64,000 bases of DNA from assembly GCA_043553855.1 (NCBI GenBank), contig CP121336.1:3559249-3623248 (forward strand). Reading direction: 5' to 3'. The position numbers and the translations under genes were made by a program. The notes under the pieces are model-generated. The model ran no database searches. It was not told where the DNA came from and saw only the letters and a program-made list of their open reading frames with translations. The DNA is from Paracoccaceae bacterium. Lineage in GTDB: Bacteria; Pseudomonadota; Alphaproteobacteria; Rhodobacterales; Rhodobacteraceae. Shown in pieces: positions 1-64,000 of the stretch. The first letter of the stretch is position 1; each line of letters starts with the position of its first letter.

Positions 1-720
1 GCCTATGTGGAGTCCAACCTGGTCGGCACCTTCAACCTCATGGAGGCGGTCCGGGAGACGGGGGCGGGCCATCTCCTGATGGCATCCACCTCCTCCGTCT
101 ACGGGGCGAACACGGAGATGCCGTTCGGGGAGGGGCAGAAGGCGGACACCCCGCTCACCCTCTACGCGGCCACGAAGCGGGCCAACGAGCATATGGCCCA
201 CGCCCAGGCGCATATCTGGGGCACCCCGATCACGATGCTCCGGTTCTTCACCGTCTACGGGACCTGGGGCCGACCGGATCTCGCCCTTTTTAAATTCGTC
301 GAGGCCGCTCTCGCCGATCGGGAGATCGACGTCTACAACGGCGGGGAGATGGTCCGGGACTTCACCTATGTGGAGGACCTGACCCTGGCGATAGAGCGGC
401 TGATCGACGTCCCGCCCCCGTCGGTGAGCGGCCGGGCCGGCCCCGCCATCCCGGGTGACACGTTGAGCCCGGTCGCCCCGTACCGAGTCGTGAACATCGG
501 CAACGGGCAGCCGGTCCCGCTCATGAGCTTCATCGAGGAGATCGAACGAGCGCTGGGGCGGCCGATCCGGAAACGGATGCTCCCGATGCAGCCGGGGGAC
601 GTCCCGGCCACGCATGCTGACACGGACCTCCTCGAGGCGCTCACTGGAGCGCGCCCGACCACCCCGGTCCGGGACGGGATCCGGACCTTCGTTGACTGGT
701 ACCTCTCCTATCATGGGTGA
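1..720 (+). CDS. NAD-dependent epimerase/dehydratase, UDP-glucuronate 4-epimerase-like (5' end outside window)
   Basis: Frame 1 is open from nt 1. It has the extended-SDR catalytic Y-x3-K (LYAATKRANE) and a sugar-epimerase-like C-terminal half. Stop TGA at 718-720. Confidence 0.8.
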   Translation, partial: AYVESNLVGTFNLMEAVRETGAGHLLMASTSSVYGANTEMPFGEGQKADTPLTLYAATKRANEHMAHAQAHIWGTPITMLRFFTVYGTWGRPDLALFKFVEAALADREIDVYNGGEMVRDFTYVEDLTLAIERLIDVPPPSVSGRAGPAIPGDTLSPVAPYRVVNIGNGQPVPLMSFIEEIERALGRPIRKRMLPMQPGDVPATHADTDLLEALTGARPTTPVRDGIRTFVDWYLSYHG

Positions 721-1513
721 GGGGGGGCGGATCCCGCAGGCTACGACCTCCCCGGCCGGGCGGGTCCTCGCGCTGACGCGCCGGGACCGCGACACCCGGT
801 TCTCGGGCGGGGTTCTCGGCTACGTCTGGGCCTACCTGATCCCGTTCAGCTGGATCGCCTTCGTGGTGGCCCTGTTCGAGCTGACGGGTCGTGCGCCGCC
901 CATCCATACGGAACCGGCCCTGTTCGTGGCAACGGGGCTGCTCCCCTACATCCTGTTCCGCCAGACGATCAGCTCCATGATGCGGGGGGCGGTCGCGCAT
1001 CGCCGGCTGCTTCAGATCAGGCCGGTGAGGCTCTCCGACCTCCTCCTCGCCTCCGCCGCCCAAGAGCTCGTCAACCTCGCTTTGAGCGCCGTGCTCGTCT
1101 TCGGCGCGATTCTGCTCCTAACCGAGGCCGGTGCGCCGGACGACCCGCTCCGGGTTCTAGAGGGGCTCTTCCTAGCCTGGGCGATGGGGGTAGGTCTCGG
1201 GCGGCTTTTCTCCGTGCTCGGCCTCATGAGCGACCTAATCGCGCGGGCCGTCCCGATCCTGCTGCGTCCCACCTTCTGGATTTCCGGGATATTCTTCACC
1301 GCGACGGAGCTGCCCGGTGCCTTGCGGGACCTTCTCTGGTGGAGCCCGCTCCTTCACGCGACGGAGCGTATCCGGGACGGCTGGTTCGCGGGCTACGCCT
1401 CCCCGTTCGACAGCATGACGATGCTGATCGCGCCTGCGCTCTTCCCCTGGACCCTTTCCTTCCTGGCCGAGGCGGTAATGGTACGGAACCGGCTAGTAAG
1501 ATACGCGTCATGA
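713..1513 (+). CDS. kpsM: ABC-2 type polysaccharide/capsule export permease (KpsM-like)
   Basis: ATG at 713 overlaps the epimerase stop (ATGGGTGA). Multi-TM ABC-2-like sequence (VLGYVWAYLIPFSWIAF..., LLPYILFRQTIS). It is followed by an ATGA-coupled ATPase gene. The longer track ORF from 614 lies inside the epimerase gene. Confidence 0.75.
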   Translation: MGEGGRIPQATTSPAGRVLALTRRDRDTRFSGGVLGYVWAYLIPFSWIAFVVALFELTGRAPPIHTEPALFVATGLLPYILFRQTISSMMRGAVAHRRLLQIRPVRLSDLLLASAAQELVNLALSAVLVFGAILLLTEAGAPDDPLRVLEGLFLAWAMGVGLGRLFSVLGLMSDLIARAVPILLRPTFWISGIFFTATELPGALRDLLWWSPLLHATERIRDGWFAGYASPFDSMTMLIAPALFPWTLSFLAEAVMVRNRLVRYAS

Positions 1514-2193
1514 TCGCTCTGAGAAGTGTCACCCTCCTGACGCCGGACCGGCGTGACCATATCCTGGATCGGCAGGACCTCGTCATCGGGGAGCGGGACA
1601 GGGTCGGTGTGCTCGCCCCAGCCGGCTCGGGGCGTTCATCGATCGCCCGGCTCCTCTGCGGGGTTGACAGGCCCCACTCCGGGGAGGTCTTGAGCGCGGG
1701 TCGCGTCTCCTGGCCACTAGGATATGCTGGGTTCCTACACCCGGATCTAACCGTGCGCCGCAACGTCGAGCACCTGTCCGACCTCACCGGGTTCCCATCC
1801 GATCCGGCTTTGCGGATCGCTTGCTGGCTTTGCGGTGACATGGGGTTCCCGGAGAGGCGGGTTTCTTCGCTTACCCAGGGTCAGCGGGGGCTCGTTGCGG
1901 AGGCCTGCGGGTTCGGTTTCCCGGCGGACCATTACGTGGCGGATGAGAAGCTTCTTTTCGGGGATGAGGGGGCGCAGGCGCGTGGGGCTGCCCTTCTTCG
2001 GAGACGTCTGACCACGGCTAGCCTGATCCTCCTGTCCCGAAACCCGAACACGATCGAGCAATGGTGTACCCGGATCTTCGCGCTGGTACAGGCGCGTCTG
2101 GTCCCCTGCGAATCCGTCAACATGGCCCGGTCCGTCCTGGAGCGGGCGCGGGCCGAAAACGCCCGGGAAGGGAAAACTCATGAGTTCCGCTGA
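1510..2193 (+). CDS. kpsT: KpsT-like ABC transporter nucleotide-binding protein with degenerate catalytic motifs
   Basis: ATG 1510 overlaps the kpsM stop (ATGA). By eye it is collinear with KpsT (..GVDRPHSGEVLSAGRVSWPLGYAGF..). Walker A reads GSGRSS, Walker B reads YVADE, and the H-loop position reads SRN. Confidence 0.7.
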   Translation: MIALRSVTLLTPDRRDHILDRQDLVIGERDRVGVLAPAGSGRSSIARLLCGVDRPHSGEVLSAGRVSWPLGYAGFLHPDLTVRRNVEHLSDLTGFPSDPALRIACWLCGDMGFPERRVSSLTQGQRGLVAEACGFGFPADHYVADEKLLFGDEGAQARGAALLRRRLTTASLILLSRNPNTIEQWCTRIFALVQARLVPCESVNMARSVLERARAENAREGKTHEFR

Positions 2194-3463
2194 TCAGAAG
2201 TCGGAAGAGCAGCGGATCGCGGCATGGAGGGCGGAACGTCAAAAAGTGGCCGAGGAGGAGAAGGCTGCGCGTCTCACCGCGCGTGATGCTATCAGAAAGG
2301 AGGCGGAACGGGCCGAGACAGCAGCGCTGGACGCTGCTGTGGATTCGCTGCTTTCCGACCTCCCACCAGAAGAGGAGATAGGCCCCCTTCTCCTAGCCCG
2401 CGCCCGCAGGAGGCGCAGGCGGGACTTGCTCCTTCTTCTCATTCTGGTCCTTGCGCCGCTGATAGCTGTTTCGGTCTACGTCGGCGCCGTGGCGACCCGT
2501 CTTCACGAGTCCATCTCGGTCATCTCCATCTCTAAGCTGAGTGAGGACGGATCCGGGGCGTCCCAAGGGATTCTCGGGGCGCTGGGAGCAACTCAGGGCC
2601 TCTCTGATGTCTTTGCGGCAGACGCGTTTCTATCATCGGGTTCTCTCTCGGACCCGCTTGAAAATGATATGGGGCTCGTCTCCCAGCTTCGGTCTACGGC
2701 TCTAGATCCGGTTCAGCGACTGCGGGGCAGGGATTTGTCCCGTTTCATTGACAGCGCAGTTGACATTCAGACCGGGCTTCTGACACTCCGGGTAAGGCTA
2801 CCGGATCCTGAGCAGGCGCGCGACATTAACCTCCGGGTGATCGAGCTTGTCGCCTCACATGTGAACCAGATTCAGGAAGAGTCCCGATCTGAACGGACCC
2901 GGTTCGCTGACGCGGCGCTCGCTGCGGCGCAGTCGGAGATGCGCGAGGCGCGCGAGGCCTTGTCCGCCCTTCAGATCAGCAGCGGTGAGATTGACCCCCG
3001 CATGCGTCTTGAGGCGGTGCAGCAGGACATGAGCCGTGTCGAGTCGCGAATTCGGGAGCTTCGGTTCGAGAACGACCGAGACCGTGTTGATGTGAGCGTC
3101 CGCCGATATGACATTGAACGTCGGCAAGAATTGATTCGTTCGCTGGAGGCAGAGCTCTCTTCTCTGCGAGGAAACCTTACATTTACGGGCCGCTCAGGGG
3201 CTTCTATTGGTGAGACTATGATGGAGCATGATCAAGCTCAGTTGCGGCTCGAAATGGCTCGTACCGGGCTTGTCGCCGCCTTTGCAATGCGCCGCGATGC
3301 ACAGCATGCAGTTGAGCTTGAGCGAAGTGTTATTCGCGTCGTTGCACCTCCGTTCGTAAACCCGCGAGCTGTTCGACCTAGAGCGGTTCTTGTTTTATTG
3401 ATCACAGTCTTGGGCGGACTAGCTTTATTTTTCTTGGTCCGCTCACTTTGCCATGAGCTATAA
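2180..3463 (+). CDS. kpsE: Polysaccharide co-polymerase / capsule export inner-membrane protein (KpsE-like)
   Basis: 14-nt overlap with the kpsT stop. It has an N-terminal charged segment, a TM helix (LLLLLILVLAPLIAVSVYVGAVA), a long coiled-coil periplasmic region and a C-terminal TM helix (VLVLLITVLGGLALFFLV). The call rests on topology and gene order. Confidence 0.5.
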   Translation: MSSADQKSEEQRIAAWRAERQKVAEEEKAARLTARDAIRKEAERAETAALDAAVDSLLSDLPPEEEIGPLLLARARRRRRRDLLLLLILVLAPLIAVSVYVGAVATRLHESISVISISKLSEDGSGASQGILGALGATQGLSDVFAADAFLSSGSLSDPLENDMGLVSQLRSTALDPVQRLRGRDLSRFIDSAVDIQTGLLTLRVRLPDPEQARDINLRVIELVASHVNQIQEESRSERTRFADAALAAAQSEMREAREALSALQISSGEIDPRMRLEAVQQDMSRVESRIRELRFENDRDRVDVSVRRYDIERRQELIRSLEAELSSLRGNLTFTGRSGASIGETMMEHDQAQLRLEMARTGLVAAFAMRRDAQHAVELERSVIRVVAPPFVNPRAVRPRAVLVLLITVLGGLALFFLVRSLCHEL

Positions 3464-3490
3464 ATGTATGATGCAATGCGTATTCATCCG

Positions 3491-4878
3491 AGCTCTGCCC
3501 GAAAGTTGGTGACGGCGTGATCAGGCGGCTTGGTTAAGTTGTTTGATCCCGTCCTTGAATGCAATCCCTTCGATGATCTCGGGCATGCGGTTGGCTCCGT
3601 CCAGTCTCCGCCACTTGGTCTGGGCTGACATCATCAACTTGAACGCCATAGCGAGACCAGTTTTGCGGCTGAGACAGCCTTTGGTTTTGCCAGTGCGGTG
3701 TCGGACCGTGGCGAAGGTGCTTTCGATTGGATTGGTGGTGCGGATGTGCTTCCAGTGTTCGGCTGGGAAGTCATAGAAAGCCAAGAGGACGTCGCGATCT
3801 TTGGTCAGCTTTCCGACAGCCTTATCATATTTCACGCCGTAGGTTGCGACGAAGAAATCAAAGGCCGCCTCGGCATCCACGCGGGTCTCGGCCTGCCAGA
3901 TATCGTGCAAATGACCCTTTGCTTTGGCCTGAACGGACTTGGGCATCGCGTTCAGTACATTGCCGGTTTTGTGGAACCAACAGCGCTGTTCTTTCGTGGC
4001 ACCAAAGACCTCGCGCAATGCATGCCAGAAGCCCAAAGCGCCGTCCCCGATGGCCAGATCAGGCGCGTGGGTCAGTCCGCGCCGCTGGAGATCAAGCAGC
4101 AACTCTCGCCAGCTTTGGGTGCTTTCGCGGTAGCCATCGGCGAGGCCGATGATCTCTTTGCGACCCCACTCGTCCGCCCCGATCAACACCAGAACGCATT
4201 GTTTTTCCCTCAGCCATGCGTGGCCGGAAGTAGACGCCGTCCGCCCAGATGTAGACGAACCGCCGCGTGCTGAGGTCACGGCGCTGCCATCGGTCATACT
4301 CATCCCACCAGTCGGCTTTGAGCCGCGATATGGTTGTGGATGACAAACCCGCAGCGTTCGGCCCGAGCAGCGCCGCGAGTGCCTCGTGAAAGTCGCCGGT
4401 GGAAATGCCTTTGAGATAGAGCCAGGGCAGCAACTCCTCGATGGACTTGGCTTTGCGCAAATAGGGTGGCAGGATCGTTGACGTGAAACGCACCTTCTCA
4501 GCGGCGTCGCCCCGGTCCCGCACGCGCGGTACTTTGACCGGCACCGCGCCGATCCCGGTAATGATCTCGCGTTCAGGCAGGTGACCGTGGCGCACCAGCC
4601 GAGCGCGACCATCATCCGTTTTCTCGGATGTATAGGCCTCCAGCAAAACTGAAAGTTCGGCCTCAACCGCTTGCTCAATCAGACGCTTCGCACCTGATCG
4701 AAGGATGTCCGTCAGTGGATCAGGTGAAAATCCCTGTGGATCGGGCAGCTGGGTAATGATATTTGTCGTCATGTGGCATATCCTTTTCTCAGACGAGAAT
4801 TGCGGCGCGTGAACAACGCCATGATATGCCGCCTCTCAGGGGTCATCACCAACTTTTAGCTATATCTCTATTCATCCG
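3491..4878 (-). mobile_element. IS256-family insertion sequence (type 1), flanked by a 10-bp direct repeat
   Basis: Direct repeat TATTCATCCG at 3481-3490 and 4879-4888. Terminal inverted repeats share AAAGTTGGTGA (3502-3512 against the reverse complement of 4854-4864). A Mutator/IS256-type transposase lies inside. The right end is uncertain by 1-2 nt. Confidence 0.75.
3521..4772 (-). pseudogene. IS256-family transposase, frameshifted
   Basis: Two overlapping ORFs (4092-4772 and 3521-4678) carry the N- and C-terminal halves: ...FVYIWADGVYFRPRMAE / EKQCVLVLIGADEWG...NPIESTF. The frame break is at the GAGGGAAAAAC run (plus-strand CCC at 4207-4209). Deleting one G restores MAEEKQCVLV. Confidence 0.8.
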
Positions 4879-5069
4879 GCGGGGGCCATCTTTGTGATGT
4901 GAGGTCTTGCGTTTAATGTATGCGCAGCTTATGTCCCATCGAGATTTTCGGCTTACACCGGTTGACATGTGGGTTTAGGAGCCCATCCAGGCGTCCTGGG
5001 CGATCTCGCGTTTGGAGATAGGGCAGCGATATAGCCCGGTGATGGGTTTTCACGCTGGAGCGTACGAGC

Positions 5070-5177
5070 TCATCCGGGAGTCCCGGACGAGCTCACGCTT
5101 GAGGTAGTCGCAGCGGCATAGGCCCAAGGCATCAAAGCATCGATGTCTTTTTCGAGATGCCCGTTGGCCAGCTTGGG
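5070..5177 (-). pseudogene. IS66-family TnpC C-terminal remnant
   Basis: Minus-strand translation ...PKLANGHLEKDIDALMPWAYAAAT...* resembles the C-termini of the two IS66 TnpC proteins here (..ANGHPQSRLDDLLPWNF.., ..INRVDDLLPWKT..). No upstream body is present. Confidence 0.35.
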
Positions 5178-5298
5178 GAGAGTGTTATCGTGATGAGGTT
5201 GTATCCGCTGCCTGTGAAGTAAAAAGGTTCGCCGCCAGTTCCGCAAACTGAATGACTGTCGAACTCAATCCAGTCACAATTATTACAATATGCCGAGG

Positions 5299-5881
5299 TC
5301 ACCCCAAGACCCGAAATTTGTCGTGATTGACGACCCTGAAATTATCAGACACCTGATCGCGGAAGGTTTGCCATTCGTTGGGTAGGGTTTCTCGAAAGAA
5401 CCGCAGGACCGCATCCGCGAACTGCTTTTGCGTTGGGTAGTAGTGATTATGAGTGACGTATTGGTGCATGACCGCCCATAATCGTTCAATCGGGTTCAGG
5501 TGGGGGCAATAGGGCGGCAGCTGGATAAGTCGTATGCGGCACTCTGGTCGTTTGAGGAATTCGCGAACGTCTGGGCCCTTATGGTAAGCCGCATTATCCC
5601 AGATGACATAGATGATCCGCGAGAGAGGATTGCGAGCCTCAATCTTGGCGAGAAGCTGCGCTGCACTCACCCCGTCTACGGTGGTCGGCTCGACAAAGGG
5701 CGCGTCAAAATTCTCAAGATTGAGCGCACCATGGATGTTCACGCGCCCGCGCCCTGCGGTGGTTGTCACGGCGGGGTTTGATCCTGCCTTGACCCAGCCG
5801 TAGCTGGGTTTTGTCTGGTATTCAGGATGCACCGCGTCGGCGAAATAGACGGCTTCATCTGCGCCCAATTCGTTCAGCAGC
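5299..5881 (-). pseudogene. IS630-family DDE transposase, 5'-truncated
   Basis: C-terminal catalytic half only (..VIWDNAAYHKG..LPPYCPHLNPIERLW..). The reading frame stays open upstream of the first Met (..LLNELGADEAVYF) and stops abruptly at the IS66 terminus GTAAGCG at 5882. Confidence 0.75.
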
Positions 5882-5941
5882 GTAAGCGGCGGCTGGAGGG
5901 CACCTGGTTTTCAGCTTGACGGCTTGAAGTTCCAGGGCAGC
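5882..5941 (-). mobile_element. 60-bp terminal remnant of an older IS66-family copy
   Basis: GTAAGCGGCGGCTGGAGG...TTGACGGCTTGAAGTTCCAGGGCAGC aligns with the first 60 bp of the adjacent IS66 (GTAAGCGTTAGCTGAAC...TTGACGGCGCAAAGTTCCACGGCAGC). Confidence 0.6.
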
Positions 5942-5970
5942 GTAAGCGTTAGCTGAACAGCACCAGCGGG

Positions 5971-7530
5971 TTAGCTTGACGGCGCAAAGTTCCACGGCAG
6001 CAGATCATCGAGGCGGCTTTGCGGGTGACCGTTGGCGATCGCTGTCAGCGTTGCCTTGAGGTAGGCGAAGGGTTCGACGCCGTTGATCTTGCAGGTCTCG
6101 ATCAGCGAGGCGATGCGGCCCCAGGCGATGCCGCCCTCGTCGTGACCCGCAAAGAGCGCGTTCTTGCGATTTAGGGTGATGGGGCGGATCAGGTTTTCGA
6201 CGCGGTTGTTGTCGATCTCGACGCGCCCATCGGTCAGGAAGGTTTGCAAACCGTCCCAGTGATTGTGGATGTAGGTCAGCTTTTCGCCCAAGCGGGATTT
6301 GGCCGGGATCTTGCGGCGTTGGGCCTGCAGCCAGTCGCCGAAGGCCGTGACCAGCGGGACGCTGCGGGTTTGGCGGGCAGACAGACGCTGGCCGGACGAG
6401 ACGCCACGGATATCGGCTTCAACGGCATAGATCTCGGCGATGCGGCGCAGGCCTTCGGCGGCGATCTCAGAGCTGTCGCGGTCAAAGACTTCCTTCAGCT
6501 TGCGGCGCGCGTGTGCCCAGCAATGGGCCACCCGAATGGGGGCACCGCCCTTGCGGGTCAGTTTGGTCAGCCGGTTGTAGCCCTGGTATCCGTCGATCTG
6601 CAGGATACCGTTAAAGCCTGTGAGGATTGTTTCGGCGTTCTCGCCCGCGCGCCCGGGTGCATAGAAGTAAACCACACCGGGCGGATCTTCACCGCCCCAT
6701 GGCCGGTCATCGCGGGCAAGCGCCCAGAGATAGCCAGTTTTGGTTTTACCGCGACCCGGATCCAGCACCGGGGCCGTGGTTTCGTCCATGAAGAGCTTGT
6801 CGGATCGTTTCAGGTGTTCAGCCAGCCGGTCAACAACGGGCTTGAGGTGGAATGCTGCCTTGCCCACCCAATCGGCCAAGACAGCGTGGTGCAGATCAAG
6901 ACCCGCCCGCGCCAGGATCTGGCTCTGACGATACAATGGCAGGTGATCGGCATATTTGCTGACCAGCACATGGGCGATGCTGGCCTCGGTCGGCAACCCG
7001 CCCATGATCAGGTGCGATGGTGTGGGAGCTTGGGTCACGCCATCGGTGCAGGTCCGGCAAGCGTATTTGGGACGGACGGTGACAATGACGCGCAACTGCG
7101 CCGGCACGATGTCCAACCGCTCGCTACGGTCTTCACCGATCTTGTGCATGACGCCACAGCCGCAAGGGCAGATCAGGCTGTCGGGTTCGACAACCTCTTC
7201 AATGCGCGGCAATGCGGCCGGCAAGTTGCCGATAGTGCGCTTTGGCGCGGGCCTGGTTGCCGTTTTGTCACCTGCCTTGGCAGCCAGATGTTCCTTCTGC
7301 ACCTCGACCTCAGCCAGTGCGATGGACAGATCCTCGAACGCCAGTTGCCGCTCATCCTCGGTCAACTTTTCCGACCGCTTGCCATGCAGGGAATGGTTCA
7401 GCTCGGCGATCAAATGCTGTTGGCGTTGGGTGATATCCGGAAGTGCAGTGATCGTTTCCATCAATGACGTAACCACCGCGCGCTGCGCGGCAGGGATGGT
7501 GGAAAGGTCAATGGCGGGCATCTCGATCAT
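5971..7530 (-). CDS. tnpC: IS66-family transposase TnpC
   Basis: 519-aa ORF with the IS66 zinc-finger region (CPCGCG...CRTC) and the DDE region (..ADHLPLYRQSQI..FMDETTAPVL..HCWAHARRK..). Confidence 0.9.
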   Translation of the reverse strand: MIEMPAIDLSTIPAAQRAVVTSLMETITALPDITQRQQHLIAELNHSLHGKRSEKLTEDERQLAFEDLSIALAEVEVQKEHLAAKAGDKTATRPAPKRTIGNLPAALPRIEEVVEPDSLICPCGCGVMHKIGEDRSERLDIVPAQLRVIVTVRPKYACRTCTDGVTQAPTPSHLIMGGLPTEASIAHVLVSKYADHLPLYRQSQILARAGLDLHHAVLADWVGKAAFHLKPVVDRLAEHLKRSDKLFMDETTAPVLDPGRGKTKTGYLWALARDDRPWGGEDPPGVVYFYAPGRAGENAETILTGFNGILQIDGYQGYNRLTKLTRKGGAPIRVAHCWAHARRKLKEVFDRDSSEIAAEGLRRIAEIYAVEADIRGVSSGQRLSARQTRSVPLVTAFGDWLQAQRRKIPAKSRLGEKLTYIHNHWDGLQTFLTDGRVEIDNNRVENLIRPITLNRKNALFAGHDEGGIAWGRIASLIETCKINGVEPFAYLKATLTAIANGHPQSRLDDLLPWNFAPSS

Positions 7531-7584
7531 GACCCGAGACTACGATAAAACCACAGTAAAAACACGCAAAAGACAGCGCTTGAT

Positions 7585-7937
7585 TCATTCTGCCACAGCA
7601 GGTGGGCGCGTCTCCAAGGCCTTGACCTTGCGCCAGTCGAGACCGGCAAACAGGGCCTCAAACTGGGCGTGGTTCAGCGCCATCATCCCGTCCTTGATCG
7701 CAGGCCAGGTGAAGGTCGTATCTTCCAACCGCTTGTAAGCCATCACCAATCCGGTGCCGTCCCAATACAAAAGCTTCAGCCGATCCGCCCTGCGCGAGCG
7801 GAACACAAACACCGTGCCGGTGAACGGATCCTTGCGCAGCACCGACGACATGATCGCTGCAGACCGTCATGACCTTTCCTGAAGTCCACAGGCTGCGTCG
7901 AGACCAGAACCCGCACGCGGTTTGACGGGAACATCAT
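7585..7937 (-). pseudogene. tnpB: IS66 accessory protein TnpB, frameshifted
   Basis: The N-terminal part MMFPSNRVRVLVSTQPVDFRKGHDGL is in one frame and ..MSSVLRKDPFTGTVFVFRSRRADRLKLLYWDG.. is in another. One nt appears to be missing near 7858-7862 (GGTCTGCAGCG where GGTCTGGCAGCG would be expected). Confidence 0.8.
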
Positions 7938-8063
7938 GGCCGTGACCTGTGAATCGGCATGCAAAAGTGACCCACTTGGGTGGGTTATGATCATCTAAAA
8001 CTGACCCACCTGCATTGTTAACGTCCGTGCGCTTTGGGCACGGAGGAAGAGCAGGTGTTACTG

Positions 8064-9566
8064 ATGGAAACGGCAATGAAGATCCGTGGGTGGATCTTGG
8101 GGGATGGGCGCAGCATCCATTCTGTGGCGCGCGAGACGGGGATTTCGCGAACGACGATCAAAAAGTATCTGAAGGACCCGGAGCAACCGCGGTATCGGAG
8201 ACGGCAACCGCGTGTTGGGTCCAAGCTGAACGCGCAGTTCGAGGCGCGTCTGCGGGAACTTTTCAATCATGATCTGGCCCTTCGGCGGCGTGATCGGCGC
8301 ACAGCGAAGAAGCTATATGAAGAGCTTGTCGCGGAGGGCTACACGGGCTCCTATTCACCAGTTCAGCGGTTTGTCAGTGAGCTCAAGAAGTCATCGGGAA
8401 CCGACGGAACTGATGCATTCATCCCGCTCTATTTCGCGCCTGGCGATGCGCTTCAGTTCGACTGGAGCGAGGAATATGTCCTGTTAGGCGGTATCCAGCA
8501 CAAGGTTCACGTCGCCCATTTCCGCCTGTGCCACAGCCGCAAGCCTTTCGTCGTGGCCTATATGAACGAGAAGCAGGAGATGGTGCTCGATGCCTTTGTG
8601 CGGGCACTGACGTTCTTCGGCGGCGTCCCGCGTCGGGTGATCATCGACAACCCCAAGACCATGGTGACCTATGTCTCGCGATCGAAGGACCGGATCTTTC
8701 ACCCACGCTTTCTGGCCTTGATGAACCATTACGTCATCGAACCTGTCGCCTGCACGCCCGCTTCAGGATGGGAGAAGGGGCAGGTCGAGAACCAGGTGCA
8801 GTTTCTGCGTGGCGAGCTGTTCACTCCCAGGCTGGCCTTTGACGATCTGGCGGCGCTGAATGCCTGGCTTCTGCTGCGCTGCGAGGAACTGGCTGAACGC
8901 CGCCATACGGATCAACAGCATCGCACAATCGCCGAAGTCTTTGAGGATGAGAAGATCGAGCTGCGCCCGCTGGGCCGCCCTTTCGACGGTTATGTCGAAA
9001 AAACTCTGCGGGTCAGATCCACCTGCCTGGTGCAGTATAACAGCAATCGCTACAGCGTGCCGTGCGAACATGCGGGGCATCACGTCTCGTTGCGCGCCTA
9101 TGCTGATCGGCTTTTCATGATCGCAAACGACGAAATTATCGCTGAACATAAGCGGCGCTTTACACGCAATATCAGTTACTTCGAGCCCTGGCACTATGTG
9201 CCGCTGCTCGATCGCAAGCCCGGTGCGCTGCGTGATGGCGCACCTTTTGTCGGTTGGGAATTGCCCAAATCGATGGAGCAGATCAAGGATCACTACATGC
9301 GCGAGAAAGGTGGCGACCGGGAGTTTGTCGACCTGCTGCTGCTGGCACTTGAGCATGGCATCGACGTGGTCGAGATGGCCTGCGATCTGGCCGTCGAACA
9401 GCGCACCCTGCGCTTGCCGGCGATCATCAATCTGGTCAATCAGCTGCTGGAGCCGACAATCGCGCCACTGGCGGAGACACATGCCTATCCACAGCTGACC
9501 CTGCGCCCAGAGGCCGATTGCAAGCGATATGAAGCGCTGTGTGCTGCGGGGAGGGTTGCGGCATGA
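8064..9566 (+). CDS. istA: IS21-family transposase IstA
   Basis: N-terminal HTH ([20 protein letters not shown]) and a DDE core (..[15 protein letters not shown]..). The track ORF starts at TTG 8034; ATG 8064 is preferred, with GGAGGAAG upstream. The start is uncertain. Confidence 0.85.
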
Positions 9567-10294
9567 ACGCCCTCATCGACCAACTCGCTGCCCTCAGGCT
9601 TCATGGGATGGCAGCTTGCGCTCAGGATTTGCTTGCCGCGCGCACGCCACCCAGCCTGACAACAGCGCTGAAGACCTTGATCGAAGCCGAGACCAAAGAG
9701 CGGCGGGTGCGGTCCATCCAGTATCAGATGCGCATCGCGAAATTCCCCCACCACAAGGACTTCGCTACCTTCGATTACAGCGCAGCGACCGTCACGAAAG
9801 GGCAGATCGACCCGTTTTGCTCAGGCCAGTTCACCGATGACGCGCACAACATCATCCTCGTCGGTGGAACCGGCACCGGCAAGACGCACATTTCCATCGC
9901 GCTCGGGACCAATCTCGTCAATCGGGGTAAGCGGGTTCGCTTCTATAATGCCGTCGATCTGATCAATGCCCTCATTGCAGAGCAGGCCGAGGGCAACACC
10001 GGGAAGATCATCAAGCAACTGACCGCCCTGGATTGCGTCATCATCGACGAACTCGGCTATATCCCGTTCCCGAAATCCGGCGGGTCGCTGCTGTTTCATC
10101 TGATTAGCAAGCTGTATGAAACCACCAGTGTCATCATCACGACGAACCTTGAATTCGGCGAATGGGTGTCGGTGTTCGGCGATGCAAAGATGACCACCGC
10201 GCTGCTCGATCGTGTCACGCACCATTGCAGCATCATCGAGACCGGCAACACATCCTACCGCTTCGCCCAAAGCAAATCTCGAACCAAATCCTGA
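9563..10294 (+). CDS. istB: IS21-family helper ATPase IstB
   Basis: ATG 9563 overlaps the istA stop (ATGA). Walker [10 protein letters not shown] and Walker B VIIDELGY. Confidence 0.9.
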
Positions 10295-10407
10295 AACAGA
10301 AAAAGCAAAGCCCACAGACGAGCCTGCTATATGGGGGCCGCTCGCCTGTGGGCTTTGCTCTCCCAGAGGTGGGTCATTTTTAAATGATCACACTGGGTCA
10401 GTTATGA

Positions 10408-10758
10408 ATGCAGATTGACAGTCATCAGACGAATGGTTGCTTTGTCGAAGAAATCGCATCGGCGTTAAAACGGTCGCTCGGCGACAGTCGGGCGGGTGTG
10501 AAGACTGTGGCGGCCTGGACGGGTGCCAACGAGAAGACGGTGAAGAACTGGTTCTCGGGCACCTACGGCCCGAGTGGCGCGCACCTGATTGCGCTGTCGC
10601 GGCACTCTGATGAGGTGCTGGGTGCGTTCCTGGCCATGGCAGGGCGCGAGGATCTGATGGTGGCCATCAAGCTCGCGGCTGCCGAAGACGCGATTTCGGA
10701 TCTGCTTGATGCCGTGCGTCAGCTTGGTGGGGACGACCCAGGCGGCAGGGTCAGCTGA
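10408..10758 (+). CDS. Helix-turn-helix domain protein; its 5' end lies inside the IS21 terminus (truncated or hybrid start)
   Basis: 116-aa ORF with an HTH-like segment (VKTVAAWTGANEKTVKNWFSG). The only in-frame start codon upstream of the HTH lies within the IS21 right inverted repeat (10408), so the native N-terminus is probably lost. Confidence 0.4.
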   Translation: MQIDSHQTNGCFVEEIASALKRSLGDSRAGVKTVAAWTGANEKTVKNWFSGTYGPSGAHLIALSRHSDEVLGAFLAMAGREDLMVAIKLAAAEDAISDLLDAVRQLGGDDPGGRVS

Positions 10759-11484
10759 TCAGTTGAGCGAACTGAAAGCTATTGTCCCTCAATGGCGCGC
10801 AGGATTTCGAAGCGATCCCGTACGGTGGAAACCTGCACAGGAGAGAGTTGGGCGCGTGAGCCATTCCCTCCGCCATTATCCCCATTGCGAACCAGTGACA
10901 CCGCCCTGACGGGCACGGATTTTTCCGTGTTATCAAAGGGGTTTACGGGAAATGACCGAACCTCATAGACGCGCCGCCTAGCCGAAGCTGGGCTCAGAAT
11001 GGCCCTCAGTCTCAGTTTGGGCGAACCTAGGCCATTCCGGCTCGGCACGTTTTCCTATTAGATTTCAATCCTCTGCCGCCGAACCCCGCCAAAACCCAAT
11101 CGCGCGATCCGAATGATATGAATGGCAACATAGAAAGAACACACGGTAGGCGCGTTGCTTGAGATGCCAGCGTAAAGTTGCGGATTGCTTGGGTGGTTTC
11201 GCATCCCAATCCCCCGTCGAAACCCGTGATGAAGAACCGTCTGGCACCGCTGGCGATTCAGGGACCCCGGATCGCCTCAATCTGGTGCAGAGGCCATACG
11301 GCGGCCTCGCAAAGGCGCGTCCTTCGAGCAGGATGGACATGTGCCGATGTCATCTTGCGAGCGGAGTGCGAGCTACCGTTGCGAGAGACCGAGCAATGAT
11401 CGGCTGGCCAAAGGTGTAGGTCACACTTGTTCTGTGTGCTTTGTTGGTTATTTTGAACACAGGAAAGATAACATTAGCAGCGCG

Positions 11485-11739
11485 ATGTCCCGAACGACAA
11501 CGATGACCGTCCGCCTTGGTGGGGCTTTGAGCGAATTCGTATCCGCCAATGTGGGCGATGACGGGTCTTACGAGAACGTCAGCGAATACATCTGTGACCT
11601 AATCCGCCGGGACAAGGAGAGAGCGGAGCAGGAAGCATTCAGCAGGTTGAAGGCCGAGTTGACGCATGCCTTCTCCGCGCCGGAGGACTCCTATCAGTCG
11701 CTGACGGCGGCCGAGGTAATCGCGCGGAATCGGGCCTGA
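11485..11739 (+). CDS. parD: ParD/CopG-type ribbon-helix-helix antitoxin
   Basis: 84-aa product MSRTTTMTVRLGGALSEFVSANVGDDGSYENVSEYICDLIRRDKERAEQEAF.. matches the ParD-family pattern (beta-strand, then SEYIRDLIRRD helix). The longer track ORF from 11341 has an implausible leader. Confidence 0.6.
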   Translation: MSRTTTMTVRLGGALSEFVSANVGDDGSYENVSEYICDLIRRDKERAEQEAFSRLKAELTHAFSAPEDSYQSLTAAEVIARNRA

Positions 11740-11814
11740 CCCGGTGCCCGCTGGACGCGTCGCGGTTTGATGCCGCTCCTTTGATAGCATTTATTGCAGC
11801 AAAGGAGACAAACT

Positions 11815-12090
11815 ATGGGACTGAAGCGAACGGACGAGTTTCGCGCTGATGCGGTGCGGATCGCACTGACCAGCGGGCTGACACGCAAACAGGTGGCATC
11901 AGATTTGGGCGTTGGCCTTTCGACGCTGAACAAGTGGGTGACGGCGCATCGTGACACCGATGTTGTGTCGGACAAGGATCTGGACCTCGCCCGTGAAAAC
12001 GAGCGACTTCGACGGGAGAACCGTATTCTCAAGGAGGAGAGGGATATTCTAAAAAAGGCCACAGCCTTCTTCGCGAGCCAAAAGCCATGA
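11815..12090 (+). CDS. IS3-family transposase OrfA (HTH + leucine zipper)
   Basis: AAGGAG lies 7 nt upstream of ATG 11815. HTH (LTRKQVASDLGVGLSTLNKWV) and heptad Leu/Arg repeats (ENERLRRENRILKEERDILKKA). Confidence 0.85.
   Translation: MGLKRTDEFRADAVRIALTSGLTRKQVASDLGVGLSTLNKWVTAHRDTDVVSDKDLDLARENERLRRENRILKEERDILKKATAFFASQKP
12060..12066 (+). promoter_or_regulatory. Programmed -1 ribosomal frameshift heptamer A AAA AAG (IS3 OrfAB fusion)
   Basis: AAAAAAG is in the orfA zero frame, 22 nt before the orfA stop. orfB is in the -1 frame relative to orfA. Confidence 0.6.
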
Positions 12091-12944
12091 GGTTCCGGTT
12101 CATTGAAGAGCATGGCTGCGAATTCCCAATCAACCGCCTTTGCCAGGTTCTGGACGTCAGCGCTCGCGGACTGCGTGCCTATCGCAGCCGTCCAGCCAGT
12201 CAAAGACAGCGAACCGATCTCGTGGTTCTGGCTCACATCAAAGAGCAATCCCGTCTCAGCTTGGGCAGCTATGGTCGGCCACGGATAACGGAAGAACTGA
12301 AAGAGCTTGGCTTAAACGTCGGTCATCGCCGTGTCGGTCGGCTGATGCGTGAGAATGGCATACGGGTTGAAAGATCCAAGAAATACAAGGTCACGACTGA
12401 CAGCAACCACGCCTTCAACATCGCGCCGAACCTGTTGAACCGGGACTTCCGCGCAGATCGCCCGAACCAGAAATGGGCAGGTGACATCAGCTATGTCTGG
12501 ACGCGTGAGGGATGGTTGTATCTGGCAGTGATCCTGGACCTGCATTCCCGGCGCGTCATCGGTTGGGCGGTCAGCAACAGGATGAAGCGTGATCTCGCAA
12601 TCCGGGCATTGAAGATGGCCGTGGCACTGCGGCAACCGCCCAAAGGATGCATCCATCACACGGATCGCGGCAGCCAATACTGTTCTCACGATTATCAAAA
12701 GCTCCTGCGCCAGCATGGGTTACAGGTATCGATGAGCGGTAAAGGCAATTGTTATGACAACGCGGCGGTCGAAACCTTCTTCAAAACAATCAAGGCTGAG
12801 CTAATCTGGCGCCGGTCTTGGCTAACGCGACGGGCAGCAGAGATGGCAATCTTCAACTACATAAACGGCTTCTACAATCCGCGCCGCCGTCACTCAGCAC
12901 TGGGCTGGAAAAGCCCTGTCGCGTTCGAACGGAAAGTGGCTTAA
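12087..12944 (+). CDS. IS3-family transposase OrfB (DDE integrase core)
   Basis: ..NQKWAGDISYVWT..HTDRGSQYCS..CYDNAAVETFFKTIK.. gives the DD(35)E rve-type motifs. Confidence 0.9.
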   Translation: MRFRFIEEHGCEFPINRLCQVLDVSARGLRAYRSRPASQRQRTDLVVLAHIKEQSRLSLGSYGRPRITEELKELGLNVGHRRVGRLMRENGIRVERSKKYKVTTDSNHAFNIAPNLLNRDFRADRPNQKWAGDISYVWTREGWLYLAVILDLHSRRVIGWAVSNRMKRDLAIRALKMAVALRQPPKGCIHHTDRGSQYCSHDYQKLLRQHGLQVSMSGKGNCYDNAAVETFFKTIKAELIWRRSWLTRRAAEMAIFNYINGFYNPRRRHSALGWKSPVAFERKVA

Positions 12945-12965
12945 CGAGCACTTGGGGCGGCACGA

Positions 12966-13116
12966 ATACGTGACAGGTCCATTATCCCCGCCATCGTCGG
13001 CGGTACTGGTGGTTGGAACCAGATACGGGTTTCTTGAGCGGTGCGATGGATCGCCAAGACGCGACCCTTCGGGGTCTGAAACCCGACGACGTAGTCTGTT
13101 GCTGCCTTGGCAGCCA
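12966..13116 (-). pseudogene. 3' fragment of a split hypothetical ORF (continues from 18198-18258)
   Basis: Minus-strand frame is open across the whole segment: (M)AAKAATDYVVGFQTPKGRVLAIHRTAQETRIWFQPPVPPTMAGIMDLSRI. It joins in frame to the fragment on the other side of IS256 copy A. Confidence 0.3.
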
Positions 13117-14081
13117 GGGAGTGTCATGAAGTCTGTGTATCTGGTCCGGCCCATGCGGGTTTCAGATACGGTCACGCATTGAAGCGTTCGTCGAACATGA
13201 TAGCGAATTGATTGCGGGCGGCAAACCACTCTCGGACATTCCGTCCTCCTTTCTTGAAGTTGCGGATGGCCAGGTAGATCAGCTTCGTCGCGGCCTCCTC
13301 GGTTGGGAATGAACCGCGCGTCTTGATCGATTTCCGGATTACCCGGTTCAGGCTTTCGATGGCATTGGTGGTGTAGATGATCTTGCGGATCGCGGGATCG
13401 AAAGCGAAGAACGGGATTACCTCCTGCCATGCTCTCCGCCATGCCGGGGCAATCGAGGCGTATTTCTTGGCCCATTTTTCCTCAAAGGCGTCCAGCTCAG
13501 CGGCAGCCTGTTCGGCCGTCGGGGCACCGTATATCAGGCGAAGGTCGGCGGCCACCGCCTTGCGATCCTTCCAGGCGCAGAAGTTCAGAGAATGGCGCAC
13601 CAGATGCACGATGCAGGTCTGGACCGCGGCGTCCGGGAAAGCGGCTGTGATGGCCTCGGGAAAGCCCTTCAGCCCATCTACGACCGCGATCAGCACGTCC
13701 TGAACCCCGCGGTTCTTCAGTTCGTTCATCACAGACAGCCAGAACTTGGCACCTTCGTTGTCGGCAATCCAGAGGCCGAGAACCTCGCGGACGCCGTCTC
13801 TGCTGACGCCCAAGGCCACGTAGACGGCCTTGTTCTTGACCATGCGGCTGTCAGCGTCGCGGATTTTGACCCGGAGCGCGTCGAATATCACGATGGGATA
13901 CATCCGCTCCAGCGCCCGGGATTGCCATTCGCGAACCTCGTCCAACACAGCGTCGGTAACCCGGCTGATCAGGTCTGGAGAAACCTGTAGGCCGTAGACG
14001 TCCTCAAGGTGGGCGCGGATGTCACGGACCGTCAAGCCAGCGGCATAGAGACCGATGATTTTGTCATCTATTCCGTCGATC
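13117..14081 (-). mobile_element. IS256-family element (type 2), copy A, 3' segment
   Basis: Sequence is identical in register to intact copy B from its left terminus GGGAGTGTCATGAAG. It is interrupted at 14081/14082 by IS66 copy 2. Confidence 0.9.
13172..14081 (-). pseudogene. IS256-family transposase of copy A, C-terminal part
   Basis: From ..IDGIDDKIIGLYAAGL.. to the stop, the translation is identical to the intact 404-aa transposase of copy B. The upstream part of the track ORF (to 14485) is read-through into IS66. Confidence 0.9.
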
Positions 14082-14488
14082 GTAAGCGTCCGGCCTTCCT
14101 GCTCTGACGCGCCATAGAGTGTGTTGATAAGTGTCCACCATTGATAGTGGACATCTTGAGGGCAGATATGGCGGGTAAGAAGGGTCAGAAGAAGCGGTTC
14201 TGGTCGGATGAGGAGAAGGTGTCGATCTGCGCGCAAACATGTGCGCCGGGTGTTTCGGTCGCGCAAGTTGCCCGACGTTACGCAATGAACACTAATCTGA
14301 TCCACAAATGGCTGCGTGATCCCAAGTTTGCGCCGGATCCGGAGATCGTTGAAGAACAGGTTGCTGCGACGCCATGCTTTCTCCCGGTCGAGATTGTGGA
14401 CCGGCCTCAGACCAAAGACACGGCCCCAACAACTGACGCCAAGTCCGCACAAAGCACGATTGAGATCGATATCGCAGGCGGTCACCGT

Positions 14489-15821
14489 GGGAGTGTCATG
14501 AAGTCTGTGTATCTGGTCCGGCCCATGCGGGTTTCAGATACGGTCACGCATTGAAGCGTTCGTCGAACATGATAGCGAATTGATTGCGGGCGGCAAACCA
14601 CTCTCGGACATTCCGTCCTCCTTTCTTGAAGTTGCGGATGGCCAGGTAGATCAGCTTCGTCGCGGCCTCCTCGGTTGGGAATGAACCGCGCGTCTTGATC
14701 GATTTCCGGATTACCCGGTTCAGGCTTTCGATGGCATTGGTGGTGTAGATGATCTTGCGGATCGCGGGATCGAAAGCGAAGAACGGGATTACCTCCTGCC
14801 ATGCTCTCCGCCATGCCGGGGCAATCGAGGCGTATTTCTTGGCCCATTTTTCCTCAAAGGCGTCCAGCTCAGCGGCAGCCTGTTCGGCCGTCGGGGCACC
14901 GTATATCAGGCGAAGGTCGGCGGCCACCGCCTTGCGATCCTTCCAGGCGCAGAAGTTCAGAGAATGGCGCACCAGATGCACGATGCAGGTCTGGACCGCG
15001 GCGTCCGGGAAAGCGGCTGTGATGGCCTCGGGAAAGCCCTTCAGCCCATCTACGACCGCGATCAGCACGTCCTGAACCCCGCGGTTCTTCAGTTCGTTCA
15101 TCACAGACAGCCAGAACTTGGCACCTTCGTTGTCGGCAATCCAGAGGCCGAGAACCTCGCGGACGCCGTCTCTGCTGACGCCCAAGGCCACGTAGACGGC
15201 CTTGTTCTTGACCATGCGGCTGTCAGCGTCGCGGATTTTGACCCGGAGCGCGTCGAATATCACGATGGGATACATCCGCTCCAGCGCCCGGGATTGCCAT
15301 TCGCGAACCTCGTCCAACACAGCGTCGGTAACCCGGCTGATCAGGTCTGGAGAAACCTGTAGGCCGTAGACGTCCTCAAGGTGGGCGCGGATGTCACGGA
15401 CCGTCAAGCCAGCGGCATAGAGACCGATGATTTTGTCATCTATTCCGTCGATCCGGGTCTGGCCTTTCTTGACCAGTGCAGGCTCGAAACTGCCGTCCCG
15501 GTCACGCGGCACGGCGATTGGCACCTCGCCGTCCTGACCCTTCAGCCGCTTACTGGCTGTGCCGTTGCGCCGGTTGGACTGACCAAGAGGAGCATCCTTG
15601 CCTTCTTCATAACCAAGATGCGCGGTCAGCTCAGCTCCCAGCATGCGTTCCATCAACTTGATCCTGAGCTCTTTCATCAGCCCGGTATCGCCAAGCAGAT
15701 CTTCAGGCCGTTCGCAGCCCTTCAAAAGTTCGTCCAGTAATTCCTTGGAAATCGTCATCGTCCTTGCTCCTCTCAGGAAGCATGGACCAAAGCGCAGTTA
15801 CACAGAAGATCGGACACTCTC
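14489..15821 (-). mobile_element. IS256-family element (type 2), copy B, intact (1333 bp)
   Basis: Imperfect inverted repeats: GGGAGTGTCATGAAGTCTGTGTATCTG against the reverse complement GAGAGTGTCCGATCTTCTGTGTAACTG. The 8-bp TSD GTCACCGT lies at 14481-14488 and 15822-15829. Confidence 0.92.
14544..15758 (-). CDS. IS256-family (Mutator-like) transposase, intact
   Basis: 404-aa ORF with IS256 hallmarks (..VIFDALRVKIRD..LIAVVDGLKGF..YTTNAIESLN..). Confidence 0.9.
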   Translation of the reverse strand: MTISKELLDELLKGCERPEDLLGDTGLMKELRIKLMERMLGAELTAHLGYEEGKDAPLGQSNRRNGTASKRLKGQDGEVPIAVPRDRDGSFEPALVKKGQTRIDGIDDKIIGLYAAGLTVRDIRAHLEDVYGLQVSPDLISRVTDAVLDEVREWQSRALERMYPIVIFDALRVKIRDADSRMVKNKAVYVALGVSRDGVREVLGLWIADNEGAKFWLSVMNELKNRGVQDVLIAVVDGLKGFPEAITAAFPDAAVQTCIVHLVRHSLNFCAWKDRKAVAADLRLIYGAPTAEQAAAELDAFEEKWAKKYASIAPAWRRAWQEVIPFFAFDPAIRKIIYTTNAIESLNRVIRKSIKTRGSFPTEEAATKLIYLAIRNFKKGGRNVREWFAARNQFAIMFDERFNA

Positions 15822-15891
15822 GTCACCGTCTAAGGATCATTGGCGGTTATGATCCCGAAGCCTTGGCCCATCTGATCCGGGGCCTTTCTGC

Positions 15892-16239
15892 ATGATCCCT
15901 GTTCCGGCGAACACACGGGTCTGGCTTGCGGCTGGCGTGACCGACATGCGGCGTGGGTTCACGACGCTGGCAGCCCAAGCGGAGCAAACACTGAAGCAAG
16001 ATCCGTTCACAGGGCATCTGTTCGTCTTCCGTGGACGTCGCGGTGACCTGATCAAGATCATCTGGTGGGATGGACAAGGTGCGTGCCTGTTCAGCAAGCG
16101 ACTTGAGAAGGGTCGGTTTGTCTGGCCATCGGCCAAAGAAGGCAAGATCGCCCTGACCGCTGCGCAGTTGGCGATGCTGTTGGAAGGTATCGACTGGCGT
16201 CTGCCACAACGCAGTTGGACACCACTCAAGGCGGGATAA
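15892..16239 (+). CDS. tnpB: IS66 accessory protein TnpB
   Basis: [23 protein letters not shown]...[27 protein letters not shown].. is a typical IS66 Orf2. Confidence 0.9.
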
Positions 16240-16299
16240 ATCGGCAATACACGCACATGCAGGATTCCCGTTGGACCCTTGTTTTGCTATGTTTTGACC

Positions 16300-17799
16300 A
16301 TGCTGAACGTCGACAAAACCCTGCCGAAAGACCCTGATGAACTGCGACAGTTCACAGCACTTTTGCTGGCCGAAGTGAGGTCACAGGCTGTGCTGATTGA
16401 GAAGTTGCGCCATCAATTGGCCGGTCAACGCCATCACCGGTTCGGATCGTCATCAGAAAGCATTGAACAACTGCAACTGGCCTTGGAAACGAGCGAGATC
16501 GCGGTTGCCAAGATGACCGCGAAGCTGCGCCTTCCCGATGAGGAGCCGAAGGATAAACCCAAACGCCGCCCGATCCCCGATCACATCCCGCGCATGGAAG
16601 TCGAATTGACCACGGGCGATGATGATTGCGCCCATTGCAGTGGTGGATTGCGTCGTCTCGGAGAAGATGTGACCGAAGAGTTGGAATACGTTCCCGGCCG
16701 GTTCATCGTAAACCGCATCGTGCGACCGCGCTTTGCCTGTTCGGGCTGTGAAGCGTTCACACAAGCCGCATTACCATCACGCCCAATCGAACGTGGACGT
16801 CCAGGTCCCGGCCTGCTGGCGCATGTACTGGTCAACAAATACGCGGACCACCTGCCGCTCTATCGCCAAAGCGGAATCTTTGAGCGCGACGGGATCGACA
16901 TTGATCGCTCCACGCTGGCCGATTGGGTTGGCAAGTCCACAGCACTTTTGGAACCACTTGCTGATGCGATCGGACGGCATGTGCTCGCGGGACAGGCCAT
17001 CTTCGCAGACGACACGCCCGTGAAGATGCTGGCCCCCGGCACCGGTAAAACCGCGACGGCGCGGTTATGGGCATATGGCCGAGATGAACGGCCCTGGGGC
17101 AGTGATGTCCCGCCTGCCAGTTGGTATCAGTTCTCGCCTGATCGCAAAGGGCAGCATCCCAAAGACCATCTCGCAAAGTATGAAGGCTGGATGCATGCAG
17201 ACGGCTACGCCGGGTTCGAGGACCTCTATCGTTCCGGCGACATCCGAGAGGTTGCCTGCATGGCGCATGTCAGGCGCAAGTTCGTCGATATCCACCGCGC
17301 TCAAGGCTCGGCCATCGCGGACGAGGCCATCCAGCGCATCGCGCAACTCTACGCAGTCGAGAAGGAGGCACGCGGGTCGCCGCCGGATAAACGCATCGAA
17401 CTCCGACAAGCGAAGGCAAAGCTGGTTTTTGATGACCTGGAAGTCTGGCTGCACGCCCAACTGCCCAGTATCTCTGGCAAATCGCCGCTAGCAGGTGCAA
17501 TCCGCTATGCCCTGACGCGCATGGCGCGGCTGCGGCCCTACCTCGATCACGGCATCTTGGAACTGGACAACAACACCGCCGAACGGGCCATGCGGGCCGT
17601 TGCTATTGGTCGCAAAAACTACCTGTTCGTTGGATCACAAACCGGCGGCAAGGCCGCCGCTATCGCCTACACCCTGATCGAAACTGCCAAACTGAACGGT
17701 ATCGATCCGCAGGCATGGTTGGCCGATACGCTCGCTCGCATTCCAGACTACAAGATCAACCGTGTTGATGATCTGCTGCCTTGGAAAACCACACCATAG
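16300..17799 (+). CDS. tnpC: IS66-family transposase TnpC
   Basis: Homologous to the copy-1 TnpC (..NKYADHLPLYRQS..FADDTPVKML..ACMAHVRRKF..LLPWK). ATG 16300 is preferred to the TTG at 16279. Confidence 0.9.
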   Translation: MLNVDKTLPKDPDELRQFTALLLAEVRSQAVLIEKLRHQLAGQRHHRFGSSSESIEQLQLALETSEIAVAKMTAKLRLPDEEPKDKPKRRPIPDHIPRMEVELTTGDDDCAHCSGGLRRLGEDVTEELEYVPGRFIVNRIVRPRFACSGCEAFTQAALPSRPIERGRPGPGLLAHVLVNKYADHLPLYRQSGIFERDGIDIDRSTLADWVGKSTALLEPLADAIGRHVLAGQAIFADDTPVKMLAPGTGKTATARLWAYGRDERPWGSDVPPASWYQFSPDRKGQHPKDHLAKYEGWMHADGYAGFEDLYRSGDIREVACMAHVRRKFVDIHRAQGSAIADEAIQRIAQLYAVEKEARGSPPDKRIELRQAKAKLVFDDLEVWLHAQLPSISGKSPLAGAIRYALTRMARLRPYLDHGILELDNNTAERAMRAVAIGRKNYLFVGSQTGGKAAAIAYTLIETAKLNGIDPQAWLADTLARIPDYKINRVDDLLPWKTTP

Positions 17800-17821
17800 G
17801 GCAGTCAGACCGGACGCTTAC

Positions 17822-18134
17822 CGTCGATCCGGGTCTGGCCTTTCTTGACCAGTGCAGGCTCGAAACTGCCGTCCCGGTCACGCGGCACGGCGATTGGCAC
17901 CTCGCCGTCCTGACCCTTCAGCCGCTTACTGGCTGTGCCGTTGCGCCGGTTGGACTGACCAAGAGGAGCATCCTTGCCTTCTTCATAACCAAGATGCGCG
18001 GTCAGCTCGGCTCCCAGCATGCGTTCCATCAACTTGATCCTGAGCTCTTTCATCAGCCCGGTATCGCCAAGCAGATCTTCAGGCCGTTCGCAGCCCTTCA
18101 AAAGTTCGTCCAGTAATTCCTTGGAAATCGTCAT
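17822..18134 (-). pseudogene. IS256-family transposase of copy A, N-terminal part
   Basis: MTISKELLDELLKG...KKGQTRIDG is identical to residues 1-105 of the copy-B transposase. There is one synonymous nt difference (G at 18009 against A at 15633). Confidence 0.9.
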
Positions 18135-18197
18135 CGTCCTTGCTCCTCTCAGGAAGCATGGACCAAAGCGCAGTTACACAGAAGATCGGACACTCTC
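17822..18197 (-). mobile_element. IS256-family element (type 2), copy A, 5' segment
   Basis: Resumes exactly after the IS66 TSD and ends at ..GATCGGACACTCTC (18197), as in copy B. The two segments minus the 8-bp duplication sum to 1333 bp, which equals copy B. Confidence 0.9.
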
Positions 18198-18258
18198 TGG
18201 CTGGCTTGCCATACCGCGTGAAAAGGAATTGTTCGGCATCACTTGGAGGCAGGGTCAT
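18198..18258 (-). pseudogene. 5' fragment of a split hypothetical ORF (continues at 13116)
   Basis: ATG at 18258 lies 81 nt downstream of the stop of the 414-aa gene on the same strand. The translation MTLPPSDAEQFLFTRYGKPA runs up to the IS256-A boundary. Confidence 0.3.
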
Positions 18259-18339
18259 TCCGCGACCCCCGCCTCATAGAAGTGGCCCGCGACGCCAGCG
18301 CTTTTTGAAATATAGTCTAGGGCCAATCTAAATCTCCGG

Positions 18340-19584
18340 TCAGCCTTTGCGTGCTTCGCCAGCAGCGTTGTACTCGTCATGTGCTTTGTCCCAGTTCTGT
18401 CCGGGGAAGGCGCGTCTGACGGCCTCAAGAAACTGAGGGTCCTGTAAGGTTTCGAAGGTGACGTCTTTGAAATCGACGTCCAAATCCATTTTTTTGATTA
18501 GGTCATCTGCCTTCGGAAAGGCCTTGTCGAGTTCGTGCGTCAGCCAAGCTTTTACATCTGATCCAAACAAGCCAACGGCAGCATCGGGCGGGTTTTGTTT
18601 GGCGAGAGGTAGATAATATTCAACGACAGCATCTCTTGACCCATCCAGCTGTACTTGAATGTCAGTCTTTACCCGCTTCTGGTACTCTTTCAGTTCCTCT
18701 CTCAGACTTGCAATTCTCTCTTCAAACTTTGGTTTTGCGGCTTTGAGGAGCGCACGACCAAATTTCTTTCCGAGGGATGGTGTGAAATCCTTTCGGAGCT
18801 TCGCGACTTTGTCATTGAGAGGTTTGGACGATATAGAGCTGTTTTTGGCAATCAGGTCGAAAGACGACTTCAGCCGTCCATCCAGTTCCTGCCCACCACC
18901 CAAAGCTTGAATTTCGGCCGGAATTGCTACGCGTTTCTTATCGATGGACGCATTCCGGAGCTCGACTTCTACATATTGAAGAAATGTATTGTAGACGCGA
19001 ACTTTGCGCGCAACATCGAACTTCGTAAGGGGGACTTCTTGGATCGCCTTGTCAATCTTTTCGATTGTCTCTGACGGAACTGCAGTAGGCGCATTTTCCA
19101 CTACGATGCTTTCAAGGTGCTGTCGCTCTTCGTCTGATTTTGCCATGACAAGAGCGACGGCCTTAGCGGAAGGGGAAAGCCTCGCCATGGCTTCTTTCGC
19201 CTGTTGGGGCGCAAGACGCATTGCGTTCGTGCCTTGATCGTCATGGTTCTCGGCTTCGAGCAACAGCGCAGTGGGCGTGAAGACGAAGCCTTCATCATCA
19301 ACGACCAGAAGGCCCATCCGCAGGCTGGGTGACGACTGTGTCGCAATCCCTGCGCCCTGTAGTTTCTTTATCGCCTTCAGGTCGCCGTAACCCATTCGGA
19401 AGACGCGCTCATCGAAATCCACACAGACGGTGATCAGGTCCGAACCGATACGACTTGCGACTCCGACCAAAGCATCTGCAACCGGGGTGTGCATTCCGGG
19501 GGCGGCAAAACACACAGATGCTTCCGCATTGGAGATCAGCACGGCCATTTCGTCCGACGACAGTGTAGAGAAGTAGGAACTCAT
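18340..19584 (-). CDS. Hypothetical 414-aa protein: N-terminal PLD/Nuc-like fold without the HxK dyad, plus a Lys/Glu-rich alpha-helical C-terminal half
   Basis: Long ORF in an AT-richer block. Residues 12-110 follow the Nuc/PLD pattern (..AEASVCFAAPGMHTPVADALV..ITVCVDFDE..LQGAGI..SLRMGLLVVDDEGFVFTPTA..), but R-x-G sits where H-x-K is expected. I recognise no family for the C-terminal half. Confidence 0.7.
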   Translation of the reverse strand: MSSYFSTLSSDEMAVLISNAEASVCFAAPGMHTPVADALVGVASRIGSDLITVCVDFDERVFRMGYGDLKAIKKLQGAGIATQSSPSLRMGLLVVDDEGFVFTPTALLLEAENHDDQGTNAMRLAPQQAKEAMARLSPSAKAVALVMAKSDEERQHLESIVVENAPTAVPSETIEKIDKAIQEVPLTKFDVARKVRVYNTFLQYVEVELRNASIDKKRVAIPAEIQALGGGQELDGRLKSSFDLIAKNSSISSKPLNDKVAKLRKDFTPSLGKKFGRALLKAAKPKFEERIASLREELKEYQKRVKTDIQVQLDGSRDAVVEYYLPLAKQNPPDAAVGLFGSDVKAWLTHELDKAFPKADDLIKKMDLDVDFKDVTFETLQDPQFLEAVRRAFPGQNWDKAHDEYNAAGEARKG

Positions 19585-19773
19585 GCTGCTTCTTCTCGAT
19601 CCCTTTCCCGGTCCTTCATTACGCGATGCCAGTTTGGACGATGCGCACGATAACTATGCGCACCCATTTTCTGTGCCTGCTTCACGCTACTTCGGAGTCT
19701 CTGCGTGTTCAATCGAAATGCTTCGTGTCATTGCCTTTTCGGATGCATCGTTTCGAATGGGGTGGAGGCTCGC

Positions 19774-19974
19774 TCAGACCTCACTGGGTGGATGGTCAGG
19801 AAAGCTCTGAACGTCGCGTTCAAATGCCTCGACATCGGACAGTCTGTACACGACCCGGCCGCCGATCTTCAGGTATCGCGGACCTTCCTTTGCCCAACGC
19901 CAGCGCTTGAGTGTTCGGTGGCTGATCTTCCAGCGGGCCGCCAGTTCTTTTTGATTCACACATACTTCGCTCAT
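19774..19974 (-). CDS. AlpA/excisionase-family (MerR-like HTH_17) DNA-binding protein
   Basis: 66-aa product: ..VNQKELAARWKISHRTLKRWRWAKEGPRYLKIGGRVVYRLSDVEAFE.. AAGGAG lies 7 nt upstream of the ATG. Confidence 0.75.
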   Translation of the reverse strand: MSEVCVNQKELAARWKISHRTLKRWRWAKEGPRYLKIGGRVVYRLSDVEAFERDVQSFPDHPPSEV

Positions 19975-20285
19975 TTTCGTCTCCTTTTGCGCAACTTATT
20001 TCGGTCGCAAGAGAACGAATGCGTGAGAAGAAAACCTATTCAAGTCGGTAGGTTGCGTGCTCGGAGGCTATGTTCGAAACAGGCGGACAAGGCGTGAATT
20101 GGCGCAAGCCCTAAAAGCCGCGTCGGAACGTTCGGGACGGAGCGGCCCCCATCGGCATGGGGTCGGACACTTTTCTCAAGATTTCAGGGATTTTCGTGGC
20201 GTCTAGATAAGATCCGAACTGCCAAAACAGCCGATTTAGTGTACGAGTCATTCCCTCCGCCACAAACCATTCGTGAACCCGAGAC

Positions 20286-20308
20286 GAGGCCCCAGCGCGG
20301 GCCTTTTT
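20286..20308 (+). terminator. Possible rho-independent terminator with no obvious upstream gene
   Basis: GGCCC-cagcgc-GGGCC stem-loop (20288-20303) followed by TTTTT (20304-20308). Confidence 0.4.
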
Positions 20309-20728
20309 CTGTGTCAAAGGGACTTGGCGCGGCCATCTGTCTTGCGCTGAATTGCTTTTGGATTAAATTTTTCTCCTCAAGCCCCCGTCTCTTTTCACTG
20401 AATCTTTATCCAGCTCGGGGAGCAATAAGAAATGTAATTTTTCTCAATAGCTTGACAGAATATTTTGCGCCGCAGTTGATGTGGGTTCAGCCCTTGCCAA
20501 CGCCAACAGAGACACCCAAAGGCGGAGTGGTTGCACGCGAGCCAAGAGCGTTTGAGCTGCACCCACCGCTGGACGCGCATGTCTCACTGACGGCGATTGC
20601 CTTTCAGGCCAGCTTTGGTTGACGCCTGTGCAAAGGATCAGAGCGCGGGTTTTGGTTGAATCGTGCACGTGCGGGAATATCTTTGCTGCAACACATGATT
20701 TTCACACCGCAGAGAGAGGCAAAGCGAT

Positions 20729-21247
20729 ATGGCACAGCAATCTCCGACCCGGCGCGGGTTGATCTCAACAGCGGGGGCGGCACTGGCCCTGGGGGTGTCG
20801 GGGCTGATCGTTCCGGCCCGTGCCAAAAGCGGCGGGCAATCAGGCGGATTGGCCGCGACACCAACGATGCGGGGCGGGGCCAATAATTACCGTCCCGGTG
20901 CCCCGATTGTGGATCGGATCGGCGGCGGCGGATTCTGGACAACCGGCACCGTGCGCCGGGAAGGCGATGGAATGCCCTTGGCAGGGCGTCGCATCCAGGT
21001 CTGGGCGCATACCACAGAGGGGCACGAACGTGACGCGCGCTCGCATGGGGCGACACTGACCGATGCGGATGGGGTGTTCCGTATCGAAATGCCGCAGATT
21101 GTTCCGGCCTTCGGTCAGCCGCACGGGCATTTGGCCTATGACGCGGATTACGACGATGGCGGGTTCGAGACAGTGTTCCTGCGGCCAGTCATGACGCGGA
21201 TGTCGGATACACGCCTGCACGTAGAATTTGTGCTGCGACCCGCGTGA
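20729..21247 (+). CDS. Tat-exported small dioxygenase-like (intradiol-dioxygenase beta-sandwich-like) protein
   Basis: Twin-arginine signal (SPTRRGLISTAGAALALG). The mature part resembles the small 'dioxygenase family' periplasmic proteins (..YRPGAP..GTVRREGDGMPLAGRRIQVWAHT..DADGVFRIE..). Confidence 0.6.
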   Translation: MAQQSPTRRGLISTAGAALALGVSGLIVPARAKSGGQSGGLAATPTMRGGANNYRPGAPIVDRIGGGGFWTTGTVRREGDGMPLAGRRIQVWAHTTEGHERDARSHGATLTDADGVFRIEMPQIVPAFGQPHGHLAYDADYDDGGFETVFLRPVMTRMSDTRLHVEFVLRPA

Positions 21248-21852
21248 TGAACTGGCGCGGCGCGGTGGTATGGCTGGCGCTGGGGCTTGCCATCCTCGCG
21301 CCCGTGTTCGTTGCTGCGCAAAGCCCGCTTTTGCAGTGGCGAGATCCTGTTTACGTCATCGCCGGTTTTGCGGGGATCGTCGGGCTGGCGCTTTTGTTGG
21401 TTCAGCCTTTGTTGATCGCAGGTGTCCTTAGGGGCATAGACAGACATCGCGCCCACATCTGGACCGGCATGGGGCTGGTTGTGGCGGTGGTGGTGCATGT
21501 TGCAGGGCTTTGGATCACCAGCCCACCAGACGTGGTGGATGTGCTGTTGTTCCGATCGCCGACGCCGTTTTCGGTATGGGGTGCTGTCGCGATGTGGGCG
21601 GTGTTTGGGGCCGCACTTCTTGCCGGTTTGCGCACATGGCTCAGTTTGCGGGTCTGGCGGCTTGGGCACAGTGCGGCTGTGATTGTGAGTGTCACGGGCA
21701 CCGTGGTGCACGCCTGGCTGGTTCAGGGCACCATGGGCACCGCGACCAAGGCCGCGCTGTGTATCTTGGTGCTGGGGGCGGCAGCTTGGGCCCTGCGCAG
21801 GCGCCGCGTGTGGCGTATATTGCGCAGGTCCGAACGTCATGGCGGGGGATAG
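21244..21852 (+). CDS. Ferric-reductase-like (MsrQ/YedZ-type) di-haem membrane protein
   Basis: Start (GTG 21244 or ATG 21247) overlaps or abuts the upstream stop. About six TM helices, with two H-x13-H pairs (HIWTGMGLVVAVVVH and HSAAVIVSVTGTVVH). Confidence 0.6.
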   Translation: MMNWRGAVVWLALGLAILAPVFVAAQSPLLQWRDPVYVIAGFAGIVGLALLLVQPLLIAGVLRGIDRHRAHIWTGMGLVVAVVVHVAGLWITSPPDVVDVLLFRSPTPFSVWGAVAMWAVFGAALLAGLRTWLSLRVWRLGHSAAVIVSVTGTVVHAWLVQGTMGTATKAALCILVLGAAAWALRRRRVWRILRRSERHGGG

Positions 21853-21878
21853 GCGCGCAAAATCTTACCTAAGAGGCC

Positions 21879-23024
21879 TCAGATACAGGCGGCGAACAAT
21901 TCGCGCAGGTTATCGGCGGTCAGAGGCACCGGATTGCCACCGCAGGACGGATCGGTCAGGGCGGAGGCGATCAGGTCTTCGACGCGGTCAGGTGTGACGC
22001 CCAGTGCGCCCAGCTTGCGCGGGATGTTCAGGCTGTCGTTGAGATCCTGAACAAAATCGCAGAACCCGGAAAACCCACCCTCGATGTCCAGATAGGCCGC
22101 TGCGCGGTCAAAGCGATCGGTGATCGCGGGCGCATTCAGGCGCAAGACTGCGGGCATGCAGACGGCGTTGGTGGTGCCGTGGTGGGTGTTGAACACAGCG
22201 CCGATGGGGTGGCTCATGGCATGGATCGCGCCCAGCCCCTTTTGAAAGGCGGTGGCCCCCATCATTGCGGCGCTCATCATCTGGGCGCGGGCCTCGATAT
22301 CGCTGCCGTCGGCATAAGCACGCGGCAGGTAATCCTTGACGAGGCGCATACCTTCCAAGGCGATCCCTTGGCTCATCGGATGGTAGTGCGGTGACGAAAA
22401 CGCCTCGACACAATGGGCAAAGGCATCAAGCCCGGTTCCGGCGGTGATCTGGCGGGGCATGCCCACCGTCAGTTCCGGATCGCAGATCACCACTGTGGGC
22501 AGAACCTTGGGGTGAAAGATGATCTTTTTCACATGGGTGCGGGAATTGGTCAGAACACTGGCGCGGCCAACCTCGGACCCGGTGCCGGCTGTTGTGGGCA
22601 CGGCCACGATGGGAGCGATGGCATCGCTGTCTGCCCGGGTCCACCAGTCGCCGATATCCTCGAAATCCCAGACGGGGCGGGTCTGACCGGCCATGAAGGC
22701 CACCATCTTGCCCAGGTCGATGCCTGATCCGCCGCCAAAGGCCACAACCCCGTCATGGCCGCCTGCGCGATAAGCCTCGAGCCCGGCGGCGAGGTTGTCT
22801 TCGTCGGGGTTTGCGTCCACGTCGGCAAACAGGCCGCGCCCCAACCCGGCACCGTCCAGCACGTCGAGCGCGCGCGCGGTGATCGGGAGGGCCGCCAGCC
22901 CCCGGTCGGTCACCAGCAGGGGCTTTTGCATTCCGGCCTGCGTGCAGGCCTGCGCCAGTTCCGATATCCGTCCGGCCCCGAAACGCACCTGCGTGGGATA
23001 GGACCAGTTTGCCACCAATGTCAT
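21879..23024 (-). CDS. Iron-containing (group III) alcohol dehydrogenase
   Basis: ..AFGGGSGIDLGK.. and metal-binding His motifs (..DAFAHCVEAF..HAMSHPIGAVFNTHHG..). ATG 23024 (MTLVANWSYPT) is preferred to the track start. Confidence 0.85.
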   Translation of the reverse strand: MTLVANWSYPTQVRFGAGRISELAQACTQAGMQKPLLVTDRGLAALPITARALDVLDGAGLGRGLFADVDANPDEDNLAAGLEAYRAGGHDGVVAFGGGSGIDLGKMVAFMAGQTRPVWDFEDIGDWWTRADSDAIAPIVAVPTTAGTGSEVGRASVLTNSRTHVKKIIFHPKVLPTVVICDPELTVGMPRQITAGTGLDAFAHCVEAFSSPHYHPMSQGIALEGMRLVKDYLPRAYADGSDIEARAQMMSAAMMGATAFQKGLGAIHAMSHPIGAVFNTHHGTTNAVCMPAVLRLNAPAITDRFDRAAAYLDIEGGFSGFCDFVQDLNDSLNIPRKLGALGVTPDRVEDLIASALTDPSCGGNPVPLTADNLRELFAACI

Positions 23025-23052
23025 TGTCTGTGTCTTTCTTGTCTTGCTGCCG

Positions 23053-24402
23053 TCAGGCGCGTTCAAAGCCGCGCGCGATCTCATAGTCGGTGACTACGCG
23101 GTCAAACTCTTCGATTTCCCAACTGGCGGCGCGGGCATAGTGATCTATCACGTCCTCGCCCATCGCGGCGCGCAGCATGGGCGAGCCTGCCAATGCGTCG
23201 CGGGCGTCGCGCAGGGTGCCGGGGATCATGCCGCTGTCGCCGTCATAGGCATCGCCGGAGAGCGGCGGGGCCAACTCTAGCGCCTCTTCAATGCCCGCGA
23301 TTCCAGCGGCGATCTGGGCAGCCATGGCCAGATAAGGGTTAAGGTCTGATCCCCCGATCCGGCATTCGATGCGCAGTGCCTTGCTGCCTTCGCCACACAG
23401 GCGGAATCCGGCGGTGCGGTTGTCCACCGACCAGACACAGCGCGTGGGCGCAAATGTGCCTTTCTGGAAACGTTTATAGCTGTTGATGTAGGGGGCCAGG
23501 AAATAGGTGAAATCCGGCGCGTATTTCAACAGGCCCGCCACATAGGCCCGCATCACCGGCGACATGCCAAACGCCGCACCCGGTTCAAAAAATGCGTTTT
23601 CACCGCTCTGCCAGAGAGATTGGTGCACGTGGCTGGATGATCCGACCCGGTCCTGATGCCATTTGGGCAGAAAGGTTGCTGCATGGCCCTGTGCCCAGGC
23701 GATTTCCTTGATCGCATGTTTGGCAATCGTATGGTGGTCCGCGGTATCCAGCGCAGGTGCATACCGGATGTTCAACTCCTCTTGCCCGGCTTCGGCTTCG
23801 CCCTTGGAGTTTTCAACCGGTATGCCCGCCGCATAGAGGTGATTGCGCACCGGACGCATCACGTGTTCTTCCTTGGTGGTCTGCAGGATGTGGTAATCTT
23901 CGTTATAGCCGCTGATCGGGGCCAGATCGCGAAATCCCGATTTGCGGATGTCGTCAAAGCTTTTCTCGAACAGGAAAAACTCCAGTTCGGTCGCCATCAT
24001 TGCGTCATAGCCCATCGCCGACAGTCGGGCGATCTGGCGTTTGAGCATTGCGCGTGGGCTGTGAGGCACCTCCTGGTGCGTATGATGATCGAGCACATCG
24101 CACAGCACCATCACCGTCCCGTCGAGCCATGGCATCGGACGCAGGGTGGCCAGATCAGGACGCATCACGTAATCGCCATAGCCCGATTGCCACGACGTAG
24201 ACGCATAGCCATCCGGGGTGGCCATTTCGAGGTCTGTGGCCAGAAGATAATTGCAGCAATGGGTTTCCTGCCACGCCGTGTCCACGAAGTGCCCCGCGTG
24301 AAACCGTTTGCCCATCAACCGGCCCTGCATGTCCACCAGACAAACCAGAACCGTATCCACGGCCCCCGACGCCACTTGTGCTTTCAGTTCCTCGAAATCC
24401 AC
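23053..24402 (-). CDS. Glutamine synthetase-family ligase (gamma-glutamyl-amine synthetase, PuuA-like)
   Basis: 449 aa with a GS beta-grasp N-terminus and a catalytic domain (..ELEFFLF..KWHQDRVGSSSHVHQSLW..NRTAGFR..). Confidence 0.8.
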   Translation of the reverse strand: MDFEELKAQVASGAVDTVLVCLVDMQGRLMGKRFHAGHFVDTAWQETHCCNYLLATDLEMATPDGYASTSWQSGYGDYVMRPDLATLRPMPWLDGTVMVLCDVLDHHTHQEVPHSPRAMLKRQIARLSAMGYDAMMATELEFFLFEKSFDDIRKSGFRDLAPISGYNEDYHILQTTKEEHVMRPVRNHLYAAGIPVENSKGEAEAGQEELNIRYAPALDTADHHTIAKHAIKEIAWAQGHAATFLPKWHQDRVGSSSHVHQSLWQSGENAFFEPGAAFGMSPVMRAYVAGLLKYAPDFTYFLAPYINSYKRFQKGTFAPTRCVWSVDNRTAGFRLCGEGSKALRIECRIGGSDLNPYLAMAAQIAAGIAGIEEALELAPPLSGDAYDGDSGMIPGTLRDARDALAGSPMLRAAMGEDVIDHYARAASWEIEEFDRVVTDYEIARGFERA

Positions 24403-24542
24403 GGTGTTTCCTTCTTTGGTCCAAACGCCTGTTCTGTCATCGTAGCCCCAAACCGACGCAGGGGTCGAGACGTCAGAAGGCCCGATCGGCAGGAACCGTC
24501 AGTGTCGTCATGCAACGGGCAAAAAACAGGACGTAAACCACG

Positions 24543-24574
24543 CAAAAACCCCCGCAGTTGCCTGCGGGGGTTTT
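24543..24574 (-). terminator. Rho-independent terminator after pdhC (bidirectional shape)
   Basis: CCCCCGCAG-ttgc-CTGCGGGGG (24549-24570), flanked by AAAAA upstream and TTTT downstream. Confidence 0.7.
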
Positions 24575-24595
24575 GTTTCACTCTGTAAACCCTGA

Positions 24596-25909
24596 TCAGG
24601 CGAGCATGGTCAGCGGGTTTTCGAGGTTTTCCGTGATCGCCTTGAGCAGGTCCGCGCCCAGTGCGCCGTCGATCACCCGGTGATCAACAGACAGGGTCAC
24701 GGACATCACGGTTGCGATCTCCATTTCGCCTGCATCGTTGACGATGGGTTTCTTGATCCCGGCACCCACGGCGAGGATCGCGCCGTGGGGTGGGTTGATC
24801 ACGGCGTCGAAGTTTTCGATCCCGAACATGCCAAGGTTGGAGATCGCAAAGCTGCCGCCCATGTATTCATGCGGGGCAAGTTTGCGGTCGCGGGCACGCG
24901 CGGCGAGGTCTTTCATCTCGGACGACAGTGCGGAGAGCGATTTCATCTCGGCGTCCTTGAGGACCGGCGTGAACAATCCGCCTTCGATGGCGACGGCCAC
25001 GGCCACGTCCGAGGGTTTCAGACGCAGCATACGGTCACCCGCCCAGACGGTATTGGCCTCGGGCACCTGTTGCAGAGCGATTGCACAGGCCTTGATGATG
25101 AAATCATTGACCGAGAGTTTCACGCCGCGCGACGCCAGTTTGGCGTTGAGATCGGCGCGGAAGGCCATCAGTGCATCCAGCTTGATGTCGCGGCGCAGGT
25201 AGAAGTGCGGGATCGTCTGCTTGGCCTCGGTGAGGCGCGCGGCGACGGTCTTGCGCATGCCGTCAAGCTTGACCTCTTCAAAGTCGCGCCCGTCATACAT
25301 TTTCATGACGGTGTTGGCGTCCGGCCCCGTGGGCGCGGAGGCCGGTGCAGCGGCAGAGGCGGATGCCGCCGCGGGTGCAGAGGCAGGGGCCGCTGCCGGT
25401 TTGGCAGACGCCGCTTCTACATCGGCTTTGACGATACGGCCATGCGGGCCAGATCCGGTCAGGGACGCGAGATCAATGCCCTTGTCGGCAGCGATGCGCC
25501 GCGCCAGCGGTGAGGCAAAGATGCGGGTGCCATCCTGCGCGGCCGGAGCGGCAGGGGCAGGGGACGCGGGTGCCGCGCTTGCCGGGGCCGCTTCTGCCGC
25601 GGGGGCGTCGGCGGGTTCGGCTGCAGGGGCTGCAGCAGCGGGTGCGGCGAGATCATCGGCGCTTTCGCCGTCTTCGAGCAGCACCGCAATGGCGGTGTTG
25701 ACCTTGACGCCTTCGGTGCCTTCCTCGATGAGGATCTTGCCGATGGTGCCTTCGTCGACGGCTTCGAATTCCATCGTGGCCTTGTCGGTTTCAATCTCGG
25801 CCAGGATGTCACCCGACGACACGGTGTCGCCTTCCTTGACCAGCCATTTTGCGAGCGTGCCTTCCTCCATCGTGGGAGAGAGGGCGGGCATGAGTATTTC
25901 AGTGGGCAT
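24596..25909 (-). CDS. pdhC: Pyruvate dehydrogenase complex E2, dihydrolipoamide acetyltransferase
   Basis: Lipoyl domain (..[13 protein letters not shown]..), Ala/Pro linkers, an E3-binding domain and a catalytic domain (..[11 protein letters not shown]..). Confidence 0.9.
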
Positions 25910-25960
25910 CTGTTATGCTCCTTGTCGTGTGGCGGAGCGAGGGGGTCCCCCCCTCGCGCT

Positions 25961-25989
25961 CCCCGGAGTATTTCCGGCCAGAAGAAGGG
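25961..25989 (+). repeat. Intergenic REP-like element (family 'CCGGAG/GGCGGG-TATTT-N-CCAGAAGAA')
   Basis: CCCCGGAGTATTTCCGGCCAGAAGAAGGG, preceded by the palindrome GCGAGGGGGTCCCCCCTCGC (25937-25957). Related copies lie at 31363, 32487(rc), 52029(rc) and 57927(rc). Confidence 0.6.
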
Positions 25990-25998
25990 CAGACCGCC

Positions 25999-27375
25999 TC
26001 ACCGGTAGGTGACCTGCTTGACGGCTGCGATGACTTCGTCGGTGGTGATCAGCGCGTGCTTTTCAAGATTGGCGGCATAGGGCATCGGCACATCCTTGCC
26101 GGTGCAGTTGATGACCGGCGCGTCGAGATAGTCGAACGCCTCCTGCATCAGCACCGAGGAGATATAGTTGCCGACAGACCCTTGGGGCCAGCCTTCTTCG
26201 ACGGTCACGCAGCGGTTGGTTTTCATCACCGACCGGATGATCGAGGCAGTGTCCATCGGGCGCAGGGTGCGCAGGTCGATGACCTCGGCCGAGATCCCCT
26301 CTTCGGCGAGCTTGTCGGCGGCCTGAAGCGCGTAGGTCATGCCGATGCCAAAGCTGACGATGGTGACGTCCGAGCCTTCACGCCAGATGCGGGCCTTGCC
26401 GAACGGGACGGTGAAATCATCCATGTCGGGCACATCGAAGCTGCGACCGTAGAGGATTTCGTTTTCAAGGAAAATCACCGGGTTGGGATCGCGGATCGCG
26501 GATTTCAGCAGCCCTTTGGCGTCAGAGGCCGAGTAGGGCATGCAGACCTTGAGGCCCGGAACCTGCGCATACCACGCGGCATAGTCCTGGCTGTGCTGGG
26601 CCCCGACGCGGGCAGCGGCACCGTTCGGGCCACGGAACACCATGGGCGCACCCATCTGGCCACCAGACATATAGAGGGTCTTGGCTGCCGAGTTGATGAT
26701 GTGGTCGATGGCCTGCATCGCGAAATTGAAGGTCATGAATTCAACGATCGGACGCAGACCGCCAAAGGCCGCGCCGACGGCGATGCCGGCAAAGCCGTGC
26801 TCGGTGATTGGGGTGTCGATCACGCGCTTGTCGCCGAATTCGTCCAGAAGGCCCTGGCTGATCTTATACGCGCCCTGATATTCGGCGACTTCTTCGCCCA
26901 TCAGGAATACGTTTTCGTCGCCGCGCATTTCTTCGGCCATCGCATCGCGCAGTGCTTCGCGCACGGTTTGTTGCTTGATGGGCGTGCCTTCCGGCCAATC
27001 GGGCGTCTGATCAACCTCGGGTGCCGCAGGAACTGCGCTGGCCGGGGCAGGGGCCGCTTCTGCCGCGGGGGCGTCGGCCGTTTCGGCAGCAGGGGCCGCA
27101 GCAGCGGGTGCGGCGATATCATCGGCGCTTTCGCCGTCTTCGAGCAGCACCGCAATGGCGGTGTTGACCTTGACGCCTTCGGTGCCTTCCTCGATCAGGA
27201 TCTTGCCGATGGTGCCTTCGTCGACGGCTTCGAATTCCATCGTGGCCTTGTCGGTTTCAATCTCGGCCAGAATGTCACCCGACGACACGGTGTCGCCTTC
27301 CTTGACCAGCCATTTTGCGAGCGTGCCTTCCTCCATCGTGGGAGAGAGGGCGGGCATGAGTATTTCGGTTGCCAT
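25999..27375 (-). CDS. pdhB: Pyruvate dehydrogenase E1 beta subunit with N-terminal lipoyl domain
   Basis: ATG 27375 ([17 protein letters not shown]). Lipoyl domain, Ala/Pro linker, then a transketolase-like E1-beta. Confidence 0.9.
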
Positions 27376-27395
27376 GTCTGTCTTCTCCTCAGGGG

Positions 27396-28385
27396 TCAGG
27401 CGTAGATGTCGGTCCAAAGTTCCTCGAGCGCGGGCTCGGGGCTTTCCTTGGCAAAATCGGCGGCCGCGTTCACCACGGCCTTGATGTCTTTGTCGATGGC
27501 CTTGAGGTCATCTTCGGTGGCGTGTCCGCCGGTCAGCAGAAGCGAGCGGACGGCCTCGATCGGGTCGCGTTCGTCGCGCATCTTCTGCACTTCTTCACGG
27601 GTGCGATACTTGGCCGGATCGGACATGGAGTGGCCGCGATAGCGGTATGTCTTGATCTCGAGGATATAGGGGCCCTTGCCGGAGCGGCAGTGATCCACAG
27701 CCTTGCGGCTGGCGTCGCGCACGGCGAGCACATCCATTCCGTCCACAGCTTCTCCGGGGATGCCAAAGGCGGCACCGCGTGTATAAAGCTCGGGCGTGGA
27801 GGTCGAACGTTTTTGCGCAGTGCCCATGGCGTATTGGTTGTTTTCGATCACGAAGATAACCGGCAACGCCCAGAGTGCGGCCATGTTGAAGGTTTCGTAG
27901 ATCTGGCCCTGGTTGGCTGCGCCGTCACCGAAATAGGTGAATGTGACGCGCTTGTTGTCCTGATATTTGTCGGCAAAGGCCAAACCGGCCCCCAAGGGCA
28001 CCTGTGCGCCCACGATGCCATGACCACCATAAAAGTGTTTCTCCTTGGAGAACATGTGCATGGAGCCGCCCTTGCCCTTGGACAATCCGCCCTCGCGGCC
28101 GGTCAGCTCGGCCATGACGCCGCCGGGATCCATTCCACAAGCCAGCATGTGCCCGTGGTCACGATAGGACGTGATGCGCTTGTCGCCTTCCTCGGCCGCG
28201 GCTTCAAGACCTACGACCACGGCTTCCTGACCGATGTAAAGGTGGCAGAAGCCACCGATCAATCCCATGCCGTAAAGCTGACCTGCTTTTTCTTCGAATC
28301 GACGGATCAGAAGCATGTCTTTGTAGTAGGTTTTCAGCTCTTCGGCGGAAACGTTTGATTTACTTGAGGTTTTCCGTGTTGCCAT
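27396..28385 (-). CDS. pdhA: Pyruvate dehydrogenase E1 alpha subunit
   Basis: TPP-binding motif (..[13 protein letters not shown]..) and the phosphorylation-loop-like [11 protein letters not shown]. Confidence 0.9.
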
Positions 28386-28532
28386 GGTGTCGGACCTCTC
28401 CTCCGCGATTATTGTTTAGCGTTAAACTATCTCATACAGAATTTTCTTTCCCGGGGCGAGTGATAAGTTGACGCAAGGCAAGGTCCGGCAATCGGATGCC
28501 GGCAAAAGCCAAATCAAAAGAGGAGAAGGGAC

Positions 28533-28832
28533 TTAACGGATTACGATTTCGTCGGCACGGATCAGACCCAGAACCCGCCGCGCGCGTTCGTCGAGAAGAT
28601 CCAGATCCAGATAGTCATCCGACAAACGCGTCGTCAGCGCTTCCATTCTGGCGACGTTCTCGGCCAGTCGATCCCGGTCGGCGCGCAAACGGTCGGATTC
28701 CGCTTCGATTTCAACCCGGCGGAACAACCCGTAATCACCCTGCACGGCGGCAAAGGTGAAATAGATGCCAAGCGCCATGGCAACGCCGAAAAACAGCACG
28801 GCACCAAAATTGGGGCGGTTGGAACGGGACAC
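28533..28832 (-). CDS. ftsB: Septum formation initiator (FtsB/DivIC family)
   Basis: 99 aa with an N-terminal TM helix followed by a coiled coil. The position downstream of pdhA is typical of alphaproteobacteria. Confidence 0.7.
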   Translation of the reverse strand: MSRSNRPNFGAVLFFGVAMALGIYFTFAAVQGDYGLFRRVEIEAESDRLRADRDRLAENVARMEALTTRLSDDYLDLDLLDERARRVLGLIRADEIVIR

Positions 28833-28952
28833 GGGTCTGATCTGCCTCTTGCTGCCGCGTCTTGTCGCGCGGATGCGGAAATAATGGCACAGATCAGCCG
28901 CGCTGTGAATCCCTCACAGCGCGAAAACCCGCGAAACATGGCGTTTCCTGCA

Positions 28953-30143
28953 TCAGTCGCCCAAAACCGCAACACCGGGAAGGGTCTTGCCCTCCATCCA
29001 TTCCAGGAATGCACCCCCTGCGGAGGAAATATAGGTAAAATCATGGGCCGCATTCGCCTGATTGAGCGCGGCAACCGTGTCACCGCCACCGGCAACGGTC
29101 ACCAGTTTTCCCGCGCGTGTCAGCGCCGCGGCCTTGCGGGCGGCTGAATTGGTGGCCTCATCAAAGGGGGGGATTTCGAACGCCCCCAGTGGTCCGTTCC
29201 AGATCAGGGTGCGGGCACCTTCCATCACGGTTGCGATCCGGGCGACGGTTTCCGGACCGGCATCCAAAATCATCGCGTCCGCAGGGCAGGCATCGGCGGG
29301 CAAGGTTTCGCTGTCGGCCCCGGCGCGGAATTCGCGCGCGACGACGATGTCGCTGGGAAGCACGATATCACAACCCGTCGTGGCGGCTTTGGTCAGGATC
29401 TCAGCGGCTGTCTGGGTCATCTCGTGTTCGCAAAGGGATTTTCCCACGTCGATCCCTTGGGCGGCGAGAAACGTGTTGGCCATGCCACCCCCGATCACCA
29501 GATGGTCCACCTTTTCCACCAGATTGCCCAGCAATTCCAGTTTGGTCGAAACCTTGGCTCCGCCGACAACCGCGACAAGCGGGCGATCGGGCGCGCCGAG
29601 GGCGGCATTCAGAGCGGTCAGTTCCGCTTCCATCAGGCGTCCTGCACAGGATGGCACCAGCCGGGCGACACCTTCGGTAGAGGCGTGCGCCCGGTGCGCG
29701 CAGGAAAAGGCGTCGGCGCAAAAAACATCGCCCAGGTCTGCGAATTCCGCGGCCAGAGCCGGATCGTTCTTTTCCTCGCCGGGATGGAAGCGGGTATTTT
29801 CCAGCACCAGAACCGCGCCTTCACCCAGTGCGGCAATCGCGGCCTGTGCGGCTGGGCCGCGGCAATCGGCGCAGAACGACACCGTCAGGCCAAAAGCTGT
29901 CTCAATCGCGGGGATCAACATCTGCAACGACATTTCTGGAACAACCTTGCCCTTGGGCCGGCCAAAATGCGACAGCAGCACGGGACGACCGCCCTTTGCA
30001 ATGATGTCGTGAACCGTGGGCGCGAGCCGCTGAATACGGGTGTCGTCGGTCACCCGTCCATCTTCGACCGGCACGTTGAGATCGGCGCGCACAAGCACCG
30101 TCTTGGCGTTAAGATCCATGTCGTCGAGGCTGTTCCAGCGCAT
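28953..30143 (-). CDS. pgk: Phosphoglycerate kinase
   Basis: ..[22 protein letters not shown].. motifs, 396 aa. Confidence 0.95.
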
Positions 30144-30278
30144 TTTGGCGGCTCCGCTTGTTGATCAGGGTTTTGCGGACCCCATGTCCCTGCATTTGGC
30201 CCATCCGTCAATGCGTCACTTGGCATTTTCGCGGCCCCGGCATAGGTATTGGCCAGAAAGATCAACAAGGAGCGCCCA

Positions 30279-30785
30279 ATGGCCGAGATCAAGGACCCCG
30301 AAAACACGATTCTGATGGAACTCAAGGACGGCACCGTCATCATCGAGCTTCTTCCCGATATTGCGCCCAAGCATTGTGAACGGATGAAGGAACTGGCCCG
30401 TTCGGGTGCATATGACAATGTCTGTTTCCACCGCGTGATCGACGACTTTATGGCCCAGACAGGCGACGTGCAGCACGGTGACATGGAGGACGGGTTCAAC
30501 ATCCGCATGGCAGGCACAGGCGGGTCCGATCTGCCCAACCTTCCTGCAGAGTTTTCGGGCATTCCCCATGACCGGGGCACTTTGGGTGCCGCCCGTTCCG
30601 CCAACCCTGACAGTGCAAATTCGCAGTTCTTTTTGAACTTCAAGGACAACCATTTCCTCAACCGCCAATACACTGTCTATGGTCGTGTGATTTCGGGGAT
30701 GGAGCACGTGGACGCCATCACGCGAGGCGAACCGCCAGCCGATCCCGACCGCATGATCAGCGTCAAGGTGGCCGCCGATGCGTAA
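30279..30785 (+). CDS. ppiB: Peptidyl-prolyl cis-trans isomerase (cytoplasmic cyclophilin)
   Basis: ..FHRVIDDFMAQTGD..ANSQFF.. GGAG lies 7 nt upstream of ATG 30279. Confidence 0.85.
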   Translation: MAEIKDPENTILMELKDGTVIIELLPDIAPKHCERMKELARSGAYDNVCFHRVIDDFMAQTGDVQHGDMEDGFNIRMAGTGGSDLPNLPAEFSGIPHDRGTLGAARSANPDSANSQFFLNFKDNHFLNRQYTVYGRVISGMEHVDAITRGEPPADPDRMISVKVAADA

Positions 30786-31335
30786 GCTGGCTGTTGTCCT
30801 GTCGCTCTTGGCCGGGCCTGCCGTTGCGTCCGGTTTGAACATCGAGGTCGCGGGCGAAGGGGCGAATGGGACCATTTCTATCGACCTCTTCGAAGACGTG
30901 GCACCCGCGCATGTGACCCAGATCACCGCGCTTGCGGCTGACGGGGCTTACGATGGCGTGGTGTTTCACCGTGTGATCGAAGGCTTCATGGCCCAGACAG
31001 GCGACGTTGAATTCGGCGACAGCACGGATGAGTCGTTTTCGATGCGGATGGCCGGGCGCGGTGGGTCGAAGCTGCCCGATATCAAGGCCGAGTTTTCGGA
31101 TGTGCCATTCGATCGCGGTGTGGTGGGCATGGCCCGGTCGCAAAGCCCCGACAGCGCCAATTCGCAGTTCTTCATCATGTTCGAGCCGGGATATTTCCTG
31201 AACGGCGACTATACGGTGGTGGGCCGGGTGACCGATGGCATGGATGTCGTCGACGCGATCAAGCGCGGACGCGGATCCAATGGATCGGTGATCGGGGAAC
31301 CGGACCGGATGATCACGGTGTCGGTCACTGACTGA
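30778..31335 (+). CDS. ppiA: Peptidyl-prolyl cis-trans isomerase (periplasmic cyclophilin with signal peptide)
   Basis: Signal peptide MRKLAVVLSLLAGPAVASG, then a cyclophilin core (..FHRVIEGFMAQTGD..). 8-nt overlap with ppiB. Confidence 0.85.
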   Translation: MRKLAVVLSLLAGPAVASGLNIEVAGEGANGTISIDLFEDVAPAHVTQITALAADGAYDGVVFHRVIEGFMAQTGDVEFGDSTDESFSMRMAGRGGSKLPDIKAEFSDVPFDRGVVGMARSQSPDSANSQFFIMFEPGYFLNGDYTVVGRVTDGMDVVDAIKRGRGSNGSVIGEPDRMITVSVTD

Positions 31336-31362
31336 CGCCGCCACCCGCGGCGGAGGTGGAAT

Positions 31363-31396
31363 GCCTCCGGCGGGAGTATTTGGAGCCAGAAGAAGG
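31363..31396 (+). repeat. Intergenic REP-like element (same family)
   Basis: GCCTCCGGCGGGAGTATTTGGAGCCAGAAGAAGG, immediately downstream of ppiA. Confidence 0.6.
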
Positions 31397-31501
31397 CTCA
31401 GTTGAAAAACAGGGAAGGGGGCACGCGGCTTCACGATCGCGTGCCCCCTCTCGACGCAGGCGCCGATCTGGCGGCAAGCTGACCGTCAGGGAGGACTTGC
31501 C

Positions 31502-32476
31502 ATGCGTGTTTTGTATTGTGTTGTTCTGGCCATGGGGTTGGGTTTGCCCCAGCCCGGAGCGGCCAATCCGGATTTCTGGGTCCATGAATGGCCCGAAACA
31601 GATTTTTCAACCACGTCCATAGATAATTGGGTTGAAATCCTGTCGGGCGGCCCGCCCAAGGATGGCATCCCGGCGTTGGATGATCCACCGATGATCCCGG
31701 TGCAAGAGGCAAAGATTGCCGCCAATGAACCGGTGATCGCGGTCGAAATCGACGGAGAGACACCGCGCGCCTATCCGCTGCGGTTTCTGATGTGGCACGA
31801 AATCGTCAATGACAGGATCGGCGACCTTCCCGTGGCGGTGACGTGGTGTCCGCTTTGTAATTCCGCGCTGGTGTTTGACCGGCGCTCGGAACAGGGCACG
31901 CTGCGGTTCGGGGTTTCGGGCAAGCTGCGCTTTTCCGACATGATCATGTATGATCGCGAAACCCAAAGCTGGTGGCAGCAAACCACCGGAACTGCCATCG
32001 TGGGCGCGCTCACAGGGACGATCTTGGACAGCCTGCCTGTCTGGACCGAAAGCCTTGCCGACTTTGCCAGGCGCAACCCGGACGGACGCGTTATGGCGCA
32101 GCCGAACTGGCCGCGTGCATATGGCAGGAACCCCTATCGTGGGTATGACAGCGCACCGCGCCCGTTTCTGTATTCCGGAACTCCGCCGCCTCATGGCATC
32201 GCGCCGCTGGCCCGTGTGGTGCGCGTGGGCGAACGCGCGTGGCCACTGACCCGGTTGTCCGCGTCCCAAACCCTGACCGAAGCCGGAATCACCCTGACAT
32301 GGGCCGGCACGCATGCCTCGCCGCTGGATGCGGAAACCGTGGCGCAGGGACGCGAAATCGGCACCATCCGGGTGCGCGATGCTCAAGGTAATGACGTGCC
32401 CCACGATGTGATCTTTGCGTTTGTCTTTCATGCGTTCTGGCCAGAGGGAGAGTGGATGCTGACAACGGACCAATAG
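31502..32476 (+). CDS. DUF3179 domain-containing secreted protein
   Basis: Signal peptide. ..KDGIPALDDP..AYPLRFLMWHEIVND..VTWCPLCNSALVFDR.. is characteristic of DUF3179. Confidence 0.75.
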   Translation: MRVLYCVVLAMGLGLPQPGAANPDFWVHEWPETDFSTTSIDNWVEILSGGPPKDGIPALDDPPMIPVQEAKIAANEPVIAVEIDGETPRAYPLRFLMWHEIVNDRIGDLPVAVTWCPLCNSALVFDRRSEQGTLRFGVSGKLRFSDMIMYDRETQSWWQQTTGTAIVGALTGTILDSLPVWTESLADFARRNPDGRVMAQPNWPRAYGRNPYRGYDSAPRPFLYSGTPPPHGIAPLARVVRVGERAWPLTRLSASQTLTEAGITLTWAGTHASPLDAETVAQGREIGTIRVRDAQGNDVPHDVIFAFVFHAFWPEGEWMLTTDQ

Positions 32477-32486
32477 ACCATCGCTG

Positions 32487-32519
32487 TTCTTCTGGCCCCA
32501 AATTCGCCCGCCGGAGGCA
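32487..32519 (-). repeat. Intergenic REP-like element (same family, reverse orientation)
   Basis: Reverse complement reads GCCTCCGGCGGGCGAATTTGGGGCCAGAAGAA. Confidence 0.6.
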
Positions 32520-32547
32520 CCCGATGCGGTGATCCGCGTGACGGCGC

Positions 32548-32579
32548 AAAAGAAAACGCCGCAGGTGATCCCTGCGGCG
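32548..32579 (-). terminator. Rho-independent terminator after the bactofilin gene
   Basis: CGCCGCAGG-tgatc-CCTGCGGCG (32557-32579). On the minus strand it is followed by TTTTCTTTT. Confidence 0.6.
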
Positions 32580-32608
32580 TAAACCTGTCTGTTGTTCTTA
32601 TGCAGGTC

Positions 32609-33142
32609 TTAACCGGCAGCGTCCGGCTTGGCCGTCTGCTGAGGTTTCGCCTGCGGTTGCGCCGGGGCGGCGGCGGCGGGCTTGCGGCCGGTCGGGTTCA
32701 GCGGATCGTCTTGACGTTGAACCGAGCCTTCGAAATGTGCCCCGGATTCGATGGCGATGGTCTTGTGAATGATATCGCCTTCCACCCGCGCGGTAGAGGT
32801 CAGGCGCACCTTGAGCCCGCGCACGCGGCCCACGATACGGCCATTGATCACCACGTCATCCGCGGTCACTTCGCCCTTGATTGTCGCGCTTTCGCCGATG
32901 GTCAGCAGATGGGCGCGAATGTCGCCTTCGACCGTGCCTTCGACCTGAATATCGCCGGTGGTCTTGAGATTGCCGGTAATATGCAGATCGGACGACAGCA
33001 CCGACGCCGGCGGCTTTGGCTTGGGCGCTGCGGCCCGTGGTTCGCCTGCCGCAGGGGCCGCGGGGGCTGCTGTCGGGGCAGCAGGTTTCGACGTTTCAGA
33101 GGCCTTCGGGCCCGGATCATTGATTTTGCTTTTAGAAAACAT
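32609..33142 (-). CDS. Bactofilin (polymer-forming cytoskeletal protein)
   Basis: Central beta-helical repeat (..ITGNLKTTGDIQVEGTVEGDIRAHLLTIGESATIKGEVTADDVVINGRIVG..) flanked by Pro/Ala-rich tails. Confidence 0.8.
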   Translation of the reverse strand: MFSKSKINDPGPKASETSKPAAPTAAPAAPAAGEPRAAAPKPKPPASVLSSDLHITGNLKTTGDIQVEGTVEGDIRAHLLTIGESATIKGEVTADDVVINGRIVGRVRGLKVRLTSTARVEGDIIHKTIAIESGAHFEGSVQRQDDPLNPTGRKPAAAAPAQPQAKPQQTAKPDAAG

Positions 33143-34427
33143 CTCTCGCAGCCTTGATATAGATCATTGGGTTGACGGGTTTGCCGTTCACACGGACTTC
33201 GTAATGCAAATGTACGCCGGTGACACGTCCTGTAGCACCCATATCACCAATGCGATCCCCGCGCGAGACCCGTTGGCCTTCTTTCACGGTGATGCGGGAC
33301 ATGTGTGCGTAGCGGGTCTCGATTCCGAATTCATGCTTGATCTTCACAAGCCGACCATACCCCGAGAGCCAGCCCGCATGAACGACCACGCCATCGGCGG
33401 TGGCGTGCAGCGGAGTGCCCGAGGGACCGGCAAAATCCACGCCATTGTGCATACGCCGCCCGCCGGTCTTTGGGTCGCGACGGTAGCCAAAGCCTGAAGT
33501 AAAGCGGAAGCCGCGATGCACGGGCAGGGCAAAGGGGGCTTTCTCGGCCGCCAGCCGATACAGGTTGAGCTGATCGAGTTGGTTGAGAATGCGGTTTGCG
33601 CGCATGGCGTCGGGGGTGATTTCCTCGCCCATCGTGGAGATCGAGATTGGTGTCAGCGGCCCGCCCTGACCGGAATAGCCGCGCCGAACCTGTTCAAGAA
33701 TCTGTTCGGTGGGCATCCCGGCGGCGCGGAACATCTTGTCGAGCGGTGCCACCGAGACGGACATGGCCTCTTCGATCTGCCGGAAAATCTGTTCGTTGTG
33801 ATCCTCCAACAAGGCCAGTTCGAATTCCAGTTCCTCGGCGCGGTCAAGGGCGGCACGGGCGTTGGCTTGGATCGCGTCACGTTCCGAGGCCGTGCGCTCC
33901 AGCGCTTCGGCCAGGAAACTGGTGGGCACGCCGCTGTCAGCCATTGCGCTGCGGGGGGAGTCACCGCCTTCTTCGGCCTGTTGCTGTAACGCGGCCAGCG
34001 CGCGGCGCGCGGCTTCGCGGTCTTTCATGGTGGCGCGCAGCGTGGTCTGGATGACCTCAATCCCTGTTTCCAGTTCGCGGCGCCGGTTTTCGGATGCCAG
34101 CAATTCGGTTTGCATGACCGAGATCTGGTCAAGTGCCGCGTTGAAACGGTTCTGCGCGGCGATGGTTTCTTCTGCGCGCGAGTCGCGCTCAGCAGCCAGC
34201 GCGTTCAGACGTTCCTGATAAACGCTTTGTTCGCGTTTTGCCTGTTCGCGGAAATTGCCCGCGCCAATACTGTCCATGAGCAGGATCGCGGTGGCGACGA
34301 TTGTCCACGACAGAACAAGCGATGCACCGGAGAATACGATAAATTGGGTAATCGGGCGGAGGCGCACATAACGGGTATCGGTATCGGACTTGAGAAAGAC
34401 CCGCCGTTCGGGAAAAAAACGCTCCAT
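33132..34427 (-). CDS. M23-family metallopeptidase with N-terminal TM helix and coiled coil (LmdC-like)
   Basis: C-terminal LytM motifs (..HNGVDFAG..HLHYEV..). ATG 34427 (MERFFPERRVFLK) was chosen; the track start at 34511 is possible. 11-nt overlap with the bactofilin start. Confidence 0.8.
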   Translation of the reverse strand: MERFFPERRVFLKSDTDTRYVRLRPITQFIVFSGASLVLSWTIVATAILLMDSIGAGNFREQAKREQSVYQERLNALAAERDSRAEETIAAQNRFNAALDQISVMQTELLASENRRRELETGIEVIQTTLRATMKDREAARRALAALQQQAEEGGDSPRSAMADSGVPTSFLAEALERTASERDAIQANARAALDRAEELEFELALLEDHNEQIFRQIEEAMSVSVAPLDKMFRAAGMPTEQILEQVRRGYSGQGGPLTPISISTMGEEITPDAMRANRILNQLDQLNLYRLAAEKAPFALPVHRGFRFTSGFGYRRDPKTGGRRMHNGVDFAGPSGTPLHATADGVVVHAGWLSGYGRLVKIKHEFGIETRYAHMSRITVKEGQRVSRGDRIGDMGATGRVTGVHLHYEVRVNGKPVNPMIYIKAARDVF

Positions 34428-34637
34428 AACGGCGTCGATCCTGATCGCTAGTCTGGTGCGCACGCGCAGCCCCCATCTCGTCCCTAGTGCGACATGGGCT
34501 TCCGGACCCATTGCAGCGCTTGCTTATCCACAGAGGCAGCGTTCGGCAAGGTTCTTGTGCAATTGATACCAATGGTTGTCAAAAAATTGCGCAACTTGGC
34601 GAAATTTCGCCGATGGAGAAGGGGTTAGCCCGTCGCG

Positions 34638-35462
34638 TCAGACATTCTTGCCATCGGCCAAAGGCCAATAGAAGTCCGGAGGGATGCCTGCCTCGGCGCG
34701 TTTTTCTTCATTGAAGGGTGGTTTCAAACCCCCGTGGAAGTACTTGCGCACAAGCGTATGAAACACGTCCTTGGGGTCGCTGTTGTCGCGTCCGCACAAG
34801 AAGTGGAACCATTTTGACCCGTAAGCGACGTGGGCGACTTCCTCGGAATATATGGTCTCAAGCGCGGCGATGGCCTGTTCTGCACCTGCTTTGCGAAACA
34901 CTTCGATCATGCCGGGCGTGACATCCAGACCACGCGCCTCGAGCACCATGGGCACCACGGCGAGGCGTCCCAGAAGGTCGTCCGCCGTATCTTCGGCCGC
35001 GCGCCACATACCGGCGTGGGCAGGGAGAGCGCCATAAAAACTGTTCATGCTTTCAAGGCAGTCGCAGACGAGGTTAAAGTGCTTGGCCTCTTCGTCTCCG
35101 CATTTTACCCAGTCGTCATAAAACCCCATCGGCATCGGGACATGACAGAACCGGGCCAGAATGTCCCAGTGCAGGTCCACCGCGTTCAACTCGATATGGG
35201 CCACGGCGTGCAAAAGGGCGATGCGACCCTGAGGGCTGCCGGGTTTGCGCTTGGGCACGTCGCGCGGGTCCAGAAGTTCCGGCCGCGCTGGACGTGATGG
35301 GCGCAAGGGTGGGGCTGCCTGACCGACCGGAATTTCTGCCGTCTCGCCACGCCGCGCGGCAAACCACGCCGCTGCATGGCGGCGTGCAAGGGCTGTCTTT
35401 TCGCGTCCGTCGGCAGTGGTCAGAACCTCGACGGCCATCTCGGCAAGGGTCGCGGCGCTCAC
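34638..35462 (-). CDS. Ferritin-like DUF455 family protein
   Basis: ..LLHAVAHIELNAVDL..EEAKHF..EARGLD..EEVAHV.. are di-iron-like helices typical of DUF455. GTG start overlaps the bcp stop. Confidence 0.7.
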   Translation of the reverse strand: MSAATLAEMAVEVLTTADGREKTALARRHAAAWFAARRGETAEIPVGQAAPPLRPSRPARPELLDPRDVPKRKPGSPQGRIALLHAVAHIELNAVDLHWDILARFCHVPMPMGFYDDWVKCGDEEAKHFNLVCDCLESMNSFYGALPAHAGMWRAAEDTADDLLGRLAVVPMVLEARGLDVTPGMIEVFRKAGAEQAIAALETIYSEEVAHVAYGSKWFHFLCGRDNSDPKDVFHTLVRKYFHGGLKPPFNEEKRAEAGIPPDFYWPLADGKNV

Positions 35463-35920
35463 AGTGCGCGCACCGCTTCCAGCACCTCATCAACGTGGCC
35501 GGGCACTTTGACTTTGCGCCAGACCCGCGCGATGCGCCCATCCGATCCGATCAGAAAGGTTGCGCGCTCTATGCCCATGAATTTCTTGCCATACATGCTC
35601 TTTTCTACCCAGACTCCATAGTCTTCGCAGGCCGAGCCGTGTTCGTCAGAAACCAAAGGCACGCCAAGCCCTTGTTTTGCGACGAATTTATCGTGGCTGG
35701 CAACGCTGTCCTTGGAAATTCCGATGATCTTGGCTCCGGCGTCGGCGAACTCTTGCGCCGCGTTGGAAAATCCAATGGATTCCTTGGTGCACCCCGGCGT
35801 ATTATCACGGGGATAGAAAAACAGAACAACGGCAGAGCCGCGCATATCCGAAAGGGTCACGGTTTCGCCGCCGTCACGAGGCAGGCTGAAGTCCGGCGCT
35901 GTGTCATTCACATCAACCAT
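35459..35920 (-). CDS. bcp: Peroxiredoxin Bcp (thiol peroxidase)
   Basis: ..FFYPRDNTPGCTKE.. active-site motif, 153 aa. Confidence 0.85.
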   Translation of the reverse strand: MVDVNDTAPDFSLPRDGGETVTLSDMRGSAVVLFFYPRDNTPGCTKESIGFSNAAQEFADAGAKIIGISKDSVASHDKFVAKQGLGVPLVSDEHGSACEDYGVWVEKSMYGKKFMGIERATFLIGSDGRIARVWRKVKVPGHVDEVLEAVRAL

Positions 35921-36031
35921 CTGGGTCTCCTTGCATCTGGATAGTAGGTGAATGGCAAACTAGGGCAGGACGCACAACAATAAACGGGCACATGGAAAAA
36001 CCTGTTTCACATTTCGCGGGGGACCGCTGCC

Positions 36032-39000
36032 ATGTCGGCTGAGCTCGGGCCACGCCGTCGGCGCCTGCGGTGGATACACCTGATCTGGGCGGCGTTCTGG
36101 CTTTCGCTGGTTGCAGCCGTTTCCTCTTTTGCGGCGGTGGCCATGCTGGGGCGGAGTATCGAGGCACCGCCGTGGTTGCGCGATCAGATCGAAACACGGA
36201 TCGAGACGGTTCTGGGCGGGCTGGATGTCAGCTTTGACTCTGTCGAAATGGTCGTTAATCGCGGCTGGAGGCCCCGCGCACGCCTGCGGCGCGCGGTGTT
36301 GGCGGATGCCACGGGCAACCCGCTGCTCACTCTGTCGGACCTTGAGGTCAGCCTTGCCATGCGGCCGTTGTTGCGCGGGCAACTGCAACCCAAACAGATT
36401 GCCCTGAACGGCGGGTTTGCCACGCTGCGCAGGGCTGCGGACGGGACCATGTCGCTGTCACTGGGCACCAGCATGGCGCAGGTCGGACAGGCCCCTGATA
36501 TCGCGCAACTGGTGCGCACCATGGATGATGTGTTGCTGCGCCCACAGCTTGCCGCACTGACCGAGATCAGCCTCGATGCGCTGACCCTTCGTTACGAGGA
36601 TGCTCTTTCGGATCAGGCGTTTACCATGGACGGGGGGTATGTGCGGCTGAGCCGGGCGGGCGCGGAACTGCGCATAACGGCCTCTGCGGCGATGTTGTCG
36701 GGGCGGGCGACGGCGGCAGGTGTGGATGTCAACTATGCCAGCCGCATCGGTGACACCGAGGCGACCTTTGGCATGACGCTGACCGATGTTTCGGCGCAGG
36801 ATTTCGCCAGCCAGTCTGTTGCCCTGTCCTGGCTGGATGTTTTGCGCGCGCCGGTGTCGGGATCTTTGCGTGGCCGTATCGAACAGACTGGCGATCTGGG
36901 CCCGCTGAACGCGACTTTGCAGATCGGTGAAGGGTTTGTGCAGCCGGTGGATGCCGCGTTGCCGATCCCGTTCCAATCCGCGCGCACCTATTTCAGTTTT
37001 GATCCCGCCGACGAGGTTCTGAGCTTTGACGAAATTTCGGTCGTGTCGGACTGGGGGAGCGGCATCGCGTATGGTCAGGCAGAGTTGCACGGTTTGCAGC
37101 AGGGCAGACTGACGGATCTTGTCGGACAATTGCGGATCTCTGCGTTGCAGATCACGCGTCCCGAATTCTACGACGAAGCGCTTGAGTTCTCCAATGCGGG
37201 TCTGGACTTCCGCCTGTCTCTCGATCCGTTTTCCGTCGATCTGGGCCAGGCCGAGCTACGCGATGGTGATACCCAATTGCTCATGTCCGGCAAGCTGGGG
37301 GCCGACAGGAACGGGTGGCACGTGTCGCTTGACGCGCAGCTCAACCGGATCACGCCTGACCGGTTGGTTGCGCTATGGCCCAAGGTGGCCATACCCAGAA
37401 CCCGCCAATGGCTGGCTGACAACTTGTCGGCGGGAGTGTTGCGGGATGTGGATGTGGCGGTGCGTGCAAGGGCCGGGAACCGGCCGGACGTGTCGCTTGA
37501 TTTCGCGTATGACGATATGGATATCCGGTTCATGCGCACCATGCCTCCTGTTACTGGGGCCTCTGGGCGGGGCAGCCTGTTGCGCCATCGCTTTGCCACG
37601 ACGGCCACCAGCGGACGCATCATTGCAGACGAAGGCGGCACACTGGATGTGGCGGGCACCAGTTTTGTCATCCCTGACACGCGGATCAAACCCGGTGCCC
37701 CTGCCGAGGTTCATTACCGCGCTCGGGGCGATGTGGCGACCGTTCTGTCGCTGCTGGATAACGAGCCTTTGAACGTGATGCAGAAATCCGGCTTGCCAGT
37801 GACCATCGCCGATGGGCAGGTGAGCGGGCAGGGCGATATCAAGATCTTTCTCAAACCCAGATTGGAACCCGACGAGGTGAGCTTTACCGTGACCGGAGAA
37901 GTCACTCGCGCGCTCAGCGAGACGCTGGTTGAGGGGCGTGCGCTGGCCGCGCAGGCGCTGCGTATTCAGGGCGACGAGACCGGTATCGAGATCGCCGGTC
38001 CGGCCCGTCTTGACGATGTGCCGCTTGAGGCGATCTGGCGGCAGCCGCTAGGCCAGCCGGGCCAGACAGGGACGGTGTCCGGGCGCGCCACGATCGGATC
38101 GGAGACGCTGGAAGCCTTCGGCATCGCCTTGCCACCGGGCACGCTGCGTGGCTCCGGGTTTGCCGATTATACGCTTGAGTTGACGGGAAAGTCTCCGCGC
38201 CTGACGCTGCGATCCGACCTGCAAGGTCTTGCTCTCAGGGTGCCGGAACTTGGCTGGCGGCATCCGGCATCGGCGCGCGGCGCGCTGGAGATCGACATGA
38301 CTCTCGGGCCGCTGCCTCGGGTGGACCGGATCACGCTGGACGCCTCGGGCTTGCGCGCCACGGGCGAAATAACCTTGGACGACACCGGCGCGCTGTCGCG
38401 GGCGCGGCTGTCATCAGTGCAGTTGGGCGGCTGGCTGGATGCGCCGGTGGATCTTGTCGCGCGGGGGGCTGGCGTGGCCCCGGATATTCTCATTCGCGGT
38501 GGCACTCTGGATTTGCGCAAGGCCACTTTTGGCGAAGGCGGAGACGGGACTGGCGCGACCAGTGGTGGTCAAAGCCTCGATGTGGTTCTGGAACGCTTGC
38601 AGATCACCGACACCATGGCGCTGACAGGATTTCGGGGCATCTTCGGATTGGCGGGCGGTATCGAAGGGGGATTCGAGGCCCGTCTGAACGGAGGCACCCC
38701 GGTCAGCGGGCAAATCGCGCCGCAGGGCAGCCGGAGCGCGGTGCGGGTGACTTCGACAGACGGCGGCGGCGTGTTTCGCGACAGTGGCGTGATCGAGCAA
38801 GCCGAAGGCGGTGACTTTAGCCTGACCCTGACCCCGGTCGGTGAGGTGGGTCATTTCGAAGGCGCGCTTGAGGTATCCAACACCCGCGTCAAGGATGCCC
38901 CGGCGATTGCCGCGCTGCTGAATGCGCTGAGCATCGTCGGATTGCTGGACGAGCTTTCGGGGCAGGGCATCCTGTTCAGCAGCGTCAACGCCCGGTTCGG

Positions 39001-39385
39001 TCTGTCACCGTCGCAGATGACGCTGTATTCCGGCAGCGCGGTTGGCCCGTCGATGGGGATATCCATGGATGGAACCTATAACACCGACACGGGCCAGATC
39101 GCGATGCAGGGGGCGATCTCGCCGCTGTATCTGATCAACGGAATTGGGGCGCTCATCTCGCGGCGGGGCGAAGGGATCATCGGGTTCAATTATGCATTGC
39201 GCGGGCCTGCAAAATCCCCGTCGGTGTCTGTCAATCCGCTGTCCGCGCTGACGCCGGGCTTTTTGCGCGGGGTGATGCGCAGCCCGCCGCCCACGCCTCC
39301 GGCGGCGTCGTCCTCGGGTCCGGCTCCGGGCACGGGGGGCGGCGTGCCGCCCGAGCCTTTGGACGGACGCGGCGGTGAACGCTAG
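36032..39385 (+). CDS. AsmA/YhdP-like large envelope protein (DUF3971 + AsmA-like C-terminal region)
   Basis: 1117 aa with an N-terminal TM anchor and a long beta-rich body. The C-terminal ..[26 protein letters not shown].. resembles the AsmA_2 end. Pro/Gly-rich tail. Confidence 0.6.
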
Positions 39386-39426
39386 AGGCTCTGGCCAAAC
39401 CGCGCGCGACATCCTATCTGGCCCTC

Positions 39427-40494
39427 ATGAAACTGAGTGATTTTGATTTCCATCTGCCCGAAGACCTGATCGCCACGCGCCCGGCGCGGCCGCGATCTTC
39501 GGCCCGGATGCTTGTGGCGCAGGGTGACGCCATTACCGATGGCGGTGTGCTGGACCTGCCATCTTTGTTGACGGCACAGGATCGGCTGGTTCTGAACGAT
39601 ACCAAGGTGATCCCCGCCCGGCTGACCGGCCAGCGCGCGCGCAGCGGCCCGGCAGGTGCCACGGCGGCGAGAATGGATGTTACCTTGCTGGAGCCGCGCG
39701 CCGATGGCACGTGGTCGGCGCTGATCAGGCCGCTCAAGAAAATCCGTGTCGGGGAAGAGATCACCTTTTCTTCGGGATTGTCCGCGACGCTGGCGGCGGT
39801 GCTGGACGGGCAGGCGCATCTGCGGTTCAACCTGACCGGCGATGATTTCGACGCGGCGCTGGCGCAAGCAGGCGCGATGCCATTGCCACCCTATATCGCG
39901 GCCCGCCGTCCAGCGGACGACCGCGACAAGGACGACTACCAAACCTATTTCGCGCGCAATTCGGGGGCCGTGGCGGCCCCGACCGCATCCTTGCATTTTG
40001 ACGCTGCATTGGTGGACGCCCTTCGCCAGCGCGGCGTAGGGATGACGCGCGTGACCCTGCATGTGGGGGCGGGCACGTTTCTGCCGGTCAAGGTCGAGGA
40101 TGTCACCACCCACAAGATGCACGCCGAATGGGGCCGCGTCAGCGCGCAGGCGGCGGAAGAGATCGCCGCCACCCGCGCCGCCGGGGGCCGGATCATTCCG
40201 GTGGGGACAACCGCTCTGCGCCTGATCGAAACCGCCGCCCGCGAAACCGGGTCCATTGCCGCGTGGGAAGGCGATACGGATATCTTTATCTATCCCGGGT
40301 TCGATTTCCGCGTCACAGATGGGCTGATGACCAACTTTCATCTGCCCAAGTCCACGCTGATGATGCTGGTATCTGCCCTGATGGGGGCTGAGCGCATCCG
40401 CGCCATCTATGCCCATGCCATCGCGTCGGGTTACCGGTTCTTTTCCTATGGTGACAGTTCGTTGCTGCTGCCCAATGCCGGGCGGGCCGCCTGA
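39427..40494 (+). CDS. queA: S-adenosylmethionine:tRNA ribosyltransferase-isomerase
   Basis: [46 protein letters not shown].. are canonical QueA motifs. Confidence 0.95.
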
Positions 40495-40627
40495 TTCAAG
40501 GCGGAACGCGGCGCAGGGCGGTTTCCCGCCAACGATTGTCGCAGACAAGGGATGCATTTGCCGCCCTGACGCGTTAGCGGTGGGGAAGGGCGCACCAAAT
40601 CAGCCCCGCCGCAACAGGAGCACGACT

Positions 40628-41884
40628 ATGATTCAGGTTCTTTCAAGCGCTTGGGCGCTGCTTCTTGGTATGGGGCTTTTGATGGTCGGCAACGGGATGC
40701 AGGGCACGTTGCTGGGTATCCGGGGCGAAATCGAAAATTTCTCGACCCTTGAAATGTCTGTGGTCGTGTCGGCCTATTTCGCAGGTTTCCTGGGTGGCAG
40801 CCGGATGGCTCCGGACATGATCCGGCGTGTGGGTCATGTGCGGGTGTTCGCCGCGCTGGCGTCGATGATTTCGGCTGTGATGATCCTTTATCCCACATGG
40901 GTTGATCCATGGGTCTGGGCCGCGGCGCGGGTTCTGATTGGGTTTTGCTTTTCGGCGGTCTATGTCACCGCGGAAAGCTGGCTGAACAATGCCGCGTCCA
41001 ATGAAACCCGTGGGCAGGCGCTGTCGCTCTATATGATCATCCAGACCATCGGCGTGGTCTTTGCGCAGGCGTTGTTGTTGACGGCGGACCCGTCGGGGTT
41101 TGTCCTGTTTGTCATCCCGTCCATCCTCGTTTCGCTGGCGGTCACGCCGATCCTGTTGTCGATCAGCCCGACACCGGCCTTTGACACGACCAAACCCACC
41201 CGTTTGCGAGAGTTGATGGCGGTTTCGCCGCTGGGCTGTGTGGGCATGTTCCTTTTGGGCGGTGTCTTTGCCGCGCAGTTCGGCATGTCGGCGGTCTATG
41301 GTGCAGCGGCAGGCCTGAGCGTGCCGCAGATTTCGACCTTTGTGTCGATGTTCTTTATCGGGGCGATCATCACGCAATATCCCATCGGTTGGATGTCGGA
41401 CAGAATGGATCGGCGTCTGTTGATCGTGATCGCCGCCGGGATCGGCGCGCTGGGGTGCACGGGCGGTGCCGTTCTGGGCGGAGATTTCTGGTTTCTGCTG
41501 GCTTCGGCCTTCCTGATGGGGGGGATGGCGAACCCGCTATATTCCCTGCTGATTGCGCATACCAACGATTATCTCGAACCCGAAGACATGGCCGCCGCAT
41601 CCGGTGGATTGATCTTTATCAACGGGTTGGGTGCGATTTTGGGGCCGGTCATCACGGGCTGGCTGATGGACGTGATCGGGCCCTGGGGCTTTTTCCTCTT
41701 TGCAGGCGTGTTGTTCACGGCGCTTGTCTTTTATGGTCTCTACCGGTCCACGCGCCGTCCCGCGCCGGCCGTCGAGGATACGGCCAGCTATGTGGCAATC
41801 ACGCCCACCGCTTCGGCTGTGGCCGTGGATGCGGCCATCGAATACGCGCAGGAATTCGGCCAGTCCGAGGAAGAAGGGGCCTGA
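40628..41884 (+). CDS. MFS transporter
   Basis: 12-TM pattern. AGGAG lies upstream of ATG 40628. The longer track ORF overlaps the queA 3' end. Confidence 0.8.
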   Translation: MIQVLSSAWALLLGMGLLMVGNGMQGTLLGIRGEIENFSTLEMSVVVSAYFAGFLGGSRMAPDMIRRVGHVRVFAALASMISAVMILYPTWVDPWVWAAARVLIGFCFSAVYVTAESWLNNAASNETRGQALSLYMIIQTIGVVFAQALLLTADPSGFVLFVIPSILVSLAVTPILLSISPTPAFDTTKPTRLRELMAVSPLGCVGMFLLGGVFAAQFGMSAVYGAAAGLSVPQISTFVSMFFIGAIITQYPIGWMSDRMDRRLLIVIAAGIGALGCTGGAVLGGDFWFLLASAFLMGGMANPLYSLLIAHTNDYLEPEDMAAASGGLIFINGLGAILGPVITGWLMDVIGPWGFFLFAGVLFTALVFYGLYRSTRRPAPAVEDTASYVAITPTASAVAVDAAIEYAQEFGQSEEEGA

Positions 41885-42010
41885 TTTTCGACCAAACCCG
41901 TCGTGATTACGCGTTTTATGTCGCCATGATGCAATTTGTTATTGTGAAAACGGCATGAAACTTGGTTACACTAAAGTCGCCCGGGGACAGAGCAGGACGG
42001 AGATAAACCC

Positions 42011-42592
42011 ATGGCAACACCTGACGAAATTCTGGCCTTCTGGCTGGATGAGGTCGGTCCGCAAGGCTGGTATATTCAAGACGATGCGCTTGATGCCCGG
42101 ATTAGCGATCAATTCTACGACGCATGGATCGGAGCGACTGAGGGACGGTATTCCCTCTGGCTGACCTATCCCAGCGGCGCGCTGGCTTATATCATTCTGA
42201 CAGATCAGTTTTCCCGCAACATGTTTCGTGGAACGGCGCGGGCGTTCACGTCAGATCGCATTGCGCTGGCGGCGGCGAAATCGTCGATTTCCAAGGGCTG
42301 GGACGTCAAGATTGACGAACCCGCGCGGCAGTTCTTTTACCTTCCGCTGATGCATTCGGAAAACCTGTGCGATCAGGAACGCTGTGTGCGGTTGATGATG
42401 GAACGCATGCCCGAAGCGGGCGCTGGAAACCTGTTGCACGCGCGCGCCCACCGCGAGGTGATCCGCAAGTTTGGCCGTTTTCCCTATCGTAACGATGCGT
42501 TGTCGCGGCCTGACACATCTGCCGAACGGCAATATGTGAGCAATGGCGGCTATGGCGAAACGGTGCGCGAACTGCAGGTCGCGGTCGGCTAA
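42011..42592 (+). CDS. DUF924 family protein
   Basis: ..LTDQFSRNMFRG..FFYLPLMHSE..RFPYRNDALSRPDTSAE.. are DUF924 signatures. Confidence 0.8.
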   Translation: MATPDEILAFWLDEVGPQGWYIQDDALDARISDQFYDAWIGATEGRYSLWLTYPSGALAYIILTDQFSRNMFRGTARAFTSDRIALAAAKSSISKGWDVKIDEPARQFFYLPLMHSENLCDQERCVRLMMERMPEAGAGNLLHARAHREVIRKFGRFPYRNDALSRPDTSAERQYVSNGGYGETVRELQVAVG

Positions 42593-42763
42593 ATCCTGTT
42601 GGTATCCATTGCGGCAGCTTTTGTCCGGTGGGTGGCCGCCGGACACCCGCTTTTCATCATTTGCCCCCATGCCGATCTGTCGCGGTCAGGGGCGTTGATG
42701 CCTGTGCGAAATTAGTTTAACGGTAAACTATATTTTTTGATCCGCGAGCGGGAGACAAAACGC

Positions 42764-44158
42764 ATGGCCGATAAAACCTTTGATGTGATCGTGATCGGGG
42801 CTGGACCCGGTGGGTATGTAGCAGCGATCCGCGCCGCGCAACTTGGTCTCAAGGCTGCGGTGGTGGAACGCGAACATCTGGGCGGGATCTGCCTGAACTG
42901 GGGGTGTATCCCGACCAAGGCGATGCTGAGATCGTCGGAGGTGTTTCACCTGATGCATCGGGCCAAGGAATTCGGGCTCAAGGCCGATGGTGTCGGGTAT
43001 GATCTGGATGCGGTGGTCAAGCGGTCGCGCGGCGTTGCGGCCCAGCTTTCTGGCGGGATCGGCCATCTTCTCAAGAAGAACAAGGTGACGGTGTTCATGG
43101 GCGAGGCGTCGATCCCTGCCAAGGGCAAGGTTTCCGTCAAGACAGACAAGGGCACGGAAGAGATCACCGCCAAAAACATCGTACTTGCCACAGGCGCGCG
43201 CGCCCGCGAATTGCCGGGGCTTGAGGCGGACGGCGATCTGGTCTGGACCTACAAGCACGCCCTGACCCCGAAACACATGCCGAAAAAGCTGCTGGTAATC
43301 GGTTCCGGCGCGATCGGCATTGAATTTGCAAGCTTTTACAACACTTTGGGTGCCGAAACGACCGTTGTCGAAGTGATGGACCGGGTTCTGCCGGTCGAAG
43401 ACGCCGAGATCAGCGCCTTTGCCAAGAAGCAGTTCGTCAAGCAGGGCATGAAGATCATGGAAAAGGCCATGGTCAAAAAGCTCGACCGCGCCAAGGGCAG
43501 CGTGACCGCCCATATCGAAGTGGGCGGCAAGGTTGAGAAACACACCTTCGACACCGTGATTTCCGCCGTAGGCATTGTTGGCAATGTCGAAGGGCTGGGG
43601 CTGGAAGCGTTGGGCGTCACGGTTGATCGCACCCATGTGGTCACGGATGCCTATTGCCGCACGGGCGTTGACGGTCTTTATGCCATCGGCGATATCGCCG
43701 GGGCACCGTGGCTTGCCCACAAGGCCAGCCACGAAGGCGTGATGGTGGCCGAACTGATCGCGGGGAAACATGCCCATCCGGTCAAACCCGAATCCATCGC
43801 GGGCTGCACCTATTGCCATCCGCAGGTCGCGTCTGTCGGCTATACCGAGGCAAAGGCCAAGGAATTGGGCTATGACATCAAGGTCGGCCGGTTCCCGTTC
43901 ATTGGCAACGGCAAGGCCATCGCGCTTGGCGAACCCGAAGGCATGGTGAAAACTGTGTTTGATGCCAAGACCGGCGAATTGCTGGGTGCGCATATGGTGG
44001 GCGCGGAAGTGACTGAACTGATCCAAGGGTACGTCGTGGGTCGCCAGCTTGAGACCACCGAAGAAGACCTGATGAACACCGTGTTCCCGCATCCCACGCT
44101 GAGCGAAATGATGCATGAGGCGGTTCTTGACGCTTACGGGCGTGCGATTCACTTCTGA
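42764..44158 (+). CDS. lpdA: Dihydrolipoyl dehydrogenase (E3)
   Basis: FDVIVIGAGPGGY, redox disulfide GGICLNWGCIPTK, and a C-terminal HPTLSE. Confidence 0.9.
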   Translation: MADKTFDVIVIGAGPGGYVAAIRAAQLGLKAAVVEREHLGGICLNWGCIPTKAMLRSSEVFHLMHRAKEFGLKADGVGYDLDAVVKRSRGVAAQLSGGIGHLLKKNKVTVFMGEASIPAKGKVSVKTDKGTEEITAKNIVLATGARARELPGLEADGDLVWTYKHALTPKHMPKKLLVIGSGAIGIEFASFYNTLGAETTVVEVMDRVLPVEDAEISAFAKKQFVKQGMKIMEKAMVKKLDRAKGSVTAHIEVGGKVEKHTFDTVISAVGIVGNVEGLGLEALGVTVDRTHVVTDAYCRTGVDGLYAIGDIAGAPWLAHKASHEGVMVAELIAGKHAHPVKPESIAGCTYCHPQVASVGYTEAKAKELGYDIKVGRFPFIGNGKAIALGEPEGMVKTVFDAKTGELLGAHMVGAEVTELIQGYVVGRQLETTEEDLMNTVFPHPTLSEMMHEAVLDAYGRAIHF

Positions 44159-44328
44159 TCCGGCGGGCACCCCGTCACACGCAAATTGACAGGACCGTGG
44201 CCCGAACGGGCTACGGTCTTTTTCATGGGGTCATCCCGCAGTGTCCATGTTTGACACGCTTTTCTTCACCGGAAATTGCTGCTACCCCGACGCGCAGTAT
44301 TCAGATGATATCGTCAGGCGCATCGGTC

Positions 44329-46296
44329 ATGAAATATCGTCCCGAAATTGATGGCCTGCGCACGATTGCCGTCTTGCCAGTGATCCTGTTTCACGGCGGT
44401 GTGCCGGGATTTGGCGGCGGTTATGTCGGCGTGGATGTTTTCTTTGTGATCAGCGGATTCCTGATTACCGGGATCATCGCCGAGGATCTCGCTCGGGGCC
44501 GCTTTAGCTTGATTGATTTTTACGAACGCCGCGCGCGTCGAATTCTGCCTGCGCTGTTTGTGGTTATCGCGGCCTGTATCCCATTCGCATGGGCGTGGCT
44601 CGTGCCCGGAGATTTCGTGGATTTCGCGCAAAGTGTGCTGTCCACTGTTTCTTTTTGGTCCAACATCCTTTTCTGGCGCGAGAGCGGTTATTTTGGCACC
44701 GCGGCTGAGATGAAACCGCTGCTGCACACTTGGAGTCTGTCGGTTGAGGAACAGTTCTATGTGTTCTTTCCGTTGATACTGTGGGGGCTTTGGCGGTTTG
44801 GCTTGCGCATTACCTATGTCGTGCTGGCCCTTGGGCTGTTTGGCAGCCTGATCATCGCACAGTGGGGCGCAATGCACGCCCCATCAGCGGCCTATTTTCT
44901 GCTTCCAACTCGGGCATGGGAATTGATGATCGGATCGCTTGCTGCGCTTGCGGTGCGGTCGGGGCGCATCCGCCTTCCGCACGGGATCGAGGAAACCCTG
45001 GGTCTCGCGGGTTTGGCGATGATTGCCTACTCGGTCACGGTTTTTGACAAGAATACCGCTTTTCCGGGCTTGCCAGCGCTGGTTCCGACTTTGGGAGCAT
45101 TGTTCATTCTATTGCCGGCACAATCCAATACTCTGGTGCATCGGCTGTTGTCATTGCGGGTGATGGTCGGGCTTGGTCTTGTGTCCTATAGCGCTTATCT
45201 TTGGCATCAACCGTTGTTTGCCTTTGCACGGCACCAGTCGCTTGGCCATCCATCCGGGACGGTGATCGCTTCGCTGGTTCTGGGATCTTTCGTTCTGGCC
45301 TATCTGACATGGCAATTTGTCGAAGCTCCATTTCGGAACCGGTCGCGCATGTCGCGTGGGGCTGTCTTTGGCGGCAGCGCGGTGGCAGGCGCGGCTCTGT
45401 GTGCGTTTGGTGTTGCGGGCTGGACAAATGACGGGTTTCCGCAACGGCTGAATATCCCTGCCAGTATCGAGGCCAGCATTGAACGATCAAGCCGCGAGGC
45501 TGAGTGTTTCGGGATCGAGAATTTCCACGAGATATCTGATTGGACATGCCAACTCGGAGCAAAGGACGCGTCGCCGCAATTTTTTGTTTTTGGTGACAGC
45601 CATGCGCTGAGCCTCTTGGACAGCTTTGATGCCGCCGCGCGTGAACTGGGGTTTGCAGGAGAGTTCTCTGCGGCGGCGGGATGTCTCCCGTTTTTGGGGA
45701 TCCATGCGATTCGCAATGATCAGGAAACCTGGAACTGCAACGCGGCCAATGCGCGGCTGTTGGAATATGTTCAGCAAAAGAACATAACCAATGTCATTCT
45801 GATTTCCCGTTGGGCTTATTACACTGATGGCAATTACAGCGGCAATGAAGGCGGCCTGAGCTTTGTGGCGCGCACGCCCGACCACCCCAAGGACCGCGCC
45901 GAAAGCCGCGCCGCGTTTGAACAGGGGCTGGTCGAGACGTTGAACGCTTACAAGAATGCGGGCATCAGTCTGACGCTCATCGCGCAGGTGCCGCAACAAC
46001 TGGTGGATCCGATGCAGGTCTTTCGGCGGGCCTTTTCGCCGTGGTCGAACCCGGCAGACACCATCGCTGAGCTGTCGATAACGCGCGAAAGGCACGCGCA
46101 ATTGCAGGGGTTTGCCGATATGGTTTTTGATCGGCACAATGCCCCGATCGTCGATTTTGGCGATATCCTGTGCGAGGCGAACAGGTGTCCCATAGGAACC
46201 TTGGACACGTCGTTTTACATTGACGATGACCACCTGAGCCTGAGCGGCGCGAACCGGCTGACACCGGCAATCAAGCTGTTGCTGTCCGGCTTCTGA
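44329..46296 (+). CDS. Acyltransferase family 3 protein with C-terminal SGNH domain (OafA/YrhL-like O-acetyltransferase)
   Basis: MKYRPEIDGLRTIAVLPVILFHG..VDVFFVISGFLIT.. followed by about 10 TM helices and an SGNH-like tail (..FVFGDSHA..). Confidence 0.8.
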   Translation: MKYRPEIDGLRTIAVLPVILFHGGVPGFGGGYVGVDVFFVISGFLITGIIAEDLARGRFSLIDFYERRARRILPALFVVIAACIPFAWAWLVPGDFVDFAQSVLSTVSFWSNILFWRESGYFGTAAEMKPLLHTWSLSVEEQFYVFFPLILWGLWRFGLRITYVVLALGLFGSLIIAQWGAMHAPSAAYFLLPTRAWELMIGSLAALAVRSGRIRLPHGIEETLGLAGLAMIAYSVTVFDKNTAFPGLPALVPTLGALFILLPAQSNTLVHRLLSLRVMVGLGLVSYSAYLWHQPLFAFARHQSLGHPSGTVIASLVLGSFVLAYLTWQFVEAPFRNRSRMSRGAVFGGSAVAGAALCAFGVAGWTNDGFPQRLNIPASIEASIERSSREAECFGIENFHEISDWTCQLGAKDASPQFFVFGDSHALSLLDSFDAAARELGFAGEFSAAAGCLPFLGIHAIRNDQETWNCNAANARLLEYVQQKNITNVILISRWAYYTDGNYSGNEGGLSFVARTPDHPKDRAESRAAFEQGLVETLNAYKNAGISLTLIAQVPQQLVDPMQVFRRAFSPWSNPADTIAELSITRERHAQLQGFADMVFDRHNAPIVDFGDILCEANRCPIGTLDTSFYIDDDHLSLSGANRLTPAIKLLLSGF

Positions 46297-46566
46297 CCGG
46301 GTTCCCTGGCGCGCAGGGCGGCGATCATGTCTGGCATCTATTGGGCTTGATCCACACGGGTCAGGCATGCCGCGTCGTAGTCTACCCATCTGATATTGCT
46401 CTGAGACCGCCGTCTGCCTCGTGGTATTTGACATTGCGGCTGTTATCGTGCCGGATACGACCGCGTGGGTGTCTTCCTTGGGGGCAGCACGCTTTGGCCC
46501 TTGGTCCGTGACCGCATTCACGGGGCGCGAAAACAACCTGATGACACCTCAGTTCAGAGACAGAGC

Positions 46567-49500
46567 ATGACGCAGCACACACCGACAAAACGGCTTGAGA
46601 TGACGCTTGAAGATCGCCTTCATCAGGAAGAGGGCTGGGTATACATGACGGGGATGCAGGCGTTGGTTCGGTTGCCGATCCAGCAGCGCAAGCGCGATGC
46701 GGCGGCGGGTTTGAATACCGGCGGGTATATCTCGGGCTATCGCGGTTCGCCTGTGGGCACCTATGACATGGCGCTCTGGCAGGCCGAGGCGGTGCTCAAG
46801 GATCATAACATCCATTTTCAGCCGGGGGTGAACGAGGATCTGGCCGCGACGGCGACCTGGGGGTCGCAATTGGTGGGAACCTTCCCCGGTGCGCGGGTCG
46901 AGGGCGTGTTTTCCATCTGGTATGGCAAGGCCCCGGGCATGGACCGTTCGATGGACCCGCTGCGCCACGCAAATCTGGCGGGGACCAGTCCCAAGGGCGG
47001 ATCGCTGTTGCTGGTGGGCGACGATCACGGGGCAAAGTCCTCGACGCTGGCCTGTTATTCGGATCTGAACTTTGCGTCTTTGGGGATGCCGCTTCTGGCT
47101 CCGTCGAATGCGCAGGATGTGCTTGATATGGGGCTGCATGGCATCGCGATGAGCCGGTATTCCGGCACATTGACGGGGATGAAGCTGGTAACGGACGTGG
47201 TCGAGGGCGGAGGCTCTGTTCATGTGGCCCCGGACAGCCCGCAGATCGTCCTGCCCGAGGGGGATGTGACCGACACCGGTATCAAGCCGTTTACGCCGAT
47301 CCCCGAACAGGAACGTCTGCTGTGGGATGTGAAGCTCAAGAAAGTGCTGGCCTATGCGCGGGCCAATGGTCTGAACCGGATCGACGGACCACAGGATGCC
47401 CTGATCGGGATCGTCGCGGCGGGAAAGGCGTGGCAGGACCTGAGCCAATCCCTGTCCGGTCTGGGGTATCGCGATGGTAAGCTGGGCAATATGCCGGTTC
47501 GGCTGCTCAAGGTGGGCATGGTCTGGCCGCTTGATCCGCGGGTGATCAGCGACTTTGCCCGGGGATTGGAGACGATCCTCGTGGTTGAGGAAAAGCGCCC
47601 CTTGCTGGAAGACCAGATCCGCGCGATCCTCTACGAGACCGACCACCGCCCGCGCATCGTCGGCAAGACGTTCCGGGGCACGGCCTATACTGCCGCTGAC
47701 GACGATTGCGCCTTTCCGGGGTTCGGCGAGATTGACCCGAACCAGGTGATGCGGGTTCTGGTGCGCGTGGCGCAGGAAACCGATCCCGATTGCGGCCTGT
47801 CTCTGCCCAATCAACCCGAAGCGCCGCCCAAACTGGGGGCAGGGGTCATCCGCCCGCCGTCTTTCTGTGCGGGCTGTCCGCATGGGCGATCCACACAGGT
47901 GGTCGATGGGTCGCGCGCGCTTGCCGGGATCGGGTGCCACACGATGGCGATGTTGCGCAATCCGGCAAAGACCAACTCGGTCAGCCACATGGGCGGCGAA
48001 GGGGCGATGTGGCTGGGGCAGTATCCGTTTACCGATGAGGCCCACGTTTTTGCGAATATGGGCGACGGCACCTATTTTCATTCCGGCCTCATGGCCATCC
48101 GTGCCGCGATCGCGGCGGGGGCACCGATAACTTACAAACTGCTGCACAACGGGTTCGTGTCCATGACCGGCGGACAGGCCCATGATGGAGAAGTCAGCCC
48201 GGAACAGATGGTGCGCCAGCTCCGTGCCGAAGGGGTTGAACGTATCGCGCTGGTGGCCGACGAGCCGGAAAAATATGACGGCAAGCCGCTGGGCACCGGG
48301 GTCAGCGTGCACCCGCGTGGGGAACTGCAACTGGTAGAGCGGGAGTTGCGCGAAAAGAAGGGCGTGACGGTAATCATCTACGATCAGCCCTGTGCGACCG
48401 AACGCCGCCGCCTGCGCAAGCGCGGCAAGTGGGTGGACCCGGACAAGCGGGCCTTTATCAACCCCGAGGTTTGCGAAGGCTGTGGCGATTGCTCGACCGT
48501 GTCGGCCTGTATGGCGATCGAACCGCTGGAAACCGAGTTGGGCCGCAAGCGCAAGATCAACCAGTCGTCCTGCAACAAGGATTTTTCCTGTGTCGAGGGC
48601 TTCTGCCCGTCCTTTGTGACGGTGACGGGGGCGACCCCGCGCAAGGTCCAGAAAGAAGAGATCGACTTTGACGTCAGTCACCTGCCGGACCCGACGCCGC
48701 GCGCGATTGACGGATCCTGGTCGATCCTTGTGTCGGGCATAGGCGGTGCCGGGGTTGTGACCGTGGGTCAGACATTGGCGGTGGCTGCCCATGCGGATGG
48801 GTATTTTTCGTCCAACCTCGATATCACGGGCCTGGCCCAGAAATACGGCGCGGTGCACAGCCATATCAAACTGGCGCTCAGCCCCGACCAGATGCGGGCC
48901 ACGCGCATTGCGGCGGCCGAGGCGGATGCGCTGATCGGCTGCGATTTGGTGGTGGCTGCGGGCGACGAAGCATTGTCAAAACTGACCCCCGGAAAATCGG
49001 TCGCAGTCACGGATACCACTGTGGTGCCGACCTCCGAGTTCTCCCAGAACCCCGATTGGCAGTTGAGCGGCACAGAGCAGGCCGAACGCTTGACGCGCGT
49101 TCTGGGCGACGACGCGGTCGCGCTGGATGCGCAGACCATCGCGGAACGGGTCATGGGGGACCGTGTCTTTGCCAATATGCTGCTCATGGGCGCGTCATGG
49201 CAGCAGGGCGGTGTGCCCTTGTCGCTTGAGGCAATCCACCATGCGATCGGGTTGAACGGCGTTGCAGTGGCCAAGAACAAGCGCGCGTTTGATCTGGGCC
49301 GTCTGGCGATGGCTGATCCCGATGCGGTCAAGGCACTGATGAAGGAGGACGTGCCGGTTCTTCTGGATGCGCACCGCGCCCGGTCGCTTGAGGATATCGT
49401 GGCCCACCGCAGTGCCGAGCTGATCGCCTATGACGGGCCTGCTTTGGCCAAACGGTATACCGACATGATCGCGCGGGCCAAGGGCGCGGGGCTGGATGAT

Positions 49501-50022
49501 GCGGCTCTCAAGGCGATCGCGCGGGGCTATTACAAGCTTCTGGCGGTCAAGGATGAATGGGAGGCCGCGCGGCTGTATTGCAAGCCGTCGTTCCGCAAAT
49601 CCCTGAGCGAAACCTTTGACGGCGACATGGAGATGACTTTCTATTTCGGTGCATGGCCCTTTGGCGGGGTCGATCCCAAGACCGGCAAGGCCACCAAAGG
49701 CGCGGTCAAAGGCAAGACGGCGATGCGGTTCTTTGCGCTGATGAACCGTTTCCGCCGGCTGCGTGGCTCCGTCCTTGATCCGTTCCGCAACGGAGAAGAG
49801 GCCGTTCTGGCGCGTCGCATCCTGGCCGATTACGAGGCCGATATCGACTTTGCATTGGCCAATTGGTCCGACGCGAAAGCGGCAGACCTGACCGAGCTTC
49901 TCGACTTGCCCGAGCATATCCGCGGCTATGGCCACGTCCGCGCCCGCCACGCGGCAGAGGCGGATCAAACGCGTGCCCGCCTGCGGGCTGCGGTCGCAGA
50001 CGTCGCAATCGCCGCAGAGTAA
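46567..50022 (+). CDS. Indolepyruvate:ferredoxin oxidoreductase family protein (fused alpha/beta)
   Basis: About 1150 aa with a TPP-binding region, ferredoxin-like Cys clusters (CxGCGDC..) and a C-terminal gamma-like domain. ATG 46567 preferred. Confidence 0.85.
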   Translation: MTQHTPTKRLEMTLEDRLHQEEGWVYMTGMQALVRLPIQQRKRDAAAGLNTGGYISGYRGSPVGTYDMALWQAEAVLKDHNIHFQPGVNEDLAATATWGSQLVGTFPGARVEGVFSIWYGKAPGMDRSMDPLRHANLAGTSPKGGSLLLVGDDHGAKSSTLACYSDLNFASLGMPLLAPSNAQDVLDMGLHGIAMSRYSGTLTGMKLVTDVVEGGGSVHVAPDSPQIVLPEGDVTDTGIKPFTPIPEQERLLWDVKLKKVLAYARANGLNRIDGPQDALIGIVAAGKAWQDLSQSLSGLGYRDGKLGNMPVRLLKVGMVWPLDPRVISDFARGLETILVVEEKRPLLEDQIRAILYETDHRPRIVGKTFRGTAYTAADDDCAFPGFGEIDPNQVMRVLVRVAQETDPDCGLSLPNQPEAPPKLGAGVIRPPSFCAGCPHGRSTQVVDGSRALAGIGCHTMAMLRNPAKTNSVSHMGGEGAMWLGQYPFTDEAHVFANMGDGTYFHSGLMAIRAAIAAGAPITYKLLHNGFVSMTGGQAHDGEVSPEQMVRQLRAEGVERIALVADEPEKYDGKPLGTGVSVHPRGELQLVERELREKKGVTVIIYDQPCATERRRLRKRGKWVDPDKRAFINPEVCEGCGDCSTVSACMAIEPLETELGRKRKINQSSCNKDFSCVEGFCPSFVTVTGATPRKVQKEEIDFDVSHLPDPTPRAIDGSWSILVSGIGGAGVVTVGQTLAVAAHADGYFSSNLDITGLAQKYGAVHSHIKLALSPDQMRATRIAAAEADALIGCDLVVAAGDEALSKLTPGKSVAVTDTTVVPTSEFSQNPDWQLSGTEQAERLTRVLGDDAVALDAQTIAERVMGDRVFANMLLMGASWQQGGVPLSLEAIHHAIGLNGVAVAKNKRAFDLGRLAMADPDAVKALMKEDVPVLLDAHRARSLEDIVAHRSAELIAYDGPALAKRYTDMIARAKGAGLDDAALKAIARGYYKLLAVKDEWEAARLYCKPSFRKSLSETFDGDMEMTFYFGAWPFGGVDPKTGKATKGAVKGKTAMRFFALMNRFRRLRGSVLDPFRNGEEAVLARRILADYEADIDFALANWSDAKAADLTELLDLPEHIRGYGHVRARHAAEADQTRARLRAAVADVAIAAE

Positions 50023-50034
50023 GGAGGACGCGGT

Positions 50035-51906
50035 ATGAAATTGAGGTCTGACAAAGTAACGGTCGGTGCGTTGAACACGGGCGTTCGTGCGCTGTGGCGG
50101 GCGACGGGAACGCAACCCGAAGAGTTCGGCCGCCCGATCATCGGGATCGCCAACTCCTTTACCGAGATGGTCCCGGGGCACGTGCATCTTCAGGCGCTGG
50201 GGCGTCTGGTCGCCAAGGAAATCCGCGCCGCGGGCGGCGTGCCCAAGGAGTTCAACACGATCGCGGTGGATGACGGCATCGCCATGGGGCACGAAGGCAT
50301 GATGTATTCGCTGCCCTCGCGCGAACTGATCGCGGATGCCTGCGAATACATGGCCAACGCCCATGCTATCGACGCGATGATCTGCCTGAGCAATTGCGAC
50401 AAGATCACGCCTGCCATGCTGATGGCCGCGAACCGGCTGAATATCCCGACAATCTTTGTCTCGGGCGGGCCGATGGAGAGCGGCAAGTTCGACTTCAGAG
50501 GCGAGACGAAACGCGTCGACGCCATCGACACGATCTATGTTGCGGGCGATCCCTCGGCCACCCAAGATGAGATCGACGCCGTGGAAGAGGCCGCATGCCC
50601 GACCTGCGGCTCCTGCGCGCTGATGGGCACGGCCAATTCGATGAACTGCCTGACTGAGGCGCTCGGCATGGCGCTGCCCGGCAACGGCACTATTGTCGCG
50701 ACACATACGGACCGCGAGGACCTGTTCAAGAAGGCGGCGCACCGGATCGTGGACATGGCGCTGGCCTATTATCGTGACGGCGACGCCAGCGTCCTGCCCC
50801 GCTCGATCTGTTCGCGCGAGGGGCTGGAAAATGCCGTGCGCATGACGATGGCCATCGGCGGGTCGACCAACACCATCCTGCATCTTCTGGCCGTGGCACA
50901 GGAGGCGGGTGCCGCGTTTACCATCGACGATTTCGACCGCATCAGCCGCGACACGCCCTGTCTGTGCAAAGTCTCGCCTTCCGCGCATGAGATCTTTATC
51001 GAGGATATGCACCGCGCAGGTGGCGTCATGGCAGTGGCGCACGAATTGCTGAAAGCGGGCAAATACAATGGCGACGTGCCCACCGCTCTTGGCCAACCTG
51101 TCTCGGAGTATTGCGCCGATTGGGACATCACCAATCCCGGCAACGAAGAGGCCCGCAAGCTCTTTTCCGCCGGTCCGGGCGGTATCCGCTCGATCCGCGC
51201 GTTTTCGCAATCGAGCCGTTTCAAGGAGCTGGACACAGACCGCGAAAACGGCGTGATCCGCAGCGCCAATCACGCCTTTACCGAGGATGGTGGCCTTGCC
51301 GTGCTGCGCGGCAATCTCGCGCCTGACAGTTGTGTGGTGAAATCGGCAGGTGTTCCAGATACCCTGTGGCAGTTCCGTGGGACGGCGGTTGTCAGCGAAA
51401 GCATGGAAGAGGCGCTGGAGAAGATCCAGAATGGCACCGTGCAGGCGGGCAATGTGGTGGTGATCCGCTACGAGGGGCCGCGCGGCGGGCCGGGCATGCG
51501 CGAAATGCTGACGCCAACGGGCGTGATGAAGGCGATGGGCCTCGGAGACAAGGCCGCGCTCATCACCGATGGGCGTTTCTCGGGCGCGACCTCGGGGCTG
51601 TCGGTGGGGCACGTGTCGCCGGAAGCCGCCTCCGGTGGTGCCATTGCCTTGGTGCAGGACGGCGATGTGATCGAATTTGATATCCCGAGCCGTCGCGTGC
51701 ATCTCGATATCTCCGACGACGAGCTTGCCCGCCGCCGCGCCGCAATGAACGCGCGCGGCGACAAGGCCTGGAAACCAGCAACCCGCCAGCGCGACGTCTC
51801 AACGGCCCTGCGGATCTACGGCCTCATGGCAGCCTCCGCCGACAAAGGCGGCGCGCGCGATCTGGAGCGACTGGCAGAACTCGAACGCTTCGCGGCAAAG
51901 GTATAA
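50035..51906 (+). CDS. ilvD: Dihydroxy-acid dehydratase
   Basis: ..NCDKITPAMLMAA..GRFSGATSGLSVGHVSPEA.. are canonical IlvD motifs. Confidence 0.95.
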   Translation: MKLRSDKVTVGALNTGVRALWRATGTQPEEFGRPIIGIANSFTEMVPGHVHLQALGRLVAKEIRAAGGVPKEFNTIAVDDGIAMGHEGMMYSLPSRELIADACEYMANAHAIDAMICLSNCDKITPAMLMAANRLNIPTIFVSGGPMESGKFDFRGETKRVDAIDTIYVAGDPSATQDEIDAVEEAACPTCGSCALMGTANSMNCLTEALGMALPGNGTIVATHTDREDLFKKAAHRIVDMALAYYRDGDASVLPRSICSREGLENAVRMTMAIGGSTNTILHLLAVAQEAGAAFTIDDFDRISRDTPCLCKVSPSAHEIFIEDMHRAGGVMAVAHELLKAGKYNGDVPTALGQPVSEYCADWDITNPGNEEARKLFSAGPGGIRSIRAFSQSSRFKELDTDRENGVIRSANHAFTEDGGLAVLRGNLAPDSCVVKSAGVPDTLWQFRGTAVVSESMEEALEKIQNGTVQAGNVVVIRYEGPRGGPGMREMLTPTGVMKAMGLGDKAALITDGRFSGATSGLSVGHVSPEAASGGAIALVQDGDVIEFDIPSRRVHLDISDDELARRRAAMNARGDKAWKPATRQRDVSTALRIYGLMAASADKGGARDLERLAELERFAAKV

Positions 51907-52028
51907 GGCGTGGGGGGGCGAAACCCGCGGATCACGGCGCGGTAATCGCCGGCAGATGCGCGGCCCCGGTTTCTCTTTGGCAACGCCCTTCGTGAACATT
52001 TCCAACATGGACAGCGGCGCGTGACCGT

Positions 52029-52124
52029 TTCTTTCTCGTTCAAAATACCCCCGCCGGAGGCACCCCGCGACGCGCGCAGCGCGGCGCAAAACCTTAGCAG
52101 AGTGACGCGCGTAGCGCGTTGCAA
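52029..52124 (-). repeat. Composite intergenic repeat: REP-like element plus GACGCGCG-N-AGCGCG hairpin module(s)
   Basis: The reverse complement of 52029-52061 reads GCCTCCGGCGGGGGTATTTTGAACGAGAAAGAA. Then CCCCGCGACGCGCGCAGCGCGGCGCAAAACCTTAG plus a degenerate second unit GACGCGCGTAGCGCGTTGCAA. Confidence 0.6.
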
Positions 52125-52301
52125 TTGTCTTGGTTGATTATTGGGCCGCGAGTTGTCGCGTCGCTCTTGAACCTTTCATGCGCGTCGCGCGGTGCCATCT
52201 GCGCGGACTTGCCTGTGGGGACTTGGCCACCCCATCTTGCTCTGCTAGCGATAGCTGAGGGAAAATCGGAGGGTGTCTTGGTCAGTCTCAATCGTGTCGC
52301 C

Positions 52302-52838
52302 ATGCAGAAGGCCAGTCGCAAGTTGATCCGGGGGCTCAATCCCGAAACGCAGGACGTGGCGGAAATTTCGGGGAAGTGGGGACAGAATTTTCCGTTCAAG
52401 TCCTATACCCAGTTTCACTTTCCCGAACATGACATATGCAAGGGCCCCATTCGCAATCCCGACCGCAGCATTCGCACCTTTGATCTGATCCTTGCCAATC
52501 AGGTATGGGAACATCTTGACCGCCCCTATACAGCAGCGCGCAGCGTGTTCACCATGTTGCGTCCCGGTGGGCATTTCTGGCTGGCCGTGCCGTTCTTTGT
52601 GCCGTTTCATGCCGCGCCCTATGATTGCGCCCGCTGGTCGGCGCGCGGGTTGCGCAGCCTGTTGCTCGAGGCCGGTTTTCAGGACAGCGCGATTCACGCC
52701 GAGCAATGGGGCAACCGCAACGCGGCGTTGCGCAATCTCGAGGACGTGTGGCCGCCGGTCTACGATCCAGAAACCGACTCGCTTGAAAACGATCCGAACA
52801 TGCCGGTCTGCGCGTGGGCCATCGCGCAACGGCTGTAG
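52302..52838 (+). CDS. Class I SAM-dependent methyltransferase
   Basis: ..DLILANQVWEHLDRPYTAARSVFTMLRPGGHFWLAVP.. is a Methyltransf_11-like core. The start is uncertain. Confidence 0.55.
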   Translation: MQKASRKLIRGLNPETQDVAEISGKWGQNFPFKSYTQFHFPEHDICKGPIRNPDRSIRTFDLILANQVWEHLDRPYTAARSVFTMLRPGGHFWLAVPFFVPFHAAPYDCARWSARGLRSLLLEAGFQDSAIHAEQWGNRNAALRNLEDVWPPVYDPETDSLENDPNMPVCAWAIAQRL

Positions 52839-52839
52839 G

Positions 52840-54018
52840 GTGATTGCGTCCCGCACCAATTGGCGGCTGGTTCTGTTGATCTGGGCGGCCGGTCTGGGAG
52901 CGGCTGCGCAATATGGCAAGGTCAGCGTGGTCTATGACCAACTGCCTGCGATCTATCCTCAGGCGGGCCCGTCCTTGGGGTTTGCGGTGTCGCTGGTGGG
53001 GTTTGTTGGCATCCTCTTTGGCGTGGTGGCCGGGTTGCTGGTGGCGCGTCTGGGCTACCGCCGGACTTTGCTGGCTGCGCTTTGGGTGGGGGCCGGGCTG
53101 TCGGTCTTGCAGGCCAGCCTGCCGCCGGTGCCGGTGTTGCTGGCCGCGCGCGCGCTTGAGGGGGCATCGCATTTGGCCATTGTGGTGGCGGCTCCGACAT
53201 TCATCGCTCAACTGTCGGCCCCGCGCCATCGCGGCTTTACGCTCAGTCTCTGGAGCACCTTTTTCGGCGTGTCCTATACCGTTTTGGTGATGTTGGGCTT
53301 GCCTTTGGTGGCGCGCTTTGGTGTGCCTGCGCTGTTTGTGGCCCATGCGGTCTGGATGGCGGTGCTGGCGGTGATCCTCTCGCGGGCCTTGCCGCGTCTG
53401 GGTGCGCAGGGGGATGCGCCGCCGTTGTCGGTGGCCGGGGTGTTGCGCGATCATGCGGCGATCTACCGGTCGCCATTCATCGCCGCGCCTGCGTTGGGTT
53501 GGTTGTTCTATACCTTTTGCTTTCTGGCATTACTGACGCTGCTCCCGCCCTTTATTCCACCAGAGATCCGCGCCGCGACGCTGGCGGCGATGCCGCTTGT
53601 TTCGATTGTTGTTTCAATGACCTTGGGCGTGGCGCTGTTACGGCGGGTGACAGCGGTTGCTGTGGTTGTGCTTGGGTTCGCGCTGACGGCCGGATGCCTG
53701 ATCTGGCTGCTCTGGCTGCCGGGTGCGCCGCTGGCCTGTTTGTGCCTTGCGGGGGCGTTGGGTCTGGTCCAGGGGGCAAGCTTTGCCGCCGTGCCTGCGC
53801 TGAATGACACGCCCGCGCATCAGGCACAGGCAAACGGGGCGATGGCGCAGATGGGCAATCTGGGCAACACGCTGGGCACGCCGGCCTTGGCAGCGATTGT
53901 CGCGACAGCCGGATACAGCGGGATGATCCTTCTGGCGCTGATCGTCTTTGCAGCGGGGGCCCTGTTGCACCTTTGGATGGCTTATCGCCGCCGTTCCTGC
54001 TTCGTTCCGCATTTTTGA
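52840..54018 (+). CDS. MFS transporter
   Basis: GTG 52840 lies 1 nt after the methyltransferase stop. Multi-TM sequence with an MFS-like loop (..[12 protein letters not shown]..). Confidence 0.7.
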
Positions 54019-54071
54019 TTGGAGAATCCGCCGCTCTGCCTTATGTCTCATCTGTCAGTCAGGGGGTCAGA

Positions 54072-56930
54072 ATGGCCGAGTTGAAGCATATCGAAGTGCG
54101 CGGCGCGCGCGAACACAATCTCAAGGGGATCGATGTCGATATTCCCCGCGATCAGCTTGTGGTGATCACGGGGCTTAGCGGATCGGGAAAGTCTTCGCTG
54201 GCTTTTGACACGATTTACGCCGAGGGCCAGCGACGCTATGTCGAAAGCCTGTCGGCCTATGCGCGGCAGTTCCTCGATATGATGGAAAAGCCCGATGTTG
54301 ATCACATCAGCGGTCTGTCGCCCGCGATTTCGATTGAACAAAAAACCACGTCCAAGAATCCGCGATCAACCGTCGGCACTGTCACTGAAATCTATGACTA
54401 CATGCGGCTGCTGTTTGCCCGTGCAGGAACGCCGTTCAGCCCGGCCACCGGCCAACCCATCGAGGCGCAGCAGGTTCAGGACATGGTGGACCGCATCGCC
54501 ACGATGCAGGAGGGCACGCGCGCCTATCTGCTGGCCCCGATCGTGCGGGATCGCAAGGGCGAATATCGCAAGGAATTCCTTGAGCTTCGCAAGCAGGGCT
54601 TCCAGCGGGTCAAGGTCGACGGTGCGTTTTACGAACTGGATGAACCGCCCACTCTGGACAAGAAGTACCGTCACGATATCGACGTGGTTGTGGATCGCAT
54701 CGTGGTGCGCGAGGGCATGGAAACCCGCCTTGCCGACAGCCTGCGCACAGCACTTGACCTTGCCGACGGGATTGCCATCCTGGAAACCGCCCCCGCCGAA
54801 GGCGATCCGGAGCGCATTACCTTTTCAGAGAATTTCGCCTGTCCGGTGTCGGGTTTTACCATCCCCGAGATCGAACCGCGCCTGTTTTCTTTCAATGCGC
54901 CGTTTGGGGCCTGCCCCGATTGCGATGGCCTCGGGGTCGAGCTTTTCTTTGACGAACGTCTGGTGGTCCCGGATGTCACGCTCAAGGTCTATGACGGCGC
55001 ATTGGCCCCGTGGCGCAAAGGCAAGTCACCGTATTTCCTGCAAACCATCGAGGCGCTCGCCAAGCATTACGAATTCGACAAGAATTCCCGCTGGAAGGAT
55101 CTTCCGGCCTTTGTCCAGCAGGTCTTTCTGCACGGGTCTGGGGATGAGGAAATCCAGTTCCGCTATGATGAGGGTGGGCGCGTCTATCAAATCAGCCGTG
55201 TGTTTGAAGGCGTCATTCCCAACATGCAGCGCCGCTATCGCGAGACCGACAGCAACTGGATACGTGAGGAATTCGAACGTTATCAGAACAATCGCCCCTG
55301 TGGGACCTGCAATGGGTTCCGCCTTCGTCAGGAGGCACTGGCCGTCAAGATCGCGGGCCTGCACGTGGGCCATGTCGTGCAAATGTCGATCCGCGAGGCG
55401 TTCGACTGGTGCAAGACTGTGCCCGATCACCTGACCGCTCAGAAAACCGAAATCGCGCAGGCCATTCTCAAGGAGATCCGCGAACGTCTGGGCTTTCTCA
55501 ACAATGTGGGTCTTGATTACCTGACCCTGTCGCGCAATGCGGGCACGCTTTCGGGCGGCGAAAGCCAGCGTATCCGACTGGCCTCGCAGATCGGCTCGGG
55601 CCTGACGGGCGTTTTGTATGTGCTGGACGAACCGTCGATCGGCCTGCATCAGCGCGACAACGACCGCCTGCTTGGCACGCTCAAGAATCTGCGCGATCAG
55701 GGCAACACGGTGATCGTGGTGGAACACGACGAAGAAGCCATCCGCGAAGCTGACTATGTGTTTGATATCGGTCCGGGTGCCGGCGTGCATGGCGGGCAGG
55801 TCGTCTCTCATGGCAAACCCGAGGACGTGGCCAACGATCCGGCCAGCCTGACCGGGCAATACCTGTCGGGAGCCCGCGAAATTGCCATTCCCGCAGAACG
55901 CCGCGCGGGGAAGGGCAAGAGCGTGACCGTCGTCAAGGCGACCGGCAACAACCTCAGGGAAGTGACCGTAGATTTCCCATTGGGGAAATTCGTTTGCGTG
56001 ACCGGCGTATCGGGGGGCGGGAAATCCACACTGACAATCGAGACGCTTTTCAAGACCGCGTCGATGCGCTTGAACGGCGCGCGCCAGACACCGGCGCCAT
56101 GCGAAACCATCAAGGGGCTTGAGCATCTCGACAAGGTAATCGACATAGACCAGCGCCCCATCGGACGCACCCCACGATCCAACCCGGCAACCTATACCGG
56201 GGCCTTCACTCCGATCCGGGACTGGTTCGCGGGCCTGCCTGAATCCAAGGCACGCGGCTATAAACCCGGACGGTTTTCCTTCAACGTAAAGGGCGGCCGC
56301 TGCGAGGCGTGTCAGGGCGATGGGCTGATCAAGATCGAGATGCACTTCCTGCCGGATGTCTATGTCACCTGCGAAACCTGCAAGGGCGCGCGCTATAACC
56401 GCGAGACGCTTGAAATCAGGTTCAAGGGCAAGTCCATTGCCGATGTGCTGGACATGACGGTCGAGGACGCGCAGGATTTTTTCCGCGCGGTGCCGTCAAT
56501 CCGTGAAAAGATGGATGCGCTGATGCGCGTGGGGCTGGGGTATATCAAGGTGGGCCAACAGGCCACAACCCTGTCTGGTGGCGAGGCGCAGCGCGTCAAA
56601 CTCTCCAAGGAACTGGCCAAACGGTCCACCGGGCGCACGCTCTATATTCTTGACGAACCGACAACAGGGTTGCACTTCGAAGATGTTCGAAAACTTCTCG
56701 AGGTGCTGCATGAGCTGGTGGATCAGGGGAACTCCGTGGTGGTGATCGAACACAATCTCGACGTGGTCAAAACCGCCGACCACCTGATCGACATTGGCCC
56801 CGAAGGCGGCGACGGCGGCGGTCAGGTGGTGGCCACGGGCACCCCGGAAGAGGTGGCCGCCGTGGCGCGCAGCCACACAGGCCAATACCTCGCACCGATG
56901 CTGTCGGTCAAACGTCCGGCGGCGGAGTAA
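54072..56930 (+). CDS. uvrA: Excinuclease ABC subunit A
   Basis: [18 protein letters not shown].., two ABC modules ([20 protein letters not shown]) and zinc fingers. Confidence 0.97.
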
Positions 56931-56934
56931 CGCG

Positions 56935-57831
56935 ATGAAGCTTGGGTTGGCGCTGGGTTCCGGCGGTGCACGCGGATGGTGCCACATCGGTGTAATCCGC
57001 GAGCTGGAAACGATGGGCATCGAACCGGACATGATCGCGGGCTGCTCAATGGGGGCGCTGGTCGGCGCGGCATGGGCGGCGGGTCGTCTGGACGAACTTG
57101 AGGATTGGGCGCGGTCCCTGACCCGGACAAAATTCCTGACATTCGTAGACATCCGCCTGGGCGGAGGCGGCTTGATCCGCGGGCGTGCCGTGATGGAAAT
57201 CCTCAAGGCAATTGATGCACCCGACACAATCGAGGAATTGGGAAAACCATTTCTTGCCGTCGCAACCGAGATGGCCACGGGCCGAGAATTCTGGCTGCGC
57301 GAAGGCAGCGTGCACGACGCGGTGCGGGCTTCCGTCTCGATACCGGGGCTGTTTTCGCCACATTGCGTGGATGGGCGCTGGCTGCTTGACGGCGGGCTGA
57401 TCAATCCTGTTCCGGGATCGGCCGCCCGGGCGCTTGGCGCGGATACGGTCATCGCGGTCAACCCCAACGGACGTCACGACGGACACCTCTGGAAACCCCG
57501 CGCCGAAGGGCAGGGCATGTGGGGCCTGCTGACCGGGGACGGTTTGCGCGAAAAACTGCCCGACACGCTTGAGAAATTGCTGCCTGAAACCACGACCGAG
57601 AGCCCGCAACCTCCCGATTATGTCGACGTGGTGTCCACCTCCATCGACATCATGACAGATTACATGCGCAAAACCCGCGCAGCCGGCGACCCGCCACATG
57701 TGTCGCTGGACGCGGATCTGATGGATGAGGTGATGATCACCGATCTCTTCCGCGCGGAAAGAGCGATAGAAGAAGGGCACAAGATGGTTCGTGATCAGGC
57801 AGACACCATCGCCCGGATCTGCGGCGTGTAG
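56935..57831 (+). CDS. Patatin-like phospholipase (RssA-like)
   Basis: GSGGARG oxyanion motif, the GCSMG nucleophile elbow and a DGG catalytic Asp motif. Confidence 0.85.
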   Translation: MKLGLALGSGGARGWCHIGVIRELETMGIEPDMIAGCSMGALVGAAWAAGRLDELEDWARSLTRTKFLTFVDIRLGGGGLIRGRAVMEILKAIDAPDTIEELGKPFLAVATEMATGREFWLREGSVHDAVRASVSIPGLFSPHCVDGRWLLDGGLINPVPGSAARALGADTVIAVNPNGRHDGHLWKPRAEGQGMWGLLTGDGLREKLPDTLEKLLPETTTESPQPPDYVDVVSTSIDIMTDYMRKTRAAGDPPHVSLDADLMDEVMITDLFRAERAIEEGHKMVRDQADTIARICGV

Positions 57832-57926
57832 GCGCGCGTTTTGCCGTGTTGCATTTGTGGGGGCATGGTTTCCCGTCCGCCCTATCCCCCACCTGAGATA
57901 TGTTCTGGAAGAAAATCCAATGCGGC

Positions 57927-57965
57927 TTCTATCTCGTTTCAATTACCCCGGCCGGAGGCGCCCCG
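57927..57965 (-). repeat. Intergenic REP-like element (same family, reverse orientation)
   Basis: The reverse complement of 57927-57959 reads GCCTCCGGCCGGGGTAATTGAAACGAGATAGAA. It is fused to the tandem hairpin module that follows. Confidence 0.6.
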
Positions 57966-58055
57966 CGACGCGCGAAGCGCGGCGCAAAACTTAGAACTCC
58001 GACGCGCGAAGCGCGGCGCAAAACTTAGAACTCCGACGCGCGAAGCGCGGCGCAA
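57966..58055 (+). repeat. 34-bp tandem repeat, about 2.65 copies
   Basis: Unit CGACGCGCGAAGCGCGGCGCAAAACTTAGAACTC at 57966-57999 and 58000-58033, with a partial third copy to 58055. Each unit contains a CGCGCG-AA-GCGCG(G) hairpin. Confidence 0.9.
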
Positions 58056-58080
58056 GAAATAGGAATGCGCCGCAGGCGCT

Positions 58081-58284
58081 CTATTTTTTCATAGAGCAAG
58101 TATTGATTCCCAGTAGTGCGTAGGGCGGGCACGACCCCATCAGACCCGTCGCAAGGGGAACGATGCCCAGCAGATAAAGCCAGCTGTAGCTGCCGCCGGA
58201 ATTGAGGAAAAAGCCCGCGATCAGGGCGAGGCCAACAATGATGCGGATGGCGCGGTCGATTGTGCCGACGTTCTTCTTGAGCAT
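58081..58284 (-). CDS. DUF2892 (YgaP-like) small membrane protein
   Basis: MLKKNVGTIDRAIRIIVGLALI..GIVPLATGLMGSCPPYALLGINTC is a typical DUF2892 sequence. Confidence 0.7.
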   Translation of the reverse strand: MLKKNVGTIDRAIRIIVGLALIAGFFLNSGGSYSWLYLLGIVPLATGLMGSCPPYALLGINTCSMKK

Positions 58285-58475
58285 GATCTGATCCTTTCTG
58301 GATGTTGCGCAGTCTCGCGTCCTTCATATCGCCTTTGGTTGGGCGCGTCGGTGATCTGGTCACATTCAAAACATGTTTTGCGCAAGGCATGGTGAATAGG
58401 GCCGCAATTCACCGCCCCGCGGGCTGGTGATGCGAAGGGCCGGTGCGGATGCAGATGCCTGACGCACCCCGGACA

Positions 58476-59132
58476 CTAATCCTGTGTGGATGCGATTTCG
58501 CGCAGGCCCGGCAGATCGCAAAGCTGAACATGGCCACGCCGTGCCTCAAGAAGCCCGCGCCGGGCGAGGCCGTCGAGCCTTCGGCTCACCACTTCGCGCG
58601 CGGATCCGATGGCCACGGCCAGTTCTGCCTGCGTGGCAATGACCGATCCGTCAGGGGACGCCGTGTCCAGAAGGTATTGCGCAAGCCGCGCTTCGACCTT
58701 TTGGAAAGCCAGTTTTTCAAGGACATGCATCATTGTCTGCATCCGCCGCGCAAAGGCGGAAAATACAAAGGACCGGAAGCCTGCCGCGCTGTCCATCAGC
58801 GACAGGAACATCGTCCGCGGTATCATCACGACACGACAGTCTTCGTGACTGATCGCTTCACCTGCGTAATCCTCGTCCCCCAGAAGCCCAAGCGTGGTCT
58901 GGATGCAGCTTTGACCCGGCCGCACGGAATAGAGCAGGATTTCCCGTCCGTTCCGCCCTGTCAGGAACACGTCAACGCGCCCGGATAGAACGATGACAAA
59001 GCCTTGGGCCGGGTCGCCGGGGCGGAACATGACGGTGCCGGCGGGGATCGTCGCCGGGGTCAGGGTGTCCAGCGTGGCGCGGGTCCGGCTGTCCAGCGTG
59101 TCCAACCCGATTGCGCCCGCTGTCCATGTCAT
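58476..59132 (-). CDS. Crp/Fnr-family transcriptional regulator
   Basis: cNMP-binding-like beta-barrel plus a C-terminal HTH (..TQAELAVAIGSAREVVSRRL..). The ATG overlaps the mmsB stop (ATGA at 59129-59132). Confidence 0.85.
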   Translation of the reverse strand: MTWTAGAIGLDTLDSRTRATLDTLTPATIPAGTVMFRPGDPAQGFVIVLSGRVDVFLTGRNGREILLYSVRPGQSCIQTTLGLLGDEDYAGEAISHEDCRVVMIPRTMFLSLMDSAAGFRSFVFSAFARRMQTMMHVLEKLAFQKVEARLAQYLLDTASPDGSVIATQAELAVAIGSAREVVSRRLDGLARRGLLEARRGHVQLCDLPGLREIASTQD

Positions 59133-60007
59133 TCCGCGTTGCGTCCGCGCTTTTCAAAACGGGGCAGCATTGCCGAGAAATCGCGCCCCTTGCCGTCTTC
59201 TTCTTCGACAAACCGGGCATAAAGCGCCTGTGCCATAGCCCCCATCGGCGTATCGGCGTCGGCGCTTTCTGCCGCTTGCTGGCTGAGTCGCAAATCCTTG
59301 AGCATCAGGTCGGCCGCAAAGCCGGGCACATATCCGTTGTCGGCGGGCGATGTCGGTCCAACACCGGGTGCCGGGCAATAAGCGTTCATCGTCCAGCTAT
59401 AGCCCGACGAGGTGGACACCACATCGAACATCTTCTGGCGGTCAAGGCCCAGCTTGTCGGCCAGTGCAAAGGCCTCGCAGGTGGCGATCATGGTAACGCC
59501 GAGGATCATGTTGTTGCAGATTTTCGCGGATTGCCCGGCCCCTGCGTCGCCACAGTGCACGGCTTTCTGGCCCATGATTTCGAACAGTGGTGCCGCCTTG
59601 GCAAAGGCGTCTTCGCTGCCACCTGCCATAAAGGTCAGCGTGCCACCGGCTGCGCCGCCGACGCCGCCCGATACCGGCGCGTCCACCGCGCCCAGCCCGG
59701 CGGCTTCGGCTTGTGACGCCACGGCGCGGGCGCTGTCCACGTCCACGGTCGAGCAATCAATCAAGACCGCGCCGGGCGACATCGCCGGAATGATTTCTTC
59801 TGCGACGCTGCGCAGAATCGCACCATTGGGCAGCATCGTGATCACCGCGTCTTTCCCTGTTGCCGCGGCGGCGGCGGATGCGGCCTCCGACACCCCCTCC
59901 GGCGGGGTGTTGGCCACGTCGAAACCTGTGACTTCGTGCCCGGCCTTGACAAGGTTGACGGCCATCGGCGCGCCCATGTTTCCCAGTCCGATGAATCCGA
60001 TCTTCAT
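59129..60007 (-). CDS. mmsB: 3-hydroxyisobutyrate dehydrogenase
   Basis: MKIGFIGLGNMGAPMA Rossmann motif and a 6-PGDH-like C-terminus. Sits in valine-catabolism gene context. Confidence 0.85.
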   Translation of the reverse strand: MKIGFIGLGNMGAPMAVNLVKAGHEVTGFDVANTPPEGVSEAASAAAAATGKDAVITMLPNGAILRSVAEEIIPAMSPGAVLIDCSTVDVDSARAVASQAEAAGLGAVDAPVSGGVGGAAGGTLTFMAGGSEDAFAKAAPLFEIMGQKAVHCGDAGAGQSAKICNNMILGVTMIATCEAFALADKLGLDRQKMFDVVSTSSGYSWTMNAYCPAPGVGPTSPADNGYVPGFAADLMLKDLRLSQQAAESADADTPMGAMAQALYARFVEEEDGKGRDFSAMLPRFEKRGRNAE

Positions 60008-61059
60008 GGTGCTTTTCCTTCCAGTTTCAGTGCGTTTTCCCCAAGCGGGCGCAGCATTTCGGCCACGGCGGCCACGGGCACCGTGCTGCCCGCATATTGC
60101 CACTTGGGATTGCGGTCCTTGTCAATGATCTGGGCGCGGATACCTTCCAGAAAATCGCCCTTTTCCATGGCGCGCGAGGTGCAGCGGTACTCCAGGTCGA
60201 GCGCCTTTTCGATGCTCAGGGCGGGGCCGCGCAGGCGGTGAACCATCTCAACCGCGCAGGCCATGGCCAGCGGTGCGTTCCGTCCGATCGCCTTGAGACT
60301 GGTTTGCGCAAGGTCACTGTCATCAGCGGTCAGGTCGGTGATAATGTCTTCCAGTGCCTCTCCGGTGAACAACCGGTCGATATCCGGTTGCTGGGCTGCC
60401 AGCGTCCCGCCCGGTGCGGCTGTTATCGCGGCTTCCAGCCCGGCGACGGATCCGGTTTCTTCCAGATTGGCAATCAGGGCAGGCCATTGTTCCTCGGGCA
60501 CAAAGTGATCGGCAAAGCCTGCGTGGATCGCATCTGCGGCCCCCATGCGGGTGCCGGTGATCCCGAGATATTCGCCCAGCCGTCCCGGTGCCAGCGCCAG
60601 CATCAGCGAACCGCCAACATCGGGAACAAGGCCGATGCCGCATTCGGGCATGGCGATCTGGCTGCTTTCTCCGACGATACGGTGCGATCCGTGACAGCCT
60701 ACGCCGACGCCGCCGCCCATGGTGAAGCCCTGAAGAAAGCTGACAACCGGTTTGCGATAGGCAAAGATTTTTGCATTCAGGCGGTATTCATCCGCCCAGA
60801 ACCGCTGCCCATAAGCGAAATCCCCGGCGCGCCCGGTTTCATAGAGCTTGGCAATGTCGCCGCCCGCACAAAAGGCGCGGTCGCCCTCGGCGTCGATTAC
60901 GATGACCGATACCGCGTCATCGTCGCACCATTCATCAAGTGCGGCCTCGATGGACAGACACATGTCATAGGTAAGGGCGTTCAACGCCTTGGGCCGGTTC
61001 AGCGTGATCCGCCCTGCGCCGCCTGACACGCGAATGATGACGTCTGCCGTGTCTGTCAT
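60004..61059 (-). CDS. Enoyl-CoA hydratase/isomerase family, 3-hydroxyisobutyryl-CoA hydrolase-like
   Basis: Crotonase fold (..FCAGGDI..GFTMGGGVG..) with the long C-terminal extension typical of HIBYL-CoA hydrolases. 4-nt overlaps on both sides. Confidence 0.8.
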   Translation of the reverse strand: MTDTADVIIRVSGGAGRITLNRPKALNALTYDMCLSIEAALDEWCDDDAVSVIVIDAEGDRAFCAGGDIAKLYETGRAGDFAYGQRFWADEYRLNAKIFAYRKPVVSFLQGFTMGGGVGVGCHGSHRIVGESSQIAMPECGIGLVPDVGGSLMLALAPGRLGEYLGITGTRMGAADAIHAGFADHFVPEEQWPALIANLEETGSVAGLEAAITAAPGGTLAAQQPDIDRLFTGEALEDIITDLTADDSDLAQTSLKAIGRNAPLAMACAVEMVHRLRGPALSIEKALDLEYRCTSRAMEKGDFLEGIRAQIIDKDRNPKWQYAGSTVPVAAVAEMLRPLGENALKLEGKAP

Positions 61060-62198
61060 CGGCTTGCCAGCATGTTGCGCGCCACGATCAGACGCATGAT
61101 TTCATTGGTGCCTTCCAGGATCTGGTGCACCCGCAGATCGCGTACCAGCTTTTCGATACCGTAATCGGCCAGATAGCCATACCCGCCGTGCAATTGCAGG
61201 CACTGATCAACGACGTTCGATCCGGTTTCGGTTACGAATTTCTTGGCCATTGCGCAGAATTTTGTCGCATCCGGTGCGCCGGTGTCCAGTTTCCACGCCG
61301 CCTGTCGCAAGAAGGTGCGCGCCGCCTGCATTTCGATTTCCATATCGGCAAGACGGAACTGAAGACCCTGAAATTGGTCGATGGTTTTTCCGAACGCCTT
61401 GCGTTCCCCCATATAGGCCAGCGTCATGTCCATCGCGGTTTGTGCGGCACCCAGCGAACAGGCCGAGATGTTCAGGCGTCCGCCATCCAGCCCCATCATC
61501 GCGTATTTGAAGCCCATGCCTTCCTGACCGATCAGGTTGTCGGCGCTGACGCGGCAATCGTCGAACTGGACCTGTGCCGTGGGTTGGCTGCGCCAGCCCA
61601 TCTTGTCCTCAAGCCCGCCAAAGCTGAGCCCTTCTGTCCCGTCCTCGACATAAAGAGTGGACACGCCACCCGCACCGTCTTCGCCGGTGCGCGCCATGAC
61701 CACGTAGGCGTCGGAGTATCCACCGCCCGAAATGAACGCCTTAGTGCCGTTCATGACATAGCCTTCATTGCTGCGCTCGGCACGGGTGCGCAGGGCTGCG
61801 GCGTCTGATCCCGAACCCGGTTCGGTCAGGCAATAGGACAGAACGGTCTTCATCGACATCACGTCCGGCAGCACGCGAGCCTTGAATTCATCGCTGCCAA
61901 AGGCGTCGATCATCTTGGCGCACATGTTGTGGATCGACAAAAAGGCCGCCACCGACGGACACGCCATCGACAGGGCCTCAAAGACCAGAGTGGCGTCGAG
62001 GCGGCTCAGCCCCGATCCCCCGGATTCTTCGGACACATACAGCGATCCAAAGCCAAGTTCGGCGATCTGGGGCCACAATTCCTTGGGGATGGTGCCTGCG
62101 GCTTCCCAGTCACGGGCGTGGGGCGCGATATGTTCCTGGCCAAAGGCATGGGCCATATCAAAAATTGCGGTTTGTTCCTCGCTCAGCGCAAAGTCCAT
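61056..62198 (-). CDS. Acyl-CoA dehydrogenase (isobutyryl-CoA dehydrogenase-like)
   Basis: ..LTEPGSGSDAA..QLHGGYGY..EGTNEI.. motifs. ATG 62198 (MDFALSEEQ). Confidence 0.85.
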   Translation of the reverse strand: MDFALSEEQTAIFDMAHAFGQEHIAPHARDWEAAGTIPKELWPQIAELGFGSLYVSEESGGSGLSRLDATLVFEALSMACPSVAAFLSIHNMCAKMIDAFGSDEFKARVLPDVMSMKTVLSYCLTEPGSGSDAAALRTRAERSNEGYVMNGTKAFISGGGYSDAYVVMARTGEDGAGGVSTLYVEDGTEGLSFGGLEDKMGWRSQPTAQVQFDDCRVSADNLIGQEGMGFKYAMMGLDGGRLNISACSLGAAQTAMDMTLAYMGERKAFGKTIDQFQGLQFRLADMEIEMQAARTFLRQAAWKLDTGAPDATKFCAMAKKFVTETGSNVVDQCLQLHGGYGYLADYGIEKLVRDLRVHQILEGTNEIMRLIVARNMLASR

Positions 62199-62364
62199 CG
62201 GGGTCCTCCTCCCAAACTCCTGCGCGCGCAGCGCGCATAATCCGTATGCGTGCATGCTGCCCGCGGTAATTGAACGCTTGTTTATTTTGTATCCGCGCGC
62301 ACCGGTTCACGCAACCGGCAATGCTGCAAAGCCGGTTTGCACAAGGCAACAGATGGCAAATGGA

Positions 62365-62976
62365 TCAGAGCAACAGAACCTGTGTCCCGACATCGACCAT
62401 GGCAAACAGTTCTTCGATGTGCGGATTATAGAGGCCGATACAGCCCGAGGAGGACGGGCGCCCGATCTTGCGCGTGTCATGTGTGCCGTGGATCAGGTAG
62501 GCGGGCCAGGTCAGGTATAGCGCATGGGTGCCCAGCGGATTGCCCGGGCCTGCGGGCATGAACGCAGGCAGGGTCGGGTCGAGCTTGCGCATATTCTTGG
62601 TTGGCGTCCATGTGGGGCCGACCTTCTTGCGCACCACCTTGGTGCGGCCGCGCCGGGTCTTTTCGTCGGTCTCGGGCACCGAGGATGGAAACAGCCGGTA
62701 GGTTTCGCCATCCGGTCCCCAATAATGCACCGCGCGGCTGTCGATATCGGCAAGGATCGCGCCCTTTCCGAGACGGTCAAAGTGATCCTGCCAGCGGCGG
62801 CGGCGGAATGCCGATACGTTGCGCCGCACCGGAACGCGATCGCGGATTGCCGGTTCGTTCTGGGGAAATGCCTCGTTCCAAAGTTCCGGCGTTTCGGCAC
62901 GCACAATGGCCGGAGTCACCAGTGCAGCTCCCGAAAGGGACAGCATCATGCGCCGGGAAATCGGTTTATCGGTCAT
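62365..62976 (-). CDS. L,D-transpeptidase (YkuD domain) with Tat-like signal
   Basis: ISRRMMLSLSGAALV signal and the catalytic ..IHGTHDTRKIGRPSSSGCIGL.. motif. Confidence 0.8.
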   Translation of the reverse strand: MTDKPISRRMMLSLSGAALVTPAIVRAETPELWNEAFPQNEPAIRDRVPVRRNVSAFRRRRWQDHFDRLGKGAILADIDSRAVHYWGPDGETYRLFPSSVPETDEKTRRGRTKVVRKKVGPTWTPTKNMRKLDPTLPAFMPAGPGNPLGTHALYLTWPAYLIHGTHDTRKIGRPSSSGCIGLYNPHIEELFAMVDVGTQVLLL

Positions 62977-63131
62977 GGCGGGTCATCCTTCGATGCGTTC
63001 GATTTTCCTGTTTCATATCCGGTCTGGCGGGGTGCGCCCAGAGCGTGTGATTCACTTTTTTGTAATGCGCGGCAGGAAGGTGTCAGCCACGATGCGGCAA
63101 ATGGAGTCGAAACGATGGCGTGACAGCGGTG

Positions 63132-63165
63132 CAAAACAAAACCGCCCGCGCAAGGGCGCGGGCGG
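63132..63165 (-). terminator. Rho-independent terminator after mmsA
   Basis: CCGCCCGCGC-aagg-GCGCGGGCGG (63142-63165). On the minus strand it is followed by TTTTGTTTTG. Confidence 0.65.
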
Positions 63166-63188
63166 TCTGTTGTCTCGCTGCGGGCTGG

Positions 63189-64000
63189 TTATTCCATCAC
63201 GGGGATGGAAAACTCGCCGCCTTCCTTGATGCCCGAAGGCCAACGCGCGGTCACGGTCTTGGTGCGTGTATAGAACTTGAACGCGTCGGGGCCGTGCTGG
63301 TTCAGATCGCCGAACACCGATTTTTTCCAACCGCCAAAGGTGTGATAGGCCAGCGGCACAGGGATCGGCACGTTGATCCCGACCATGCCGATGTTGATCC
63401 GGTTCGCAAAATCGCGGGCCGCGTCACCGTCGCGGGTAAAGATCGCGGTGCCGTTTCCGTATTCGTGATCCATGGCAAGGCCGATGGCCTCTTCATAGCT
63501 TTTGGCGCGCACAGTCGACAGAACCGGGCCAAAGATTTCCTGCGTATAGATATCCATGTCCGGGGTGACGTTGTCGAACAGATGCGGACCGACAAAGAAC
63601 CCATCCTCATACCCCTGAAGGCTGAAGTTGCGGCCATCGACGACCAGCTTGGCACCCTGTTCGACACCGCTTTCCACCAGTCGCAGGATGTTCTGCTTGG
63701 CGGCGGCGGTAACCACCGGGCCGTAATCCACGTCATTCCCCGCAGTGTAGGGGCCGACTTTGAGCTTTTCGATACGCGGCACGAGCGCTTCGATCAGGCG
63801 GTCGGCGGTTTCGTCGCCCACTGGCACGGCCACGGAAATCGCCATGCAGCGTTCGCCCGCAGCCCCATAACCCGCACCGATCAGCGCGTCGGCGGCCTGA
63901 TTCATATCCGCATCGGGCATGATGATCATGTGGTTCTTGGCGCCGCCGAAACACTGCACGCGTTTGCCGTTGGCACAGCCCGTTGCATAGATGTATTCCG
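63189..64000 (-). CDS. mmsA: CoA-acylating methylmalonate-semialdehyde dehydrogenase (5' end outside window)
   Basis: C-terminal ALDH domain with ..EIFGPVL.. and the MMSDH-type tail ..GGWKKSVFGDLNQHGPDAFKFYT..ARW.. The frame stays open to the window edge. Confidence 0.9.
   Translation of the reverse strand, partial: EYIYATGCANGKRVQCFGGAKNHMIIMPDADMNQAADALIGAGYGAAGERCMAISVAVPVGDETADRLIEALVPRIEKLKVGPYTAGNDVDYGPVVTAAAKQNILRLVESGVEQGAKLVVDGRNFSLQGYEDGFFVGPHLFDNVTPDMDIYTQEIFGPVLSTVRAKSYEEAIGLAMDHEYGNGTAIFTRDGDAARDFANRINIGMVGINVPIPVPLAYHTFGGWKKSVFGDLNQHGPDAFKFYTRTKTVTARWPSGIKEGGEFSIPVME

Follow-up and report, generated by a model that had tools for sequence, protein, structure and literature searches.

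The 414-aa ORF described here, encoded in a 64-kb stretch of DNA (the window; all coordinates are positions within it), is an intact member of an unnamed conserved family, which on balance probably consists of autonomous accessory genes of methylation-based immunity. From the comparative analysis of its relatives, its product would most likely serve methylation-based defence as an auxiliary immunity or sensor protein. Because the protein has no recognisable effector domain, the defence role is assigned through guilt by association. The features of the locus are listed in Table 1.

Table 1. Features of the 414-aa gene and its surroundings in the window.
Feature	Position	Strand	Evidence or remark
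66-aa HTH_17 (AlpA/excisionase-type) gene	19774..19974	-	Pfam and PHROG
Spacer between the HTH gene and the 414-aa gene, 189 nt	19585..19773	-	Last ~137 nt common to the ICE copy L099
Upstream region common to Primorskyibacter sedentarius	19975..20263	-	blastn
414-aa ORF, intact, ATG start	18340..19584	-	ORF listing; member of an unannotated ~420-aa family
Residues 1-125, predicted PLD-fold domain without catalytic residues	19210..19584	-	AF2 and Foldseek
D56-F-D-E-R-V-F-R63-M-G65-Y-G67, second invariant N-domain patch	19384..19419	-	Family alignment
R89-M-G91-L-L-V-V-D96, at the canonical H-x-K-x4-D position	19297..19320	-	Translation
Residues 126-414 and stop codon	18340..19209	-	Helical linker and alpha/beta domain (AF2 models)
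First 20 codons of the 493-aa gene, 81 nt past the 414-aa stop	18199..18258	-	Synteny and tblastn, L099/L100
IS256-family copy A	13117..18197	-	Split by the IS66 element
IS66 element inside IS256 copy A	~14082-17820		Itself split by IS256 copy B
IS256 copy B inside IS66	14489-15821		8-bp duplication GTCACCGT
Codons ~20-62 of the same 493-aa gene	12983..13111	-	Homology stops at the IS3 junction
IS3-family orfA/orfB	11794..12944	+	Borders the deletion that removed the remainder of the 493-aa gene

The genomic neighbourhood of the family was sampled in 76 genome loci, where genes were called crudely as greedy longest ORFs and labelled with Pfam and PADLOC. R-M-type genes were found within six genes of the focal gene in 53 of the 76 loci, the partners being type I R-M, SNF2 plus methylase (DISARM-like), PLD-SNF2 plus type ISP methylase, or Hma. 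Their placement is polar: 39 loci have R-M-type genes upstream only and six have them downstream only (sign test, p = 5e-7). The upstream gene is co-directional in 57 of 72 cases; 14 of these genes overlap the focal gene and 13 more lie within 30 nt of it (27/57). The focal gene often overlaps a preceding HsdS, type IIG/Eco57I-type methyltransferase or PglX gene by 4 nt, and judging from the sequence, it is often translationally coupled to the upstream R-M-type gene. In one type I operon (L007), it is hsdS that overlaps the focal gene. In two other loci (L041 and L086), the genes ahead of the focal one encode a helicase-MZB(DUF1998) protein, an SNF2 helicase and a DrmMI-like methyltransferase, and IMG/VR copies likewise follow Hma or PLD-SNF2 clusters. 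The remaining neighbours include GmrSD, Mrr, YhcG, AlbA_2, UvrD, AAA_15 and similar genes. A place within such methylation-based systems (type I, SNF2 plus methyltransferase, PLD-SNF2 plus type ISP, Hma, BREX), or at their 3' end, is the signature of the family that the original prediction had overlooked.

Roughly 30% of the loci, the window included, have no R-M-type neighbour, so dependence on R-M-type systems is not obligatory. On the protein tree, partner types are intermingled and do not follow the phylogeny, and the family has switched between types of system in the course of evolution. Since partner type is independent of protein phylogeny, the gene is an autonomous hitch-hiker. Clustering of the neighbours gave no fixed partner gene; a NucS_C-like gene of ~355 aa recurs in just two to three loci. 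The linkage to R-M/BREX-type genes is non-random and polar across distant taxa, and on these comparisons the family classes operationally as a defence-island accessory gene, the enrichment near R-M genes being judged from the polarity test and from the generally known rarity of R-M loci.

Proteins of the family are ~420 aa long and well conserved, with 1,737 representatives at 50% identity that are thinly spread over many phyla. At least 376 homologues were found, every one annotated as 'hypothetical'. No model of Pfam, NCBIfam, PADLOC or PHROG matched the 414-aa protein, and none of the families in PADLOC-DB v2.0.0, which includes the PDC and HEC candidates and the DrmC models, reached E ≤ 1. 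Sequence relatives in the PDB were not detected by phmmer, and we found no literature naming the family or WP_039048211. Several longer homologues (P0019, P0022 and P0063) have N-terminal extensions, in which Pfam identified no domain. Members of the family are carried by none of 50,697 phages and by two of 72,556 plasmids; one of the plasmid copies sits inside BREX-1, between pglX and pglZ.

A PLD-like fold had been predicted for the N-terminal domain, and structure modelling agrees. The AlphaFold2 (AF2) model has a pLDDT of ~90 over this domain, and its top 50 Foldseek matches in the PDB all belong to the PLD superfamily (probability 0.9-1.0, E ~1e-2), with TM scores of 0.45-0.52 against single-domain PLDs. 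The top matches include the pseudo-PLDs TrmBL2 and FAM83A (5bpi, 4urj), and poxvirus F13-type PLDs recur among the structural matches in a BFVD search. Pfam PLDc and PLDc_2 had no match to the 414-aa protein at E ≤ 1, and hhalign of the family N-domain to genuine PLD domains of neighbouring genes gave a Prob of 0.1%, a weak negative with a small template profile. As modelled, the PLD relationship is seen at the level of the fold only, not by sequence profiles.

All of the quoted sequence motifs occur in the translation, and H-x-K is replaced by R-x-G as proposed: among 240 members, R89 is found in 238 and D96 in all, while His89 and Lys91 are found in none. R63, R89, D96 and N120 are (near-)invariant over these members and make up a non-HKD pocket, and the polar cluster D56/R63/R89/D96/N120 is kept across the family. 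Because R-x-G is invariant in the family, the loss of H-x-K is ancient and not a recent decay. It is a reasonable inference that the N-domain is a putative binding rather than hydrolytic module. The domain is acidic family-wide (median pI of 4.9), which argues against simple DNA binding.

The C-terminal part had been described as helical, Lys/Glu-rich and unrecognisable, and this description fits. AF2 predicts helices that include one of 50 residues (residues 281-330), and the best Foldseek match of the C-terminal domain in the PDB had an E-value of 0.6 and a probability below 0.1, with noise only (SipD, MukF, KpsE). In terms of modelled structure, the C-terminal ~290 residues appear to be without a known relative. 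Weak BFVD matches pointed to DUF3150-like phage proteins; this lead gave no Pfam match at E ≤ 1, and no literature on the function of DUF3150 was found. A degenerate second PLD lobe in this part was rejected, as hhalign of the N-terminal to the C-terminal domain gave a Prob of 0.6%.

Within the window, both ORFs of the original prediction proved to be real, and its hand counts of an AT-rich block were close to the computed G+C contents of 45.0% and 48.3% for two lines and 61.7% for the line at 24601. The block has a G+C content of 52.5%, compared with 60.3% for the window, and lies in the lowest 0.8 percentile of all 1635-nt segments, the minimum of which begins at 18451. GC3 is 55% in the block versus 70-77% in neighbouring core genes. 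The proposed foreign origin, as low-GC cargo, is supported. By blastn, Primorskyibacter sedentarius matches the window at 95.5% from 20263 to 18448 while the flanks diverge outside, and on this alignment position 20263 is likely an island border. Around the module, we found no promoter or terminator motifs above chance, no Rfam RNAs and no att sites; tRNA genes were absent from the window. The 64-kb window also contains no genes of R-M or other methylation-based systems, and the toxin-antitoxin debris reported nearby received no confirmation from Pfam. The defence-type context is supported, and the protein could be assigned to none of the described systems. In the window, the gene is thus an orphan copy that sits in the remains of a mobile element.

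The 66-aa ORF matches Pfam HTH_17 (PF12728; E-value of 2.3e-9, above the gathering score), a MerR-like winged-helix domain, and phrog_66, 'excisionase and transcriptional regulator' (E-value of 1.2e-7). With AAGGAG located 7 nt ahead of its ATG, the AlpA-type HTH and its strong ribosome-binding site were correctly recognised. No integrase ORF was seen beside it. The HTH_17 gene adjoins only one other family copy, the near-identical L013, and is missing from the other ~76 loci. In L099, a copy on an integrative conjugative element (ICE) with which synteny begins at 19721, an RHH gene stands at this position and a related HTH_17 gene is found within the conjugation module. By sequence comparison, the HTH_17 gene is a lineage-specific neighbour and not a family partner, and the idea of a module formed by the AlpA-type HTH and the 414-aa protein is not supported.

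Downstream, synteny with the intact locus L099 shows that a gene was indeed disrupted by IS elements. The 414-aa and 493-aa genes are adjacent with an equal spacing of 81 nt in L099, L100 and the window, which keeps a 62-codon stub of the 493-aa gene and misses the remaining ~430 codons. The flanks of IS256 copy A, which lack a target duplication, were considered as a sign of deletion and rejected, since synteny with L099 indicates a simple insertion there; the true deletion is at the IS3 junction. The 493-aa gene was found in no focal loci other than L099 and L100, and its family, which is alphaproteobacterial, is larger and independent. The gene is thus lineage-specific, separate and of unannotated function, not the conserved partner that had been suspected. 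An HNH identity of its product, based on a motif seen by eye, was not confirmed by Pfam, by phmmer against the PDB or by a BLASTP comparison with an HNH_2 protein. The terms HNH, EVE or SIR2 occur only in some of the UniRef names given to variants of the 493-aa protein.

Among known systems, DrmC of DISARM resembles the focal gene of L041 and L086 in being a PLD-fold protein at the end of a defence operon with a helicase and a methyltransferase. DrmC is small, has a single domain and retains the HKD motif. Unlike DrmC, the focal family has R-x-G, an extra C-terminal region of 290 residues and no PADLOC match at E ≤ 1, and its partners comprise at least five kinds of system; a context of drmA/drmB and methyltransferase is limited to these two loci, with type I, Hma, PLD-SNF2, BREX or no system in the others. 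The family is also reminiscent of PrrC/RloC in type I loci and of PARIS (AriAB), which are non-core, embedded or appended genes that are mobile between methylation-based systems. In PrrC/RloC and PARIS, sensor ATPase and nuclease domains can be recognised and the triggers (Stp, Ocr) are proven, whereas the focal family has no recognised ATPase or nuclease domain and no sequence similarity to them. BREX/BR loci have been described as containing embedded auxiliary or back-up effectors, proposed to act when the core system is inhibited, with PARIS as a guard for Ocr (PMC12839542).

The C-terminal domain of TrmB/TrmBL2 and DUF1669 of FAM83 are earlier examples of a PLD scaffold that is no longer catalytic and serves ligand or partner binding. 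These are archaeal transcription/chromatin proteins and eukaryotic kinase scaffolds, respectively, and they have no sequence similarity, domain context or genomic association in common with the focal family. Nuc/NucT, BfiI/NgoFVII-type enzymes and PLD-SNF2 helicases have the same fold as the focal N-domain and the same order of secondary-structure elements and motif sites (strand-D, loop, x-H/R-x-K/G-x4-D, hairpin), but the focal family lacks the catalytic His and Lys in 240/240 members and any profile-level similarity. Genuine HKD-type PLD proteins are encoded beside the focal gene in some loci. DUF4268, YhcG/DUF1016, RadC and AlbA_2-Schlafen proteins occupy the same positions in the same loci and are likewise known mainly through R-M association; unlike the focal family, they have Pfam models and mostly a recognisable nuclease or peptidase fold.

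The same observations can be read in other ways. The protein might modulate the host restriction system by binding the methyltransferase/specificity complex and tuning restriction versus methylation, for alleviation or for safe establishment after transfer. The 4-nt overlaps, the absence of an effector domain from library and fold searches and the carriage on an ICE alongside an Hma-type system are consistent with this role, and the acidic N-domain recalls protein- or DNA-mimic surfaces. We nevertheless consider it unlikely, as one nearly identical protein serves mechanistically different systems and the ~30% of copies noted above have no such system nearby. Furthermore, the known controllers of R-M expression, the C-proteins, are small HTH proteins with genes lying upstream, which does not match a 420-aa product encoded at the end of an operon. 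Less probable still is nuclease or phosphodiesterase activity at a non-canonical site, either on the PLD scaffold or within the C-terminal domain; the protein would then be a stand-alone type IV-like restriction enzyme complementing the adjacent R-M system. PLD-fold nucleases are common as restriction modules (PLDc_2 and RE_NgoFVII in neighbouring helicases, DrmC in DISARM), the type IV enzymes GmrSD and Mrr hold similar positions, and the invariant polar cluster could be such a site. However, the C-terminal domain has no nuclease-fold match, the PADLOC search that included the DrmC models was negative, and every one of the 240 members lacks the histidine nucleophile, which all characterised PLD-superfamily enzymes use according to the passage of PMC12839542 that cites Gottlin et al. 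1998.

We regard it as very improbable that the gene serves maintenance or transfer of mobile elements, or anti-restriction by ICEs, and has no role in host immunity. The L099 copy directly follows traG and the RHH gene of its ICE, the window copy is cargo of low G+C content with an HTH_17 gene and numerous IS elements next to it, and the acidity of the N-domain would also fit. Yet most copies lie on chromosomes, in operons with R-M genes of the host, an anti-restriction gene that shared a transcript with a restriction system would defeat its own purpose, and phages have no copy and plasmids only two, one of them within BREX. Comparative data have largely refuted, and leave hardly any likelihood for, a two- or three-gene system of AlpA-like HTH, 414-aa protein and split downstream ORF. 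In its favour are the 1.8-kb block with the HTH and 414-aa genes shared with Primorskyibacter sedentarius and the constant spacing between the 414-aa and 493-aa genes; against it stand the restriction of the HTH_17 gene to L013, the RHH gene of L099 and the independent family of the 493-aa gene.

The reading that we prefer, an auxiliary immunity or sensor protein, suggests the following mechanism. The pseudo-PLD domain would be unable to form the phospho-histidine intermediate of PLD enzymes and could instead be a sensor binding a specific anionic ligand or a partner protein, while the basic, helical C-terminal domain may provide oligomerisation or output. With a sensor and an oligomerisation or output domain, the protein would therefore represent an auxiliary or back-up layer. 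It might be a guard reporting interference with the methyltransferase/restriction complex, like PrrC or PARIS for type I R-M and BREX. A more specific version, which is tentative and on present evidence rather doubtful, is a new immune sensor in which the invariant Arg/Asp/Asn pocket of a PLD-fold pseudoenzyme detects a signal common to attacks on all methylation-based systems and responds via a structurally novel C-terminal domain. The signal might be a DNA mimic with anti-restriction activity, a loss of SAM or something produced by the stalled restriction complex. The window gene itself is former cargo of an alphaproteobacterial ICE, where it lay beside the 493-aa gene; this neighbour has been destroyed by IS256 and IS3, and no R-M system is left nearby.

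Methylation-based systems such as R-M, BREX, DISARM and Hma are the commonest bacterial barriers to phages and plasmids, and how they are backed up under inhibition by phages is an active question. As an orphan, the window copy is of smaller significance than its family, which has ~1,700 clusters, a nearly invariant non-catalytic pocket and five kinds of host system, yet no name, no model in the libraries that were searched and no recognisable effector. The family is a concrete candidate for a new auxiliary layer of methylation-based defence and would offer a bacterial case of a PLD pseudoenzyme with a role in immunity. If the sensor reading is true, one universal guard of a plug-in kind would serve type I, type ISP-like, DISARM-like, Hma and BREX systems alike.

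Both minus-strand ORFs of the original prediction, of 414 and 66 aa, were recovered with exact coordinates, and all the motif strings quoted for them were found in the translation. They are separated by a spacer of 189 nt. An AAGGAG lies 7 nt ahead of the start codon of the 66-aa ORF, which encodes a solid HTH_17 domain (Pfam E-value of 2.3e-9) and whose best phage-family match in PHROGs is 'excisionase and transcriptional regulator'. The G+C content of the block is 52.5%, against 60.3% for the whole window, and only 0.8% of equally long stretches are as low; the G+C minimum of the entire 64 kb begins at 18451, within the 414-aa ORF. Third-position G+C is 55%, compared with 70-77% in the adjoining housekeeping genes.

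The 414-aa protein has no match in Pfam, NCBIfam, PADLOC or PHROGs and no sequence match in the PDB. It belongs to a conserved, unannotated protein family. A word-indexed search yielded at least 376 relatives of ~418 aa, all labelled 'hypothetical' and none with a precomputed Pfam domain; HMMER, run exhaustively with the profile of the family, gave 1,737 representatives at 50% identity. Of these, 578 scored below 1e-30, and nearly all are 400-440 aa long. Conservation is high over the full length: in 50 sequences sharing ~50% identity with the query, columns are on average 66% identical. The ORF in the window is full length and keeps all family-invariant residues. Only 122 genomes in a set of 185,579 species representatives carry the family; they belong to Alpha-, Beta- and Gammaproteobacteria, Planctomycetota, Verrucomicrobiota, Desulfobacterota, Acidobacteriota and further groups. 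It was found on 2 of 72,556 plasmids and in none of 50,697 phage genomes. A few members, P0019 and P0022 (+245 aa) and P0063 (+200 aa), have N-terminal extensions without a Pfam match, which may be genuine fusions or else gene calls that ran on from an upstream gene.

An AlphaFold2 model built on the family alignment has a mean pLDDT of 83.6, and ~90 for residues 1-105. Foldseek top matches in the PDB were exclusively PLD-superfamily proteins: Streptomyces PLD, phosphatidylserine synthase, Zucchini, NucT, PLD3 and vaccinia F13, as well as TrmBL2 and FAM83A, the two best-known non-catalytic PLD folds. E-values were modest (~1e-2), with probabilities of 0.9-1.0 and TM-scores up to 0.45-0.52 on single-domain targets; poxvirus F13-type PLDs were matched again in a viral structure library. 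The PLD likeness is undetectable by sequence profiles, as Pfam PLDc gave no match at E <= 1 and hhalign against genuine PLD domains of neighbouring genes a Prob of 0.1%. The position of the H-x-K-x4-D motif reads R89-M-G91-L-L-V-V-D96. Among 240 full-length family members, none has His at 89 or Lys at 91, so the loss of the catalytic residues is ancient. Conversely, R63 (237/240), G65 (240/240), G67 (239/240), R89 (238/240), D96 (240/240) and N120 (240/240) are near-invariant, and the replacement Arg/Asp/Asn pocket is therefore under strict selection.

Family-wide, this N-terminal domain is acidic, with a median pI of 4.9, and the C-terminal domain is neutral to basic. The protein contains no transmembrane segment and no internal repeat. 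Modelled separately, residues 126-414 (pLDDT 78.6) include a 50-residue helix and a small sheet and have no credible PDB relative (Foldseek best E-value 0.6, probability <0.1), leaving the C-terminal domain structurally unmatched. In BFVD, the full model weakly matched several uncharacterised phage proteins of ~270-340 aa, including A0A6J5MDD2 and the DUF3150-annotated A0A6J7WV52 (E-values 0.02-0.2 over 220-250 columns). Should the matching part be the C-terminal domain, a relative of this domain may be present in phages.

To describe the genomic neighbourhood of the family, 80 genome loci were retrieved, genes were called crudely and neighbours were clustered; clusters were labelled with Pfam and PADLOC, after which all neighbours were re-labelled with local HMMs made from the clusters. 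Recurrent neighbours are type I HsdR, HsdM and HsdS; an SNF2 helicase (best PADLOC models DpdE, then DrmD) accompanied by a type IIG/DrmMI-like methyltransferase and a helicase-MZB(DUF1998) protein, an arrangement resembling that of DISARM; PLD-SNF2 helicases alongside type ISP or Eco57I-type methyltransferases; HmaB/HmaC; and AAA_15 ATPases. At least one such gene lies within six genes of the focal gene in 53 of 76 loci, upstream only in 39 and downstream only in 6 (sign test p = 5e-7). The immediate upstream gene is co-directional in 57 of 72 cases. With alignment-corrected starts, 14 upstream genes run into the focal gene, in most cases by 4 nt, and a further 13 are at most 30 nt away. Among the overlapping genes, HsdS and methyltransferases are frequent. 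Loci inspected one by one agree with this linkage: hsdR-hsdM-x-hsdS-[focal gene] with a 4-nt overlap (L007), hsdRMS-PLDc_2-[focal gene] (L003) and hsdR-hsdM-NucS-like-hsdS-x-x-[focal gene]-AIPR (L009). On an Acinetobacter towneri plasmid the focal gene, labelled hypothetical protein in RefSeq, lies inside a BREX-1 operon between pglX and pglZ, overlapping both. All four IMG/VR copies are likewise downstream of Hma or PLD-SNF2 clusters. Other neighbours are also of defence type (GmrSD, Mrr, YhcG/DUF1016, DUF4268, RadC, AlbA_2-Schlafen, UvrD, dynamin-like proteins and BrxL). Linkage to five kinds of methylation-based defence systems is strong, polar and often translationally coupled.

In a neighbour-joining tree built from the focal proteins, partner types are interleaved, and near-identical proteins lie beside type I genes in one genome and SNF2 plus methyltransferase, PLD-SNF2 or Hma genes in another. 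The focal gene is therefore an autonomous module that moves between these systems, repeatedly landing at their tail, and not a co-evolving subunit of any one of them.

Further proteins recur in these loci. One of ~530-620 aa without a Pfam domain (c6; L027, L030, L055 and L083) always follows the DpdE/DrmD-like SNF2 helicase. Another of ~437 aa, also without a Pfam domain (c37; L052 and L065), is flanked by a type ISP-like methyltransferase on one side and, with an overlap of 4 nt, by the focal gene on the other. Also recurrent, within type I operons carrying the focal gene or next to them, is a protein of ~355 aa in which a NucS_C/PD-(D/E)xK signature is faintly visible; its L003 and L005 copies are 73% identical. 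L005 (4452-10788), from one metagenomic genome, has a defence islet in the region of the replication origin: gyrB-recF-dnaN-dnaA is directly adjoined there by the focal gene together with the NucS-like gene and an MBL-fold gene.

Coordinates of features in the window and in related loci
Feature	Sequence	Position	Strand	Remark
414-aa ORF (focal gene)	window	18340..19584	-	ORF call
66-aa ORF, HTH_17	window	19774..19974	-	ORF call and Pfam
493-aa gene	L099	11327-12808
493-aa gene, stubs	window	18199-18258 and 12983-13111
IS256 copy A	window	13117-18197		split by IS66 element
IS66 element	window	~14082-17820		inside IS256 copy A, itself split by IS256 copy B
IS66 tnpA	window	14141-14554
IS66 tnpB	window	15892-16239
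IS66 tnpC	window	16279-17799
IS256-family copy B	window	14489-15821		inside IS66 element; 8-bp duplication GTCACCGT
IS3	window	11794-12944
Small non-IS ORF	window	11341-11739	+
Small non-IS ORF, 116 aa	window	10408-10758	+
IS21 istA/istB	window	8034-10294
IS66	window	5974-7530
IS630-type DDE_3	window	5302-5868
Transposase_mut	window	3524-4678
~355-aa NucS_C-like protein	L003	11256-12323
~355-aa NucS_C-like protein	L005	3193-4263
~355-aa NucS_C-like protein	L009	5589-6668

The window copy is a stranded remnant, and a search of all 64 kb detected no R-M-type gene. An intact arrangement is found on the metagenomic contig L099, whose focal copy is >90% identical. There the focal gene follows ICE genes (HTH_17, DUF2840, S26 peptidase, SLT, DUF3363 relaxase, TraG and RHH) and is followed, at a distance of 81 nt, by a 493-aa gene, beyond which lie BrxR, an SNF2 helicase and a DUF1156 methyltransferase. 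Synteny with the window covers 19721-18198 and then 13111-12982 (92-93% identity), which shows that IS256 copy A simply inserted into the 493-aa gene, near its codon 20, and that only ~62 codons of this gene survive, homology stopping at the IS3 junction (12982). The closest genome copy (96% identity) is in Primorskyibacter sedentarius, which places the window in a Roseobacter-group bacterium. P. sedentarius and the window have only 1.8 kb in common (20263-18448, 95.5% identity), a segment that takes in the HTH gene together with the spacer and most of the 414-aa ORF. As the P. sedentarius flank beyond holds ordinary genes, 20263 is probably an island border. Homology of its focal gene ends at codon ~380, 95 nt short of the contig end (L013 11137-11232), suggesting an interrupted copy, probably due to a repeated element that broke the assembly.

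Outside the stubs of the 493-aa gene, almost all of the window from 3.5 to 18.2 kb consists of IS elements. The stretch 13117-18197 is a three-level nested insertion, and its two IS256 copies are 99.7-100% identical, so the insertions are recent. From 3500 to 13000 the IS run is near-continuous, with only two small non-IS ORFs between elements. The ORF at 11341 resembles a ParD-type RHH antitoxin by eye (…MTVRLGGALSEFV…SEYICDLIRRDKER…); it has no Pfam match at E <= 0.01 and no toxin gene follows it before the IS3 element. The 116-aa ORF has no family match.

The proposed system of the AlpA-like HTH gene, the 414-aa ORF and the split ORF, i.e., the 493-aa gene, found no support as a conserved unit. 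The HTH_17 gene lies beside the focal gene in the window and P. sedentarius and with no other family member, and among the focal loci compared the 493-aa gene occurs in none beyond the L099-type arrangement. The 493-aa family is large (714 hits, mostly alphaproteobacterial), has no Pfam domain and comes in variants of 383, 493 and 557-562 aa, in which the C-terminal ~370 residues are conserved and the N-terminal ~120 are swapped. UniRef names some variants EVE, SIR2-like or HNH; an HNH read by eye in the C-terminus of the 493-aa protein was unconfirmed by Pfam, PDB or BLAST. Independently of the focal gene, this family has the look of a modular defence gene of nuclease type, as yet undescribed.

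The evidence for the function of the focal protein is associative, and from it we infer an auxiliary immunity component, in which the pseudo-PLD domain would sense a partner protein or an anionic ligand and would be neither an enzyme nor a generic DNA binder. Like PrrC and PARIS, such a protein may stand guard over the methyltransferase or the restriction machinery. Less probably, the protein could modulate restriction against methylation, act as a non-canonical nuclease, or serve ICE maintenance or anti-restriction.

Accessory genes riding on R-M and BREX loci are already known as a class, and a recent survey of BREX and BREX-related loci sets out the concept of embedded auxiliary or back-up effectors (PMC12839542). 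The focal family is not listed in that survey, and no description of it was found in the libraries or literature searched. Its members join a pseudoenzyme domain to a novel one. With its unusually clear genomic signature, the family is a good and cheap experimental candidate.
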